Of a stretch of DNA of 64,000 bases, positions 1-64,000 are shown piece by piece. The first letter of the stretch is position 1. Every line of letters begins with the position of its first letter. Where the stretch lies: the IMG/VR virus record IMGVR_UViG_3300037483_000643; one strand, given 5' to 3'. Position numbers and translations under genes: made by a program. Source of the stretch: an uncultured virus (IMG/VR IMGVR_UViG_3300037483_000643). Its lineage: Duplodnaviria; Heunggongvirae; Uroviricota; Caudoviricetes. The notes below the pieces were generated by a model that saw only the letters and a program-made list of their open reading frames with translations, was not told where the DNA came from and made no database searches.

Positions 1-71
1 CACGCCTAGAGATGACGATTCCGATGTCTCTACCGTCCCGTTCTAGCGGTGCCGTTGTGGTGTCCTGGTAG

Positions 72-100
72 TTGACGATCTACATCCAGTCGAGTACAAC
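72..100 (+). promoter_or_regulatory. sigma70-like promoter TTGACG-N17-TACAAC
   Basis: Consensus-like -35/-10 with 17-nt spacer upstream of the ORF at 149. Confidence 0.45.
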
Positions 101-148
101 ATTCACAGCGGCTTCGCACACCGCTTCCGTCCCGAGGGAAGACATCCA

Positions 149-1129
149 GTGACGTCACCAACTTACGATGAGCCCGCGTTCGTCTGTGTCTATGGCCCCT
201 CGGGCTGGGGCAAGACTTCGGAGGTGATCTACACCTTCCCTGACGCGCTGTTCATTGCCGCCTCCGGTGCGCTCGCCCCGTGGACCTGGATCGGAGTTCC
301 GTACAAGCCGTACGCGGTACGTACCAGTACGATCATGGATGTGACAGAGCTTCTCAAGAAGTACAAAGAGGGCAAGTACGTTGTACGATCGAAGACACGC
401 GGCACTCTACAATTCTCTGCGATCGTCTGTGACGACTTCAGTTTGGTGTCAGACACGACGTTTGCGGTGATCGACAAGAAATACACCGCTTCGCAGGCAC
501 GCCCGATGTGGGGCGAAGTTCGTGAAGTGTTGATCGAGTTTCGCGCCATCGCACGTGAAGTCGGCGTGCACGTCGTGTTGACGTGCCATGAACGGGGCCC
601 ACACACACACGAAAAAAAGGGTTATGTTCGTGGTGGGCCATCACTGCCAGGCACGATGCCCGAGGATCTTCCGAAAAGTTGTGACATGGTGTTGCGTGTG
701 CAGCCTGAACCATCGTGGCCGGTTTGGGGAATGGCGTACAGCGCCAACGAGCAGACGGAAGATTACGTCGAGAAGGATCGATACCGTTTCGTCCCGTCTA
801 CGTTGAAGCGTGCGCCGATGAATCTCGGTGAGCTACTTCGGCGCGGCTTCGGTGATGGCAGCGGCGTCTGTGGCACCTCCAAGTTTCCGATCCGGCGCGC
901 TACTGGTCTGGAATGGATGGATCAGGTCGTGGAGAAGATCGCGACGCGTCTTGGTACGCTGCCGCCAGGCTCCGACGAGTCGAAAGCCGTGCTAGCGGCG
1001 TTCGCGCCTCTTGTGCAGAAGAAGTACAACGCTGATCCCAAGCTGATCAACTGGTGTTTCCGCGATGCGCTAGCGCGTGCATGGCTACGCACCGCACATG
1101 CTGCAGAGTCGTCGCCGTACACTCGTTGA
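149..1129 (+). CDS. AAA_24/Sak4-like P-loop ATPase (single-strand annealing protein)
   Basis: Walker A YGPSGWGKTS, Walker B IVCDD, 'HVVLTCHE' motif; DUF669-like SSB gene close downstream, as in Sak4 modules. Confidence 0.7.
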   Translation: MTSPTYDEPAFVCVYGPSGWGKTSEVIYTFPDALFIAASGALAPWTWIGVPYKPYAVRTSTIMDVTELLKKYKEGKYVVRSKTRGTLQFSAIVCDDFSLVSDTTFAVIDKKYTASQARPMWGEVREVLIEFRAIAREVGVHVVLTCHERGPHTHEKKGYVRGGPSLPGTMPEDLPKSCDMVLRVQPEPSWPVWGMAYSANEQTEDYVEKDRYRFVPSTLKRAPMNLGELLRRGFGDGSGVCGTSKFPIRRATGLEWMDQVVEKIATRLGTLPPGSDESKAVLAAFAPLVQKKYNADPKLINWCFRDALARAWLRTAHAAESSPYTR

Positions 1130-1141
1130 GGGAGGAACACA

Positions 1142-1414
1142 ATGTCTGAGACTGGCGATCATGTTGGTGAAGACTTCGTTGGCGCCGCTCTTGACGCAGA
1201 TCTGAAGGAGGTGAGGGAGGAGAAGGAGAAGGAGAAGACATACGAGATTAAGTTCTTGGATAGGGACATCCGCGTGTTTCTGCAGGCACGTGGAATGAAG
1301 GTCACGCGTGCGGTGATCGACCTGATCAACCAGGAATGCTACGACACCATCATGCTTGCGATCGGGCGCTGCAGGGACAACAAGCGCGTTACGCTGATGC
1401 CGCACGACTTCTAG
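1142..1414 (+). CDS. histone-fold protein (bacterial-type, short alpha3) with acidic N-terminal extension
   Basis: helix1 DRDIRVFLQARG, loop MKVT, long helix2, C-terminal KRVTLMPHDF matching the histone RxTxxxxD signature; strong RBS GGAGG. Confidence 0.75.
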   Translation: MSETGDHVGEDFVGAALDADLKEVREEKEKEKTYEIKFLDRDIRVFLQARGMKVTRAVIDLINQECYDTIMLAIGRCRDNKRVTLMPHDF

Positions 1415-1492
1415 TAGTGAAGTAACGTCCTGACGTACTGCAACACGACAGCAGTAAACTGTAGTAACACCAGTAACGGAGATCCACCGAAC

Positions 1493-2083
1493 ATGGCCGA
1501 AAACGATAGTTGGAGCATCGAGCTGAATCTGTCGGGGCGTAAGGAGTTCGTTCCTAGCGAGGGCATCGATCGCGTGCCGAGTGGCCCCTACTCCGTGCTC
1601 ATCGAGAAGACTGCTCAGGTGCCGAAGAAGGATGGCGACGGCCCCGACAACATCCTGTTCTATCTGAAGGTCACGGAGCCTGGCGCCGGTCTTGGCAAGA
1701 AGCTGCGCGTCTACCTGCCGATCGATCCTACCGCCAACGAACTGATCGCCGACAAGTGGTTTACGGTGGCGTGCGCCGTCGCCAGGGATCCGGCGGCCCT
1801 GCAGAAGGGCAAGCTCAAGCACTCGCCATCGCTGTACAACGGCAAGTCGTGCTGGGTGTACGTTCAGGACAACCCTGGCGTGTCCAAGGATCCCAAGACC
1901 GGGAAGGATCGCCAGAACTTGCAAAACGTTTCGTTCACGTCGAAGGTGCAGTACGACAAGTTCAAGGCCGAGCAGGGCGCGTCGGGCGCCGGCACCTCGG
2001 GTGGCGCCGCTTCCGGCGGTTCGATGACGGTGACGAACGGCAACGCAACGCCGCATGCCGCAGAGTCGGTCGAGCTGGACTAA
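1493..2083 (+). CDS. DUF669-like single-stranded DNA-binding protein
   Basis: VPSGPYSVLI motif, Gly-rich flexible tail with acidic end, Sak4-like neighbour. Confidence 0.6.
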   Translation: MAENDSWSIELNLSGRKEFVPSEGIDRVPSGPYSVLIEKTAQVPKKDGDGPDNILFYLKVTEPGAGLGKKLRVYLPIDPTANELIADKWFTVACAVARDPAALQKGKLKHSPSLYNGKSCWVYVQDNPGVSKDPKTGKDRQNLQNVSFTSKVQYDKFKAEQGASGAGTSGGAASGGSMTVTNGNATPHAAESVELD

Positions 2084-2111
2084 CAGGGTCGAAGTCGGGA
2101 GATCGCGGCAG

Positions 2112-2154
2112 TTGACACAAACCGGCGATGCGCTATAACAGGTGTCGCCGGTTT
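2112..2154 (+). promoter_or_regulatory. promoter TTGACA-N16-TATAAC overlapped by a 10-bp inverted repeat (candidate operator)
   Basis: TTGACA 2112-2117, TATAAC 2134-2139; AAACCGGCGA 2119-2128 and TCGCCGGTTT 2145-2154. Confidence 0.65.
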
Positions 2155-2273
2155 ACTTTCCGAGAGCAGTTCACGAGATGCCGACAGCCAAACGGGGCAA
2201 GTCGAGCAAGACCGCAGCACAGCCAACCAAGAAACGGCGGGCAATCCCGCCACAGAAGAAAGAGGAGATCAAG

Positions 2274-2507
2274 ATGAGCCAGCCCGCCACCGCCGCTGCG
2301 CCTGCCACCGCCGCTGCCGCCGAGAAGCCCGCCCGCAAGCCTGTCGAGGGCAAGGGTGTCCGCATCTCCGACGCGTGCTCTGCCCGAATCAACAAGCTGC
2401 GCGCCTACGTCATGCTCGAGAAGGGCGAGGAACTGTCGACGTCGGACATCATCGAGGCCGCCGTCGATGCTCACGAGAAGACCGTCAAGGCTGCGCTGAA
2501 GCGGTAA
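2274..2507 (+). CDS. ribbon-helix-helix DNA-binding protein
   Basis: KGVRISD strand followed by two helices (STSDIIEAAV); RBS GAGGAG before ATG 2274. Confidence 0.6.
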   Translation: MSQPATAAAPATAAAAEKPARKPVEGKGVRISDACSARINKLRAYVMLEKGEELSTSDIIEAAVDAHEKTVKAALKR

Positions 2508-2868
2508 CTTCACAGGTGCGTAGTCGGCTGAGTCGGACCCGACTCGGCCCGTCGCTGGCCCCCCGGCGCAAACGGGGGCCCTAGTTGTTGCAGATCACAT
2601 ATCGCGCGCCGTTTGGAGGGAAGCCGGATGCCGCGCCCCCACAAAAAGAAGAAGAGTGCGCAGCCGTTGGTCAAGAACGATCGACTGCAGCTGCACGTAG
2701 AAATTGCTGCGGAGTCACGTCACCTGCTGTTGACGCGTGACGAGGCGGCAGCAGTGTACCATCAGCTCGAAAAGAGCTGGTTCCCCGACAGTGCGTATGA
2801 TACGCTGCACGCGCTGATGTTGCGTCTCCGCAAATTCCTCAACATCACATAAGATCGGAGCAACAGTC

Positions 2869-3768
2869 ATGTCTGACGAGGCGCCGGACGTCGAGTCTGT
2901 CGAATCAGTTGACGTCGAGTCGTCCGGTGTTGACGTCTGCCCAACACCAGTAGAGCTGGCGTTGGCGATCTGTGGGCGCCTCGGTGTGTTGAACAATCTG
3001 TTGCACGCCACACACGGCACGTTCAAGATCCTAGAACCGTCTGCGGGAGATGGCGCCTTCGTGGCCGCCGCTCGGCAGACGTGGCCTGATGCACAGATCG
3101 TAGCAGTAGAACCCCGCCTTGAGTGTCACGATAAGTTGCTTGCTGCAGGCGCCACGCACGCATACACGTTGCCACTTGAAGATCTTACCGTCGATGCCAT
3201 CCATGACGTCGATCTGATCGTGGGAAACCCGCCGTTCAGCCTCGCCGATCAGCACATCCGCCGCCTGCTCGGCAACATGCACGACGGCGCGATCCTAGCT
3301 TTCCTCTTGCGCTTTGGATTCTACGAAGCGCGCAAGAGCACGCGCGGTATGCCACTCGAAGCCCGCCTTGCGCTTTGGTCGAAGTATCCCGAGATTTCGG
3401 TTGCACCGATCTATCCACGTCCAGGCTTCGTGCTGAACAGTCGCGGTAAGCGTGGAACTGATGCGCAGATCTATGGCCTCTTCACGTGGCGCGCTGGCGC
3501 CGATCCTAACGAAGTGGTGTCGATCCGCGACAAGCACATCACGTGGGTTCCACCGCCTCGTGCGGCCCGCGCGAAGCGCGGGCCGCGTCAGAACCCTGCA
3601 ACTGGCGACTGCACTACATGCGAAGCTGTTGACGGTCCCGGCGCGGGCAATCCGTGGCCTTGTTCGATCCACACTACGCCAGCTTCCATGGAATTTGACG
3701 GCTTCCCAGTTGAAGACAGCGAACCGAAAGCGCCGCCTGTCGAAGAAGAAGTCCCCGAGCTGGAGTGA
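2869..3768 (+). CDS. N6-adenine DNA methyltransferase
   Basis: Motif I ILEPSAGDGAF followed by motif IV IVGNPPF. Confidence 0.8.
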   Translation: MSDEAPDVESVESVDVESSGVDVCPTPVELALAICGRLGVLNNLLHATHGTFKILEPSAGDGAFVAAARQTWPDAQIVAVEPRLECHDKLLAAGATHAYTLPLEDLTVDAIHDVDLIVGNPPFSLADQHIRRLLGNMHDGAILAFLLRFGFYEARKSTRGMPLEARLALWSKYPEISVAPIYPRPGFVLNSRGKRGTDAQIYGLFTWRAGADPNEVVSIRDKHITWVPPPRAARAKRGPRQNPATGDCTTCEAVDGPGAGNPWPCSIHTTPASMEFDGFPVEDSEPKAPPVEEEVPELE

Positions 3769-4264
3769 ACCATGCAATTTCTCGTTGGTGATTTCAAGCT
3801 GCCATGTGCATGCAAGATGATTGGATGCAAACTACGTCTTGAGGTAATCAACGGATCGGCCCACCTCGGGTGTGAATGCCCCACGTGCGGCGCGAGAATC
3901 ATGGAACGATTAGATCGACTCGACACCATCTTTGCAGCAGGCGTTGATCTACGAAACGGCCTCAGCGCGTCAGGACTCACTTGGCCGCCGAAAGAGAACT
4001 AAGATGGCAAGAACGACTTTTCGCATTGAGGTGATCATCGACACTGACACTGCCGAGGCCAAGGCTTTGGAGGAAGGTAAAGAGCCAAGAACGATCGCGC
4101 GTGTCAGGCTTCAGAATGACACGTCGTGGATCAACGTCGCTGAGGGGATCGTGTCGGTGCTTGAAGTTGTTGTCGCCAGCTGCAAGCGCGTTGCAGCAAA
4201 TGCGGGACAGAAAGTGCGTCCAGCCATTCCCGGTAAAGTCGCTGACGCTTGATGCGGCCACCTG

Positions 4265-4663
4265 ATGCTAGTCAACGAGACAACACCAACGGTGCGCGCC
4301 CCACATCAAGATCTTTGGGCCTTGACGTATGATCACAGCGCCAGTTGGATGCGCCGAATACTGTTAAATCCAGCAGGTTGGGTAGTGCTAGAGCGCGAAG
4401 ACGAAACGATCGTCGGTTGGGCGTTGGTGGCGCCGATGTCGGGGTACACTCCGCGATCGGCCGTTCTGCCCACCAACTGTTTCGAGTCTGTGGGCCTTAG
4501 CGTGTTTGTACATGAAAGGTACCGCCGGCAGGGGCGTGGATTGCGACTAGTGCAGTTGGCTACATCGTTGGCCAAGAGCGAATTTCCCAACCGGCGCATT
4601 GCTGTTGGTCCTGTAGACGAAGCCGGCGTTAGGCTGTTTCGACGCGTTGGGCTACTTACGTGA
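4265..4663 (+). CDS. GNAT family acetyltransferase
   Basis: Acetyl-CoA binding motif VFVHERYRRQGRG; stop overlaps the PolA start (GTGA). Confidence 0.7.
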   Translation: MLVNETTPTVRAPHQDLWALTYDHSASWMRRILLNPAGWVVLEREDETIVGWALVAPMSGYTPRSAVLPTNCFESVGLSVFVHERYRRQGRGLRLVQLATSLAKSEFPNRRIAVGPVDEAGVRLFRRVGLLT

Positions 4664-7365
4664 GTTACCGTCCCGAAGATCATGGCGCGCGCTGCACAGA
4701 CTGCATTCTCTCGTACCGGAGAGAAGGCGGGCCCGTGCAATCAGAGATGTGCGGCGACGTGTTGATCGTTGGCGAGGCGCCCGATAAAGACTCATGCAGC
4801 GTAAATAGGCCGTTCGTCGGTTTGTCTGGTGAAGAGCTGCAGCGCGGTATTCAGATTCATGGTTACCGCCGCGCCGATTTCTCAATCACGTCAGTTTTGT
4901 TATGCAGACCGCCAGGCAACGAACTTGCCAAACTCACGTATGCATGGCGTGCAGAAAACAATCGGCGCAAGAAGCTAAATCGCGGCCTTGGTGAAGATGA
5001 GGAGAAGTATGTCTTGCTGCCACACCCGATAGAGTGCTGCCGCCCGAGGCTGTTCCGTGAGGTGGCAAAGTTCTCCAAAGTCATCGTACTAGGCGACACC
5101 GCATACAAGACCGTCACGTCTTCTAATGAGAACGTGACGCACATGCGTGGATCACCGCACGAGGGGTGGTTTCACGGTACGGATGGCTTTGTAGAATGTG
5201 ACACGTCGTCGGAGGAGTCAAGGCGCGCATCCGAGCTGATGCGTCCCGAGAGATCGACCTCTATTCGGATCGTGCCTACCTTTCACCCTGCCTACGTCCT
5301 TAGACAGAGGATGTGGACGCACGTGTTTCGCGCCGACCTCGGGCGGGCCATGCGTTGGTTTTCCGGCCGACTCGGCTGGACCGACCCCGAGTACATCACT
5401 CGGCCTTCGCCGGCTGCCCTGCGGCGCTTCCTGGCGCGTCCAGAGCGCTTCTTCGCCTACGACCTGGAGACGGACGCCAAAGAGCCGCTAGTAGCCAAGA
5501 TCCGCCTATTCGGCGTCGGTACTCGTGACAAGGTGATGGTGGTACCGTTCCTGTCGACAGACGGCCACACCCTGTTTTACACAGAAGCCGATCTGAAAGA
5601 AATCAAAGACATCTTCCGTGAGTGGTTAACATCTAGGCGAAGTGCAAAGTTCAGTTGGAATGGCATCACGTATGATGCGCCAGTGATCCTGCAGCAACTA
5701 GGCTGCGGCATTTCGCGGCACATCGACGGTATTTTGATGCATCACGACGTTGAGTCAGAGCTGCCACATAAGCTCGGCTTCGTCGGCACCGAGTTGACAG
5801 ACGTCCCGGCATGGAAGCAAAAGTCTGAAGACCCCTTGAATTGTGATGATCCGACGTTGCAGTACCGTAACTCGCGTGACGTTGCCGTAACTGCTGCACT
5901 GTTGGAACCGCTAGAGCGCGAGCTTGCGCTACGGGACCAAACTGCTGTTTGTAAGAAGGATCACAAGATTCAGCAGATCTGCGCCGGCATGCACCGTGTT
6001 GGCATGCTGATCGATCCGGTTGCACGCAACGAACACGACAAGAGGCTACTTGCGCAGATCGTGAAGTACCGGAAGATCTGCCGCGATGTTGTAGGTGACG
6101 ACAAGTTCAACCCCAACTCGCCGCCGCAGATCGCTGAACTGCTGTTCGGGACCTGGGGCTTGCCACCTGTCGAGCTGTCGGAGAAGACCGGCGCCCCGTC
6201 GACAGGCGACGATGCGTTGAGAACGTATCGTGTCGAATACAACCTTACAGACGATCAACGTCGATTCATCGAGGCGTTGCGTAAGGTCCGCCTAGCTGTC
6301 AAACTTAGAGGCACTAACATCGTCAAGTTTCGGCGCCGCACCGAGAAATTGCCTTACGATCCGTGGGCGGAAGACAGTGAAGAGACAGAAGCGGAACGCA
6401 CGTACCGCAAGAAGAAAGACGTTGAGAAGTATGGAATCTTACTTGACGATGGCCGCGTGCACAGTTCGTTCACGACACACGTCCCAGTTACAGGTCGCCT
6501 AGCATCCAACTCGCCCAACCTGCAGAACGTCAAGATCAACCTGCGCAATATGTTCGTTGCGGCGCCAGGCAACGTGCTAGTTGGCGCTGACGCCGATCAG
6601 CTAGAGTTGCGGTACGCCGCTGGCCGCTGGCGCATGCAGAAGATGTTGGAGATCCTACGGGACGGGCGCGATCCACACCACGAAACGGCGCTCGCATGCT
6701 TCGGGCATGCTGCCGAAGAACAGTATGCGTTGGCGGTGGAGTGGGCCAAAACGGCGAAGAAGCCTGACGGCAAAAAGTGCAAGCCGAAAGAGTTTCCGGC
6801 ATACGGTCGTGTGCGCGACTTCTCGAAGCGGCTGCGCTACGCGGTGCAGTATGGTGCAGAAGACAAGACAGTGCACCGCGTGATCAGTTCGACAGAAGAT
6901 GATCACGGCAACTTGATCTATGCCGACGTCAGTTTGACTGACACGTCGACACGTCGCCGTCGTCTGCTAGATGCCGATCCTGAGTACGAACAGGGCTGGG
7001 CAGAAGAAGTTGCGCTGTGGCGCAAAAACGGTTACTTGCGCGAGCGCATTTGGGGCCGCCGCCGTGACTTCTTGAATGGTGAAGAGTTCAACGAAATTGT
7101 GAACTTCGAGATCCAGTCCGGTTGCGCTGCGCTCATCAATGAAGCGACGTTTGATCTAGTAGACGCGATCCCGTTTGAGAAGTGGGGACCCGGCACTGGT
7201 CTGATCAATCAGTGTCACGACGCACTCTGTATAGAATGTCCCGAGTCTGAGGGGAAACGTGTTGCCCAGATCATGACGGAGTGCATGACGCGCACGTATC
7301 CAGGTCTCGACGTGCAATTTAAAGCAGAAGCGAAAATCGGCAAGACGTGGCTAGACGTCAAGTGA
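4660..7365 (+). CDS. polA: family A DNA polymerase with N-terminal family-4 uracil-DNA-glycosylase-like domain and 3'-5' exonuclease
   Basis: UDG part: CxxC, GEAP, PFVG, CRPP, TFHPAY. Exo: YDLET, WNGITYD. Pol: TGRLAS..PNLQN, motif A DADQLELR, motif B RDFSKRLRYAVQYG, motif C CHDA. Confidence 0.92.
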   Translation: MSYRPEDHGARCTDCILSYRREGGPVQSEMCGDVLIVGEAPDKDSCSVNRPFVGLSGEELQRGIQIHGYRRADFSITSVLLCRPPGNELAKLTYAWRAENNRRKKLNRGLGEDEEKYVLLPHPIECCRPRLFREVAKFSKVIVLGDTAYKTVTSSNENVTHMRGSPHEGWFHGTDGFVECDTSSEESRRASELMRPERSTSIRIVPTFHPAYVLRQRMWTHVFRADLGRAMRWFSGRLGWTDPEYITRPSPAALRRFLARPERFFAYDLETDAKEPLVAKIRLFGVGTRDKVMVVPFLSTDGHTLFYTEADLKEIKDIFREWLTSRRSAKFSWNGITYDAPVILQQLGCGISRHIDGILMHHDVESELPHKLGFVGTELTDVPAWKQKSEDPLNCDDPTLQYRNSRDVAVTAALLEPLERELALRDQTAVCKKDHKIQQICAGMHRVGMLIDPVARNEHDKRLLAQIVKYRKICRDVVGDDKFNPNSPPQIAELLFGTWGLPPVELSEKTGAPSTGDDALRTYRVEYNLTDDQRRFIEALRKVRLAVKLRGTNIVKFRRRTEKLPYDPWAEDSEETEAERTYRKKKDVEKYGILLDDGRVHSSFTTHVPVTGRLASNSPNLQNVKINLRNMFVAAPGNVLVGADADQLELRYAAGRWRMQKMLEILRDGRDPHHETALACFGHAAEEQYALAVEWAKTAKKPDGKKCKPKEFPAYGRVRDFSKRLRYAVQYGAEDKTVHRVISSTEDDHGNLIYADVSLTDTSTRRRRLLDADPEYEQGWAEEVALWRKNGYLRERIWGRRRDFLNGEEFNEIVNFEIQSGCAALINEATFDLVDAIPFEKWGPGTGLINQCHDALCIECPESEGKRVAQIMTECMTRTYPGLDVQFKAEAKIGKTWLDVK

Positions 7366-7374
7366 GGTGATGTC

Positions 7375-7644
7375 GTGGCGGATCTCGATCCATTCGATCT
7401 TGGACTCGAAGACGTGTCGCAGTATCAGACTTGCGCCGCCTGTCGAAAGAAGAGCGACGGCGCGAAGCCTGTTGCAGTGCGCGCTCTTGGTGACGAGGGC
7501 TACCTGTGCGGCACGCACTATGACGAATGGCTGCATTCACCCGAAGCAACTGGATCGCTACCGCCCCGCTCGAATCTCGCACGTTTCGCAGCGTTCGTCA
7601 TGCGACTGCGGACCACACGTTACGCCGCGTGTTGGAAGGAGTAA
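7375..7644 (+). CDS. small Zn-finger-like hypothetical protein
   Basis: CAAC...LCGTH; RBS GAGGTG; operon position. Confidence 0.45.
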   Translation: MADLDPFDLGLEDVSQYQTCAACRKKSDGAKPVAVRALGDEGYLCGTHYDEWLHSPEATGSLPPRSNLARFAAFVMRLRTTRYAACWKE

Positions 7645-7655
7645 GAGGTGACGAC

Positions 7656-8108
7656 ATGAGTTTTAAATCCATCCGCCGTCGCGTGCTGGTCTGTCATCCC
7701 AAGTCGATCGCTGACAACGATCTTGCGGCTTTTGTGTTGGATGTGCAGTCGGCGTTCGACGGCCTGACCTTACGTGGCGGTGTGCATCCACTGATCGAGA
7801 TCTACACAGCTCGCGACGAAGCCACAGCGATGCAGGTTGGACGCGAACGCCTACCGTTCAACTGGACAGCTTACGTAGCGCACGTGACAGGCATCGTCGG
7901 AGATCCGCCCGAGCCACGTTTTCACTACTACGTAGTGGGTCCCGAGCGCACGATCGGCAAGGCGACTGCACAACTGCTGATCAAGGCGAAGAACGCCGGC
8001 CGACAGATCTTCGCGCTTGACGATCACGCAAAACTTGCTACAGTGCGCAACGTGCGTGAAACAGGCGGCGAAGACAACTGGAAGGCGTTTGCGGAGGTGA
8101 TAATATGA
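7656..8108 (+). CDS. hypothetical protein
   Basis: RBS GAGGTG before ATG 7656; tight packing. Confidence 0.5.
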   Translation: MSFKSIRRRVLVCHPKSIADNDLAAFVLDVQSAFDGLTLRGGVHPLIEIYTARDEATAMQVGRERLPFNWTAYVAHVTGIVGDPPEPRFHYYVVGPERTIGKATAQLLIKAKNAGRQIFALDDHAKLATVRNVRETGGEDNWKAFAEVII

Positions 8109-8424
8109 TCAAGTGTCCGCAGTGTACTCGAATCTTCGTTGATCCCGTCGTTCCGGCACACAGCACTATCAAGATGATGGCAGAAGAGCAGTACAACCGG
8201 CACCTCGACATGCACATGCTGTGTGATGCGCTTGCCGGTGTGCGAGAGGCGATCAACGAGGTGACCAAAGCTGTCTACGACGTGAGTCAAGAGATCGTCA
8301 ACAGCAGACGGGAAGAGTCATGACTTGGCAACAGGTGGCAGTAATCGCGATTCTCGGCATTCTTACCGTGTTCGCACTGTCGCGACTGGGCTAGGACTCG
8401 AAGAAGAGAGAGGGAAGACACAAA

Positions 8425-10515
8425 ATGGCATACCTCACGCACGTAAAGTCACCGTTCAAGGCTGGTGTTGACACAGGGCTTGGATACCGCACGCTGATTC
8501 TTGGACCGAACAAGTCAAACAAGTCGGCGATCACACAGTCTGTCGAGTTTCTGTTGACGGGCAAGGCTTCCAACATCGTTGGTCGGCAGACGGTCGCTGA
8601 CGTCAACACGCTTCTGACGCTCGGCACTGGCGATGTCGAGGCGCTGTGGGCGCACGGCAGTCTGTCGGATGGCGAGGAGATCGAGCTGCGCGCCCGTGGG
8701 AAGAAGGTGCCGCCGGCACCTTACCCGGCAGCGTTGCCGCTGCGCGAGGTGAAAGCGGCCCTTGCTGGCGCTGTTGAGACAGTGCGCAAGTTTTTCTTGC
8801 AAATGGCGTCGGGCACCACGACCAAGGCCGACATCGAAGCGCGCATCCCGGGCCCCTTCCGCGACCTCTTTGACATGGTAGTAGCCACGACGCACGTCTC
8901 GACTCCTGCCGCCGATCTGCTCCTTCACGCGTTGGAGAAGGCGAAAGAGAGAGCGCGGAATCTGTCGAGTGAAGCCAAGGCGGCGGCAGTCGTGACGTCT
9001 GAGGTGTCGGGAGGGCTGCAAGCTGTCTCGGAATCGGACCTCACGACAGCGCGCACTGCTCTTGTCGCGCATCGTAATCAAGTCGGCGATGCGCGTTCGC
9101 GCCTTGAAGGCGCTGAACGGATCGCAGAAGTGCAAGAGCGTGCCGCCGCTGCCGTGCAGCGTGTCGAAGAACTGTCCGCCGAGCTGGCCAAGATCGTGCC
9201 GCCGGCTGACGCGGATAGAGTGCGTGAACACGCGCTAGAGCTTGTCCGCTTCGCACAGCGTGCAAACTTGACCGTCTGTCCATGCTGCCGCACGGCAGGC
9301 GCTTCGGAGCAAACGCAGCGCTTCGACACCGCCTTCTGGAAGGTGCGCGAAAATGCCTTCGCCGCCAAGGCCAAGGCTCGATCATCCGAGCTGATGCAGT
9401 ACAACAGGATCGCCGCCGAGTTGGCCCTTGCGCAGCGTGCACAACTCGACGCTGAGTATGCACTGTCGGCGCTAGCTTCTGGCAGCAGTGACGAAGCGAT
9501 GCGACATGACATGGCTGCGCGCGCTGACGCCGATCAGTGGGTGAACGAGCTGAGAACGCAGCTCGAAGCTGCCCAGACTGCCGCGCACGAGGCCGAAGAA
9601 CGTGTCATTTCGTTGGAGCGCGCTTCCGAAGCGTGGGCGCTGGCCAGGAGAGCCCGCGACGCTGCCGCCACCAAGGAGATCGAGGCGCAGAAGTGGTCGG
9701 CGCTCGCCGATGCGTGCAAGGATGCAGTTGGTGAAGTGCTAGATGCTAGCACCAAAAGTTTCGTTGACAGAGTACAGAAGTTCTTGCCTGCCGACTGCCG
9801 TTTCCACCTAGAGCTGCACGACGGCGATCGTGAGGTCTGCCGATACGGCTTCCTCCGAACGTCGACCGTTAATGTTGGTGGTATCGGTGAACCTGTTGAC
9901 ATCCCTGCGGGCACTGAACGACTCGACACCGCCTTGTCCGGTGCCGAGTGGGCAACACTCGGTAGTGCGTTGTCTGCCGCCTACCTCGAAGCACTGGCGG
10001 TGTCAGGGCCGGCAGTGATCATCCCTGACGACTGCGCGTGGGACGCACAAACACTCTCCAGTACACTCGCCGCGCTATCGGACGCTCCGTGTCAGGTGAT
10101 CTTGGCCACGACACCGCCAGCCGGCTGGCATGATGGCCTAGTGCCAGCTGGCTGGACGGTGATCGTCACAGGGCCGCTGCCGCCGCAAGGAGAGATGCTT
10201 CGAGGCGCGACCTATCAGGATGTGAAAATCACTACACTTGGGTTGATCGTTGAGGCGCCAACCGCTTCAGTTGAGGTGGAAGAGCAACACGAACAGATGT
10301 CACTTGTCGTTGATGAAGTGGTCAGCTCACGGCGTGGCCGCCCGAAGCTGCCCCGCTGCGCGACGTGCGGCGGTGTGGTGCGCGACGGCAAGTGCAAGAA
10401 CGGACACGACACGCACAAGCACGGCACGGTGATCGAGATGTCACCAACTGTTGATATCGTGAGAGAGGATGCACCTGGTGAGCGCACGCCAGAAGAGACA
10501 CCGGAGTTGGAGTAA
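8425..10515 (+). CDS. Rad50/SbcC/SMC-like ABC ATPase with coiled coil and Zn hook
   Basis: Walker A-like GPNKSNKS, long Ala/Glu coiled coil, central CPCC, signature LSGAE, Walker B-like VIIPDD. Confidence 0.7.
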   Translation: MAYLTHVKSPFKAGVDTGLGYRTLILGPNKSNKSAITQSVEFLLTGKASNIVGRQTVADVNTLLTLGTGDVEALWAHGSLSDGEEIELRARGKKVPPAPYPAALPLREVKAALAGAVETVRKFFLQMASGTTTKADIEARIPGPFRDLFDMVVATTHVSTPAADLLLHALEKAKERARNLSSEAKAAAVVTSEVSGGLQAVSESDLTTARTALVAHRNQVGDARSRLEGAERIAEVQERAAAAVQRVEELSAELAKIVPPADADRVREHALELVRFAQRANLTVCPCCRTAGASEQTQRFDTAFWKVRENAFAAKAKARSSELMQYNRIAAELALAQRAQLDAEYALSALASGSSDEAMRHDMAARADADQWVNELRTQLEAAQTAAHEAEERVISLERASEAWALARRARDAAATKEIEAQKWSALADACKDAVGEVLDASTKSFVDRVQKFLPADCRFHLELHDGDREVCRYGFLRTSTVNVGGIGEPVDIPAGTERLDTALSGAEWATLGSALSAAYLEALAVSGPAVIIPDDCAWDAQTLSSTLAALSDAPCQVILATTPPAGWHDGLVPAGWTVIVTGPLPPQGEMLRGATYQDVKITTLGLIVEAPTASVEVEEQHEQMSLVVDEVVSSRRGRPKLPRCATCGGVVRDGKCKNGHDTHKHGTVIEMSPTVDIVREDAPGERTPEETPELE

Positions 10516-10763
10516 TGGCGACGTTTCTGCGTGTGATGGTTGAGAACTTGGCGATCAACCTGCGCAAGTACCGCAGACAGATGGAGCTTACACAGGCAGA
10601 GTTGGCGGCCCGTGCTGCTATGCACGTTGATGATGTACGTAAGATGGAACGCGGCCAGTTTTCACCAACGTTGTTGTGGGTGGAATCGTTAGCGCTTGCG
10701 CTGAACCTCGGTGATGCGCCTTGGGTGTTGCTTCTGCCAGCTGTCAAGCGCCGAAAGCAGTGA
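10515..10763 (+). CDS. XRE-family HTH transcriptional regulator
   Basis: LRKYRRQMELTQAELAARA...MERGQFSPTL. Confidence 0.85.
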   Translation: MATFLRVMVENLAINLRKYRRQMELTQAELAARAAMHVDDVRKMERGQFSPTLLWVESLALALNLGDAPWVLLLPAVKRRKQ

Positions 10764-11219
10764 TCTGCGTCATGTAGATGTGGGACACGGGGCAGTTGCA
10801 TACCGTGTCCCACATACGCTGCATGCGCAAGTTGCAGCTTGCTTGCTTGATCTGGTAGACTGCTCTTGGTTGTGGTTGTGTCGTTGTGGTTGCAGCGAAA
10901 AACGCAACGCCGGAAGGGAAAATCACATGGCCGAATCGCTATATGCAGCACATATCAACTTCTACGGGGAAGTTGTGGTCGAGTCATCCGAAGTGCGCAG
11001 CGTCGGCTCGAAGATAATCACGATCGCCAAGAGCGGGCCCGCGTTCAACTACTCGACTCGAATCCCGCGCATACACGCGTATTTCACGCGCCAGGATGCA
11101 CTATCGGCGCTGTTGATGCAGTGCGCTGGTGAGGTGCTGGATCTTGCTGCTAAGCTGGACCTTGCGAAGCGGCGGCAGTCCCTCGTGCGCGAAGCGCTCG
11201 ACGTGGGGGGCCGCTAGCC

Positions 11220-14102
11220 ATGGCTGAATCTCCAGTCTGCCCTGCCTGCAACAAGCCGATGAAGAAGCGCAGCGGTTCGCGTGGTCCGTTCTGGGGCTGC
11301 ACGGGGTATCCGAGCTGCAGGCGCACCCTACCGATCACCGCCGCCGCTGGCGCTCCGACCTCTTCTGATGACACCGCTCCTGCCGACACCACTTCGACCG
11401 AGACGCGCGAGTCGTGGAAGGCTCCCGAGCCCCCCAGCTACAGCGAAGCGGCCAGCGCGTACGCCGCTGCACTCGCGCGCCTCGACAGCGATCAGCGAAG
11501 CGTGGTCGAGTGGGACCCGTCCGCCGGCAACTTGCGCGTGATCGCCGCTGCAGGGTCGGGCAAGACGACCACGGTGTGCGCGCTCATCTCCAGGCTCGTG
11601 CGCGAGCAGATCAGGACCCCTGCGCAGATCATCGCCACGACGTTCACCTCCAAGGCCGGTAAGGAACTGGCGGAACGTTTAAACAAGACGCTGCCGCCTG
11701 GCGCGCTCCCTCAGATGCGCGTCGGCACGTTCCATGGCCTGGCGCTCCGTGCGCTTCGCGGCCAGGGCAGCTGGGACATGCCCCACTGCCTCGACATCGG
11801 CCGCCGTGCGGCAGGCATCCCCTCCGCTGGCCAGCTGTGGTCCAAGGCCCTCGGGTACGCGGGAGAGGGCGGGATGCCCGGCACGGGCGCCGAAGGTCTC
11901 GGGCTGGAAGAGCCTGACGTCAAGGCGTATCAACTCGCCGTCGATGTCGTCAGGTCGCGTGGCGTAGTCGGGGCCGAGCTGGTAGACGCGCTGCAGGAAG
12001 TCGAGCGCGAGTCGGGCCTCCCCTACCTCGTCAAGGCGTGGTCGATGGTGTGCGACTCGAAGCGTGCGCTAGGTGCGTGGGACTTCGCCGACGCGCTGCA
12101 GGCGTGGCACGACCACCTTACGCGGTGCGAGGCCACTCCTGATGTGGTCGTGTTCGTGGATGAGGCGCAAGACAACAGCAAGCTGCAGCTCGACATCGCT
12201 CGTCTGCTGACGCGCGCCGGCAACCTCGTGTTGATCGGCGACACCCGGCAGGCGATCTACTCCTGGCGTGGCGCGTTCCCCGAGTTCTTCACCACCGCTC
12301 AGGACCACATCGCGAACCTGTCAACGCTGCAGCTGCGCAACAACTATCGTTCAGGCACCGCGATCGTCGTGGTCGGCAACCACTGCGCGGAAGGGCAGGA
12401 TTGGTGCGTGGGGGACGCGGCGGTGGCCGCCAGGGCGGAAGCTGGCAAGGTCGATATCCAGGGCTACAGCGATCCAGCTGACGAGTCTCGTGCAGTGGCC
12501 GAGTCGATTTCTCGCCTCGCTCACGACTCTGACACCCCGCTCGACTCCGTGGCGATCCTGTGCCGCACCAACGCCCTCTCTGGCGCTTTCGAGGCCGCAT
12601 GCATCGCCGCTTCCATCCCGTGCGTCGTGGTTGGCGGCAAGCCATTTTTCCAGCGCTTTGAAGTGATGAACGCGATGTCGTATGTGAAGCTGAGCGTCGC
12701 TGACGACCTGGACGCGTTCGCGCGCATCGTGAACAAGCCGAGGCGGTATCTCGGCGCCAAGTTCGTTCAGGCCGTCAAGGCCCGCCTCCACACGGCCGGC
12801 GATCTTCTCGCCGCTGTCGACAGCTGCATTACGTCTCTGTACCCGAAACAGCGCGACGCGGCGCAAGAGTTCTACGTGTGGCTGTCGGCACTGCGCGCTT
12901 CAAAGTGGCCTGACGCGCTGGAGATGATCGTGCGGCTGCTCTCCCCCGCCGCTTCTAGTGACAGCGGCGAGGCGGACAACGACCGCAGCGGGATCGTGGC
13001 TGCCGTCGCGTCGATCGGCAAGTATTTCCCAAGCGCCGAGGCGTTCTGCGACTTCGCCGAGCGGTGCGCGGGTGAAGTAGTCGAGGCGCGCGCCGAAGAT
13101 GGCGGCTTCGTGCTTCCCGCTGGCCGCGTCACGATCAGCACGATCCACCGTGCCAAGGGTCTGGAGTGGGCGCACGTGTACGTTTCTTGTTCGGCTGGCG
13201 TGTTCCCCCACGCCAAGAGCACGTCGCCCGCGCGGATCGCCGAGGAACGCCGCCTGTTTTACGTGGCCGCCACGCGCGCCAAGGATGAGCTGCACCTCAC
13301 GCATTCTGCTGTCGACCTGTACGGCCGCACCGCCGGCCCCTCGCCGTTCCTCGCGTACGTGAGCGGGCCAGACGGCACGCCCCCGACCGATCCTGATGGC
13401 GGGGGCGTGAAGGTCACTGCAGTGGTGCATGCGCCAGCCGAGCTGCCCCAAGGCACGCACGAAGCCAAGATCACGCACGTGGAAGTGACGCCAGCTGGCA
13501 ACCTTGTCCAGCATCTCGACCTCTCCAGCGCCCCGACGCCTGCCGAGCTGTCGCCTGTAGAGGCGCTCTTTGGACGCGAAGCGTGGGCCGCTGCTCGGAA
13601 AGCTGCCGAGGTCGCCACTGCCGCCACGCCGGCACCGACCGAGGGCCGGTATGTGCCTGTCGAAATGGCCCAGTTCACTGAACTGCTGTCACTGTTGCAG
13701 TTCAACGAAGTGGGCAAGTGTGATCAGATTGTGTTTGAGTGGGCCACCCAACGCGAGCATGGTGATCTATTCCTGCGCGTCTACACGTCTGTACCACTAC
13801 TGGCAACAGAGGCACGAGCGGCAGGTGAAGACAGCATCAAAGTCGCTGCGGTGTGGTTCGCTGGCGACAAGGAGAAGCCCCTACACAAGAAGCTGCCGTA
13901 TGCGTGCCGCACGCGTGGCTGGCGCGTGGCGCTACTCGACAGGATCGAAGAAGTTGCCGGCAAGATCGCAGTACAGTGCCCCCGCTGCAGCTCGCCGATG
14001 AGCGAACGGCGATCGATGAAGTCGGGACAGACGATTGCTGCACAAGTCTTTATGGGCTGTGTCCGCTATCCGACCTGCAACGGCACGCGCGAGGTGAAGT
14101 AA
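11220..14102 (+). CDS. uvrD: UvrD/PcrA-like SF1 helicase with N- and C-terminal topoisomerase-type C4 Zn ribbons
   Basis: AAAGSGKT, VDEAQD, GDTRQAIYSWRGA, NYRS, STIHRAKGLEW, EERRLFYVAATRAK; CPAC...FWGCTGYPSC and CPRC...FMGCVRYPTC. Confidence 0.9.
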   Translation: MAESPVCPACNKPMKKRSGSRGPFWGCTGYPSCRRTLPITAAAGAPTSSDDTAPADTTSTETRESWKAPEPPSYSEAASAYAAALARLDSDQRSVVEWDPSAGNLRVIAAAGSGKTTTVCALISRLVREQIRTPAQIIATTFTSKAGKELAERLNKTLPPGALPQMRVGTFHGLALRALRGQGSWDMPHCLDIGRRAAGIPSAGQLWSKALGYAGEGGMPGTGAEGLGLEEPDVKAYQLAVDVVRSRGVVGAELVDALQEVERESGLPYLVKAWSMVCDSKRALGAWDFADALQAWHDHLTRCEATPDVVVFVDEAQDNSKLQLDIARLLTRAGNLVLIGDTRQAIYSWRGAFPEFFTTAQDHIANLSTLQLRNNYRSGTAIVVVGNHCAEGQDWCVGDAAVAARAEAGKVDIQGYSDPADESRAVAESISRLAHDSDTPLDSVAILCRTNALSGAFEAACIAASIPCVVVGGKPFFQRFEVMNAMSYVKLSVADDLDAFARIVNKPRRYLGAKFVQAVKARLHTAGDLLAAVDSCITSLYPKQRDAAQEFYVWLSALRASKWPDALEMIVRLLSPAASSDSGEADNDRSGIVAAVASIGKYFPSAEAFCDFAERCAGEVVEARAEDGGFVLPAGRVTISTIHRAKGLEWAHVYVSCSAGVFPHAKSTSPARIAEERRLFYVAATRAKDELHLTHSAVDLYGRTAGPSPFLAYVSGPDGTPPTDPDGGGVKVTAVVHAPAELPQGTHEAKITHVEVTPAGNLVQHLDLSSAPTPAELSPVEALFGREAWAAARKAAEVATAATPAPTEGRYVPVEMAQFTELLSLLQFNEVGKCDQIVFEWATQREHGDLFLRVYTSVPLLATEARAAGEDSIKVAAVWFAGDKEKPLHKKLPYACRTRGWRVALLDRIEEVAGKIAVQCPRCSSPMSERRSMKSGQTIAAQVFMGCVRYPTCNGTREVK

Positions 14103-14103
14103 C

Positions 14104-14985
14104 ATGGCGTGCGAGTTCTTCGTAGCTAAGCGGTTTCGCACAGCTGGACGGGAACTTATCGATCAGTGCAACACGATCATTGCGGATTACCTTGAACAAG
14201 GTCTGCGCCTGACGCTGCGGCAGCTCTACTACCAGTGTGTTGTGCGCAACCTCTTCCCGAACGAAGAGAAGAGCTACAGAAACCTCGGATCGTTGCTCAA
14301 TGACGCGCGACTTGCGGGACTAGTGGACTGGGCTGCGATCGAGGATCGCGTGCGGCAACCGCGCAAGGCGTCGGAGTGGTCGAGCATCGCCAGTCTAGTT
14401 GAGGCGGCACTGTACGCCTATCGCTTGCCGCGATGGAGCGATCAACCTGTGTACGCTGAGCTGTGGGTCGAGAAGGACGCACTAGCTGGCGTGTTGGAGC
14501 CGATCGCACACGAGTTTCACGTCACCCTCATGGTAAATCGCGGTTACTCGTCTGCATCGGCGATGTACGAAGCGTCCAAGCGCTTCATCCGGGCTGATCG
14601 ACCGTCGCATCTGTTCTACCTGGGGGACCACGATCCGAGCGGTGAAGACATGGTGCGGGATGTGCGGGATCGTCTAGAGCGCTTCGGCGTCCAAGATCTG
14701 ACCGTGCAGAAGATCGCGATTACCATGGCACAGGTTGGGAAGTACAACCCACCACCTAACCCTGCGAAGATGAGCGACTCACGCGCACGTGCTTACGTCG
14801 AAAAGTACGGTCAAGTTTCGTGGGAGGTTGACGCACTGCCGCCCGACGTCCTAGCACAAATCGTCCGTGATGCGTTGGAAGACGTGGTTGATCGTGATGC
14901 GATGAAGCGCGTGGAAGAACAAGAGGCGCGTGACAAGACGCGCCTACGCAAGGCTGTAGAAGAGTTGATGCAAGAAGACGAGTAA
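14104..14985 (+). CDS. Topoisomerase VI subunit A/Spo11-like (WHD + TOPRIM) protein
   Basis: LTLRQLYY (candidate catalytic Tyr), ELWVEKDAL, YLGDHDPSG. Confidence 0.75.
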   Translation: MACEFFVAKRFRTAGRELIDQCNTIIADYLEQGLRLTLRQLYYQCVVRNLFPNEEKSYRNLGSLLNDARLAGLVDWAAIEDRVRQPRKASEWSSIASLVEAALYAYRLPRWSDQPVYAELWVEKDALAGVLEPIAHEFHVTLMVNRGYSSASAMYEASKRFIRADRPSHLFYLGDHDPSGEDMVRDVRDRLERFGVQDLTVQKIAITMAQVGKYNPPPNPAKMSDSRARAYVEKYGQVSWEVDALPPDVLAQIVRDALEDVVDRDAMKRVEEQEARDKTRLRKAVEELMQEDE

Positions 14986-15031
14986 CGCCAGTGTTGTAGT
15001 GAACACTTGCTCTAGGGAAGGAGCAACAACC

Positions 15032-15571
15032 ATGAAGCGCACCGTCCTGATCGCCGCTCTTGCTGTCCTCACCGCTTGTGGTGGCACCGCATCGTCCGAC
15101 GTGGCGTCGCCTGACGTGCAGCCTGTTCCGACTAACACCACCACCACCACGACGCCGACGCCTGATGTGCCTATCGTGCAGCCGATCGACGCCATCCCCA
15201 CGTGCGCGCCAAGCGGTACGTGGGATGTGGTCGACTCCAGGGCCAGCTACAGCGGCGATGCCTGCGCCGACACGACCGTTGGGTACACGCCAGTCGTCAC
15301 CATCTCGTGCCCTACCGCACCAAGTGGCGCCGTCACGTGCACCTGGACTGAGAATGGTGAAGGATCATCGAGTGGATCGGCGACTGGGACGCTCGACGTG
15401 ACGTCGTGCACCTTCACCATGATCACCAACGCCACCGCCGATGGCCTCAACATGCAGTGGACTCGCCGACTGGTGTTCGACGTCTCTACGGCGACAGGAA
15501 CGGTGATCGAGGTCGATTCCAGCACGGCGACGTGCAGCGCCAACTACAACACGATCGCCTCGAAGAGGTAG
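15032..15571 (+). CDS. lipoprotein, Thr/Cys-rich
   Basis: MKR + hydrophobic stretch + lipobox LTAC; RBS AAGGAG. Confidence 0.75.
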   Translation: MKRTVLIAALAVLTACGGTASSDVASPDVQPVPTNTTTTTTPTPDVPIVQPIDAIPTCAPSGTWDVVDSRASYSGDACADTTVGYTPVVTISCPTAPSGAVTCTWTENGEGSSSGSATGTLDVTSCTFTMITNATADGLNMQWTRRLVFDVSTATGTVIEVDSSTATCSANYNTIASKR

Positions 15572-16319
15572 ACCAATGGACCCAAACGCCGCCTTGGAAC
15601 GCTTGCGCACGCTAGCCATCGAAGCACTTAAGGAAGACGATGCACTTGATCCGCACCTTGCCGTCCTTGCGATCCGTGCAATAGAAATGGCCGAGAAGTT
15701 TCAAGCGCTCGACGAGTGGATCACGAAGGGTGGCTTTCCGCCCGATGATTGGGTCTCAGAATGACGCGCTAGAAGAAGGTGAAGCATGAAAAGACCAAAG
15801 TGGTTCAAAACTTGGTTATATGCGTACTGCTACCGCACTCGACTACCTTGGTGGAAAGAGCTTCTTGTGAAGCTGTACCTCTTCGCTCAAAACGGAACAT
15901 CCAAAGTCTAGGTGAGGAGCTGCTACCATGAGGATCATCGAAACGGACAATTTCGATCGTGACTACCCCAACGAAGAGGATATCGCGATCAGGATCAAAT
16001 CGCTTCGGCATGCGGATATCATGTGCAAAGCGCTGAACGCTGCTACAGGAGAATACGCTGTCCGGTTCTATCGTGTCGTTACTGACGATTACGTGCTGCG
16101 CCCTGGAGACGTGCCGTGACGCGCTTGGAGATCTGCAAGGCACTCGGCGCCGCCAACTGCACACTCGTCGGCGCCGAGTGGGTGACGGACCAACGCGTCG
16201 AAGACGCCTACTACAAGTGGCTGCAGGGGGGCGCGTCGCGTGATATGCTCGTGATCATCGAATACGACACTGGCAGCGGCAAGGAAGTTGTACGAATCGA
16301 ACCGGAGGAAGTGCCCGAG

Positions 16320-17162
16320 CTAGTGTAACGCTGCCAGTGCTGCGCGAAGGTATGTCGACTCCGCGCGCCTGCGCATAATCTCGTAGCCACACGCGGCGAT
16401 GCGTTCGCGCTGACTGTCATCCGCCAACAGCTCTTGACACTTCGCCACGATGCCATTGTACGGCGCGAACGCCACACCACTTGCGAAGTCAAGGACAGTA
16501 GGCGTCTCGGAAACGACGCACTTGTGATTCGCTAACAGGTACGAGACGCGAACAACCTCGAAGAGCTGCGTTGAGTAGTAGTGGACGTTTAGTACGATCT
16601 TCGCGCGTGAAATCAGCTTGTCGCGCTCTTCACCGTATGCGCTGAAACGCCACGTGATGTTGATCCCAGCCGTTTTGAGCGCTGTAAGCAAATCTCGGCG
16701 ACGTTCGTTCGTACTGCCGTAGAAAAGAACGTCGATGTCTTGTGCGCTGCTCGGAATGCGATCTAGCTGCGGCACGTAACCAACCGGAACGAGTTGTGCA
16801 GCGATTCCCAGTTCGCGTAGCGCTGTAACATTCTCAAAACTGTAGTCCCACACAACACGTGCAGCGCGGAGACGATCAAAGTAACTCGGAATAACAAACG
16901 GCGATTCGCGCGTGCCGATCTGTTCCGTATTGTAAATGATAGCGGCAGGCGATAGTGGGATGAACGGTGGCAGAAGATGCGCACCAAGAATGATCGGACG
17001 CGCGCCAGGGATCGGTGTCGGTACGGGGGACGCTTCAACAAACGCAGTGCATCCCAGCTCGCGCAGACCATGAAACAATGTCTCTGCCAATTCGCGTAAC
17101 GCCGCCGCGTGTGCGTAACGCGGCGGCGCTATGACGGTGATCGCGTATGTGGCAGTCGACAC
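16320..17162 (-). CDS. GT-B-like glycosyltransferase
   Basis: DIDVLFYGS..ERR, KIVLNVH, FEVVRVSYLLAN..CVVSE. Confidence 0.65.
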   Translation of the reverse strand: MSTATYAITVIAPPRYAHAAALRELAETLFHGLRELGCTAFVEASPVPTPIPGARPIILGAHLLPPFIPLSPAAIIYNTEQIGTRESPFVIPSYFDRLRAARVVWDYSFENVTALRELGIAAQLVPVGYVPQLDRIPSSAQDIDVLFYGSTNERRRDLLTALKTAGINITWRFSAYGEERDKLISRAKIVLNVHYYSTQLFEVVRVSYLLANHKCVVSETPTVLDFASGVAFAPYNGIVAKCQELLADDSQRERIAACGYEIMRRRAESTYLRAALAALH

Positions 17163-17410
17163 TACCGGATGATCGAGTGATTGTACGCGGCGAACACGTC
17201 AACCGTGCCGGTGCTGCCACACTCTAGGCGCACGTTTGTAGCATCGACAGGCGTAGAGCTGAAGAAGACAAGTGCGTTGAGGTTGGTCGCCGCAGGCACC
17301 GTGCCGCGATAGACGTACCAATACTCGTCAGGCGTGAACGCAAGGCCGTGAGCGATGGCGGTGCCGGCGATCGGAATGGCAATGTTGGTGGTCTTGAACC
17401 TGTAAGTCAT
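17162..17410 (-). CDS. small beta-rich, possibly virion protein
   Basis: AHGLAFTP motif as in fibre/decoration modules; RBS AGGAG; coupled to the GT gene. Confidence 0.45.
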   Translation of the reverse strand: MTYRFKTTNIAIPIAGTAIAHGLAFTPDEYWYVYRGTVPAATNLNALVFFSSTPVDATNVRLECGSTGTVDVFAAYNHSIIR

Positions 17411-17525
17411 TGGGGTTTTCTCCTGGGTTGGTACTTCGAGTCTCAGCAGTCTACACGGGCGCCTTTTCACTTGACAGGCCGCACAGAATGGCAATCATAC
17501 CACTTGCGACCTCAGAGGTATTCCT

Positions 17526-17693
17526 GTGAAAAAGCCCGAGAAAGATGCCCAGTTCCATGTACGCCTCTCTGACGACGCGGCGGCAGAGGTTCGCCGCCGA
17601 GCTGCCGAGGTAGGCGCCACCCCGAGCAGTTACCTGCGCGCATTGATTGGACGCGCACTTGTGCATGAGCGAAAGGAGAAGGTGATCGCATGA
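17526..17693 (+). CDS. ribbon-helix-helix regulator (55 aa, not in ORF track)
   Basis: Translated by hand: MKKPEKDAQFHVRLSDDAAAEVRRRAAEVGATPSSYLRALIGRAL...; RBS GAGGT; ATGA overlap with next ORF; TTGACA at 17471. Confidence 0.65.
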   Translation: MKKPEKDAQFHVRLSDDAAAEVRRRAAEVGATPSSYLRALIGRALVHERKEKVIA

Positions 17694-17964
17694 GTCTGGA
17701 TAGTGATGGACGCGAAGTGGTGTTGCGGATCTACAAGTTTCGCATTCCCGAGAAGAAACCGCGTGTGATTGACACGTATCCGAATGGTGGTGTGGTGGAG
17801 GCGTCGGGGATGTATGCAGGCGCGTTGGCTTCTTCGGTCGGGGAAGCGCGTGATCTGCTTACGCGCATTGCCGCAGAAGAGGGCCTAGACGCGCGTTGGC
17901 TACATGTGGCTGACGTAATCCAGCTCGACGTTGATACCCCCAAGCGTTTGTTTTGGGTGGAGAT

Positions 17965-19161
17965 ATGAGTGATCCAGTCGTAGCGATCATCATGCCTGTC
18001 CGTGAGTGGGTGCACACCAACACGAACCGTTCGATCTTGCGACTGCGTATTCCGCGACCTGTCCATTACCTCGATAAGACTGATGCGCCTGTCGAGGCCG
18101 CGCGCAATCTGCTGACTGCCGCCGCCTTGCGCATCCCCGACCTGACGTACCTTCTGTTCATTGATGATGACATGATCTTCAATGAAGATGCTTTCGAGCG
18201 TCTAGCAGCGCACGACCTGCCGATCGTAGGTGGTTTGTGCCACAACCGCCGGCCTCCGTACATGCCGATCCTAATGCGGGAGTACAACAAAGGCTACGCG
18301 TTCGTGTATGACTATGAACGTGAGGTAGACTCCAACGGCTTGATCGAAGTTGATGCCACTGGCGCGGCGTTCTTGCTCGTGAAGCGTGAAGTCTTCGAGA
18401 AGATCGCAACGACTGGCGAAGAGCCGTTTGCGATCCGTGGGCCTGGTGAAGATGTTTCGTTTTGTCGTCGCGCGAAGGAGCTGGGGTATCCTATCCACGT
18501 GGATACTACGGTCGAGATCGGTCACGTAGGTGAGGTCACCGTAACTTCCGACTTCGCGCGGCGTAACCGAGATTTCGTAATCTTCCCGTGGATCGATGTT
18601 GTGAAGCGCCCACCTGCGCGTGAGTCCGACATCGAGCTGCCTCCCGCACGGCTGCGCGGTGACGAGATCACACTAGAAGCGCGCCGCGCACGTGCGCGAT
18701 ACGTATTCGCGGGCAAGGAGATCGCAAAGCGAGTTCGTGTCGGTGAGGTCTTGGACTTCGGTTGCGGTACTGGCTACGGCTGCCCCATCATCACCCGTGA
18801 GACGAGCATGCGGGGCTCTAACATTATCGTTGGCGGTTACGATCCTGATCCTCTCGCAATCGCGTTTGGGCGCGAGACGTTTTGGCCCCGGCTGACGACA
18901 GAAGCCGCGGAAGCACTAGGTAGTGGCATCTCTGCAATCACGTGTTTCAATGTGTTGCAGCACGTGCCTGACGTTGTGAACGATACAACGCTCAAACAGT
19001 TGATCGAACTATCTCCGGTTGTGATTGGCTCTCTTCCTTGGAGTGCGGAGTATGAGATTGATCCACCCGGATCGGTAACTGTTAACCTCTATGGACAGGC
19101 CGCAGACGGCACTATCGTAGATGACTCCGCACAAGACCTGATCTTTGTGATCACGCGCTGA
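17965..19161 (+). CDS. GT2 glycosyltransferase fused to a class I SAM-methyltransferase domain
   Basis: LFIDDDM, ATGAAFLLVKREVF, GEDVSFC; C-terminal VLDFGCGTGYG. Confidence 0.75.
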   Translation: MSDPVVAIIMPVREWVHTNTNRSILRLRIPRPVHYLDKTDAPVEAARNLLTAAALRIPDLTYLLFIDDDMIFNEDAFERLAAHDLPIVGGLCHNRRPPYMPILMREYNKGYAFVYDYEREVDSNGLIEVDATGAAFLLVKREVFEKIATTGEEPFAIRGPGEDVSFCRRAKELGYPIHVDTTVEIGHVGEVTVTSDFARRNRDFVIFPWIDVVKRPPARESDIELPPARLRGDEITLEARRARARYVFAGKEIAKRVRVGEVLDFGCGTGYGCPIITRETSMRGSNIIVGGYDPDPLAIAFGRETFWPRLTTEAAEALGSGISAITCFNVLQHVPDVVNDTTLKQLIELSPVVIGSLPWSAEYEIDPPGSVTVNLYGQAADGTIVDDSAQDLIFVITR

Positions 19162-20114
19162 TGACAGACATCATTCACTCGCCTGGATCGCCTATCAGCG
19201 CGTTGGTGCATGCGTGCAAACGTATCGCTGCGCGAGATGCTACTGTGTTCATCGCAGGTGAAACAGGCGTCGGCAAGGAAGTCTTCGCACAGTATATCCA
19301 CGAAAATAGCGCATGTGCGCAAGGTCCGTTCGTGCCTGTGCATTGTGCAGCGATACCAGAAAACTTGATCGAATCGGAGCTGTTCGGACACAAGCGCGGT
19401 GCGTTCACGGATGCGAAATGCGACAAGCCCGGTTTGATCGCGCGTGCGGAAGGGGGCACGCTGTTTCTTGACGAAATCGGCGAGTTGTCGCCAGGTCTTC
19501 AAGTAAAGCTCTTACGCGTCTTGCAAGAGCGCTGTTACGAATCTGTTGGTGCCACTTCATCGACACAAGCTAACTTCCGGCTGGTCACCGCAACGAACAA
19601 AGATCTTGCTGTGGAGGTCGAAACAGGCAAGTTCCGACAAGATCTCTACTACCGTTTGTATGTTTGCCCGATTGAGCTTCCACCATTGCGCAAGCGGCGT
19701 GCAGATATTGAACCGCTATTCCGGCACTTTTGGACTCAGCACGGTGAAACACGCGGTCTAGATCCTGCGATCTTCGATCTGTTCAAGCGGCACAGCTGGC
19801 CTGGCAACGTGCGCGAACTGAAAAACGTGGTTGAACGCCTATCTGCATGCGCAGAAGGCGTAACTATCGAAGTCGAGCATTTGCCTAGTTACCTTCGATT
19901 CGTAGCGACCCCTACTGTACCGGAGATCGTGATCGGCACGAAGATCGAAATCAGCCGACCGATTGACCTTCCCAGAATGCTGCAAGAGCTGGAAGATGCG
20001 TATATCAACGCGGCGCTAACACGCACGGAATGGAACAAGAAGGAAGCCGCCGCGCTGTTAGGTTTAAACCGTACTACGCTAGTTGAGAAACTAAAGAGGC
20101 GCAAATGGCGATAG
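19161..20114 (+). CDS. sigma54-dependent activator (bEBP AAA+ and Fis HTH) without regulatory domain
   Basis: GETGVGKE, ESELFGHKRGAFTDA, LFLDEIGE, FRQDLYYRL, WPGNVRELKN, LGLNRTTLVEKL. Confidence 0.92.
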   Translation: MTDIIHSPGSPISALVHACKRIAARDATVFIAGETGVGKEVFAQYIHENSACAQGPFVPVHCAAIPENLIESELFGHKRGAFTDAKCDKPGLIARAEGGTLFLDEIGELSPGLQVKLLRVLQERCYESVGATSSTQANFRLVTATNKDLAVEVETGKFRQDLYYRLYVCPIELPPLRKRRADIEPLFRHFWTQHGETRGLDPAIFDLFKRHSWPGNVRELKNVVERLSACAEGVTIEVEHLPSYLRFVATPTVPEIVIGTKIEISRPIDLPRMLQELEDAYINAALTRTEWNKKEAAALLGLNRTTLVEKLKRRKWR

Positions 20115-20989
20115 AAGCGGCAAAGTTCATCGTTGTAGCACCACCATACGCCGCTTCGGGTGGCGTGCGCGTGCTGCACAAGCTAAGCGGTACGCTTGCA
20201 CGTTTGGGCTATTGGGCACGACTCGTAATCTTGGACAACGCCGGCCCACGCGCAGCCGAAGTTGGCGACCTTGGAAAAGAAAGCGCTTTGGCACTGTTAG
20301 AAGCTGACGAGGCGGCCATCTCGGAAGCGATCGTCATCTATCCTGAGATCGTCACATCGAACATTCTAGGCGCACGTCGTGTTGTTTGGTATCTGCTGAA
20401 CCGCGACGGCGCGTTGGGACGTGGGAAGATCAGCGCAGGCCCTGACGATTACTTCTTGTCACACTCTACTGGTTTCAGTGATCCACGCACAAATCGTATT
20501 CTTCACTGTGCGGACTTCAACGCCGCGTTTTACCCAAGTGATCCACTTATTCCGCAGGCTGCGCGGCACCTCACGTTGACGTACATAGGAAAAGGTGGGC
20601 TCTACGGACCTTGCTTCCTGGCGCCCGGTTCCGTCGCGATCAGTAACGAGTGGCCCAGGTGCCCTGAAGAGCTAGCGCGTCTACTGCAGGTAACACGCTA
20701 CTTTTTCACGTGGGATGCATGGTCAGCACTCAACACTGAGGCCGTTCTGTGTGGCGCGATGCCTGTCATCATGCGCTGGGCTCCGTGGACGTCGGCAGAT
20801 CTCCAGCGTGACGAGACCGGAGGACTAGTGCCATTCCTCGACTACGGTGAACACGTGTTGGGGGGAGAATGGAAAATGTTGCTCTTTTCGAAACAGCGCA
20901 TGTCGTTGATTCGAGGGATAACCGACCTAGACGCGTCGTGGAATGCTCGCGTCAAAGTGTTCGCGGAAGACGCTATCGCGCACTGGTAG
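20105..20989 (+). CDS. putative glycosyltransferase-like (WavQ-like) protein
   Basis: SGGVRVLHKL, IVIYPEIV..N.LGA.RVVWYLLN, EAVLCGA. Confidence 0.5.
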   Translation: MAIEAAKFIVVAPPYAASGGVRVLHKLSGTLARLGYWARLVILDNAGPRAAEVGDLGKESALALLEADEAAISEAIVIYPEIVTSNILGARRVVWYLLNRDGALGRGKISAGPDDYFLSHSTGFSDPRTNRILHCADFNAAFYPSDPLIPQAARHLTLTYIGKGGLYGPCFLAPGSVAISNEWPRCPEELARLLQVTRYFFTWDAWSALNTEAVLCGAMPVIMRWAPWTSADLQRDETGGLVPFLDYGEHVLGGEWKMLLFSKQRMSLIRGITDLDASWNARVKVFAEDAIAHW

Positions 20990-21002
20990 AAGAGAGGCGC
21001 TG

Positions 21003-21704
21003 ATGACACCACTAGACGCAATACGTCAGGCTGCACATGCACCACGACTCGACGCCGACACTGAACGTTCGCTCGCAATTCTTGCACAAGCTGGCGACTC
21101 CAGCGCCGCGCGCAAGGTCGTAGAATCGAATCTCAGTTGGGTGATCTCGTCAGCGTTCAAGTACAAGCGGCGAGGTGTAGACGACACGACGTTTCAAGAT
21201 CTTGTGTCGGAGGGCACGCTAGGGCTGTATCACGCACTCGACAAGTTCGATCCGTATCGGAACAATAGGTTTAGCACATACGCGCTGCCGTGGGTGCGTG
21301 TGAAGATGCAGAAGGTGCTGATGCTGGTCAACAAGGATTCAGCGATGTGCGTGCCGATGGAATCGGGTGTGTCGGCGCACGGCATGCACGCTACGGTTGA
21401 CGATAGTGGGGGACAAGGCGCCAAGCTGATCAACGTCTTGGAAGACAGGGCCCCCTCACCAGAAGAGGCCGTTGCCGCCGCTCGCCGATCAGCGGCAGTC
21501 CAGTGCGTGCTGCAGGAGTTGCGTCTGAAGCCCCACGATCACGACCTGATCGAGCACCGCCTGTCGGTCGGTGCGTTGGAGCGCGATTCACTCGAAGCTA
21601 TCGGCAAGCGGCACAACATCACGCGAGAAGGTGTCCGACAGCGCGAGCTGCGCTTGAAGAAGCTGTTGCGCCAACACTGCCGCAAACTGCGGGAGGAAGT
21701 ATAG
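21003..21704 (+). CDS. sigma70-family (RpoH-like) RNA polymerase sigma factor
   Basis: Region 2 DLVSEGTLGLYHALDKFDP..RFSTYA; region 4 SLEAIGKRHNITREGVRQ. Confidence 0.85.
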   Translation: MTPLDAIRQAAHAPRLDADTERSLAILAQAGDSSAARKVVESNLSWVISSAFKYKRRGVDDTTFQDLVSEGTLGLYHALDKFDPYRNNRFSTYALPWVRVKMQKVLMLVNKDSAMCVPMESGVSAHGMHATVDDSGGQGAKLINVLEDRAPSPEEAVAAARRSAAVQCVLQELRLKPHDHDLIEHRLSVGALERDSLEAIGKRHNITREGVRQRELRLKKLLRQHCRKLREEV

Positions 21705-22298
21705 ATGAGCAACTATTGGGATGTGCGGTGTCTCGACTGCAAGTCAGATCTCGGAATAGACAATGCGAATCATGCGGTTGATCTCATGCGCTTGATCATT
21801 ATGCACGCAAAGGCCATCGCAGCACTCGCTCCGTTCCTGAAAGAAACCGATCGTATTGGCTACAACATTGACTTCAGCTTCGGGAGTGGGTGCCGCATTC
21901 AGGTTGCGTGGTTTGTAGTGCATGCCGCTCATCATCTTGTGCCAGTTGACGAATACGGCACGTTAGATGGTGAATGCGGCGTGCGCGTGGCTTGTTCTGT
22001 TTGCGGCAAGGATGACCACTGTCGACTAGCACAGGGGCACACAGGCGATCATGCGGGGAGCCCTATATGAACACAAACGACAGCAACTCTGCGAAGTACG
22101 GCGAGTTGTACCGACGTTGCCAGTGCGGTAAGCACGGCTTCACACCGGAGATCTGGGCCATGTTTGGCCCTGAGATCTACACGCCGTCTGGAGAGCACAG
22201 CGTCAGCGTGTGTCGTGAAGTTGTCATGCTCCCTGACGAGCTGTCGGCGCGTTGCAAAGTCGCTGCCGGCACACTGACTACCTACAACGGGAACTGAC

Positions 22299-22697
22299 AT
22301 GGCCATGATCTACATCATCGAATCGCCGTTTGCGGCGAGCGCTGAACGCACCCAAGAAGAGCACCGGATCCACGCTCTCAAGCTGTGTCGCGCCGTTGCG
22401 CTGGCACATCCTGGCGCGGTTGTGTTCGCGTCCCACGCTTACATTCCGCTGTTTCTCTTCGAGTCAGACGCTAGGGAACGCGGCATGGGGATCGAGATGC
22501 AGATCTCCATGCGCCAGCTAGCGCTGCGCGCGACGCATACCGACTATGGCGACGTTTATGAAGGCAAGATCCTCGTCTGGGATGACTGGGGGATCAGCAA
22601 CGGAATGGCGAAAGGACTGCGCGGCACCCCTGCGTTCTATCACACGCGCGGCGAAGTGCCCGAGTGGAATGATCTCGACACGATCACGCTTCCCTAG
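22299..22697 (+). CDS. nucleoside-deoxyribosyltransferase-like fold hypothetical protein
   Basis: IIESPFA...FASHAYIP...GISNGM pattern common in phages. Confidence 0.45.
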   Translation: MAMIYIIESPFAASAERTQEEHRIHALKLCRAVALAHPGAVVFASHAYIPLFLFESDARERGMGIEMQISMRQLALRATHTDYGDVYEGKILVWDDWGISNGMAKGLRGTPAFYHTRGEVPEWNDLDTITLP

Positions 22698-23836
22698 CGT
22701 TTCGTTTCCGATGAAGGCACTTTGATCGCCGACGCCGATCCGCGCGCAACCGGATCGGCTGCGCGGTAATACCGCTGCAGCGTCGTTGCTGATCGGTGCC
22801 CTGTTTGCGCCATGATTCGTGCAGTGGGCACATCCTGTAATATTGCTTCGGTGATGTGCCCTGCTCTTAGGCTGTGCCCACCGTACTTCTTAGGGTCGAG
22901 CCCTGCCGCTCTAGCTAGTTGCTTTACGATCCGTGCCACTTCCTGCGCGTGCAGCGCAGTGCGCCGGATGACACCTTGTGCAGTGAATCCTCGAAAGATT
23001 GGACCTGTAGTGTGTCCAGCGTTGGTGAGTTCTGACATCCACGCGTCTAGTGCCTCGACAGGGCACAGCTCGCCACCCTTGCGATCGAAGCCCCGCCACA
23101 TCCCTTCGCCTTCTTGATCGGTCTTTGATCGTCCAGTGTGCAACGCGATGCCGCCGCCACGCACCGTTTTCACATCATCAAACTGCAGCGCGACCAACTC
23201 ACTGCGGCGCATGGACGTCCACCACCCGACGAGAATCACCGCAGCATCTCTCTTGCCGACCAACTGATTTCTGTCGATCTGTGCGACTAGCGCTTGTAGC
23301 TCTTCCATCACGGCTGCTGTCTTGGCATCATGCGGTGCAACGCCTGCCGTCTGCCGTAGGACGGCCCATGCGTCTAGTACCAGCACATGACGTGTGGGCG
23401 GTGGATCGTACCCCGCTAGACGATGAACACGCGCACACGCACTAATTGCATGATTCACTTCTGCTAGACTCCACGCGGACGTGTCACGTGATGCGTGCTT
23501 CCCCCACCGCCGATCTCTGAGGTGGCGCGTGGCGTATTCGAGGAACAACACTAGAGAGGCTGGCTCAACGGGAACAGGACGCAGACCGCTCTGTGTGAGC
23601 CACCCCCGGAGTCGATTCCAGGCGCGGTCGTACGCGCGCCGCGTGGCTGGCGCGTACTTCCGTTGCAAGAACGCCTTGACCCGATCGCGCTCGACGTCAG
23701 AGAGGCGTGCGAGCGGCCCAACTGGCTGTGGGGGCAGCTCGGCCAGCTCGGCCAGCACGACGGTGGGCACGATCGCGAACGGCTCATCAGGCTCGGCGAC
23801 GTCGGGGAACACATCATCAGGGGGCAGCTTGGCCAT
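22694..23836 (-). CDS. Cre-like tyrosine recombinase/resolvase
   Basis: RRSEL, RSKTDQ, HSLRAGH, QTGHRS, RYYR catalytic set plus N-terminal SAM-like domain. Confidence 0.9.
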   Translation of the reverse strand: MAKLPPDDVFPDVAEPDEPFAIVPTVVLAELAELPPQPVGPLARLSDVERDRVKAFLQRKYAPATRRAYDRAWNRLRGWLTQSGLRPVPVEPASLVLFLEYATRHLRDRRWGKHASRDTSAWSLAEVNHAISACARVHRLAGYDPPPTRHVLVLDAWAVLRQTAGVAPHDAKTAAVMEELQALVAQIDRNQLVGKRDAAVILVGWWTSMRRSELVALQFDDVKTVRGGGIALHTGRSKTDQEGEGMWRGFDRKGGELCPVEALDAWMSELTNAGHTTGPIFRGFTAQGVIRRTALHAQEVARIVKQLARAAGLDPKKYGGHSLRAGHITEAILQDVPTARIMAQTGHRSATTLQRYYRAADPVARGSASAIKVPSSETKR

Positions 23837-23876
23837 GATCGAACTCTACCGCGCCGCCGGCCGCCCCACAAGGGAA

Positions 23877-23894
23877 TGATACTGGCCCTTATCA
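23877..23894. promoter_or_regulatory. candidate recombinase core site TGATAC-N6-TTATCA
   Basis: Imperfect inverted repeat with 6-bp spacer in the AT-rich intergenic region upstream of the recombinase. Confidence 0.4.
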
Positions 23895-23938
23895 GCTATA
23901 AGGTGTAAGTGCCCGTAATTACTGGGGAATTTGCCTAC

Positions 23939-23967
23939 TTGACCCCCACTGCGCTGTGCGGTACGCT
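23939..23967 (+). promoter_or_regulatory. sigma70-like promoter TTGACC-N17-TACGCT
   Basis: Upstream of a run of small CxxC ORFs; GGAGG RBS follows. Confidence 0.5.
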
Positions 23968-24968
23968 TTAAACGGCTCGGGAGGAGCACACCACATGGCC
24001 AAGACTGAAGAGCTGATTCACCTGCAGACGTTCCACATGGAAGACGGCGCGTATGTTGGCGGTGCGTCGTACTGCGGCCTTCCTGTCGATACCGGCCCCG
24101 ACTGGATGCGCGGAAACATGCGCCGCGCGACGTGCATGGAGTGCTACAGGCGCTTCGTGCGCAGCGATCCGGCTCCGGTGAAGAAGTCCAACAAGCGGAA
24201 GTAGAGAGGGAACCATGGCGCGCATCGACCCAAAAAGCATCACGTGCCCGCGCTGTGGTGCGCTGCCAGGGCACCCGTGCCGCCGCCGCAACGTCAAGAC
24301 GCTGCTCCCCGAGGTGTGCCAGCGCACGCACCACGAACGCGTCACCGCCGAAGGGGTCCACGCTGCGCAAGTGGAGCTGCGAAGGGTGCGAGGAGCCTGT
24401 AAACGTACGCGTCGCGCGTGGCCTCGACTTCGCCGCTACCTGTGACCACTGCGGTAAATCGTTCGTCCCGATGGAGTGAGGGGGGAGATATGACAGCATC
24501 CAAGGCGGTGCGCGTCGTGATGAAGTGCGTCGTCTGCCGAACAGAGATCCTGTTCCGGCAGGCGGCAGTACAGACGGGACACATCGACTGCCCCGTCTGC
24601 CGCGCCAGGCGCCGCGCCTACTTCGTGCGCGAAACCAACATCCCAGACGAAGAGGTGGTGCACGATGTCTGATCAACGAGGAGTGCAAATGCCAGAACCC
24701 AAGATGCTTGTGGTGATGAAGTGTAACACTTGTCAAAAAGCGCAAGCCGCGAATCATCGATACGTTGCGCAAGAAGTTCCCTGACCTGACCTGGCGGTAC
24801 GAGTGGCCGTCCAAGTGGATCTCGTCGGCAGGGTGGTCAGTGCAAGCGTTCTCGCGCTGTGAGATCAGCGCAAGCGGAGGAGAGATCTACTCTAGCGAGT
24901 ACAGGCGCAGCGACACCCGTAATGCAGTGTACGGGCTGGAACACGGCAGCTTCGTGGAGTTTATCTAA

Positions 24969-25445
24969 ATGTCAAACGTGCTCAAGAAGCCCGAAGTGGT
25001 GGAGGAGACGGAGATCGCCGGTCGTACGGTCGGCGAGTGGGCAACAGAGCTGCACAAGCGTGGCGAGGATGCCAAGACCGAAGCGTTCTTGCGCGGCAAG
25101 CCGTTCCCAGTCGAAGACCTGGCAGACATGCCGCCGGAAGTGCTCGCGATGGTGTGGCGGTGGGAGCGCGCCGGTAGGCCCACACGCCGATCGCGCTTTG
25201 AAGCTGTGGTTGGAACGCGCGAGCGCGAAGCGACACGGCTGGAGGCCGAAGCTGCAGGAGATGAAAGCACCGCTACCGTGCTGGAGAATGCGCCGGCCAT
25301 AACCGGCCCCGGTGCGGCGCAGAAGACCGCACGGCGCATGACAGAGATCGCGAAGCTGCGCAAGGTGGCCACGAACGCACGCGCACGCGCGGCAGCTCTA
25401 CGGGCCGAGGCTGCCGAGCTGCGCGCCGCCGTTACTAGGGAATAG
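24969..25445 (+). CDS. hypothetical protein, last gene of the + arm
   Basis: RBS GGAG; converges on the - strand virion arm. Confidence 0.5.
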   Translation: MSNVLKKPEVVEETEIAGRTVGEWATELHKRGEDAKTEAFLRGKPFPVEDLADMPPEVLAMVWRWERAGRPTRRSRFEAVVGTREREATRLEAEAAGDESTATVLENAPAITGPGAAQKTARRMTEIAKLRKVATNARARAAALRAEAAELRAAVTRE

Positions 25446-26463
25446 TCACACGCTTGGACGCCATCCCCTGGTAGTTGCCTGCGGGAAGTGTTCGTTCGGT
25501 CCACGTCACGCCGTCCGGTGAAGTGAACGCCTTGCTATCCGATGATCCCATGCAGAAAACCGAGCCGTTCCACGTGGCAGAAAACAGACTCCCGACGTTC
25601 ACGGTGGGAAGGGTCACCATCGACCACGTGATCCCATCCGGCGAAGTCGCCAGGCTTGTATTTGCCGTGCCTGCCGTGCCGGTGCCACCCGAGACGAATA
25701 GTGATCCGTTCGTGGTCAGCGAATAGATCCCGCTCGTGATCGCCGGTGGCGTTCGGAGAGTCCAGGCGATCCCGTTCGCTGATGTCGCCGCGGTGTTCGG
25801 AGATGGCCCTACCCCAACGAACTGCGTCCCGTCCCAGGCATACGCGCGGTATGTGCCGGTTCCGGGGAGGAAGTTATCCGCCCAGTTGATCCCGTCTGTG
25901 GACGATCCCCCGCGCTCGAACGAGGCGCTGCCGAATCCGCCCACCACGAAAAGGCCAAGATCCGGTGACCAGGCGAGCCCGTAACCGACAGAAACGAACC
26001 CCGGAAGATTAGGCCCAGCCGTCCACGTGATCCCGTCCGCAGATCGTGAAACCTGCTGATTGCTTCCGGTCGCGACGAAGAGGCCCAGATCATCGGACCA
26101 TTTCACGTTCTCCTTGGCCCCGGTGATCGCCCGCGATGTCCATATGAGACCATCGGGCGAAGACGCCGCGCCGAGACCGCCCACGGCCGCCCATACAGAA
26201 CCGTTCCATGCAGCCGACTTCATGTTGTCTACAGGGAAAGTACCGGCAGTCCAAGTTTCTCCATCATCGAGTGAGAGTGCAGAAACCTGCCCCGTAGCGC
26301 TGACAGCTAAGATCGGATCACCGACTGTTGCGCCGCTTACCGGACCTTGACCAAATGTACGCGACGCGCTAAACGTTTTGCTCGGAGATGACGCAAATAG
26401 CGACGCGTGTACGCTGTGCGGCAACCAACAGACAAGTGTACAAACCAACAGAAGTAGTCTCAT
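25435..26463 (-). CDS. secreted Asp-box beta-propeller protein (receptor-binding candidate)
   Basis: Signal peptide (VHA-S) and about 7 S-x-D-G-x-x-W repeats. Confidence 0.7.
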   Translation of the reverse strand: MRLLLLVCTLVCWLPHSVHASLFASSPSKTFSASRTFGQGPVSGATVGDPILAVSATGQVSALSLDDGETWTAGTFPVDNMKSAAWNGSVWAAVGGLGAASSPDGLIWTSRAITGAKENVKWSDDLGLFVATGSNQQVSRSADGITWTAGPNLPGFVSVGYGLAWSPDLGLFVVGGFGSASFERGGSSTDGINWADNFLPGTGTYRAYAWDGTQFVGVGPSPNTAATSANGIAWTLRTPPAITSGIYSLTTNGSLFVSGGTGTAGTANTSLATSPDGITWSMVTLPTVNVGSLFSATWNGSVFCMGSSDSKAFTSPDGVTWTERTLPAGNYQGMASKRVTIP

Positions 26464-26467
26464 TGTT

Positions 26468-27769
26468 TTACCCGCTGAACAGCTCTAGCCAAGAGATTGT
26501 GGCATCGCACGTCTGGGCAACACCCGACGAAGTGGCAGATACGGTAAGTGTGTCACCTGGGTTCAGGATGACATCCAATCCCGACAAGTCGATCACTACC
26601 GTCGCTCCTGTAGCGTTTGACGGTAGTGTCGTTCTTGAGACCAGACGCCCGCCAGTGATCGTTGTGCCCGCGGTGTCCGTTGCGGCAACTGAGGTGTTGG
26701 TGTCGAACGCTGTGTAAGACGGAGAACCGCCTAGTGTCGTATTCAACACTGCGCGAAACACTGCGTTCGCCGTTCCTGTAGCGTTCGTCAGCACGAGCTG
26801 CATCACTTTGACGCGTACCTTGTTCGTTGCACTGAACGCGGTAGTGAGATTCTGCAACGAGATAAGGCTAAGCTCGGTCGTGACAGCTTTGGAGTTGCCC
26901 GCCGCGCCAGGTGCCCCACGAACGCCGTCCGGTGCTGGCGAAGGGCCACCCTCACGGTAGGCCCCCATCGATCCGATCTTGACGGTCAAGTTGGTAGTAT
27001 TTCCGCTGTTGACAACCCGAGCGTGCAGCGGCAGCGTTGGATTCAGAATGCGCGGAGACGTAACACCGGCAGAGACGACGTGAAACAACACCCACTTGCC
27101 ATTCAGTGCATCGAAGACGTAGTATTTGACGGGCCCGGCACCGTGCCAACCGAACGCGATCTTGAAGAGCGTTAGGTTGGTAGTGGTCAGCGTGACCCGA
27201 GACGGGCCGGTGCCGTCGAGCGGATCGATACTCCAGCTTGTGCGTGCTGTGAACGTGTCGGCACCGCCCTTACGAAGAAACGTCCCGAAGGTCGCGCCCT
27301 GGCAGCCGACGAAGAGGCCATCGTTGGCGTCGCCTAGTCCAACTTCTTGCTGGGAAGATGCGACGCAAGTTGTGTAGAGCGCTGTGAACGACACGAAGAC
27401 GCCTGTACCTGCAACGTACCGAACTGCCGAACGAGATTCGATCTGCGCAGATCCGTTGTTGGTTGTCGATGTCTGCAACACAGCCATGGAACCGCTCTGA
27501 GTTGCGGTGCCACTGTTCGCAGTCGTACTCGTAACGAAGTACGAATTGATCGCGTAGTTGAAGTCGAGTGAAACGATCGGCACCTTCTCTGAAACTTGAG
27601 TCTCACCGAACGCTGTCAAACTTGTAGTTGGAGACTCAGCTACAACGCGCCATGGTGGGTAATTCGGCTGTGATGCAGCACCTTGATCAGCGGTGATGCC
27701 GGCGTAGGCTGGAACTGTGAACAGTAAAGCTAGTGTTAGCAGAAATTGACGCTGCATCGTGATCTCCAC
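26468..27769 (-). CDS. secreted beta-rich virion/spike protein
   Basis: MQRQFLLTLALLFTVPAYA signal peptide; Thr/Gly/Ser-rich beta content. Confidence 0.6.
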   Translation of the reverse strand: MEITMQRQFLLTLALLFTVPAYAGITADQGAASQPNYPPWRVVAESPTTSLTAFGETQVSEKVPIVSLDFNYAINSYFVTSTTANSGTATQSGSMAVLQTSTTNNGSAQIESRSAVRYVAGTGVFVSFTALYTTCVASSQQEVGLGDANDGLFVGCQGATFGTFLRKGGADTFTARTSWSIDPLDGTGPSRVTLTTTNLTLFKIAFGWHGAGPVKYYVFDALNGKWVLFHVVSAGVTSPRILNPTLPLHARVVNSGNTTNLTVKIGSMGAYREGGPSPAPDGVRGAPGAAGNSKAVTTELSLISLQNLTTAFSATNKVRVKVMQLVLTNATGTANAVFRAVLNTTLGGSPSYTAFDTNTSVAATDTAGTTITGGRLVSRTTLPSNATGATVVIDLSGLDVILNPGDTLTVSATSSGVAQTCDATISWLELFSG

Positions 27770-27771
27770 GT

Positions 27772-27808
27772 GAAAGGGCGCGGTAGGAGATAACTCCTAA
27801 CCGCGCCC
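27772..27808 (-). terminator. GC-rich hairpin, probable intrinsic terminator
   Basis: GGGCGCGGT-AGGAG / CTCCT-A-ACCGCGCCC stem followed by TTTC on the - strand. Confidence 0.45.
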
Positions 27809-27842
27809 CGTGAACCGCGCACGAGCGCGGGAGACGTAGATC

Positions 27843-27971
27843 CTACCGCCGACGCTTCTTGTGCAGCCGGCAGAGGCCCTTGCGGGGACCTGACTTCACC
27901 TTGCCGTGCTTGCACTTCGACGCCTTGGTGCGGGGATGGAAGAAGTACACAGACTTGCGCCGCTTGGCCAT
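27843..27971 (-). CDS. 42-aa very basic protamine-like peptide (not in ORF track)
   Basis: MAKRRKSVYFFHPRTKASKCKHGKVKSGPRKGLCRLHKKRRR; RBS AAGAGG. Confidence 0.6.
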   Translation of the reverse strand: MAKRRKSVYFFHPRTKASKCKHGKVKSGPRKGLCRLHKKRRR

Positions 27972-28021
27972 GATCGCCTCTTTCTCTAGCTAGAGTTTCT
28001 GTTTAAACACCACGTCCACCA

Positions 28022-28528
28022 CTACCGCCGACGACGCTTGCCACCCTTCTGCTGCGAACCGAGAAACAGCGCAGTGCCAAGAAGCGCCACACCGACGATC
28101 GCAATCGTGGTCGGCGAGATCCCCGACGCTGCGCCTGCAGTTGCAACACTGCTGCCTGGCAAGCTGCCCGGCAAGCTGCCGCCACCTGACGTCGAGCTGC
28201 CGCCTGACGTGCTGCCGCCAGACGGAGGCCGCACCGTGCCGCCACTAGATCCGCCAGAGCTGCCAGGAGCAACAGGAACGTTGAGGCCCTGTTCAAGTGC
28301 CTGTCCCCACAGCGCTGTCGTGAACGTCGCGTCGACTGCGCCAGCATAAGTGACGTCAGAAGCCGGCGGTAGGTTGTTGAGCTGGCGGAAGTCTGAGACG
28401 GCGCCGAATGTGTTGTTGCCCCACAGACCGTCGATCGCGCCAGGATAGTATCCGAGATTCGTCAAGATCCACTGCAGCGTCCAGACTGCAGGATTGTAGG
28501 CGCCGAACGCCCCTAGTGAAACGTTCAT
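28022..28528 (-). CDS. peptidoglycan-binding domain protein with C-terminal membrane anchor
   Basis: LQWILTNLGYYPGAIDGLWGNNTFGAVSDFRQ (PG_binding_1-like), Gly/Ser linker, TM, basic tail. Confidence 0.75.
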   Translation of the reverse strand: MNVSLGAFGAYNPAVWTLQWILTNLGYYPGAIDGLWGNNTFGAVSDFRQLNNLPPASDVTYAGAVDATFTTALWGQALEQGLNVPVAPGSSGGSSGGTVRPPSGGSTSGGSSTSGGGSLPGSLPGSSVATAGAASGISPTTIAIVGVALLGTALFLGSQQKGGKRRRR

Positions 28529-28529
28529 G

Positions 28530-28847
28530 TTACAGTCCCTCCGATGATGGCATGATGCAGACGCCGTTCACGCGATCCCAGAAACCGCCTGCCGTTGCAC
28601 ACTGCACCTTGGCCGGAATTGCATCTGGCGCTTCACATTGCTGAGTGGTGTAATTCCAGTATCCGCCATTCTGTGCGCATGCCACCTTGTCTGGCAACAG
28701 CGAATCGTAGCCAACTTGCAGTATACCACTGCTCGCTGCAACAGCTTGTGTAGCTGGCACGACGCTAGATGCCGACTTGCGCCGGATGAAGAAGTACCAC
28801 ACGGCAGCGCCGGCACCACCCAAGATCAGCAGATCGCGCGTTCTCAT
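28530..28847 (-). CDS. small membrane protein with two Cys repeats
   Basis: N-terminal TM; KVACAQNGGYWN / KVQCATAGGFWD. Confidence 0.6.
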   Translation of the reverse strand: MRTRDLLILGGAGAAVWYFFIRRKSASSVVPATQAVAASSGILQVGYDSLLPDKVACAQNGGYWNYTTQQCEAPDAIPAKVQCATAGGFWDRVNGVCIMPSSEGL

Positions 28848-29234
28848 ACCTTATAGTCCCGTCGTTACGTCCACATCGCGCCGCTATTGGAAGGAGCACC
28901 AACGACAGTGGGCATATTGTCGGATGTGTCGAGGTACTGTACAGGCGGCAGCGTCATGCGCGTTGGCGTACCAGGCGGAATCGCCGCAGCAGACGATTTC
29001 TTCGACTTCCACCACAAGTAGGCGAGAAGTCCAGCACCGCCAACGAGTAGAAGCGTCTGTAGCGTTTTCTTGTTTGTACGTGTCATGTTAGATCTTGCCC
29101 TTCCACATCGCCCACGCGGCGAGCAGTGCGAGACCAGCAATCACAAGTCCCGGCTTCCACACAGACGGTAGCGGTGTTGGCGGCGGTGCAGTTGGAGTAG
29201 TGTCACTCAATGCAATCATCGCAGCCTCCTACTT

Positions 29235-29519
29235 TCAGCGCAGTTCCCTGGCGAGGTCAAGAAGCGCAAGTCGCACGGCAACAGTTGGGCTTGCTCCGAC
29301 ACCCGAGGCGCACCGGCCCTTGCGCGGGAGGGGGCCACGGTGCCCGACGCAGACCGTCGCGCCGTACGATCCTGACGTAGTGCGATGCACGCGCGCCTTG
29401 ATCGGCACATCCTTGGAGGCCCATCCCTTGCGCGTCCAGACGTTTCTGGCCGCCGTCGAAACACGCGTGCTGTCGTGTTTCACACCACCAAGACGCCTTT
29501 TCCGCTTTCTAGCTGCCAT
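29235..29519 (-). CDS. basic paralog family A member
   Basis: YGATVC...CASGVGASPTVAVRLAL. Confidence 0.65.
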   Translation of the reverse strand: MAARKRKRRLGGVKHDSTRVSTAARNVWTRKGWASKDVPIKARVHRTTSGSYGATVCVGHRGPLPRKGRCASGVGASPTVAVRLALLDLARELR

Positions 29520-29535
29520 CTTGATCTGTCTCCGG

Positions 29536-29898
29536 TTACTTGATCTTCTTCATCAGCGCGATCACGGCGCGTTTGACGGCGCGCGTTGGCGACGGGCCTT
29601 GCGCAACGCTACATCGTGAGGCGTCGAGGCCAACAGTGCGCTTGTATGCGATCTTGGAAGGCCCGCTGCCGCGATACGTTGCAAGCTTGCCAGCGTGCGA
29701 GAGCATACATGCCTTTGCCTTGTATGCGCCGCCCGATTCGTAGGTCCGTGCGATTTCGAGATGGATTGACGCCTTCTTCTTTGCACCCAAGAAGTGCGAC
29801 GTTTCCCATGACGGCGAAGTGGTCACACGGAACAGATGCCGCCGAGCCTTCTTAGCACTGCGCTTCACTTCACCGAGACCGCGCTTTCTAGTTGCCAT
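29536..29898 (-). CDS. basic paralog family A member
   Basis: YKAKAC...CSVAQGPSPTRAVKRAV. Confidence 0.65.
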   Translation of the reverse strand: MATRKRGLGEVKRSAKKARRHLFRVTTSPSWETSHFLGAKKKASIHLEIARTYESGGAYKAKACMLSHAGKLATYRGSGPSKIAYKRTVGLDASRCSVAQGPSPTRAVKRAVIALMKKIK

Positions 29899-29899
29899 A

Positions 29900-30223
29900 T
29901 TACGGCCGCCCTTTAGGTAATGGACACGCAACCCGCCGACCCCAGTTACGCAACGCAACAACTGCACGCGTTGTACAGCCGTGCTTGCGCACGACACCTG
30001 CCATACGCGCGTTGAACGAGATCACACGCCGCGCTAGTGCGCAGTCGGCTTTCGTCCAAGTGCTGTCGCGCTTTTCGAGCAACTTGGCGAGATGTGGCAG
30101 ACGTCGGCGCGTTGCGGCGAACGATGCCAGACGACTACGTGGATCTTGTGCCCAAGCACGGATCTCCGCAGGCGTCATGTTGACGCTCTTACGAAACTTC
30201 GCGATCGGACACGCCTTGGTCAC
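29900..30223 (-). CDS. DUF3140-like protein
   Basis: F.KSVNMTPAEIRAW ... ALRNWG. Confidence 0.55.
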   Translation of the reverse strand: MTKACPIAKFRKSVNMTPAEIRAWAQDPRSRLASFAATRRRLPHLAKLLEKRDSTWTKADCALARRVISFNARMAGVVRKHGCTTRAVVALRNWGRRVACPLPKGRP

Positions 30224-30225
30224 GC

Positions 30226-30627
30226 CTACCTCTTCCGCTTCTTCAACGATCCAGCAGACACACGATCGATGCACGTGTGCAGCGCACGATCGAACGCACT
30301 ATGCCCACGCTTTGCGTGTTTCGCGGCTTGTGGGAAGCACGCCTTGAACGCATCAGCCCGAAGTCCGCCCAAGTGTTGCTTGCGCTTCTTTTCGTATGCC
30401 ACCGACTGTTCTGCAGTCGGAGGAGGTCCAAGCCAATCCATGTTCGCAGACGGTGTTACTGGACCGCGCACGACACTGCCAGAGTGTATGTGCTTGGTGA
30501 TGTCCTTGGCCAGCTCGGGATCAGCACCCCGCACAAGCTCACGAAGTGCTTGAAGTGACATGGACTGAGTAGCAGACTTCGGCCACCCTAGCGCACGTGC
30601 AGCACGATCATGTATCGAGCCTGCCAT
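30226..30627 (-). CDS. basic hypothetical protein
   Basis: Operon position; paired Cys and basic tail. Confidence 0.5.
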   Translation of the reverse strand: MAGSIHDRAARALGWPKSATQSMSLQALRELVRGADPELAKDITKHIHSGSVVRGPVTPSANMDWLGPPPTAEQSVAYEKKRKQHLGGLRADAFKACFPQAAKHAKRGHSAFDRALHTCIDRVSAGSLKKRKR

Positions 30628-30637
30628 TGTGTGATCC

Positions 30638-30988
30638 TTACTTGATCTTCGTGCGAGCTAGCTTGTGAAGTGCCTTGCGCAACGCCACTGTTGGCGACGC
30701 ACCGTATTCGCGCACGCACCGCTTTTCGTACTTGGCAGCTGTTGGGCTGTCGCCACGACGTGAAATGCCCTTGCCGATGCACACGCGTGCGCTGAACTGC
30801 CCATGGCCGGCTCTGACGTGGGGAATGGTAATGTTGCTGCCACGATACGGCCTAGTCAACTGATCCACCTTTAGGCCACGGCCGATGTACGCATGGATTG
30901 TGATGTGCGCCGCTTCGCCACGCGGCGCACCACGTGCGAGCGCCTTGGCGACCTTACGCCTCTTGTGCTTGATCGCGCCGTATGCCAT
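30638..30988 (-). CDS. basic paralog family A member
   Basis: FSARVC...CVREYGASPTVALRKAL. Confidence 0.65.
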   Translation of the reverse strand: MAYGAIKHKRRKVAKALARGAPRGEAAHITIHAYIGRGLKVDQLTRPYRGSNITIPHVRAGHGQFSARVCIGKGISRRGDSPTAAKYEKRCVREYGASPTVALRKALHKLARTKIK

Positions 30989-30998
30989 GTCGCGCCTC

Positions 30999-31271
30999 TT
31001 ACCCGACCTTCGAGCCCATGCACTTGGCGAACGGAGACGCGCCAGCCCCGTGCCGCTTGTGGGACTTCCCCCCGCACTTCTTCGCCATACCCTTGGTGAA
31101 GCGGTACTTGGCGAGGTGGGCCACCTTCCGCTTGATCGGCTTGCACGAACCGCCGGCCGAGGTCATACCGCCAGGCCGGCCCATGAAGCTCACGACCTTG
31201 CCCCGCTTGGTCCTGAAGCTGATCTTCTTCCGCGTGCAGTCGCCGCCCGACGTCTTCTTGCGCTTGGCCAT
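30999..31271 (-). CDS. very basic Lys/Arg-rich core-like protein (family B)
   Basis: MAKRKK..., RFTKGMAKKC...FAKCM; RBS AGGAG. Confidence 0.65.
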   Translation of the reverse strand: MAKRKKTSGGDCTRKKISFRTKRGKVVSFMGRPGGMTSAGGSCKPIKRKVAHLAKYRFTKGMAKKCGGKSHKRHGAGASPFAKCMGSKVG

Positions 31272-31420
31272 CTGTGAAGTCTCCTAGTTTACAGTTTGTG
31301 TTTAGCACGCTGCGTACTACAACTGCGCTGTGTTGCACACCGTTGTAGAAACCAGCGTACGCCAACGCCCCTTCCGGTGCAAGCACCCCACTTCGGCGCC
31401 GTACTGTCAACCTCTTCACG

Positions 31421-32386
31421 CTACCCGATCTGAATCGGGCCGGCGTGGATCCGTGCGCCTGACTTCTTGAGGAGGAAGACAACGGCAGCGGCGGCAGCGC
31501 CGAAGATCAACACCGTCTCGCCGATCGACCATGCGGCAGACTTCACGAGGTTGCCGGCAGTGTCCACCGTGTACAACAGCACATCTTGGATGGACTGCGG
31601 AATTCTGACGATGAAGTCCTTGATCGCGGCGGTGTACGAGTTGTCACCAAGCTGCGCCACGATGGAAGAGGCGTGGCCGACGAACCGACTGCCGCTCTGT
31701 TGGAAGACAACAGATTTCTTCGATCCGTCTTCATACGTCGCGTCAGGATTGCCGGCAAGCTCTTGCGCCAACGAGATCAACGACGCGGCAAGCTGATCCG
31801 TGGCCGTCACCATGTCGGCGGTGTTCTGGTAGGAGGGGCAGAAGCCTGTACCGGCACACAGCCTGTTGAACAGTGACGAGCTGTACGAAGCCCACGCCGC
31901 GTCGATCTGTCCCTGACACTGCGCAATCATGCCGGCGAGATCGATCCATGCAGAGACGCGCGGATCGTCGCCGAAACCTGCGCAGCCGCCAAAGCGACAG
32001 TCGCCGAAAGAGCTAAAGTTGATCTGTCCGCCGCTGTACCATGACGGCGCACTGACGGGCCCGAGTGGCGTCTGCGTTGCGCCACTCCCCGAGCTACCAA
32101 CAGCAGCGCCGCCAGCTGACTGGTACTGGGGCAGAAGCACGCCCGATCCGACAGGATTGGTGCCGAGGTTGGACCAATCGATGTTGAGATTCGATGGCCA
32201 AGTGTCTGTCGGTGCGTATTGGGGCAAGAGCACACCGCCACCAGGCTGCGAAGCTACTGTAGTCGTCGGCGTCCGTAGATCACTCGGGGCGGCGCCCCTA
32301 GCCTTCATCGACTTCCACAGAAGGTAACCGATGCCACCGATCGCACCGATCGCGACGACAGATCCGAGCGCGTTATTGTCAGCCAC
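31421..32386 (-). CDS. membrane-associated virion protein (N- and C-terminal TM)
   Basis: Two hydrophobic termini; internal FGDCRFGGCAGFGD. Confidence 0.6.
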   Translation of the reverse strand: MADNNALGSVVAIGAIGGIGYLLWKSMKARGAAPSDLRTPTTTVASQPGGGVLLPQYAPTDTWPSNLNIDWSNLGTNPVGSGVLLPQYQSAGGAAVGSSGSGATQTPLGPVSAPSWYSGGQINFSSFGDCRFGGCAGFGDDPRVSAWIDLAGMIAQCQGQIDAAWASYSSSLFNRLCAGTGFCPSYQNTADMVTATDQLAASLISLAQELAGNPDATYEDGSKKSVVFQQSGSRFVGHASSIVAQLGDNSYTAAIKDFIVRIPQSIQDVLLYTVDTAGNLVKSAAWSIGETVLIFGAAAAAVVFLLKKSGARIHAGPIQIG

Positions 32387-32394
32387 ATGTCACC

Positions 32395-33465
32395 TCACGG
32401 TCGAAACTCTAGACCACAGTATGTAGTAGCGTTAGGTAACGTTATCCCTGTCCATGTTATGCCGTCACTGGAAACAACGCCACCATTTGCCCCTTGTACT
32501 CGAACAGCAACAAACTGCGTGCCGGTCCACTGCATTCTAGTAGGCGCTGCGCCACTACCGCACACGTTGTTACTGGCGTAGTTACCGACCACCACGGATC
32601 CGCTATTCCAAGTCACAGCGTCGGTTGAGTAAGTAGATGTAGCATTCCCTAGTCCAACACATACGGTGCTGTTGCACGCTAAGGGCCCAACAGAAATTGG
32701 GGCAACGCGTACCGACCACGTAATGCCATCAGGCGAAGTTACAATTTCAGCAGACGACGTACTCATTAGAAACAAACTTAGTGTTGTACTCCACGTAACG
32801 TCACGAAAGATTGTACCAGCGCCGGTAACTGTTCTCGGCGTCCACGTAACACAATCTGGTGATGTGTAAACAACACCAGAACCGACCGTCGCTACAAAGG
32901 TCGTACCGTTCCACGCCAACCCATGGTAAACCTGGCCGCTTGCTGGATCAGGTATTGTCTGTGTTGTCCAAGTAACACAATCTGGGGAAGTTGCGGCATG
33001 TGGAGTAGCGCCGGCAGAAATCGCACAAAAAACCGATCCATTATGCTCTAGCAGTGCCCAAACGTCCGCAACAGGTAACGCATCTGCCGTAACAGTCCAC
33101 GTTGCACCATCTGAAGAATATGCCGCAGTTCGCTGTATTGCGCTTCCGGTTGTTGTGCAGAAGCGCCCTCCACCATGTCTGACAGGCACATAAGCTTGCT
33201 CAACGCCCCCCAGCGTTTGAAGCGCCCAAGATCCGTCACTTCCTGTTATAGATGTGGCGGCGTGCAAGTTCGCTTGCGTTGTGGCTGCTACCAATAGAGG
33301 CGCAGCTAAACTCTGTACTGGCGTGAAAAGCGTACTGGGACTGGATGAAAATACATGTCCAAGTCCGGCAGCCGATATAGGCGCCGCCAGAAGCGCTAAT
33401 ACAACTGCGAAGTTGTGTACCTTGCGCGCCATTACGCCCCGGGGCGTTACGCCATACATTTTCAT
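32395..33465 (-). CDS. secreted Asp-box beta-propeller protein, paralog of 25435-26463
   Basis: Signal peptide, FSSSPS motif, SxDxxTW repeats; AT-richer than flanks. Confidence 0.7.
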   Translation of the reverse strand: MKMYGVTPRGVMARKVHNFAVVLALLAAPISAAGLGHVFSSSPSTLFTPVQSLAAPLLVAATTQANLHAATSITGSDGSWALQTLGGVEQAYVPVRHGGGRFCTTTGSAIQRTAAYSSDGATWTVTADALPVADVWALLEHNGSVFCAISAGATPHAATSPDCVTWTTQTIPDPASGQVYHGLAWNGTTFVATVGSGVVYTSPDCVTWTPRTVTGAGTIFRDVTWSTTLSLFLMSTSSAEIVTSPDGITWSVRVAPISVGPLACNSTVCVGLGNATSTYSTDAVTWNSGSVVVGNYASNNVCGSGAAPTRMQWTGTQFVAVRVQGANGGVVSSDGITWTGITLPNATTYCGLEFRP

Positions 33466-34106
33466 GTTAGATACGCCGCGCCAGTTACACGCGCTTGAAA
33501 ATCTGCAGTCAGATTAGCAAGTGTTCCGTACACACCAGCAGAATAGTTGTTTGTAGTGCCGCGATCGACTGCCGCCATTCCGATGAACTGGTCATTAGAA
33601 CTGATGTTCAGCCAAACAGCTCTTGGACCGTGATTGTACGCTGCCAGCGCAGCTCTGAGTTGATCAGATCCAACGAGACCCTTGCGCGCGAAGTACGCAA
33701 GATTCTCTTTCAACATCTGTACGCCCTTAGTCATGTTCGTGTACGGATCTGACCAGTTACTCGACGCGATCCACGCACGATCAGATGTGATTTGCATGAG
33801 GCCGTGCCCACCGTCGCCGCTGACGATGTAAGGATCCCACCACGGATCTTCACGCTGCACGATCGCGACGATCAGTAGCGGATCGATCGCTTGCTCCTCG
33901 GCAACCTGCAGGATGATGTCACCGTACGGCTGCGCAGCAGAGGGGATCACGAGCTTGAAGATCTCTTTCTTCGCGGCATCTAGCACAACGCCTCCCGCAT
34001 ACACAATTTCTCTGCGATACACCGCCGCAAGCGCAAGTGCAGTAGCGGTTCCGCCACCGACTATCAGCCACGTGCGCGTTGACCAGTTAGGAAGTTTGAG
34101 GGCCAT
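33462..34106 (-). CDS. lytic transglycosylase (SLT) with N-terminal membrane anchor
   Basis: AIVQRED, GHGLMQI, ALAAYNHG. Confidence 0.85.
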   Translation of the reverse strand: MALKLPNWSTRTWLIVGGGTATALALAAVYRREIVYAGGVVLDAAKKEIFKLVIPSAAQPYGDIILQVAEEQAIDPLLIVAIVQREDPWWDPYIVSGDGGHGLMQITSDRAWIASSNWSDPYTNMTKGVQMLKENLAYFARKGLVGSDQLRAALAAYNHGPRAVWLNISSNDQFIGMAAVDRGTTNNYSAGVYGTLANLTADFQARVTGAAYLT

Positions 34107-34127
34107 TCAGTTTCCCTCTACACTGCA

Positions 34128-34694
34128 CTACTGCACTACTGCAACTGGCGGCGACTCCCACGGTAGCCCGTTTTCGTACGGCTTGTGCACAGCTGCGGCT
34201 GCAGCAGAAGGGATGGGCCGCGCCAACTCCTTCTCCATCTCTACATCCAACGCCCGCTCGCGATCGGCAATGATCTTGACTTCCGCGTCGCTGAGTAGGC
34301 CACGTAGCGGTAGGGGATGTGTCTTCATCTTGACGGCTGTAGCCTTCTTGACAGCCTTCTTGCTGCGCGTGTCGCCTAGACATTGACGCGGGGGGCACTT
34401 GTACTTGCCCATGATCAGACCTTGAATTGTGCCTGCTTGCATTCTGATCGTTCTGGCTTCTACTGTCATCTCGTGAAGTTGGCTGGCGACGCCTTCAAAC
34501 GCACGCGCTTGTGTATTCAGCGCGGCAATCATTGCTTCCTTGCGTACAGCAGTGTCGGCGGCAACAGCTTCTCGAACCGCTGTTGGCGCCTTTACTAGCA
34601 GAAGCAGTGCCACAACAGACGGGAATCCGATGTCTCTAACCAACTGCGCAATCCAAAGATGTTGCCTCATGCCGTTGCGCGGTGCGTCTGCCAT
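34128..34694 (-). CDS. single-TM holin-like membrane protein
   Basis: IGFPSVVALLLLV followed by coiled coil; adjacent to SLT. Confidence 0.4.
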   Translation of the reverse strand: MADAPRNGMRQHLWIAQLVRDIGFPSVVALLLLVKAPTAVREAVAADTAVRKEAMIAALNTQARAFEGVASQLHEMTVEARTIRMQAGTIQGLIMGKYKCPPRQCLGDTRSKKAVKKATAVKMKTHPLPLRGLLSDAEVKIIADRERALDVEMEKELARPIPSAAAAAVHKPYENGLPWESPPVAVVQ

Positions 34695-34750
34695 GTTGTG
34701 ACCCTTCGTCTCCCCCGCCTAGTTGTGATGCGCTCACTACTTCTGTTGAC

Positions 34751-35041
34751 TCATGCACCTTTCTTAAGCACGAACCACACGATCGCTGCACCGATTGCCG
34801 CGTCCACCAACTTGCTTCGCACCACGTAACCGACCATGCCTCCGATGATCGCCGGAACGAACGGCGCAACTTCAGGCGGTGCGGCCTGTTCTACTGCCGA
34901 CACGAACTGCAGCCCTGTGTTTGCGTACGGCGCTACAACTGTTTGCACTTCATCACCCCAACTCGTGATCATCTGTGCGGCGCTATCCATGGTGAGCGCA
35001 TCCACAGATGTCGTTGCGTTGGGTGTATCGCCGAAGGTCAT
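34751..35041 (-). CDS. small membrane protein (MTFGD start)
   Basis: Two C-terminal hydrophobic segments, KK tail. Confidence 0.6.
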   Translation of the reverse strand: MTFGDTPNATTSVDALTMDSAAQMITSWGDEVQTVVAPYANTGLQFVSAVEQAAPPEVAPFVPAIIGGMVGYVVRSKLVDAAIGAAIVWFVLKKGA

Positions 35042-35070
35042 TTTCGTCTACCTTCTTTTCTTGCACGCAG

Positions 35071-36246
35071 TTACCTTCTCAGCAGAATGATGGCGGCAAG
35101 CCCGACGAGCGCAGCCGTCTTGAAGTCAATCGTCACGCCGCCGATCGACACGCCCGCCTGCGCAGAAGGTGGCGCCGCACCTTCTGCCGGCCCCATGGAA
35201 CCTCCGCTGGCAGCGGCGATTGCCTCTTCCCACGTCCCGGCATCAGGAACGTTGCCGGCAGTAGGCTGCATCGAGGTGGCCCCAGTTGGCACGTCTGGCG
35301 TCGCCGTCATTGAATCTGACGTCGTAGCTGGGGCAGCACTACCACCTTGCTGCTGATAGACAGGAGTGGAGGGCACCGCAACTTGCAACGCTGCAATCGC
35401 TTGCGGCACTGCAGCAGTAGTGGAGTCGGCAGCCGCTTGCGCAGTCTGCGCGTATGCATTCACCTGGCCAACGTAGTAAGTTACCTGTGTCGGATCAGGA
35501 CTTGCCTTGTTGGCTTCTGCTACAGCTGCGTTAGCGGCCGAAACTGCCTGGTTGGCGGCGTCCACCGCTCTCTGCGCATAGTCGTCAACGGTGTCGCCGA
35601 ACGCACCGAAGTAACCGAAGCCACTACCGAAGTAGCCACGAAGGCCGCGTGCCTGTCGAGCGGTGAGAACAGGCGTCAACGCTGTCTTGGCCCTGTTAGC
35701 GTTAGCAACAGCCTTCTTTGCTGTCTCTACAGCCGCCACTGCCTGCGCACGAATACCAGTCACCGCCTGTGTCCTAGACTGATCTCCAGGCAGCGCCGCC
35801 TGTGCCGCCGCCGCTGCGTCGGTGACGGTCTTGGCTGCCGCCATGATCTGCGCAAACACAACGTCGGCGCGATTGTAAGCATCGACTGCCGCACGGATCA
35901 ACCGCAGCTTGTATTCCGCATTGGGTTCATTGGACGCGCCATTGATCTTGCCAACAGCGGGCGTTATTAATGTCCGAAAATTGCTCATCAACTTCGGCAG
36001 CGCATTCATAGCAGCAATCGCCTGATTCGCCGCATTCACAGTCGCTTGCCCAGCACCTGCCGTCTGTCCAGCAGTCTTGGCCGCCGTAGCTGCCGCTTGC
36101 GCCCTCGTTACGATATCAGTGACGCCATTTGTGCTAGTGTTGATGCTATTGGTGATACTTTTGATCCAGTTAAGCGCCGATTGCGGCGTCAACACGCCCT
36201 TGGGCAGCGTGATCGTACCAAAGTCTGCAAGGTCGGAGAGGAACAT
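35071..36246 (-). CDS. Ala-rich helical virion protein with C-terminal TM
   Basis: Helical repeats, internal FGSGFGYFGAFGD, TM + RR. Confidence 0.6.
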   Translation of the reverse strand: MFLSDLADFGTITLPKGVLTPQSALNWIKSITNSINTSTNGVTDIVTRAQAAATAAKTAGQTAGAGQATVNAANQAIAAMNALPKLMSNFRTLITPAVGKINGASNEPNAEYKLRLIRAAVDAYNRADVVFAQIMAAAKTVTDAAAAAQAALPGDQSRTQAVTGIRAQAVAAVETAKKAVANANRAKTALTPVLTARQARGLRGYFGSGFGYFGAFGDTVDDYAQRAVDAANQAVSAANAAVAEANKASPDPTQVTYYVGQVNAYAQTAQAAADSTTAAVPQAIAALQVAVPSTPVYQQQGGSAAPATTSDSMTATPDVPTGATSMQPTAGNVPDAGTWEEAIAAASGGSMGPAEGAAPPSAQAGVSIGGVTIDFKTAALVGLAAIILLRR

Positions 36247-36263
36247 TGGTCGTATCTCCCTGT

Positions 36264-37544
36264 TTACTTCTTCTTTTTGGAAAGCAGTGCGTAGGCAAGC
36301 AGTACGGCCACACCAAGAATTGCAATCTTGCTTGTTGGGCCCATCGACGCGAGTAGTCCAGGTGGAGCACCATAAGGCATCGTATCCAACGTGGTAGGCA
36401 CCGTCGAAGGCGTACCAGCTGGCGCCGTTGCGCCAGCCGAACCTCCGGCAGCTGCACGCACGACAGCAGTGGTAGCACCGACGGCAGCGGCGGCACCACC
36501 TCCAGTGATGCCGATACCTGCCCCGCCTGCGATGGCCACGCCAGCCGCAACTCCACCTGCAATGACGCCAGAGATACCGGCTTCGATTCCAACCGTCTCT
36601 AGCGGATGTTCAAGCGTCCACTGGAATCCGCTGCCGCCAGTGATCGCGTCGATAGGCAGCACGATCGGCGCCGCTGTCATCGCCGGAATCTTCTGAATGA
36701 TCTGATCGATGCGCAGGAGCGAACCGCCAGTGGCGCCTTGATAGGTTGTGGCAGCAACGGCAGAAGCGCTGAGAAGCATGGTGCCGCCGGTCAAAACTGT
36801 GCCACCAACGACTGCAAGGGCTTCTGCAATGTCACCGACCACATCCCAGAAACCTGTGTTCTTGTGCAGACAGCAACTCCAGATCGGATCTCCCGCGTCG
36901 CTCACACGGGGTTCACGCATAGAAATGACCAAGTTGCCGTCACTCTGCACAGACAAGAACTGGCCACGACCGTTCGTGTTGGACGCCCACAACACGCGAT
37001 TGTCTTTGTTGTAGACAACTAGGTTGCCGTCAGCCTGAAACACGGCATAGTTGCCGATCCCGTGCGTGTTCGCGTGCCACCACAGCTCGCCCGTGCCGGG
37101 GTGTGCCGTACCATAGTTTTCGCCTGCGCGCGTGCCATAGTTGGCGCCGGTATGATCTTCGCCAAGCCAGTAATCCCACTGTCCGGCGTAGACAACGAGA
37201 TTGCCGTCACCTTGCATGATCAGCGTGCCGAAACCCGGCGGCGCTGCCCCTGCAGCACCCGGCATGTTCTTCGCTGGCGAGATTACGTACTCGTTAGCGC
37301 GCAGTACGAAACCACGTGGAATCAGTGTATTGCGAATAACGAATCCGTTGCGCTGATCTTCTCGAATCACAGCGCGCAGACTGCCGCCCACGTAGCGCGC
37401 AACGGTTGCGGCGCTGCCATCGCGCGGGCGGCCCATACCTGCCGCTGCCGGGTGCGGCTGAACGGCCGTGCTTGACCCCGACATATCGTACGGATTGGCA
37501 GCCGGCGTCATTTCGCCAAAATTGCCGAAGTCACCGAAGATCAT
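36264..37544 (-). CDS. bulb-type (GNA) mannose-binding lectin domain membrane protein
   Basis: QGDGNLVVY, QADGNLVVY, QSDGNLVIS; hydrophobic segments, C-terminal TM + KKKK. Confidence 0.8.
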   Translation of the reverse strand: MIFGDFGNFGEMTPAANPYDMSGSSTAVQPHPAAAGMGRPRDGSAATVARYVGGSLRAVIREDQRNGFVIRNTLIPRGFVLRANEYVISPAKNMPGAAGAAPPGFGTLIMQGDGNLVVYAGQWDYWLGEDHTGANYGTRAGENYGTAHPGTGELWWHANTHGIGNYAVFQADGNLVVYNKDNRVLWASNTNGRGQFLSVQSDGNLVISMREPRVSDAGDPIWSCCLHKNTGFWDVVGDIAEALAVVGGTVLTGGTMLLSASAVAATTYQGATGGSLLRIDQIIQKIPAMTAAPIVLPIDAITGGSGFQWTLEHPLETVGIEAGISGVIAGGVAAGVAIAGGAGIGITGGGAAAAVGATTAVVRAAAGGSAGATAPAGTPSTVPTTLDTMPYGAPPGLLASMGPTSKIAILGVAVLLAYALLSKKKK

Positions 37545-37560
37545 GGCAGCATTTCCTCTC

Positions 37561-37995
37561 TTACCGCAGCTCGGAAACGATGGTGGCGGCGGTAGTCACT
37601 TGCGCGGCGGTTGCAGCGATGCACTTGACTACAACAGACGGGCCAGCATCGATGCTCCATGCCGGCTGCGCCGTCGAGCCGAGCGCGTCGATCCGGCGAG
37701 CCTTGGCGACGACGGGCGCAGTGCCGTCGATCGTGCAGTAGATCGGGTTGGGCCCGAGGTTCTGGATCTCGATCGCCTTGCGCTGCGCAAGCGCTGTCGC
37801 CGGTACGGTAGTGCCTCCGGCAGCGTTGGTGACAGCGACTTCCGTCGTCGCGCCGAGACGCCGCCCCGAGATGTTGACATTCCACTCTTGCACGTTGGCG
37901 GAACCTTGCCCCTGATCACAGATGATCGAGGCGAGCGTCGGCGCAGCCACAGCGACAAGGAGCGTTACCAGCACAGTAAGGATGTAGCGTTTCAC
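37561..37995 (-). CDS. secreted small jelly-roll-like spike/vertex protein
   Basis: GTG start overlapping upstream stop; signal peptide; RKAIEIQNLGPNPIY pattern. Confidence 0.55.
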   Translation of the reverse strand: MKRYILTVLVTLLVAVAAPTLASIICDQGQGSANVQEWNVNISGRRLGATTEVAVTNAAGGTTVPATALAQRKAIEIQNLGPNPIYCTIDGTAPVVAKARRIDALGSTAQPAWSIDAGPSVVVKCIAATAAQVTTAATIVSELR

Positions 37996-38267
37996 TTTGT
38001 CACTCCTCGGGGAAAGACGTGGCGATCGAGCGAACGTGTGATGAGCCAAATCAACAGCCCTGATGCCACACCGAGTAGAACACTTTGTGTTCCACTCGGT
38101 GCGGCTGGTTGTGTTGACGACTGCGATGCAGCGGCAGTGACGCCAGCGCCGACAGCCGCTTCCGTCGACTGGCCGTAGTGACCGAGAGATCGCGGCGGTG
38201 CGCAGTCTAGACAGCCGCAATCGCTGCCGAAGCACGGGAACGCTTGTGCGCCTAGCTGTAGAATCAT
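37992..38267 (-). CDS. small membrane protein
   Basis: CGCLDC, C-terminal TM. Confidence 0.5.
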   Translation of the reverse strand: MILQLGAQAFPCFGSDCGCLDCAPPRSLGHYGQSTEAAVGAGVTAAASQSSTQPAAPSGTQSVLLGVASGLLIWLITRSLDRHVFPRGVTK

Positions 38268-38489
38268 CGCCGCTCTCCCTGTATTACTTGACTTTTCCAG
38301 TCTTGGAAACGCACAACACGCGCATTGCAGGGCCGGGGCCAGGCTTGAACCACATGCACGTGCTTGTGTTCATGTCTCCAGCACTCTTGATCGCAGCGCG
38401 TTTGGCTTCTCCAGCTCCGTGATAGAACTTGGTAGTTGCGGTATCCATGCCGCTTTTACCAAACGTCACGTAGAACCGTTTTACTTTCA

Positions 38490-38831
38490 TTACTTCAACT
38501 CGCGCTTCTTGCCGAGGTTGATCAACGCCTTCTTGACAGCTGCCGTTGGCGTGCGCCCGTACGCATCCTCACCGCATGCCTTCCTGCGGTGCACCGCAAG
38601 GCTAGCAGATCCCCGGTTTTCACCGCTCCTACCCGACTTCGCAGTACACGCCCAAGCCCAGTAGCCAGGCCGATCGGAAGTGTTGGAGGGGTTCACGCCG
38701 CGCTGCACGAACACGCGAACATGCACCGACTTGGCACGGCCATTCTGAAACTTGTTGCGGTGCCGAGAGATCTTGCGGGACCGCGACTTGACGCTGATAT
38801 ATCCGTACGACTTGCGACGCCGCTTGGCCAT
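38490..38831 (-). CDS. basic paralog family A member
   Basis: YWAWAC...CGEDAYGRTPTAAVKKAL; RBS AGGAG. Confidence 0.65.
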   Translation of the reverse strand: MAKRRRKSYGYISVKSRSRKISRHRNKFQNGRAKSVHVRVFVQRGVNPSNTSDRPGYWAWACTAKSGRSGENRGSASLAVHRRKACGEDAYGRTPTAAVKKALINLGKKRELK

Positions 38832-39192
38832 GTTCACGTCTCCTAGATTAGAGCAACTTGGACAGCAACCGCAGCGCATGTATTCCGGTGTTGAAGCATT
38901 GTGGGCAAATCTTCGTGTACACAGGTCCGATCCTGATCTCGACTGTCGCTGTGTTCATTCCGCAGACGCATAGTTGACCTAGCAACTGCTGAGACTCAGC
39001 GTCCACGTCGCTTGCCGCTGCAGTTGCACGGACGGCGAGGGCCGTTGAGGGCACCGAGCCGACGCTGCGGCGGCGCGAACGCTTGCGAGAGGGCACGCAT
39101 GAATTTCTGCGCGGGAGTCGGCTTCGGCGGCTGTCCAGGCGGGCCATTTCCGTTTCCGTTGTTGTTGAAGATCATTGACGTTACCTCACCGC

Positions 39193-39450
39193 TCATCGCA
39201 GTATCAGCAGTGCACCGATCGCCCACACCCACCACGGCACTGCATTGTCTAAGGCCACTTGCTGTTGCTGTTGCTGCACGACGTCTTGATTCCAGCTGGA
39301 TGCTGCACCTGGAGTTGCAGAACACGTCGGCGTCGTACCAACATACACTACTTGCTGCCCTGGCGGACATGACAGCGTGCCGGGAATGTATGGTGACACG
39401 CTTGGTGCCACTCCGAAACCGGAGATCATATCAGTCTCTATTGCGGCCAC
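39193..39450 (-). CDS. small C-terminally anchored membrane protein
   Basis: VPWWVWAIGALLILR; SGFGV motif. Confidence 0.55.
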   Translation of the reverse strand: MAAIETDMISGFGVAPSVSPYIPGTLSCPPGQQVVYVGTTPTCSATPGAASSWNQDVVQQQQQQVALDNAVPWWVWAIGALLILR

Positions 39451-39703
39451 CGAGGAGCTTCACAGCAGTAGCACCAATGAGCAACCACGCCCACCAAGGC
39501 AATTTCTGCACTTCGGCTGTCACTGCTGCCGCTGTTGGCAGCTGCACACCGACGTCAACAGGTCCGCCAGCATCAGGACCAGCCGTCCAGTTCTGCGCAT
39601 TCTGCACTGCCGAGGTCAGATCGGCACCACCGACCCAAATACCGCCAGTACGCGCACAGTTGGCGGCGAGCGCATCATCAACAGCATCGCCAAAGAAGGT
39701 CAT
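39431..39703 (-). CDS. small C-terminally anchored membrane protein
   Basis: MTFFGD start; LPWWAWLLIG. Confidence 0.55.
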   Translation of the reverse strand: MTFFGDAVDDALAANCARTGGIWVGGADLTSAVQNAQNWTAGPDAGGPVDVGVQLPTAAAVTAEVQKLPWWAWLLIGATAVKLLGGRNRD

Positions 39704-39707
39704 TTCG

Positions 39708-40268
39708 TTATCCGTCCAATCCTAGCTCGCTGTCGATCCCACCAACATCGTCGGCATCGCCGAATCCGCCCACATCACGATCTGCAAACTGCATCCGCCA
39801 GTCGGAGGCGGCAGGCGGTGCCACGTCTGACGTCACTTCCACTACAGCATCAGCAGCCGAAGTGGCGGCAGACGGCATCGGTCGCGTGGCCGACGCCTGC
39901 GCAGAAGCCGAAGTCGAGGCGCCCCGAGCTGCCGGCGACGTCGGAGCGCGTGCGGTAGGCTGCCAGCTCGCGCCAGCTGGCGCTGCCCCAGCGGACTGCA
40001 GCATCGTCACCGCCTTGCGGAGGGCAGCGCGAAGGGTCGCGTTCTGGTTTAAAGCTGACGCAAGCTGGCGCTTCGTGGCGGCCAGCTCGGCGGCGATCAT
40101 CACAGCGTCAGACCTAGGCACCATCCCGCTGGAGGGCATCACGGTCGGCATCGAGGTGCCGTTGGGGACGGCCACTCGCGCCGTACCGTTGCGCATCTCG
40201 TGACTGTGGTGACTGTGGCGGGATTCCCCAGTCATCATCGCAATGATTGTGTCGTGATCAAGCTCCAT
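39708..40268 (-). CDS. coiled-coil virion-associated protein
   Basis: Short coiled coil, acidic GGFGD tail. Confidence 0.5.
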   Translation of the reverse strand: MELDHDTIIAMMTGESRHSHHSHEMRNGTARVAVPNGTSMPTVMPSSGMVPRSDAVMIAAELAATKRQLASALNQNATLRAALRKAVTMLQSAGAAPAGASWQPTARAPTSPAARGASTSASAQASATRPMPSAATSAADAVVEVTSDVAPPAASDWRMQFADRDVGGFGDADDVGGIDSELGLDG

Positions 40269-40282
40269 CTGTCGCCTCCAAA

Positions 40283-41188
40283 TCAGATGTTGCCGTACGA
40301 CAGAATGTCGACGTACTGGTTTGTCAACGTTGCAGCGCCAAGATCTGACAAAGTGACGATCATGGCATCACCACGGAAGAGGCCCACCCCATCGCGCAGC
40401 TCCAACACCGGATACGGCGTCGAAGTACCGGAAGCCGCCGGCCACGTCACGTCGAAGGAAGTGAAATCGGTGTAAGCGATCGTGCTGCCGTCCGAACCGA
40501 GATCGAAGTCGTCGATCCCTTGCAGGATGACGCGCATCGTGGTTGGTACGGCCAGGGTGCTAACTCTAAGACGCAGTACCAATCGTGTTGGTACAGCGGC
40601 AAATTCGGCGAGGCCATTTTGCGGAATCGGGCTGCCGGGCAGCGCTGTGTTGTAGCGGAATGCGTTCTTCCACGGGAAGCGCAGCGGCAGCGCGGCCGTC
40701 CAGGCATTGGGCGACGTACTTGGGTTGGCGTCAGCGACGATCTTCAACCGTACACGCTGCAGCAACACCTCGTGCGCCGCTTCAGGCCAGATCAACATGC
40801 TGTCGTCTTCGTCGGCAACAATCAACTTGGCGAGACCCCCACCAAGCCAGCCAAACGGCAGCCCCCACGTCACCGACTGGAATCCGTTGGCGAGCGGACC
40901 CTTCACGACCTGACCAGGCGTCAGCCCCAGCGTGACAGCACCTTCAACACCCTTCATCGTCGTCATTACAGGCAGCTGTGAATGCGGATGCAGCCCAATG
41001 ATCCGACCTGAGACCTGTTGCGTGATCGGCGTGCCGACGATGAGGCCGGTTGCCCCAGGGTCTTGCGTTAGGATCGCATTATGCAACTGTGTGTTGTCGA
41101 AGAACGATTGCAGCGGAAAAATGCTCTTGAGCACCGCTGCGTTATTCCTAGTGATGATGCAGGCGCCAGCCATTCTATCTCTCCTCAT
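40283..41188 (-). CDS. beta-rich putative minor capsid/vertex protein
   Basis: Alternating beta-strand pattern; directly follows the three capsid-like paralogs. Confidence 0.45.
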   Translation of the reverse strand: MRRDRMAGACIITRNNAAVLKSIFPLQSFFDNTQLHNAILTQDPGATGLIVGTPITQQVSGRIIGLHPHSQLPVMTTMKGVEGAVTLGLTPGQVVKGPLANGFQSVTWGLPFGWLGGGLAKLIVADEDDSMLIWPEAAHEVLLQRVRLKIVADANPSTSPNAWTAALPLRFPWKNAFRYNTALPGSPIPQNGLAEFAAVPTRLVLRLRVSTLAVPTTMRVILQGIDDFDLGSDGSTIAYTDFTSFDVTWPAASGTSTPYPVLELRDGVGLFRGDAMIVTLSDLGAATLTNQYVDILSYGNI

Positions 41189-41205
41189 TCTCTAGTAGCG
41201 CTGCA

Positions 41206-42270
41206 TCAACGAGAAATCAGTTCAGGATCGATCGGAACGCCGAAGGAAGTGATCGGAACATCTCTGTAACCGACCATCCCGATCCCGAGCTGCGGCGTGA
41301 ACATGCGCTGAGTTGCCAGGTCCAAGGTTGTGTAGTCGACGTCGGCGATGTAGTAACCATTGGGCGCCAACATCGTGTTTGCATTCCACGAACGGTTACC
41401 ATGATGGAACAAGACACCGACTGGCGTCTGATCACGCACGCCGAGGATACCATTCTCCCCGTACAACCGCACGTGGCAGTTACGCGCAGCTCCCTGCGCA
41501 TCGTCCATCGCGTTACCGTTTGCGTCAACTCCCGTCAGCGCTGCAGAGAAGCGCTGCACGAGAAGTTGCTGTGCTGTCTGATTCTTCAGATCGGTAGGCA
41601 ACGACTGTTCAGTAAGAACAGAGCCTTCTGTAGTAGAGGCTAGAGCTGTGATCCACCGTGCAGCATACGGGACATGAGACATTGCCGGCAGCTTGGCCTT
41701 GTCGCCGATCGCCCGCCCGAGCATCGTCACTGCCGGCAGCACTGAATCTGGGGGCGATGCGAACAGCCCCGATCGATTGTCGTAGATGAATCGGACGTCG
41801 AGGCGCGCACCACGCGGCAGAAGCATCGGCTTTGGCAGCCGCCACACGTGGAATGCAGTAGTGTGCGTCGAGGCGCCAGCGAACGACAGATCCGTTTCAA
41901 CGCCGATGTCGCGCGGCTTGCCAAGCAGTTCAAGCGGCATGTCGTAGCAGATCGGCACCGGCCCGACGTTGATCGTAGTGCGTAGCAGTGGAAAGGGCGA
42001 TGAAATGGTGCGGAATCGCAGCTCATCCACCAGCATCGGCGTGTGGAACGGGCAGTACAGCCCTTCCGGCACCGCCACGGGGCCACTATTGGCGGTAAGC
42101 GTGATCGTACCAGTATCGCTGTCGAAGACGAACGGCGTCAACGCTTCGTTCGCATCGACCACGCCGTGATGTGGCCCGAAGTTCTTACCGCTTGAGCTGT
42201 ACTGCCTGGCGACCGTCGCAGCCGCTTGTGCATGCCGGCGACGCTGCGCAAGTGCTTGTGCACGGGTCAC
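41206..42270 (-). CDS. tandem jelly-roll-like capsid protein paralog 3
   Basis: PMLVDELRF, LPKPMLLPRG, VPYAARW, SLPTDLKN, MVGYRD. Confidence 0.55.
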   Translation of the reverse strand: MTRAQALAQRRRHAQAAATVARQYSSSGKNFGPHHGVVDANEALTPFVFDSDTGTITLTANSGPVAVPEGLYCPFHTPMLVDELRFRTISSPFPLLRTTINVGPVPICYDMPLELLGKPRDIGVETDLSFAGASTHTTAFHVWRLPKPMLLPRGARLDVRFIYDNRSGLFASPPDSVLPAVTMLGRAIGDKAKLPAMSHVPYAARWITALASTTEGSVLTEQSLPTDLKNQTAQQLLVQRFSAALTGVDANGNAMDDAQGAARNCHVRLYGENGILGVRDQTPVGVLFHHGNRSWNANTMLAPNGYYIADVDYTTLDLATQRMFTPQLGIGMVGYRDVPITSFGVPIDPELISR

Positions 42271-43190
42271 GGCGCCACCTCCTTACGCGATCCGACAAGC
42301 GAGATCATTGGAATACCCGGATTCTGCAAGGCTGGCGTCTTCGACAGCGTGACTTGGTAGTTGCGACCTGGATCAACACGCTGTCTTAAAGTCCAGGTCG
42401 GATCCTGCGGATGGAAGATCGCTTCCCAATCCACCGCCGGCTGCGTCGGGTTTGACGTGATCGACCGATTGTACGGATCTATGATTCCCACTTTCACCGC
42501 GTTTGCTTGCGACAGACTGTAATACCGCTTGGGCGTTGAAGTTGCGGCACCGGCAAGACCAAGAATCGCTCCGACGAAGCGCTGAGTTGTGATCACCTTG
42601 CCGCACTCGTTGCTAAGGTCGCGCTCCAACGACTTGCGAACTCCGGTGTCACCAGACACAGCTGGCACGAAGGCCGTCACGTACGGCACGTCGATTTCAG
42701 CTGGGGTCTTGCCATCAGTCAGGTTTCCGATAACCGCGCATCGAGCGGTGATTGACGCGCCAGTCACAGCAGCAGTGAACGATGCATCGAATCGATTGGT
42801 ACGGAAAAAGGTACACTTGATCCCGCCTCCCGGTGCCACATACATCGGCGCCGGCAGGATCCAGCGATAGGTTGTGTACGTCGTGGTGATGCCGTCACCG
42901 CGCGCACCAACCTGACCGAGCGCGTTCAGATCGTTGTAGTACCGATCGTACGGCGGTGCGAAATTCCAGATCGGCACGAAATCATTGGTGATCGCGAAGC
43001 GGCCAGCTTCAATCTTGGCCCACACGATGCCGCCGAGGTCGCCGGCCGACGCCGGAAGCGAAGCCGTGAAGACGATCTCACGCACGAACATCGCCTGAGA
43101 CTGCGGCGCCTGTAGCTTCGTGAGGTCGAGTACGCCCGTTGCGCCAGCGGCGAGGGAGACGGAATCGGAGAGGATGATCGGTGCGTGCAT
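42267..43190 (-). CDS. tandem jelly-roll-like capsid protein paralog 2
   Basis: AMFVREIVF, LPAPMYVAPG, VPYVTAF, SLERDLSN, LVGSRK. Confidence 0.55.
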   Translation of the reverse strand: MHAPIILSDSVSLAAGATGVLDLTKLQAPQSQAMFVREIVFTASLPASAGDLGGIVWAKIEAGRFAITNDFVPIWNFAPPYDRYYNDLNALGQVGARGDGITTTYTTYRWILPAPMYVAPGGGIKCTFFRTNRFDASFTAAVTGASITARCAVIGNLTDGKTPAEIDVPYVTAFVPAVSGDTGVRKSLERDLSNECGKVITTQRFVGAILGLAGAATSTPKRYYSLSQANAVKVGIIDPYNRSITSNPTQPAVDWEAIFHPQDPTWTLRQRVDPGRNYQVTLSKTPALQNPGIPMISLVGSRKEVAP

Positions 43191-43193
43191 TGT

Positions 43194-43817
43194 CTAGCCC
43201 CTTCGTCCAGCAAAAGCACCACCGAGAAGATAGGCGCCTACTGCGATGGCAACAACTGTAAGCCACGTCGCGCTTGCAGGCGAAAGCGTTGGAGTGCTGG
43301 CGCTTGGTGTAACATTCGCAGACGTTAGCTGTGTTCCGACGAATGCTGGACCAACAACACCCGGATTTTTACAGCCTGGTGTGCATGGAAGACTAGGGGC
43401 CCACGCCACATTTGGGTCAAACGGGCCACTGATGTCAGGACAGTCGAACCACACTTGACCTGGTGGACAAGTACGCGCTAACGCCTGCTGCACTGCTTGT
43501 GGCGCCGCCACTAGCGGTGACGACGTTCCCACAGGTTGGATCCTGTAGATCGCGTTCGGCTGAACAGCTGTAACACCAGGAACGCTTAGGGCAACAGCCT
43601 TGATTTGATCGGGGAACGCTACACCCAACCCAGTGACACGGTACGCCGTACCGCTTCTATTCAAGGCCGTTACATTGACCGTTCCTGAAATCGACGCCCT
43701 GAACGCCGCCTGTAGTGCTGCCGCGCTTGCAGTACCACTGACGATCGCTTCGCCTTGTACATAATCGACGCCTGGGTAACCCCAAGCATCAGCGGCGGAG
43801 AAGTCATTGAAGTTCAT
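43194..43817 (-). CDS. C-terminally anchored membrane protein
   Basis: TM WLTVVAIAVGAYLLGG + RR. Confidence 0.55.
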   Translation of the reverse strand: MNFNDFSAADAWGYPGVDYVQGEAIVSGTASAAALQAAFRASISGTVNVTALNRSGTAYRVTGLGVAFPDQIKAVALSVPGVTAVQPNAIYRIQPVGTSSPLVAAPQAVQQALARTCPPGQVWFDCPDISGPFDPNVAWAPSLPCTPGCKNPGVVGPAFVGTQLTSANVTPSASTPTLSPASATWLTVVAIAVGAYLLGGAFAGRRG

Positions 43818-43832
43818 ATGCCCCTCCGATTG

Positions 43833-44867
43833 TTACGCGATCTCGCGGTAGCCAACCATCACCATCGCGAGGTTGGCCTTGTAGGCGTTTGCGGCGTTCG
43901 TGAATCCCTGTGTCGTCAGCGTAGAGAGCAAGTACGAATTGGGCGGCATGTGCATCGGCGCCTCAATGCTAAATGACGGCGGGGGGAAGACAACACCCAT
44001 CGGCGTCGCTTGCTTCACGATGCCGACACCATGCGAGTTGCGGATCTGGCATAGCACAAGATCTCGCGCGTCTGGCGAGTCACCGAGAGAGACGAAGGAG
44101 AAAGCACCACTCTGCGTCTGCGTCGACAAGACGACTCGACCGATCAATCGCCGCAGGATCAGCGCAGCACCCGAGTTGTTGACGAGATCCTTTTCTGTCG
44201 AGTCAACACGAGCCGGAGCATTTGCTAGTGCGGTGCCGATGTCCAATGCCGATGGACTCCAGACGGCCAGATACGGCAGCTTCCGAACACGCGGAATCGA
44301 CAGCACCGCGCGCCCGCTGATCCCGACGTTGACAGTGATGTCTTGTGGAACGATCGACTTGTGATTCAACGAAATGTTGAGCTGATCTTGCGGCAGCAGA
44401 TAGATCGGTTCGTCAAACGGCATCCGACCGAAGGCGGCACCGTAAGTGTCTTGAATGAAGGTACCGCCGCTGACGCCAGCGAACGCGTTGTTTTCGTCAC
44501 GCGAGTTGACGAGAGGTGCCAAAGCGTGCAGCGGCACACCAGCCGACGTGATCTGGTAGTTCTGATATGCCATCTGCAGCTCGATCATCAGACCGTGTGC
44601 AGTGGTCTGGGAGCCGGAAGTTGGCACAGTCGTAAGAGACCACTTCAGTTCGTGGATCTCCAACGGCACAGGCAGTGGATTGCGGAAGGCATCGCCAAGA
44701 ACGATGTTGCTCTGTCCCGACGAAAGCGTCACCTGTGCATTCAGATGCACAGGGACAGCGATCATGGCAGGATCAACATTGAGCTGACGGGCTGCGGGGG
44801 AGAGCTGCGCGGACTGCGGTGCGATGATCGATGCCACTTTTTGTACCTCCAAGGGCGCTAGCTGCAA
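43833..44867 (-). CDS. tandem jelly-roll-like capsid protein paralog 1
   Basis: PLEIHELKW, FDEPIYLLPQ, LPYLAVW, STEKDLVN, MVGYRE; RBS GGAGG. Confidence 0.55.
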   Translation of the reverse strand: MQLAPLEVQKVASIIAPQSAQLSPAARQLNVDPAMIAVPVHLNAQVTLSSGQSNIVLGDAFRNPLPVPLEIHELKWSLTTVPTSGSQTTAHGLMIELQMAYQNYQITSAGVPLHALAPLVNSRDENNAFAGVSGGTFIQDTYGAAFGRMPFDEPIYLLPQDQLNISLNHKSIVPQDITVNVGISGRAVLSIPRVRKLPYLAVWSPSALDIGTALANAPARVDSTEKDLVNNSGAALILRRLIGRVVLSTQTQSGAFSFVSLGDSPDARDLVLCQIRNSHGVGIVKQATPMGVVFPPPSFSIEAPMHMPPNSYLLSTLTTQGFTNAANAYKANLAMVMVGYREIA

Positions 44868-44898
44868 CCCTCCCCCGCCACACGTTTGCAGCGGGAGA

Positions 44899-45984
44899 TT
44901 ACGCCACGTGTTGCCAACACTTGTTGGCGATGATCCTGTAAATCTGTGTGATCGAAACCTTGCACTTCTCGGAATACTCTTCTGCTAGCCGCGCTTTTGG
45001 TTCGCCAACTACTGCGCGTGCGCGAATTTCACGCACGATAGTTTCAGTCAGTATGGCTGTGTTGACAGCTTCGCCACGCGGCAGGTCGCCACGATCACGC
45101 GCAACGGCCGGATCCCACTCAATCCCTTTGACCGCTTCATCATCTAGCCAAGTCTGCCCCTGAATGACGTCAGAAATGCAACACGGTGAAACACCAAACA
45201 TCTTGGCAAGATCGACGCCGAGCTTTCCATTTGCATGAAGTTGGCGGATCTCGTGTGCCTTCTGCGCATCTAGCTTGGCATTGATAATTGGCTTGAACAC
45301 ACGCGTTGGAAGGATCGACTTTTCGATCACAGCGGGCGCAACATGGCGCCAAGTTGTGCCATGGTCGATCAGCATGATCGTTTCAGGCGTCACGTGGAAG
45401 TGTTCAGCGATGCGCGCGTTAACACCTTTGAACGGTCGTCCGGTTACAGGACTTTTCGGCGCACCTGCAAGTTCACCTTTGATGATCGCGACTTGTTCTT
45501 TTGTCAGCTTCGAGCCGCCAACTAACTCACCACGCGCCAAAAGTTCAGGCGCAACGCGCGAGTAGTGCCGTGCCCCCCCAGGCGCGCGGCCTTTGGCTAC
45601 CATGTCAGCGCTGTTTTCTGCGTTCGTTCCTAAATTCAAGTGTGTTGTAGCGGCATCAAGCACCGCTTTAACGCACAAACGAACATCACACGAGTGCATC
45701 AGCAACAATTTGTTGCCGGCGGCGTCAAATTCGGGGGGCCATTCGCCATGCACTAGACGCCATGCCATTCTGTGTGCGCGAACGTTTCGACGCTTGGGTG
45801 TGCCACTGGAAAGGTATTCACCTTCAACAGCGAGACTGAAATAGCCGTAACCGTCACCACCGCCATCATGCAACCCACCACGCCACATCCAACAACCGTC
45901 TCCTCCATCCAACTTTTCTACTTTTCGCCAAAACAACGCGTGCGTGCGCGGTGTGATTACAAGGTTGTAGTGCGATTCATGCAT
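44899..45984 (-). CDS. free-standing HNH homing endonuclease with three C-terminal HTH-like repeats
   Basis: CWMWRG, GYG, AHRMAW, MHSCDVRLCV, HLNLGTNAEN; repeats KLTKEQV / KLDAQKA / ILTETIV. Confidence 0.85.
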   Translation of the reverse strand: MHESHYNLVITPRTHALFWRKVEKLDGGDGCWMWRGGLHDGGGDGYGYFSLAVEGEYLSSGTPKRRNVRAHRMAWRLVHGEWPPEFDAAGNKLLLMHSCDVRLCVKAVLDAATTHLNLGTNAENSADMVAKGRAPGGARHYSRVAPELLARGELVGGSKLTKEQVAIIKGELAGAPKSPVTGRPFKGVNARIAEHFHVTPETIMLIDHGTTWRHVAPAVIEKSILPTRVFKPIINAKLDAQKAHEIRQLHANGKLGVDLAKMFGVSPCCISDVIQGQTWLDDEAVKGIEWDPAVARDRGDLPRGEAVNTAILTETIVREIRARAVVGEPKARLAEEYSEKCKVSITQIYRIIANKCWQHVA

Positions 45985-46044
45985 AATTCCCCCATCGCGA
46001 TTGAACGATGGGGGAATTATAGCTAACCGTGCAGAAAGTGGCAA
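45983..46044 (-). promoter_or_regulatory. RBS-sequestering 15-bp hairpin with overlapping promoter TTGCCA-N17-TATAAT
   Basis: Perfect IR 45983-45997 / 46006-46020; -10 at 46021-46016, -35 at 46044-46039. Confidence 0.75.
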
Positions 46045-46134
46045 GAAGGGAGCACACTCAGTCTGAGTGGTGCTGCACCCCCTTCTAGAATCCCCAGTCT
46101 GCACGGTGTTTTGCCCCTAACTTCACTGGTTGTA

Positions 46135-46845
46135 TCAGCCTCTCACGTCCCTCTTGGTCATGACGCCCATCAGGCACGTCAGAAGCGAAGCCGCGCCCGC
46201 ACCGTCAGTCGTGCGGAACACGAGCGACGCGCTGCCAGCGACGCCGACGACGCCTTCGAGCGAGTCACCACGAGCGACGAGGATCGGCACCTTGAACCGA
46301 CGGCTGACGCCGAGGGCACCGTTGTTGACGAGGCCCTGAGTGACGGCGTTGGCGGTGGAGCTGATCGAGCCGAAGATGCCGCCGGCAGCGGGGAACGCCC
46401 ACACCGGACCCTGCACTTCGACGTTGCTGGAGTTCTTGAACTGGAAGAACACCTTGGACGAGACGTCGCACGCTTCGAGCTGCGTCGCACCCCACGTGTT
46501 CAGCGTACCAGTAGATCCGATGCCGCACTGCTCAAGCGAGAGACCGATCGACTTGATTGCAGCGTCGCCGAGCGCCGAGCCCAGCTCGCCAGCCTTGTTG
46601 AGGTTGGTCGTCACCTCGGTGTAGGTGAGCTGATGCGCCTGCGCGACGGTGATCGAGCTGCCCTTGAGCGCAGGAATCGTCTGGCCCTGGGGGTTCGTGA
46701 AGATCTTCTGCTGCCCGCTGCCGCCGTGCGCCAGCACGATCGCGCTGTACACGTGCTCATCGTGGATCGCCGCCTTGCCCGGAACGGCGGTAGGGCTGCG
46801 GAAGCGGCCATCAGGGAAGTAGGTTGCGGAAGTGATGTCGGCCAT
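46135..46845 (-). CDS. putative major capsid protein (single jelly-roll-like)
   Basis: IFTNPQG...TNLNKAGEL, FKVPILVARGDSL; strongly GC3-biased codons, AAGGA RBS, long downstream hairpin. Confidence 0.55.
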   Translation of the reverse strand: MADITSATYFPDGRFRSPTAVPGKAAIHDEHVYSAIVLAHGGSGQQKIFTNPQGQTIPALKGSSITVAQAHQLTYTEVTTNLNKAGELGSALGDAAIKSIGLSLEQCGIGSTGTLNTWGATQLEACDVSSKVFFQFKNSSNVEVQGPVWAFPAAGGIFGSISSTANAVTQGLVNNGALGVSRRFKVPILVARGDSLEGVVGVAGSASLVFRTTDGAGAASLLTCLMGVMTKRDVRG

Positions 46846-46967
46846 CGTGTCGTCCTTTGTCGCGCGTTAGCGCTTTGTTTTGCTGCATCTGGTGTTTCAG
46901 TTTGTTGCTACAAAGCGCCCGCTAGCGGCAAGGCGACTGAATCGGGAGATTCTACAGAAGTGTTGTG

Positions 46968-47573
46968 TTACCCGATGATCGGCTCGTCATCAACCTGCAT
47001 CGCCAGAGCGGCGAGGTCGCCGAGACCGGGGTTGTCCGAGTAGCCATGCATCGCGCGCATCGCGCCCTGAGTGTTGGGATTGAAGATGGGCGCGCGATCG
47101 TCCACGAGCAGCCCGTTGTACCCACGGCTGTTCCGCACAACGTCATCCACGAGCAGACCGGCGAGGCGGAGATCCACGACATCGGAGAAGTACACAGGGT
47201 ACTTCACCTTGACGTAGTTCAGCGCCGTGAGGAACGCGCCAGCTGTGATGGCGCCAACCATGATGCCAGGCCCGTGCGAAGGCTTCTTCATCGCCTTGGC
47301 ACCCATGCTGCCGCCGAGACCGGCGACCACACCGGCAATCGCCGGCATGTACTGCTGGATCGACGCGTTGGAGAGGAACGCGATCCGAGGAGCGCCCGTC
47401 GCATCCTTCATGTTCTTCAGGTAGTTGACCGCCGCGATCCCGGCAATCGCCGCGCCAGCGCCGAGGAGAGCGTCAGTTGCCTTCACGCTGCCCTTGAACG
47501 CCTTGAACGAGTCAGTCAGACCGTTGAGAGTCACGATATCGCCGTAGCTTCGACGGCGCCTGCGCTTCGCCAT
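46968..47573 (-). CDS. major membrane protein candidate (basic N-terminus, 3 TM)
   Basis: MAKRRRRRSYGD, three Gly/Ala hydrophobic helices; immediately upstream of the MCP candidate. Confidence 0.6.
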   Translation of the reverse strand: MAKRRRRRSYGDIVTLNGLTDSFKAFKGSVKATDALLGAGAAIAGIAAVNYLKNMKDATGAPRIAFLSNASIQQYMPAIAGVVAGLGGSMGAKAMKKPSHGPGIMVGAITAGAFLTALNYVKVKYPVYFSDVVDLRLAGLLVDDVVRNSRGYNGLLVDDRAPIFNPNTQGAMRAMHGYSDNPGLGDLAALAMQVDDEPIIG

Positions 47574-47649
47574 ATGATTACCCCTTTGTCCTTTTGTTTC
47601 GGCTCGTCGCCGTCTTGCTACAGCAGTTTGTGTTTTCTACAGCTCGACA

Positions 47650-47799
47650 CTACTTCTTGAGCTTGGCTTTCATGCACGCGTGGTACGCACCCTTGCGCCC
47701 GCTCTTGTGCGCGATCACCTTGCACGAGTGTGCGGCAGCCGTGAACCGGCGCTGCTCCGCCGTCTTGCCGCCGCCCCTACGCTTCCGACGCTTCGCCAT
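47650..47799 (-). CDS. very basic 49-aa core-like protein (family B)
   Basis: MAKRRKRRGGG...RFTAAAHSC...YHACM; RBS GGAGG. Confidence 0.6.
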   Translation of the reverse strand: MAKRRKRRGGGKTAEQRRFTAAAHSCKVIAHKSGRKGAYHACMKAKLKK

Positions 47800-47876
47800 G
47801 TGTTTTCCTCCACTGTACGACTTCGTGTCGTATCCACTCAGCACTACGATCTTGGCTTCGGCTGCCACGTTGCGCC

Positions 47877-48161
47877 TCACTTCAATGCTTTCCTAGATGC
47901 TAGAGAACGCAGCGCCTTTCGGAGTGCCGCGGTTGGCGTGCGCGCGTCGTGTGATTCGCCACAGCGCATAGGATTCCACGACCGTCCAGATCTTCCTACG
48001 CGATGCCTAACTACACAAGCACGCGCACCGTAGCCGTCTTCACCACGTGCAATTACAGCGTCAATCTTGACGTGGCGCCCTGCCTGCCGTGATCCGGTAC
48101 CAATTCTGTAGTACGTGGATCGAACTTTCTTGCCGCTTCGCCTAAGCGCACCGTATGCCAT
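47877..48161 (-). CDS. basic paralog family A member
   Basis: YGARAC...CGESHDARTPTAALRKAL. Confidence 0.65.
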   Translation of the reverse strand: MAYGALRRSGKKVRSTYYRIGTGSRQAGRHVKIDAVIARGEDGYGARACVVRHRVGRSGRSWNPMRCGESHDARTPTAALRKALRSLASRKALK

Positions 48162-48177
48162 GTCGTCCCCCAACGAT

Positions 48178-48570
48178 TTACTTCTTCTTGAGCAGCATCG
48201 AGATCGCAATGAGGCCGGCGACGGCGACACCGCCGAGGATCAACATTTGCTGCGTCTTGGCGGCACTCTGTGTGGCGGTGAGCTGCGTAATGGCGCCAGA
48301 CTGCTGCGCCATGGCGGCAGTCTGCGCCTGCTGCCGCGCAAGCTCCGTCTGTGCCTCTGTCCTGGTGATGCCAGTGTACGTGTTGGCGCCGGCAGTGATG
48401 AGGTTGGCGGTGCCGGTCAGAAACCCACCCCAGTCGAAACTTTCGCCTGTTGCATCATCTTCGGCGAATCCGCCAAAGTCGGCGAGCGACAGCGGCGCCT
48501 GCCCGTACTGTCGATAATCACGGAAGTTCGAAAATCCGCTAAGGGTAACAACGTCGGCGTATGCGCTCAT
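48178..48570 (-). CDS. C-terminally anchored membrane protein
   Basis: LADFGGF, TM + KKK. Confidence 0.6.
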   Translation of the reverse strand: MSAYADVVTLSGFSNFRDYRQYGQAPLSLADFGGFAEDDATGESFDWGGFLTGTANLITAGANTYTGITRTEAQTELARQQAQTAAMAQQSGAITQLTATQSAAKTQQMLILGGVAVAGLIAISMLLKKK

Positions 48571-48596
48571 CTAGTGGTCTCCGAAACAGAAGTGTG

Positions 48597-49184
48597 TCAG
48601 TCGATGATCCATGCGTCGAGGTAGACACCAGGCGGCGGCTGCCAACCGAGATACGATGACTCGACAGTGGTATCCATGCCGACGACTTGCGCGCCAGGAT
48701 CGTGGGGATGATTTGCTTTCTTCGGGATCAGCGCGACAGGATACACGTGCACGTAATCATCACGCGATCTGCCATACGCGCGCGCCCCGACCGTGAATCC
48801 TACTGATCTGGCGAGAGAGGCAACAAGAGCTGTTGCATCGTCACAATCGCCACCACACGATCCAGACTCGCACATGTCCAACGTGCGATCGGCGCGTACA
48901 AAGAAGTCAACGAACTTGGGATCGGCGCGGTACGGGAGACCTCGGGAGAGGCCCTTCACTAGTGGCGTACCGTGCTTCACTGCCTCGAAGATGGCTTGCA
49001 GCTCGCACTCATCGTTACGTGCCTCGCACTCATAGACGATCTTGAGCGCTGTGGCACGTACGCGGGCGAGCGCCCGGGCATCCTTCGTGGCCTCTCGAAT
49101 CAGGCGTGCTAGATGACGGATGGCCTGTTCTGCTACCGCCCGTCCGCTACCGTTGTCTGAGAGTCGATACGTGTCGACGCGCAA
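48597..49184 (-). CDS. transglutaminase-like cysteine protease
   Basis: GDCDD, HVY, MDTT candidate Cys-His-Asp triad; first gene of the virion operon. Confidence 0.75.
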   Translation of the reverse strand: MRVDTYRLSDNGSGRAVAEQAIRHLARLIREATKDARALARVRATALKIVYECEARNDECELQAIFEAVKHGTPLVKGLSRGLPYRADPKFVDFFVRADRTLDMCESGSCGGDCDDATALVASLARSVGFTVGARAYGRSRDDYVHVYPVALIPKKANHPHDPGAQVVGMDTTVESSYLGWQPPPGVYLDAWIID

Positions 49185-49238
49185 CGGCCGCCCCTCGGTC
49201 GGCCAGTCTGGTGTGCAGCACGTCGCCTCGCAGAGCTG

Positions 49239-49300
49239 ATGCTAGTAGAGGTGGAGGGGCGCCGTCAAGAAGAAGGTAGACACGGTGGGAGAGGTGTCAA
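49239..49300 (-). promoter_or_regulatory. tandem sigma70-like promoters for the virion operon
   Basis: TTGACA-N16-TACCTT (49300-49273) and TTGACG-N18-TAGCAT (49268-49239). Confidence 0.5.
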
Positions 49301-50080
49301 CTGCGGCGGCGCCGGCAGGTTACAGCTTGCACACTACGCTGCAGCCGCCGTCACCTTCGATCATCGCGCCGCGCCAGCCACGCCCCTTAGCGTTGCCGAT
49401 CGCATAACCGGCGTACGTCCAGATCATGACGTTGATGATGAAGAGCGTTGCAACCTTGATCGATTGACGCGTCATGGTTTATCCCCTCTTGCGTGGTCCG
49501 AAGTAACCACGTTGATGTGTCGGGAGGCGCGACGGCGCCCCAGGCCCGTAGCGTGTTGAGACCTCGTTTTGGAGGCTGAGATGTCGATCGGCGATCGACA
49601 AGCGTTCGACAGCAAGCGGATCGCCAGCTTTCGCCAGCTCGATAGACTCAGTGAATTTCTCGTATCCGCGTCCAGCCGCGATCATCTCGGCGCCATTTGC
49701 AGAAGACGCCGCGTCGAGCTTATCCAACTCCGCGTTGATCTGCGAAGCGGTCAACGCCCCTGGATCCTTGCTGGAGATCTTGACAGATCGACGCGCCATG
49801 TTCACTCCTCGACACGTGCTTCGGCATCAACCTTGTACTCTTGACCACATGCGCAACGCAAGATCTTCGAGTTTGGCAAGTATTCACACTTCTGCTCTGA
49901 CAGCGCAATGCCACAACCCGTGCACTGATCGTCTTGCCACCATTCGGTAATCTTGCCAGTCTTGGCGTTGGCGACGAAGACACAAGCGCCCGCCAGCTCA
50001 AACTGCCCGATGATCTCTTTCGGCTTCTGTTGGGACGTCTTCCGCCGACGTGCTACCATCGGAATCCCCTCTGGCGCAGC

Positions 50081-50137
50081 AAAAAAACACCGCCGGTCTA
50101 GGCGAGGGAGGGAAGGACCTCGAACCTAGACCGGCGG
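50081..50137 (-). terminator. 13-bp stem followed by U-tract
   Basis: CCGCCGGTCTAGG / CCTAGACCGGCGG then T7 on the - strand. Confidence 0.55.
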
Positions 50138-50283
50138 CCAGCACCCTGCATCGCGCACATCCCGTACTCCATGTATAGGACAGGTCGGGGCGCGCGTCAA
50201 GAGGTGGGGGGTGACTGCAGAAAGCTGTCACCCCCCACGTATCTTGAAGATCGGATCCCGCGCTCGGCGGCGTTTCAATGGCA

Positions 50284-50499
50284 TCACCCCCCATCATCGG
50301 GTGACTGTTTCTTGGCGTTGTGTGGCGCCGAAGGGAACTTTGCGATTGCATCGCGTGCGATCAACCACGCTTCTTTCACAAGCCATGCACGGCTGCGGTC
50401 CTGTCGCCTTGCTTCTTGATTCAACTCTTTCAACATTGCATCAGGAAAGTAAAAGCTCGTCTTGTGGCCCGTACCTGCATAACGCTTCGGTCGTGCCAT
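50284..50499 (-). CDS. cdbA: CdbA-like (TIGR04563, MXAN_4361 family) RHH nucleoid-associated protein
   Basis: KTSFYFPDAMLKELNQEARRQDRSRAWLVKEAWLIARDAIAKFP matches the family pattern as I recall it. Confidence 0.75.
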   Translation of the reverse strand: MARPKRYAGTGHKTSFYFPDAMLKELNQEARRQDRSRAWLVKEAWLIARDAIAKFPSAPHNAKKQSPDDGG

Positions 50500-50514
50500 G
50501 CAGCACCTCTGCAA

Positions 50515-50724
50515 CTAGCGCCAGCGATCGGCGCCTGGAAACTGTGGCGAGACTAGCGACGGCACGCGGTGCATAAGTGCAATGTTGGCAACTATGATCG
50601 TACCGCGCGGATCCTTCGAGCTGTTTCCGCATTCCTTGCAGCACACCGTCAGGTCGCGATCGGCAACGTTGCGCTGCAATTCTACGTGATGGCCCCGATC
50701 GCACTCGTACTCGTAGATCGGCAT
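50515..50724 (-). CDS. FmdB-family Zn-ribbon protein
   Basis: MPIYEYEC..GH...CKECG. Confidence 0.7.
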   Translation of the reverse strand: MPIYEYECDRGHHVELQRNVADRDLTVCCKECGNSSKDPRGTIIVANIALMHRVPSLVSPQFPGADRWR

Positions 50725-50725
50725 C

Positions 50726-52387
50726 TTACGGCCTCGCTTCCTCTTCCTCTTCTTCGTCTTCTTCTTCCTCTTCTCCATCCGCCGCAGCTTCATCCTGTTG
50801 CACAGGAGGAGGAGGGGCTGCGTTGAATCCTTCCCTCTGCGCAGCTGCGCGGATCTTGTGTTGCTTCTGCAGCTCCATGATCAACGCGCGGATGTACGCC
50901 GCGTTGTCACCCGACGCCTGTATCCATGCAAGGAGATGAGGCTGGAAGGCGACGATCGGATCACCACCCGACTTCGCCAGCTCGGCAGCGATCGAAGGCT
51001 CCTTCACGTTGTCGAGGAAGTAGGCGGCGACGTCGGCGGGGGGCGCCTTCTCCTTGATCGCCTGAACGATTGCCAAGAACACCGTAGGCGGCTGCGCAGG
51101 GGCGCCGTCCAGTCGAGACGTCTGCTGTGTCTGATGAGGCGCCGCCTGCGGCGGCGCCCCAGCGGTCACCTGTTGCGGCTGCACGGCAGGCTGCGGCTGC
51201 ACCGTCACCGTCTGTGCGGCAGCGGGCGCATTCTGCGCCTTGGCCGCTTCCATGGCCAAAAAGGCGTTGAGTACCTTCATCCACGCGGGGTCTTCGGCTT
51301 GCGGCGGTGACTCCAGCTCCTTGATCGAGTGCAGCGCACCCACCGTCATGCTGACTACGCTGCCCATCGCTTCTGCCATCTGTGTAACGACCTTCAGGGT
51401 ACCTGCCGATCCTTCGGCGCCTTGAATCAACAGCTTCTCGACTACCGGATCGATCGCCGGTTTCGAGTTGGAGGCCTTCATCACCTCCATCATCAACGCC
51501 TGGAAGCGCTCGCCGGAAGCGCGCATCTCGGTTGCCATGCGATCAGACGATGCCTGACTCGACTTCATCATCTCCACAATCAGTCCAGCGATGCCGGCAG
51601 TAGGATCGGCCTGGGGCTTTGCGCTAGCGCTTGCTGCAGTTGTGATTCTCGCTTCGAGCTGTTCCAACGCCAAGCGTGATTCACGGCGCGAGTTTTCCAG
51701 CTCGGCCTTGTGGCGTTCTTCGGCGATCTGCCGTTCGCGCTCGCGCAGCCGTTCTCTGTCTTCCGTGAGCTGTCGCTGTGCAGTCGTCAACTCGTTACGC
51801 ACGCGCGCCAGCTCAGCGGCAACAGGATCAAATCCGGACCTCCCCACACCGCTGGCGGTTTGCGAGGCGCCGTGCATGGAGAAGTCCGGGGAGGGCACCA
51901 TGCCCCCCAATCTGAGTGGTTGGGTGTCTTCGAGTCCGACCGTGTTGGTCTGCATGTTGGATGGGCGAGGCGGGTATTCCAGCGTCTTCGGCCCCTGCCA
52001 GTCGCGCGCAGCCACGATCTTGTAGATCTCACCTGCCGGCAACGACAATTTCTGGCCGCTGACGTTCACGATCACGGGGGCGCCGATGGCGCGCGCACGA
52101 TCGTTGCGGTGGTACACCATCATCTGATAGATACCGCCACCGCCAAGGCGCGTGAGCCAACCTTCAGGGTGCGCGATGTGATCGGCAGTGGCGTCGGTGA
52201 AGCACACAATCACGTCGCCTTGCGTCTGTCCAGGCGCGCGGTGAACGATTCGCACCGTGAACTCGTCACACTGCGTTTCCGCAACTCTGCCGAGCGCGTT
52301 GGCCACCGTCTGATCAGACGGTGACAGGTTGTCAGCGATCTGCGTCGCGATGTTGGCCATAAGTGCATTCCCCTTGTATATGTTCAT
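50726..52387 (-). CDS. large coiled-coil protein of unknown function
   Basis: 553 aa, central coiled coil, Met-rich helices, acidic tail; no P-loop seen. Confidence 0.6.
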   Translation of the reverse strand: MNIYKGNALMANIATQIADNLSPSDQTVANALGRVAETQCDEFTVRIVHRAPGQTQGDVIVCFTDATADHIAHPEGWLTRLGGGGIYQMMVYHRNDRARAIGAPVIVNVSGQKLSLPAGEIYKIVAARDWQGPKTLEYPPRPSNMQTNTVGLEDTQPLRLGGMVPSPDFSMHGASQTASGVGRSGFDPVAAELARVRNELTTAQRQLTEDRERLRERERQIAEERHKAELENSRRESRLALEQLEARITTAASASAKPQADPTAGIAGLIVEMMKSSQASSDRMATEMRASGERFQALMMEVMKASNSKPAIDPVVEKLLIQGAEGSAGTLKVVTQMAEAMGSVVSMTVGALHSIKELESPPQAEDPAWMKVLNAFLAMEAAKAQNAPAAAQTVTVQPQPAVQPQQVTAGAPPQAAPHQTQQTSRLDGAPAQPPTVFLAIVQAIKEKAPPADVAAYFLDNVKEPSIAAELAKSGGDPIVAFQPHLLAWIQASGDNAAYIRALIMELQKQHKIRAAAQREGFNAAPPPPVQQDEAAADGEEEEEDEEEEEEARP

Positions 52388-53346
52388 TGGACGGCGCTGG
52401 TATGCTGGACGGTGCGAGGTGTGCTTTCAGGATCAGGCGGTGCTTTCGGCGGGTAGCGCCCACCAAAATAGCACTCACTGCACATATCACCAGGCCAGTC
52501 TGGTTTTTCACCACTGAACACCTGGCGACCACACTTGCTACAGGCTGTTTCTGCGCATTGCGGACAACTACAATTCTGGCAGGGCATCGTTTCTCTCAAC
52601 TGTTGCAATCGTTGGAATGGCGGCCGTCATGCCCTTCGGGGCGCCAGCATCCTACTGCAGTGCATATCCGCGATGGATCTTCTTTCCACTCACCGCAACG
52701 ACGTGGGGTGCCGATGTCCATGTGTTGTGGATAGCGCACACACAGCTCGAAAGCATAATCAGCGTTGCGGTAATCGCTGTGGCGCACGCCACTCTCGAAG
52801 AAGTAGCAGTTATCGCAACACTCGATCTTTACGAAGGCATCGGCCATTTGTCACCAACCCCGTGCGCGCCGCTCGTCTCGAATCGTCTCGGCAATGATGC
52901 GCCGCGCCCTAGCTCGGATTGCGCGCTGCTCTTGTGTATACAGCACGTAAAGTCCCGTGAATATCACAAACAACAGCACAGACGCCACTGCACCGAAGTA
53001 GTATAGCATGGGCGCCCCTCCTATCCTCTACGCGTCACCACTCGACGTCGCCTGGCCGCGCTCCAACACGTTCATCACAGCATTGGTAAGGATGCTTATG
53101 GCGCGCGCTTCGTGCCTGTAGGAACAGTCACCCATGTTGGGGTTGGCGCCAGGCTCAAACATCCACAAATGGCACGCCGGCCCGACGCAGGATGCATAGT
53201 CGATCTTGCGTGCACCTTCGTCTTTGATGCCAGGCGGAAGATCGATTGTTGGCGGCGGACGCGGCGTCATCGTGAAGGGGCAGATCCCACGGGGCGTAGG
53301 CACTTCGGGCGTCGTCATGTCGATGATCTCTGTCACGTGTGTTCTC

Positions 53347-53676
53347 CTAGTCATTAGTCACGAGTCCAGTCAACAGGCCAAGTGTAATGCCGACGCTGCA
53401 GGTGTAAAGCGCGGCGGCATACCAAGTCGGGAATAGATGCACAATTCCACTGACGTGTGCGATCCATCCAATGTGGAAGCCGAGACAGCCGGGGCATTCC
53501 ATGAGCAACAGAATTGTGACGACAGCTGGACGGAAGTAGCGCATCTGTCCAAACTCGTCTTCTGCTGCGTCATCCAACATCTCACGTATCGGCAGCGTCA
53601 GCTTGCTGTGGCCGATGATCCACGCGAGTCCGAAGGATGCCATGCTATAGATGAAGAGATGCGTTACGTAGAGCAC
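53347..53676 (-). CDS. DUF1360-like membrane protein with CxxC
   Basis: Several TM segments, LMECPGCLGFHIG. Confidence 0.6.
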   Translation of the reverse strand: MLYVTHLFIYSMASFGLAWIIGHSKLTLPIREMLDDAAEDEFGQMRYFRPAVVTILLLMECPGCLGFHIGWIAHVSGIVHLFPTWYAAALYTCSVGITLGLLTGLVTND

Positions 53677-54115
53677 CAGAGTTTACCTCCGACGGAAGAA
53701 CGACTTGATCGTGTCGGCGAGTGATCCCTCAATGTGCACTCGCAACAGGTCGTTGACGTCGATGCCGAAGACTGCTGCACGCGCAGTAAGGATGCGCCAC
53801 GCCGTGCCAGCGAACGCCCCGAGAAACGTGGCAGCATCGACAATGCCGTCTTTCTCGATTGCGTCCGCAGCCAAGCGCAGATCACCACACAACGCGTCTT
53901 TCTCGGCTTGCGTGAAGCTGATGAATCCTATCATGGCTTCACACCACAATATGAATCGAGTAGTGCATCTAGGCGTCGGCGCATCTTACAGCGTGGACAC
54001 ATCCACCTATTTCCTGGCCCAATTCGATGAAGAATCAAATTGCCAGCGTTTACGTCAAAGCTGTGTTTCATGCCGATCCAGCCGGCAGTTAACTGACTCA
54101 CTTCGGTTGAAGTTG

Positions 54116-54415
54116 TCACTTTGTCTCTCCCTCACGAAGCCACTTTGTCAGTTGTTTGTAGGTCATTGCGCCGACGTACTCTTGCAACACTTCATTGCCT
54201 TGCACGAGCGCGTAGGAGGGTGTTGCCTTGGGCCGCCAGCCTAACACGTCGATGTCATGTCGATCTAGATGCAGCAAGATGATTAGCAGGTCGAGCGTGT
54301 GTTCTGAACGCAGCTTGTCGATCGCAGGCTTCGCGGCTGCACATGCATCACAGCCTTCGGCGATTGCTACGTAGAGGCGAGGCGCAGGCTCTATCACGTA
54401 CTGGGACATTGGCAT
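54116..54415 (-). CDS. thioredoxin-fold protein
   Basis: AEGCDAC, cis-Pro loop ATPSY, YVG; RBS GGAG. Confidence 0.65.
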   Translation of the reverse strand: MPMSQYVIEPAPRLYVAIAEGCDACAAAKPAIDKLRSEHTLDLLIILLHLDRHDIDVLGWRPKATPSYALVQGNEVLQEYVGAMTYKQLTKWLREGETK

Positions 54416-54940
54416 TACTCCAACACCGGACATGCTTGCTTCACATGCCCTTGATAGATCGCTACCGTCTTCCAATATGTGAGCCGGCGCCGAAGAATCG
54501 GCGCGCATCTTACAACTGTGCCATTCTCCACAACAAAACCCGCTGACAAGTAACTCGTCTCTACCCACCACAAACCATCACGCCAAGGGCTCACAGTGCC
54601 CCCTCGTCACGCACCGCATCTAGTGGTTGATTCGTCATACACGACACCAGTCGACACTTGCCATTCCAATTCATGTTGTTGACGTGATCACGTGCATGCA
54701 CAACATCCGTGAACACAGCCTCAATCGTGTACAACTTGAGTCCGTGCAGCACGATCAGCGGTGGCGGTGTCTGCGTACCCTCGTTGTCAGGTCGCCGAGC
54801 CAACACCGAGATGTCGACTTCTTTCAATAACACATGCGAGATGGCAGGCGGTAGGCGGCCAGAGTCGAGTGCTTTGTTGATCATGCGTATGATAGATGCC
54901 CAACCCACGCGGTATCTCCTACCCCTTCAACTACTGTGGT

Positions 54941-55480
54941 TTAAAGAGCAAGAATCCAATCACGCTGCATCGGCGTCAGCTGGATGATACCAGTGCCGTG
55001 CTTCTCCGCGTCTTCGAGTGCATTCTGTGGCGTCCAGCCAAAGCACTTCACGAGAATCAACGCGGCAACGCAGCCGGTGCGACCGATGCCCGCTTCGCAG
55101 CCAAAAGCCAAGGCTTCGCCTTGCGTGGTCAAGATGTACCAGGCAAACGCAACGATTCCTTCCGCTTGTGCCCTGTCGGGCGGATGTCCGTCTTGAATTG
55201 GGCACCGCAGCGACATCATGCCGGCGGCGTGCACAGCGTCAGCGTCGCTGCGCTCAGAACACAGATTCAAGACGAACGTGCAATGCCGGCCGGTCAGCCG
55301 CTTCAACACCTGTTCAGATCGCCACGAACACCGTGTAAACTTCATTCGTGCATCGCCGAGAGGAACCCGCTCGGCGTATTCGTTCCAACCGACACACGGG
55401 AGAGGGCCGCCGATCGCGTCTTCGACGGCTGCCACCACATCGGCACCTGTGTTGATCACGTTGTCTAGCAGTTTCGACAT
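54941..55480 (-). CDS. dual-specificity/tyrosine phosphatase-like protein
   Basis: CX5R loop GCEAGIGRTG; IQDGHPP acid loop; VLNL. Confidence 0.75.
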   Translation of the reverse strand: MSKLLDNVINTGADVVAAVEDAIGGPLPCVGWNEYAERVPLGDARMKFTRCSWRSEQVLKRLTGRHCTFVLNLCSERSDADAVHAAGMMSLRCPIQDGHPPDRAQAEGIVAFAWYILTTQGEALAFGCEAGIGRTGCVAALILVKCFGWTPQNALEDAEKHGTGIIQLTPMQRDWILAL

Positions 55481-55498
55481 ATCGGCGGCCCTCTTCGA

Positions 55499-55918
55499 TC
55501 AGTAGGTGACGCCGAAGTTGGCTCCGGCGTAGTTGGCTGCGTTCTTGTGTGAAACAGTGATGCCTGCGAACGCGTTGCCGATTCGCGGCGACAGAGACAC
55601 CTGCCAGTTGCCGCCGGTCAGGACGCCACCAACAGCGTTCACGCCAACGTCATGGCCGTAGAACGCCTTGGGCAGGATGATGGCGTAGCCAGCACCGAGC
55701 GCCACGCCGCGTTCGATGTTGCCGGACTTGAGGTCGACCACAGTAGCAACCATCACCGTGGGCTGAACGCAGACGCCCTTACCCTTGATCTTCGCGCAGC
55801 CGCCGAGGGCCGGCAGTGGCCCACTAGGCTGCACTGGGGGAGTGTCCTGGGCAAGAGCTGAGTTGGTGAGGACGAGGGAGAGCACAGCAGCAGCGAGAAT
55901 CGAAGCATGAAATTTCAC
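55499..55918 (-). CDS. secreted small outer-membrane beta-barrel-like protein
   Basis: Signal peptide ALA-Q; amphipathic strands; terminal GANFGVTY. Confidence 0.55.
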   Translation of the reverse strand: MKFHASILAAAVLSLVLTNSALAQDTPPVQPSGPLPALGGCAKIKGKGVCVQPTVMVATVVDLKSGNIERGVALGAGYAIILPKAFYGHDVGVNAVGGVLTGGNWQVSLSPRIGNAFAGITVSHKNAANYAGANFGVTY

Positions 55919-56621
55919 GTTTAAACCTCCTCTTCGGTTGGGTGCTGTACAACGTGCACCGCTAGTTGCACTTCACATCTTCACTGTTAGGCAGCTGGAG
56001 GCGTCTTCGGAGGCTCGGTCTGAATGCTCGGCGGCTGCGGCTGCGGATCCTTCGGAGTAAGCGCAGCACGCGGCCTCAACCCGTTGACGATGAAGTTGCA
56101 CACAGCGTGCAACTTCGAGCCTTCGCGCGTGAAGCCACGGACAACGAGCGCGATGCCGTAGATCGCCACGGCAACCGCGGCGAAAGCGGCCTTTTGCTGT
56201 GGCGTTCCTGGCAGAACGTTGATGATGTCATCGATCGACGGCATGTGTATCTCCTCTTCGTGGCCACAACTCTGTGAACTCTATTCCTTCCAGCTGTCCG
56301 AAAGCTACGATCTCCTCAAACGTAGGCGGACCTATGGACGATGAAAACTTTGCGAAGCCTTCCAGCGTCACAGGCGCTTGATCAGCTGATGTAGTTACGA
56401 ATGTCAACTCGTCCAACGCATCGATAACGCCGACGTTCGATGCTATCTCTACGAGTGTGCCGCGCCCCACTTTTACGCGCATCGGATCAGAACACTTCTG
56501 CACAAATGCATCAAATCCGAGTTGTGTCGTGTTGACCGGCTTCCACTTGTCAGAACACAGCTTGAACTTGACGAGATTCGCCACCATCGATGGATCGATC
56601 GCAGTTGGATCAGTTGACATG

Positions 56622-57245
56622 TTACTTCTCCGGCATCTTGCCCTGGGCCATCCCCATCACACTATCGTACACCTTTGCCGCTGCGCGGTCGGCGGCGCTG
56701 TCCTTGGGCTGGAAGGGGGCCGACTGGGGCTGCCCGAGGGGATCGACAGCGGGACAGCCGGCGAGAGGATGGATCAAGACGGGGAACGTCTTGTTGAAGC
56801 GGCGCGACCACTCTTCGGTCAACGCCATGCACAGGCCCATATTGTCCATGGCAGCCTCGATATCGAAGTCGCCTTGCGAGTCGGTGTACTTTTCGCGTTG
56901 ATCGGCAGGCATCACCTGTTCGATCTGCAGTCGAATCTCGTTGACCCATCGCCGCTTGTCCATGTCGCCAGACCACTCGCACTCACGACGGTACGCACGC
57001 CAGCGCTTCACGTCGAAGTGCTTGCAGGCGGCGCACTTGTAGCGGAGGCCCACCGCCAGCTCGCCGGCAGTGGTCTCGTACGTGAAGCTGCCTGGAATCT
57101 GCCCAGCGGTGCCGCCGCCAGAGAGCTGCAGCGGTGCTGACACGCTGATCGTGCGCGCAGCCGGCGCACACTCAGGATCCAACTTGTGTCCATCAGGATC
57201 GTGCGTTGCCGGCACGACAGTGATGGTGTCACCCTTGATTTCCAT
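56622..57245 (-). CDS. hypothetical protein
   Basis: Strong codon bias, CAACKHF; RBS GGAG. Confidence 0.55.
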   Translation of the reverse strand: MEIKGDTITVVPATHDPDGHKLDPECAPAARTISVSAPLQLSGGGTAGQIPGSFTYETTAGELAVGLRYKCAACKHFDVKRWRAYRRECEWSGDMDKRRWVNEIRLQIEQVMPADQREKYTDSQGDFDIEAAMDNMGLCMALTEEWSRRFNKTFPVLIHPLAGCPAVDPLGQPQSAPFQPKDSAADRAAAKVYDSVMGMAQGKMPEK

Positions 57246-57840
57246 TTGCTGTTACTCCTACGACGTTGGTGTGATCACGCGTGCAGTGCACCGGCCGACG
57301 AGCGCGACGGCGCCACAGTCGATGCAGTCGAGTCGTCCAGCAGTCGGCGCAGTGGCGAGGGCGCCACCACAGAAAGGGCAGATCTTGGCGTTGGCGCGCT
57401 CTACGATCATCACGTCGATTACACTTTCGATGTTGTGCAGCTTGGCACGCAAGTGCAGCTTGGCACGCAACGCTAGTCGCTGGCGGCATTCTTCATCAGT
57501 GTCGGGTTGTGTGTTGTTTTCGATACTACGCAGCATCTTGGCAACTTCGGCGGCCTCGGTGCGCAACGCATCGATTTGTACAAGAGACGTCATCACTTCA
57601 CCTTTGCGCGCCTGACACGTCGAAGGGTCCGATCTGCGGTGAATAGTGCCTCTGAGAAGCGGCACAACTCGTTGAAATCTGCCAAGTTGCGCATGGCGCG
57701 AAGCGCATCCTTTTCTGCCCTCTTCACAGCTGCGATGGCGCTGATCTCAGCTCGTGAGAAGTGATGACATCTGCCACCATTGCAGTAGGGGATACACACA
57801 CGACGCTTTCGACCACCATGATATGGCCATGCGTTACGCG

Positions 57841-58245
57841 TCATCGCTGCCCCCCACTCTCACCGCGCCACGGTTCAGCGCCGCCACGTTGCTCGATCTT
57901 GGCGTTCGCTTCCATGGCAGCGATCTTCGCTTGCGACATCATGTCAGCTTCAAGCTGGCGCGCTTGCGCGTCACACTCGGCTGCAAAGTCTTTCATAAAG
58001 ATCGCAAGTCGCTGAAACATCAACATGCGCGTTCGTGCAACAGCTAGCACACGCAACGCAGCGGTGATCCCCGATTCGTGCGCAAGCGACAGTCCTGTAC
58101 GGATCAGCTCGCGCGCAGTTTCAACAGGGGGACGATCAGGATCGATCGCGTTGTGGTATGTCGTGAACATCTCCTTCAGTTCACGATCCATGCACAACGT
58201 GATGCACTCAGCACGTCGTTTCGCATTCTTCGACTGTTGGGGCAC
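57841..58245 (-). CDS. RHH-like/coiled-coil protein, probably leaderless
   Basis: TTGACG-N16-TACATT ends 6 nt before the GTG start. Confidence 0.5.
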   Translation of the reverse strand: MPQQSKNAKRRAECITLCMDRELKEMFTTYHNAIDPDRPPVETARELIRTGLSLAHESGITAALRVLAVARTRMLMFQRLAIFMKDFAAECDAQARQLEADMMSQAKIAAMEANAKIEQRGGAEPWRGESGGQR

Positions 58246-58320
58246 ACTCTGAATGTAGTAGCACGAGACGTGCCGTCAAACGTGTTGGAGGAGCACAGAC
58301 CAACTTTGGCGCAGTGCATT

Positions 58321-58542
58321 AAACCCGATTGGGTTTTTCTTGGTGGAGAGCGCCGGTACGCGGTTCACTGCAAAAAATAGGACGGGGAGTTTCAAACTAA
58401 ACCAACCGTCCTATTTTTCTATTTACGAATGGTGCGCGAGCGTGGTCGTGTTCGGAGCGTGTTTGAAACACGAACACGCCCCCAGCGTGTTCAGCGTGTC
58501 TCTCCCCTATGGGGAGACACGCTGACGAACACGCTGACCACG
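58321..58542. repeat. palindromic iteron-like array, candidate replication origin
   Basis: About 10 CGTG/CACG-core repeats, 13-bp IR AAAAATAGGACGG / CCGTCCTATTTTT, AT-rich flank. Confidence 0.55.
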
Positions 58543-58622
58543 GGAAGGGGGGGAGGTAGAGGCGTGTCCAGGCGCGGTTCAGCTGGAGAGGGGGGGAAGA
58601 ATAAATCGTCCCGACCTTGGGC

Positions 58623-59726
58623 TCACTCCAGCTCGGCGGCTTCACTATCCTGCAAAACGTAACAGGGCTGTTGTCTACTGCCTGCCTTGATCACGCGTCC
58701 TTCATCTTCCAACACAGCAAGTGCGTCTTCGAGACGCATCCTGTTGCAGCCTACAGTTTTCGCAAACGCATTCACACCGCCAACAAACGTGCCGTTGCAC
58801 TTCTCCAACAGCGCAATGATCTTCTTTTCCAGCTTGGAGGTTGGGCGTTCGTCTACAGCCTCATCAACGCTCATTGTATCGCAAACTTCGACAGCAAGAC
58901 CGCCCTTAGGATCGTTGCCGATCTTCACGTCAGAGATCGACAAGCTGCAAATAACACCGGCTGGTGTACCTTCAATGCGCTCTTTTGGCCGCGCTACCAC
59001 GATTTGACCATCACGCGGCTCAAGCGTAAACATCGTGTTGCACGCGTCTACAAACGCTGTAGATCCACGCGAGCGGTTGCGCAGGTCATTACCACGCTCA
59101 CGTGATGGTTTACCCATGTGGTGTACAACGATACATACAGTTCCAAACTGTTCAGACAAGTGCAATAGCCTATCAAGCGGCTTTCGTGCCTCGCTAGAGT
59201 TTTCGTCTGTGTTGGGGCAAGCGCCCCGAAACGCGTCAATGATGAGAAGATCGACACCTTCACACCATCGCGCAAAATCGTCGGTGTTGCGGTTGTCGAG
59301 ATACGTTGTTGGTAATGTCTCTAGATTCAGGTTATCACCGAGATCACCTGCCAAAATGCCACGTGCGCGCGCCATTCGACGATAACGCGTGTATGTGAGA
59401 TGTTTTCCTTGTTCGTAATCGAGGTGCAGCACGCGCCCACGTCGAACAGGAAAACGGCCCCATAACGCTTGGCCTGATGCAACAGCCAACGCGAGATCTT
59501 GTAGAATAAGCGTCTTGCCTGAAAACGACTCACCTACAAACAAAACAGGTGCGCCGCGTCCGATCTTCAGATCGGGGCACAAATAGTCAACTGGATCAAG
59601 TGGTGATTCGAGAATTTCAGCCGCGCCGACGATGCGCGGCGAGAGTGCCCCTTCGACTTCCTCTACGGAGGGGACGACAGTCAGTTGCGGACGGCTGGGG
59701 GGCGTGCTAGAGTCGTTGTCATCCAT
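58623..59726 (-). CDS. AAA_25/RepA-like SF4 helicase with C-terminal wHTH
   Basis: GESFSGKT, LDYEQG, LLIIDAF, VVHHMGK, RGST. Confidence 0.8.
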   Translation of the reverse strand: MDDNDSSTPPSRPQLTVVPSVEEVEGALSPRIVGAAEILESPLDPVDYLCPDLKIGRGAPVLFVGESFSGKTLILQDLALAVASGQALWGRFPVRRGRVLHLDYEQGKHLTYTRYRRMARARGILAGDLGDNLNLETLPTTYLDNRNTDDFARWCEGVDLLIIDAFRGACPNTDENSSEARKPLDRLLHLSEQFGTVCIVVHHMGKPSRERGNDLRNRSRGSTAFVDACNTMFTLEPRDGQIVVARPKERIEGTPAGVICSLSISDVKIGNDPKGGLAVEVCDTMSVDEAVDERPTSKLEKKIIALLEKCNGTFVGGVNAFAKTVGCNRMRLEDALAVLEDEGRVIKAGSRQQPCYVLQDSEAAELE

Positions 59727-61881
59727 GGTTGTTGCCTGTGGTTAGTGGTTGGCCACGGGTGGGTCTCCGAGAAGTGCAAAGCCCCCGACCTCGCCAGCCG
59801 GGGGCTTCGCGTTTCTAGTGAAGCTTGCTCGGGTCACGGCCAAAGATCTCATCTGCGCCGTAGATCCCTTGCTCAGCGTCTTCCTGCTTCTTGATCTCCT
59901 CTGGTGATGGTGGGGGACGCTCGGCACGTGCAGCGCGTTGTGCTTCATACAGCGCCTCTTGCGCCATCTGCCGACGTGCTTCGTGCTCTAGTGACAGCAG
60001 ACGTGGATCCGCGCCTTCTCCATCCCAAGGAATCCACGCAGCGCGCGCAAACTCGTCTGCTGGGATCAGGCGCCCGACGCACGGTTCAAGATCAAGCCTG
60101 CAGTCGTTGCACTTCTCGCCGTCGCGTCGCAAGCTTTCGCCCCACACGGTGAGGCATACGGGACAGCGAAATCCGGGGTGCTGTTTCACCTGGAGTTACC
60201 CCCTAGGTTCTTCCCTCGGGCCCTTCCCTCGGGCGCGTAGACTGCCCACTATACCACCGTGACGGCTCTGTGGCGGCCCCAGGCGCCTCCAGGCGCTTCC
60301 TGCCGCCCTTCGGCGCCCCGAGACGAGGGGTGCCCGCGTACCCGCGTACCGCGCCCCACGATGCAGCGCACCCAACGCTTGCGCGTCATTTCCATCGCAG
60401 GCGGCGCGCGCTACACTCCTTCACAGCGTTGTGAAGCGGTGAAACGGAAGTACGGGAATCGTGGGACAGCGGAAGAAGCAAGAAGATGAAAGGGTGCAGC
60501 CGTGATCGTTCTATGCGCGTGGTGCCGTCAGATGTGGCGTCGTGATGCAGCAGATCCAGCCGCAGCGTGGATGGCAGTAGGCACCTCGCCGATCCCCGAT
60601 GACGGGGCGCTGTCGCACGGCATGTGCCCACGATGCTTCAAGAGAATGGAAGAGGAGGAGATCGAGCCAAGGCGCCAGCAGCGTGCGGCAGAGGTGGGGG
60701 GATCAAAGGTAGGAGAATGTCAAGCGAACCATCATCAGTGAGACAACATGCGATGAGAACCTGCATACCTACATGCCCCCGTTGCGACTCGACAGACTGC
60801 GATGTGCTGCCAGCTCCGATCGTTGATCGGTACGCATCCGATGACAAGATCATCTTCACGCATCAATGCAGAAATGAGAAGTGCGGCAAGACGCTGTTCC
60901 GCCACGTTCCGCCGGAAACGGTACAGCCGTGACGACATTCGCTGACGTCGTTGCGATCCTCGTGCTCGTGCTCGGTTGTGGTTACATCCTGACGAAGATC
61001 GGCGCGCTACTGTACGGTTTTGTTCGGTATTTCGTCATGCGCGCCCTGTGGCGACGGCGTGCAGCACGTGCGCTGCAGCGACGCGTACGCGAGCACATCC
61101 GTAGGCAGCGCGCGTTGCGCGTTGTGGGAAAGTAGTTGACAGCTTCTTCGAGTTGAGTAGTATTCACGAACAGACGCTTGCTTCACACAACGACAGAGGG
61201 AGAGCACACGATGCCAGAGAAGAGGATGTCGGCAGCTGAGAAGAAGGCGGCGATCGATGCAGCGTGGGCAGAGTACCGTGCCGCGTCCATCGCGATCCCG
61301 CTGCAGACACCGTACAGCGGCAACAGGCGCGGTGACGGCTTCTTGGAGATTGACGAGCGGCTGTGGAAGTGCTACCTCGCCGCCGAAGCGCGGATCCTTA
61401 AGTCGTAAGGGGGCTGCTCGTGCGCGGATTCCTGCCGTGGCTGCGCGAGTTGTTCTTAGGGCCACCAAAACCGCAATGTGACGTAGCGGGGTGCCACAAC
61501 GGCCCAACGCCGGCATGCGGCGCCGGACTCTGCGCATTTCATCACAGCTTGCACTGTTGTTACCACGAACCGTCAGGGCCTCGCTGCGCCTCGAAAGTTC
61601 GTGTGCTTCACATCCACGAAGGCGGACAACAGTAAGGAGACAAGATGCACAGCAACGTCATGGCTGGCCCAATGTCGCGTGAGAAGATGAAGTCGATCCA
61701 GGCGATCAACCCCCGTCCGATCATCGCCGTGCACTCGTGCATCTGCGGCCAGCGTGGGCCGCGTGCAGACATGCGCACGTGGCCACTCGTCAACATCGGC
61801 ACGCGTGAGGCGCCGCAGTACCAGTGCACGCGGTGCAACCGGATCTGCTAGCAACGAGTAGGAAGAAAGGAAAGGTCAGCG

Positions 61882-62217
61882 ATGGCCGCTCACGTTCACG
61901 AGAAGACGGAAGCGCAGCGCAAGAGGCACCGTAACAAGCCTAGCCGCAAGGCGCGGCTGGATCGTCGCCGGAAGGAGCGCGAAGACATCTTCGACGCTGC
62001 CATGACGGCGCGCGACACCGCCATAACGTTGGAGATCGATGCCAAGTCGAAGATCACGGCGAACGCGCCGCCCGATGACGTCAGCGCGGCAGTGGTGAAG
62101 GCGCGCGATGCCGAACACGCGGCGGTGGCTGCCGAGTCGAAGGCGGCCGAGCTGCGCAAGCGCCTCGACAGCTACCAGATCAACCCTGGATGTGTGGCGA
62201 CGTGGAGTCTGCTGTAG
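61882..62217 (+). CDS. basic coiled-coil hypothetical protein
   Basis: RBS AAAGG; strong codon bias. Confidence 0.5.
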   Translation: MAAHVHEKTEAQRKRHRNKPSRKARLDRRRKEREDIFDAAMTARDTAITLEIDAKSKITANAPPDDVSAAVVKARDAEHAAVAAESKAAELRKRLDSYQINPGCVATWSLL

Positions 62218-62283
62218 ACGATTCGACTGCGGCCCAGTAGACTTCACAGCCTTTGCGCACGCCGTAGGGGAGGGAAGCCCCGA

Positions 62284-64000
62284 GTGGCCCAACCGCTTTA
62301 CCGCTTCGCGCTCGCGCGCGATCTGACTCCGTTGGAGCTTGAACAGCTCCAACGAGAGGTGCCAGGCGTCGGGGTTGCTCGGGGCTCCCTCTCCACCTTG
62401 ACCGCACAGCTGAACTGTGCGTGGCTACTCGAAGATCACCTCCAGTCTAGAGCCTTCCAGTTCAAAGTCCACCCCCCACGTACCGTCGATCGTATCAAGT
62501 GGTCACAGATAGTAGAGGCTGTCCGACCTGAGATGCGCCCCACGGTGATGGACTTCGACAAGCCCTTCCCCGACTATCTGGCGCATTTCCAGGCTGTAGG
62601 AATCACGTTAGCTTTAAACGCTCCTGCCGAGTCGGAGGCGTTTCACTGGCCGTGTGGGAGTGGAAAATCGGTTGCGGCCATCAACTGGGGTCTCTTCCGG
62701 TCCGGTACGATCGTCTTCGGCACCAAGGCCGGCGCGCGGCACACGATCTACCAGGAGTTCAAGAAGTACACGACTGTCACACCCGTCGTCCTGGTACCAA
62801 AGTCGGAGCGGCGGAAGAAGGATCCCGATCCGGCAGCTGAGATCGAGCGCATCCGCGTTGAGACTGGCGAGTACCCGCGTGTGATCATCGTTGCGTGGGA
62901 GAGCCTCCCCGAGTGGATGGATCTGCTCCTCACGATTCCGATCACCAGTCTTGTGCTGGACGAGATCCACATGCTGTCGTCACACCAGCGATGGATCCGG
63001 CTGCCCAGCAACCCCGATGCGAAAGCATCGTACGAACGCCGTAACAACAGAGCCGCAGCTGTGCAACGACTTTGCGCAAATGCCAAGCGTCGTCTTGGCA
63101 TGACGGCCACGCCAGTCAAGGATCGTGTACGCGATCTGTGGGCACAGCTCGATCTCGTACATCCAAAAGCGTGGGGGCGGTTCTGGGACTTCTGCGAGCG
63201 GTACTGCAACGTCACCACTACTGCACAGGGCTACAAGGACAATCGCGGATCTTCCAACCTCGTAGAGCTGGACAAGCGCCTGGCGTTCGTCCGCCATCAC
63301 GTCGACTACAGCGTGACGCACCGCGATCTGCCGCCGAAGCGCCGCCAGGTCTTGTACATCGGAAAGGCGCAGCAAGCACGCATCGCTACTGCGGCGTTCG
63401 CTAAGGAGCTAGAGCGCGCCAAGAAGATCTCGACAAAAGCAGTGGTGGAGGTGGGCCTAGCTGCGGCTGCAGCGCGCAAGCTGCCTGTACTCTTAGATCA
63501 TGTGCGGGACAGCGTGGCGAACGGTGGCAAGGTCGTGGTCTTGACCGGACGCCACAACGACTGCGATCGATGGATCGCCGCCATCCGCAAGGAGCTGCCC
63601 AACGTCTCGGCATGGATGGCGCATGGCTCCCACGGCACATCTTTCCGAGATCAGGTGCGCATCGAATTCATGGCCCACCCCGGCCCGTGTGTCTTGGTCG
63701 GGGGTGGCGAGGCGTGGGGGGAATCGGTCTCGTTGAACACCGCCGATCTGGCCATCAATGCGCAGCTGCCGATCACGCCCAAGCAACTCTGGCAGCGTGA
63801 AGGTCGGTTCATGCGCAAGGACTCGAAGAAAGGCGTGCTCATCCTCTACCCGGTAGCAGAAGGTACCGTTGACGAGCGGCTGTCACAGATCTTGCTGTCA
63901 AAGCTGCCAGCCGTCGCTGATCTGCAGCACGATAGCGAGTTCGCACGTGCCGAGGCCGATCTGGCGTCGGGGGGCATGGACGAAGACACGATCATCAACT
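62284..64000 (+). CDS. SNF2-family helicase, 3' end beyond the window (not in ORF track)
   Basis: Translated by hand: WPCGSGKS, LVLDEIH, GMTATP..DRVRDLWAQL, QREGRFMR. Confidence 0.85.
   Translation, partial: MAQPLYRFALARDLTPLELEQLQREVPGVGVARGSLSTLTAQLNCAWLLEDHLQSRAFQFKVHPPRTVDRIKWSQIVEAVRPEMRPTVMDFDKPFPDYLAHFQAVGITLALNAPAESEAFHWPCGSGKSVAAINWGLFRSGTIVFGTKAGARHTIYQEFKKYTTVTPVVLVPKSERRKKDPDPAAEIERIRVETGEYPRVIIVAWESLPEWMDLLLTIPITSLVLDEIHMLSSHQRWIRLPSNPDAKASYERRNNRAAAVQRLCANAKRRLGMTATPVKDRVRDLWAQLDLVHPKAWGRFWDFCERYCNVTTTAQGYKDNRGSSNLVELDKRLAFVRHHVDYSVTHRDLPPKRRQVLYIGKAQQARIATAAFAKELERAKKISTKAVVEVGLAAAAARKLPVLLDHVRDSVANGGKVVVLTGRHNDCDRWIAAIRKELPNVSAWMAHGSHGTSFRDQVRIEFMAHPGPCVLVGGGEAWGESVSLNTADLAINAQLPITPKQLWQREGRFMRKDSKKGVLILYPVAEGTVDERLSQILLSKLPAVADLQHDSEFARAEADLASGGMDEDTIIN

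What the first reader, a model, noticed from the sequence alone, without database searches (positions are those of the whole stretch)
1142..1414. Virus-encoded bacterial-type histone with an acidic tail
Seen: histone-fold helix pattern ending RVTLMPHDF, an acidic 30-residue N-extension, and location between the Sak4-like ATPase and SSB-like genes. Established: short-alpha3 histones occur in bacteria such as Bdellovibrio and Leptospira. Inference: it coats replicating viral DNA or acts as a dominant-negative mimic of a host histone.
Basis: partly seen in the sequence, partly recalled or inferred. Interest (0 to 1): 0.7.

Follow-up and report, generated by a model that had tools for sequence, protein, structure and literature searches.

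The report
Acidic viral histone in recombination operon
An uncultured bacterial virus carries a small bacterial-type histone gene between its two DNA-repair genes; viral histones of this class are known, but this one has an unusually acidic tail and an altered DNA-contact surface, hinting at a job in viral DNA recombination rather than simple packaging.

Summary
The ORF 1142-1414 (+, 90 aa) is a real alpha3-truncated histone. It is of the face-to-face (FtF, tetramer) type of Leptospira HLp, not the Bdellovibrio dimer type: all reported tetramer residues are kept (R76, N80, R82, T84, D89, terminal F90). Viral FtF histones are already published from tailed phages, so the class is known. What differs: a net-acidic tail (published viral and bacterial FtF tails are mostly basic), pI 5.1, and a rebuilt helix-1 DNA face (D40, R41, D42, where 158 of 158 cellular homologues have K/R at 42 and none is acidic at 40). 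The gene splits a Sak4 / DUF669-like SSB pair that is otherwise adjacent (124 of 133 loci). A complete sister virus lacks it, so it is accessory. Ten of 24 other viral FtF histones lie within three genes of a RecA-family gene, in about three lineages; an earlier scan note saw this on other DNA. Best reading: a captured tetrameric histone retuned for weak, reversible work on recombining viral DNA (about 0.45). Host-histone poisoning and drifting cargo remain open. The tetramer could not be modelled. The virus may be tailless (unproven).

The parts
1142..1414 (+). Face-to-face (alpha3-truncated) histone, 90 aa, pI 5.1
1142..1240 (+). N-terminal extension, residues 1-33: acidic 1-21, mixed E/K 22-33; low pLDDT (block means 47-52 for residues 1-30), probably flexible
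1241..1414 (+). Histone fold, residues 34-90: helix 1 (40-49), helix 2 (56-79), 3-residue helix 3; tetramer signature R76/N80/R82/T84/D89/F90; altered DNA face D40/R41/D42/Q48/R56/V83/M86
1131..1135 (+). Shine-Dalgarno GGAGG, 6 nt before the ATG, directly after the Sak4 stop
149..1129 (+). Sak4-like single-strand annealing ATPase (326 aa)
   Evidence: phrog_124, AAA_24
1493..2083 (+). DUF669-like SSB (196 aa), assigned through its homologues
   Evidence: 6 of 25 homologues hit PF05037; profile hits PrgE 8s4s, E 6e-4
1415..1492 (+). 78-nt spacer with four AGTAA(C/A) copies (1421, 1453, 1463, 1472); no terminator-like site on + between Sak4 and SSB

Best explanation
Shown or strongly supported: the gene encodes an alpha3-truncated histone with the face-to-face signature, inserted into the Sak4 / DUF669-like SSB operon of one viral lineage and absent from a complete sister virus. 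Inferred from HLp/HTkC biochemistry: it forms a ring-shaped homotetramer closed by R76 and the C-terminal carboxyl of F90. Inferred from sequence: four acidic tails and the rebuilt helix-1 surface weaken or gate DNA wrapping, so binding is loose and reversible. Inferred from gene context: it is made with Sak4 and the SSB and acts on viral double-stranded or branched DNA during recombination-dependent replication and break repair, bending or shielding intermediates without locking them. It is a helpful accessory, not an essential gene.
Against: No histone in 0 of 48 whole records of Sak4 relatives (6 near-complete) or in 156 Sak4 loci: the Sak4 link is seen in this lineage only. At least 7 other Sak4-SSB junctions have gaps over 380 nt, some with unrelated ORFs, so the site may just accept cargo. 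Fourteen of 24 viral FtF histones showed no recombinase among the neighbours scanned; 3 sit by dTMP kinase and 3 by phrog_1362. With lineages collapsed, enrichment is weak to moderate: P 0.008 to 0.55 for 3 of 14, depending on an assumed background of 0.03 to 0.2 (rough unit count, made before the last 3 loci were found). Four of the RecA-linked histones (L179, L180, L189, L265) are strongly basic, so acidity and recombinase context are not tied. The protein is the longest branch in the tree (3.79), as drift would also give. Two acidic viral proteins (L181, L191) are probably from haloarchaeal viruses (inference).
Confidence: 0.45

Rival explanations
1. Host-chromatin poison: it joins the host's FtF histone in mixed dimers or tetramers through the conserved interface, and its acidic tail and D40/D42 loosen the host nucleoid (host shut-off, or access for integration).
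For: Uneven conservation: tetramer residues are identical to cellular FtF histones while the DNA-face motif, near-invariant in 118 of them, is replaced. FtF histone is essential in Leptospira interrogans (PMC11390915). The tree places it weakly among cellular rather than viral proteins.
Against: The host is unknown and may lack an FtF histone (184 of 401 genomes had a match in the one phylum sampled). A homotetramer explains the kept interface equally well. Many helix-packing residues also differ (21-27% identity to the 19 cellular proteins). The virus has an integrase, so a constitutive poison would cost a lysogen. Tree placement is unreliable for this long branch.
Confidence: 0.2
2. Captured cargo under relaxed selection: a host histone landed behind a strong early ribosome site; its place beside Sak4 means nothing and the acidic features are drift.
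For: Absent from the complete sister virus and all other relatives tested. Other unrelated inserts occur at this junction. Very long branch. The tail region did not align in the related strain (partly masked as repeat).
Against: All six signature residues and the exact C-terminal length survive at about 25% identity. GC3 is 0.74, within the genome's range, so the gene is long resident. The core is kept in a second strain. The recombinase context recurs in unrelated phages.
Confidence: 0.2
3. Protein-binding hub or DNA mimic: the tetramer displays four acidic tails that bind Sak4, the polymerase or a host defence nuclease, as SSB acidic tails do; DNA binding is secondary.
For: HK620 Sak4 depends on the acidic C-tail of its DUF669 SSB (PMC5928155 passages). 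This tail is the most acidic of the 41 compared (net -7). Sak4/DUF669 pairs repair CRISPR breaks (PMC13687109 abstract).
Against: The tail is N-terminal and has no SSB-like tip. Other recombinase-linked viral histones have short or basic tails. No interaction evidence was obtained.
Confidence: 0.1
4. Virion core protein that condenses the packaged genome.
For: FtF histones wrap about 60 bp (PMC12701072). No terminase or packaging ATPase was recognised, so the genome may be packaged as nucleoprotein.
Against: It lies in the replication arm, over 20 kb from the opposite-strand structural arm. It is acidic. The sister virus with a 70%-identical capsid candidate lacks it. The structural arm has its own small basic proteins.
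Confidence: 0.05

Closest known systems
HLp, face-to-face histone of Leptospira perolatii (PDB 9QT0/9QT1/9QT2; PMC12701072)
   Same: Best sequence hit (E 0.0015) and best structural match; ungapped at +27; R49/N53/R55/T57/D62/F63 all kept; same C-terminal end.
   Different: Of HLp's DNA contacts A13, S14, K15, K17, K21, T27, G29, T56, T57, only K17 (as R44) and T57 (T84) are kept; K15 is D42 and K21 is Q48. Long acidic tail. Viral accessory gene, not a main nucleoid protein.
Viral face-to-face histones (VFFH) of Caudoviricetes (10.1101/2024.12.06.627149)
   Same: Virus-encoded FtF histone with an N-terminal tail in the reported 5-40 residue range.
   Different: Their tails are described as lysine-rich; this one is net acidic. 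That text has no occurrence of 'recombin', 'neighbor' or 'synteny'. This virus may not be a tailed phage. Whether this protein is in their set is unknown (supplement not seen).
HBb / Bd0055 of Bdellovibrio (bacterial dimer histones) and viral BBVH
   Different: Dimer histones lack the R48/N52 tetramer residues (PMC11390915); this protein has both. 13-16% identity against 25% to HLp.
HTkC of Thermococcus kodakarensis (PDB 9F2C)
   Same: FtF fold (rmsd 1.6); the essential R45 corresponds to R76 (alignment inferred from the shared motif).
   Different: Archaeal, tail-less, cellular.
Sak4 / DUF669-SSB module (phage HK620; 'Healer' Gp63/Gp64)
   Same: The two flanking genes belong to these families.
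   Different: No histone is mentioned in the passages and abstract seen.

Membership tests
alpha3-truncated prokaryotic histones | Histone fold with helix 3 of 3-4 residues and a shortened helix 2 | tested here: met
   Model: helices 40-49 and 56-79 and a 3-residue terminal helix, pLDDT 93-97 for residues 41-90 (alignment-driven); ungapped match to HLp
alpha3-truncated prokaryotic histones | RxTxxxxD motif | tested here: met
   R82-V-T84-L-M-P-H-D89
Face-to-face histones | Tetramer residues R48/N52 (profile numbering) and chain ending right after helix 3 | tested here: met
   R76, N80; chain ends at F90 = HLp F63
Face-to-face histones | Predicted or observed torus tetramer (the formal definition) | not tested
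Face-to-face histones | Conserved helix-1 lysine K16, with further lysines at 12, 14, 20 | tested here: inconclusive
   Main position kept as R44; position 42 is D (K/R in 158 of 158 cellular) and 48 is Q; R41 and R56 are gained
Face-to-face histones | Wraps about 60 bp of DNA | not testable with these tools
   Needs EMSA, MNase or tethered-particle assays
Bacterial dimer histones (HBb/Bd0055, BBVH) | Lack of the R48/N52 tetramer residues | tested here: not met
   Both present
'Phage histones' / VTTH | C-terminal tetramerisation helix and no RxTxxxxD motif | tested here: not met
   No C-terminal extension; motif present
VFFH (viral face-to-face histones) | N-terminal tail rich in lysine | tested here: not met
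   Tail net -7 over 35 residues, against the description; a typical trait rather than a strict criterion
VFFH (viral face-to-face histones) | Encoded by a member of Caudoviricetes | tested here: inconclusive
   Viral genes are clear (integrase, endolysin, virion protein). No terminase, portal or HK97 capsid was recognised; the jelly-roll lead is weak

The most novel reading that the evidence does not exclude
Viruses have repeatedly recruited face-to-face histones into their recombination operons (RecA in three phage lineages, Sak4 here) and, at least twice, turned the helix-1 DNA face acidic. That would make a class of 'recombination histones' that handle strand-exchange or annealing intermediates instead of packaging DNA. 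This case would also be a histone in a tailless, jelly-roll-capsid bacterial virus, outside the groups named in the viral survey read here.
Probability: 0.25. Interest if true: 0.75.

Novelty: new variant of a known kind. Interest (0 to 1): 0.47.

Why it matters
What phage-encoded histones do is unknown; the published survey describes folds but, in the text searched, no gene context. This gene offers a three-protein system (Sak4, histone, DUF669-like SSB) whose outer members have established assays, so the question can be tested at the bench. It is also a natural variant that keeps the tetramer face and changes the DNA face, which helps separate oligomerisation from wrapping in prokaryotic histones. 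If it is only cargo, it remains one more divergent member of a known class.

Full report
The gene. The ORF at 1142-1414 (+) encodes 90 residues ending RVTLMPHDF. It starts 13 nt after the stop of a Sak4-like ATPase (phrog_124), with GGAGG 6 nt upstream. It is followed after 78 nt by a gene whose family is DUF669-like (6 of 25 aligned homologues hit PF05037, the window protein itself not). GC3 is 0.74, inside the range 0.52-0.86 of 17 genes measured. It has no Pfam or PHROG hit and no close relative in two large protein collections.

It is a histone. The unbiased evidence is a phmmer hit to HLp (PDB 9qt0, E 0.0015, residues 41-90 ungapped) and Atlas neighbours that are histone clusters (top feature score 0.91). 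Searching 301 genomes of one bacterial phylum (centred on a Phycisphaeraceae genome) with the core found matches in 19, all short histones ending in RxxxNxRxTxxxxD. A profile of these found 2584 proteins; 120 were listed, and I kept the 99 of at most 90 aa, dropping 21 longer ones, mostly doublets. A profile of the 118 cellular proteins without the query scores it 36.2 bits against at most 7.6 for 5000 shuffles; this is partly circular, as the set was seeded by the query. With the alignment, AlphaFold gives pLDDT 93-97 for residues 41-90 and about 50 for residues 1-30; alone it gave 51. The model ranks HLp first, then HTkC and HBb, with modest scores; these three are tied within 1 Z unit.

It is the face-to-face type. 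FtF histones are marked by R48, N52, R54, T56 and D61 of their profile, and dimer histones such as Bd0055 lack the first two (PMC11390915: passages; section 7). In HLp the tetramer uses R49, N53, R55 and F63 (PMC12701072: passages). The offset is +27, giving R76, N80, R82, T84, D89 and F90, all present, with the chain ending at the same residue. In HTkC the arginine that bridges to the C-terminal carboxyl is needed for the tetramer (10.64898/2025.12.06.692711: passages). The tetramer itself is inferred, not modelled.

What is unusual. Of nine HLp DNA contacts (section 9) two are kept or conservatively replaced. Among 158 cellular proteins (the 118 plus 40 lower-scoring ones, picked from the bottom of the 150 matches listed), position 40 is never acidic, 41 is S or T in 157, and 42 is K or R in all; here they are D, R, D. 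The tail (all but the last 55 residues) is net -7; among the 118 the median is +10 and the minimum -1, and their lowest pI is 9.06 against 5.1 here. The core stays net +3, equal to the cellular median, with new arginines at 41 and 56, so the DNA face is rebuilt rather than erased. The cellular sample is biased to one phylum and to top profile hits; halophile FtF histones were not sampled. Acidic tails are described for a different class, the coiled-coil histones, and were there proposed as intramolecular inhibitors (PMC11390915).

Distribution. Sak4 relatives gave 156 loci. In 124 of 133 loci holding both genes the SSB-like gene starts within 200 nt of Sak4 (the two collections overlap, so these are not independent). 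No histone was found in the 156 loci, or in 48 whole records (48 of the 74 viral loci were given; 6 near-complete; both positive controls matched). The closest complete virus, G001, shares the polymerase at 59%, Sak4 at 53% and the capsid candidate at 70%, has Sak4 and SSB 51 nt apart, and has no histone. A contig from a second study aligns at about 90% over 1-1134 and 1245-2507, which covers the histone core from codon 35; the tail region did not align, and part of it was masked as repeat. The gene is a lineage-specific accessory that is not a one-assembly artefact.

Other viral FtF histones. Three motif scans of IMG/VR gave 14, 15 and 23 stretches, resolving to 24 distinct records with a true histone; nine chance hits were dropped. 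The signature residues in this set are fixed by the pattern. Ten of 24 have a RecA-family gene within three genes. L176, L185, L186, L187 and L253 read RecA-histone-resolvase (resolvase confirmed for L176 and L185). L179, L180, L189 and L265 read RecA-(one gene)-histone-SbcD-like. L190 reads polymerase-SSB-histone-two ORFs-RecA-resolvase. Only selected neighbours were scanned, so ten is a lower bound. These form about three lineages; a rough binomial is significant only if the background chance is under about 0.06. An earlier unchecked scan note (e1-5956466) described the second arrangement and prompted this look; its genome may be among these loci, so it is not independent. Six of 24 have glutamate at position 40, five of them directly after RecA; the four histones of the second arrangement are basic.

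The virus. The window is 64 kb of a 69-kb contig with a replication arm (UDG-PolA, SbcC-like, UvrD, integrase) and an opposite-strand structural arm. No terminase, portal or HK97 capsid was recognised in 70 ORFs scanned against PHROGs. In G001 Terminase_6N gave only an 11.6-bit match that falls in the helicase gene; other terminase families were not searched. The capsid candidate belongs to large unnamed viral clusters whose nearest named families are PM2 P2 and PRD1 P3, at 0.76-0.77, a lead only; direct comparison with PM2 P2 failed. A tailless virus is plausible, not shown. The host is unknown.

Comparison with print. Virus-encoded FtF histones were reported from Caudoviricetes with lysine-rich tails of 5-40 residues (10.1101/2024.12.06.627149: parts 1-3 of 5 read); that text never mentions recombination or gene neighbours. 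Its supplements were not seen and might list this protein. Sak4 works with a DUF669 SSB through the SSB's acidic tail (PMC5928155: passages), and such a pair repairs CRISPR cuts (PMC13687109: abstract). Searches listed no paper linking phage histones to recombination.

Verdict. A real, highly diverged FtF histone (about 0.95), in a known class, with an acidic tail and rebuilt DNA face. Most likely a loosely binding accessory of the viral recombination module (0.45); a host-histone poison (0.2), drifting cargo (0.2), an acidic-tail hub (0.1) and a virion core protein (0.05) remain. New variant of a known kind; interest 0.47.

Noticed in passing
window 28022-48570 (-), especially 46135-46845: Structural arm with no recognised terminase, portal or packaging ATPase. 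The 236-aa capsid candidate belongs to large unnamed viral clusters with a weak jelly-roll lead, followed by 300-350 aa genes (40283-44867) also present in G001. Possibly an undescribed family of 60-75 kb tailless temperate viruses.
   Followed up: partly
window 4660-7365: Family A DNA polymerase with an N-terminal uracil-DNA glycosylase domain, also in G001 at 59% identity.
   Followed up: partly
window 19161-21704: The virus carries a sigma-54-dependent activator without a receiver domain hit and a sigma-70-family factor.
   Followed up: no
window 48597-49184 (-): 195-aa protein with a GDCDD...HVY pattern that looks like a transglutaminase-type cysteine enzyme (recalled motif; no family hit); 48% identical in G001.
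   Followed up: no
window 29536-30627, 38490-38879, 47650-48230 (-): Several small very basic proteins in the structural arm, some apparently paralogous; candidates for genome-condensing core proteins.
   Followed up: no
window 1421-1477: Four AGTAA(C/A) copies in the 78-nt histone-SSB spacer, out of 16 on the whole + strand; possible operator.
   Followed up: no
L195:4731-5057: A face-to-face histone with a long tail in a record labelled GVMAG (giant-virus bin); could be host or bacterial contamination.
   Followed up: no
L177, L182, L188; L178, L183, L194: Two other recurring contexts of viral FtF histones: near dTMP kinase, and just after an unknown 380-395 aa protein (phrog_1362).
   Followed up: partly
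P0030, P0031, P0035, P0050, P0077, P0091: Histone doublets with hydrophobic, signal-peptide-like N-termini among the homologues; an earlier scan note (e1-7670427) describes such proteins.
   Followed up: no
L010, L011, L018, L062, L068, L118: Other inserts at the Sak4-SSB junction, none scoring as a histone.
   Followed up: no
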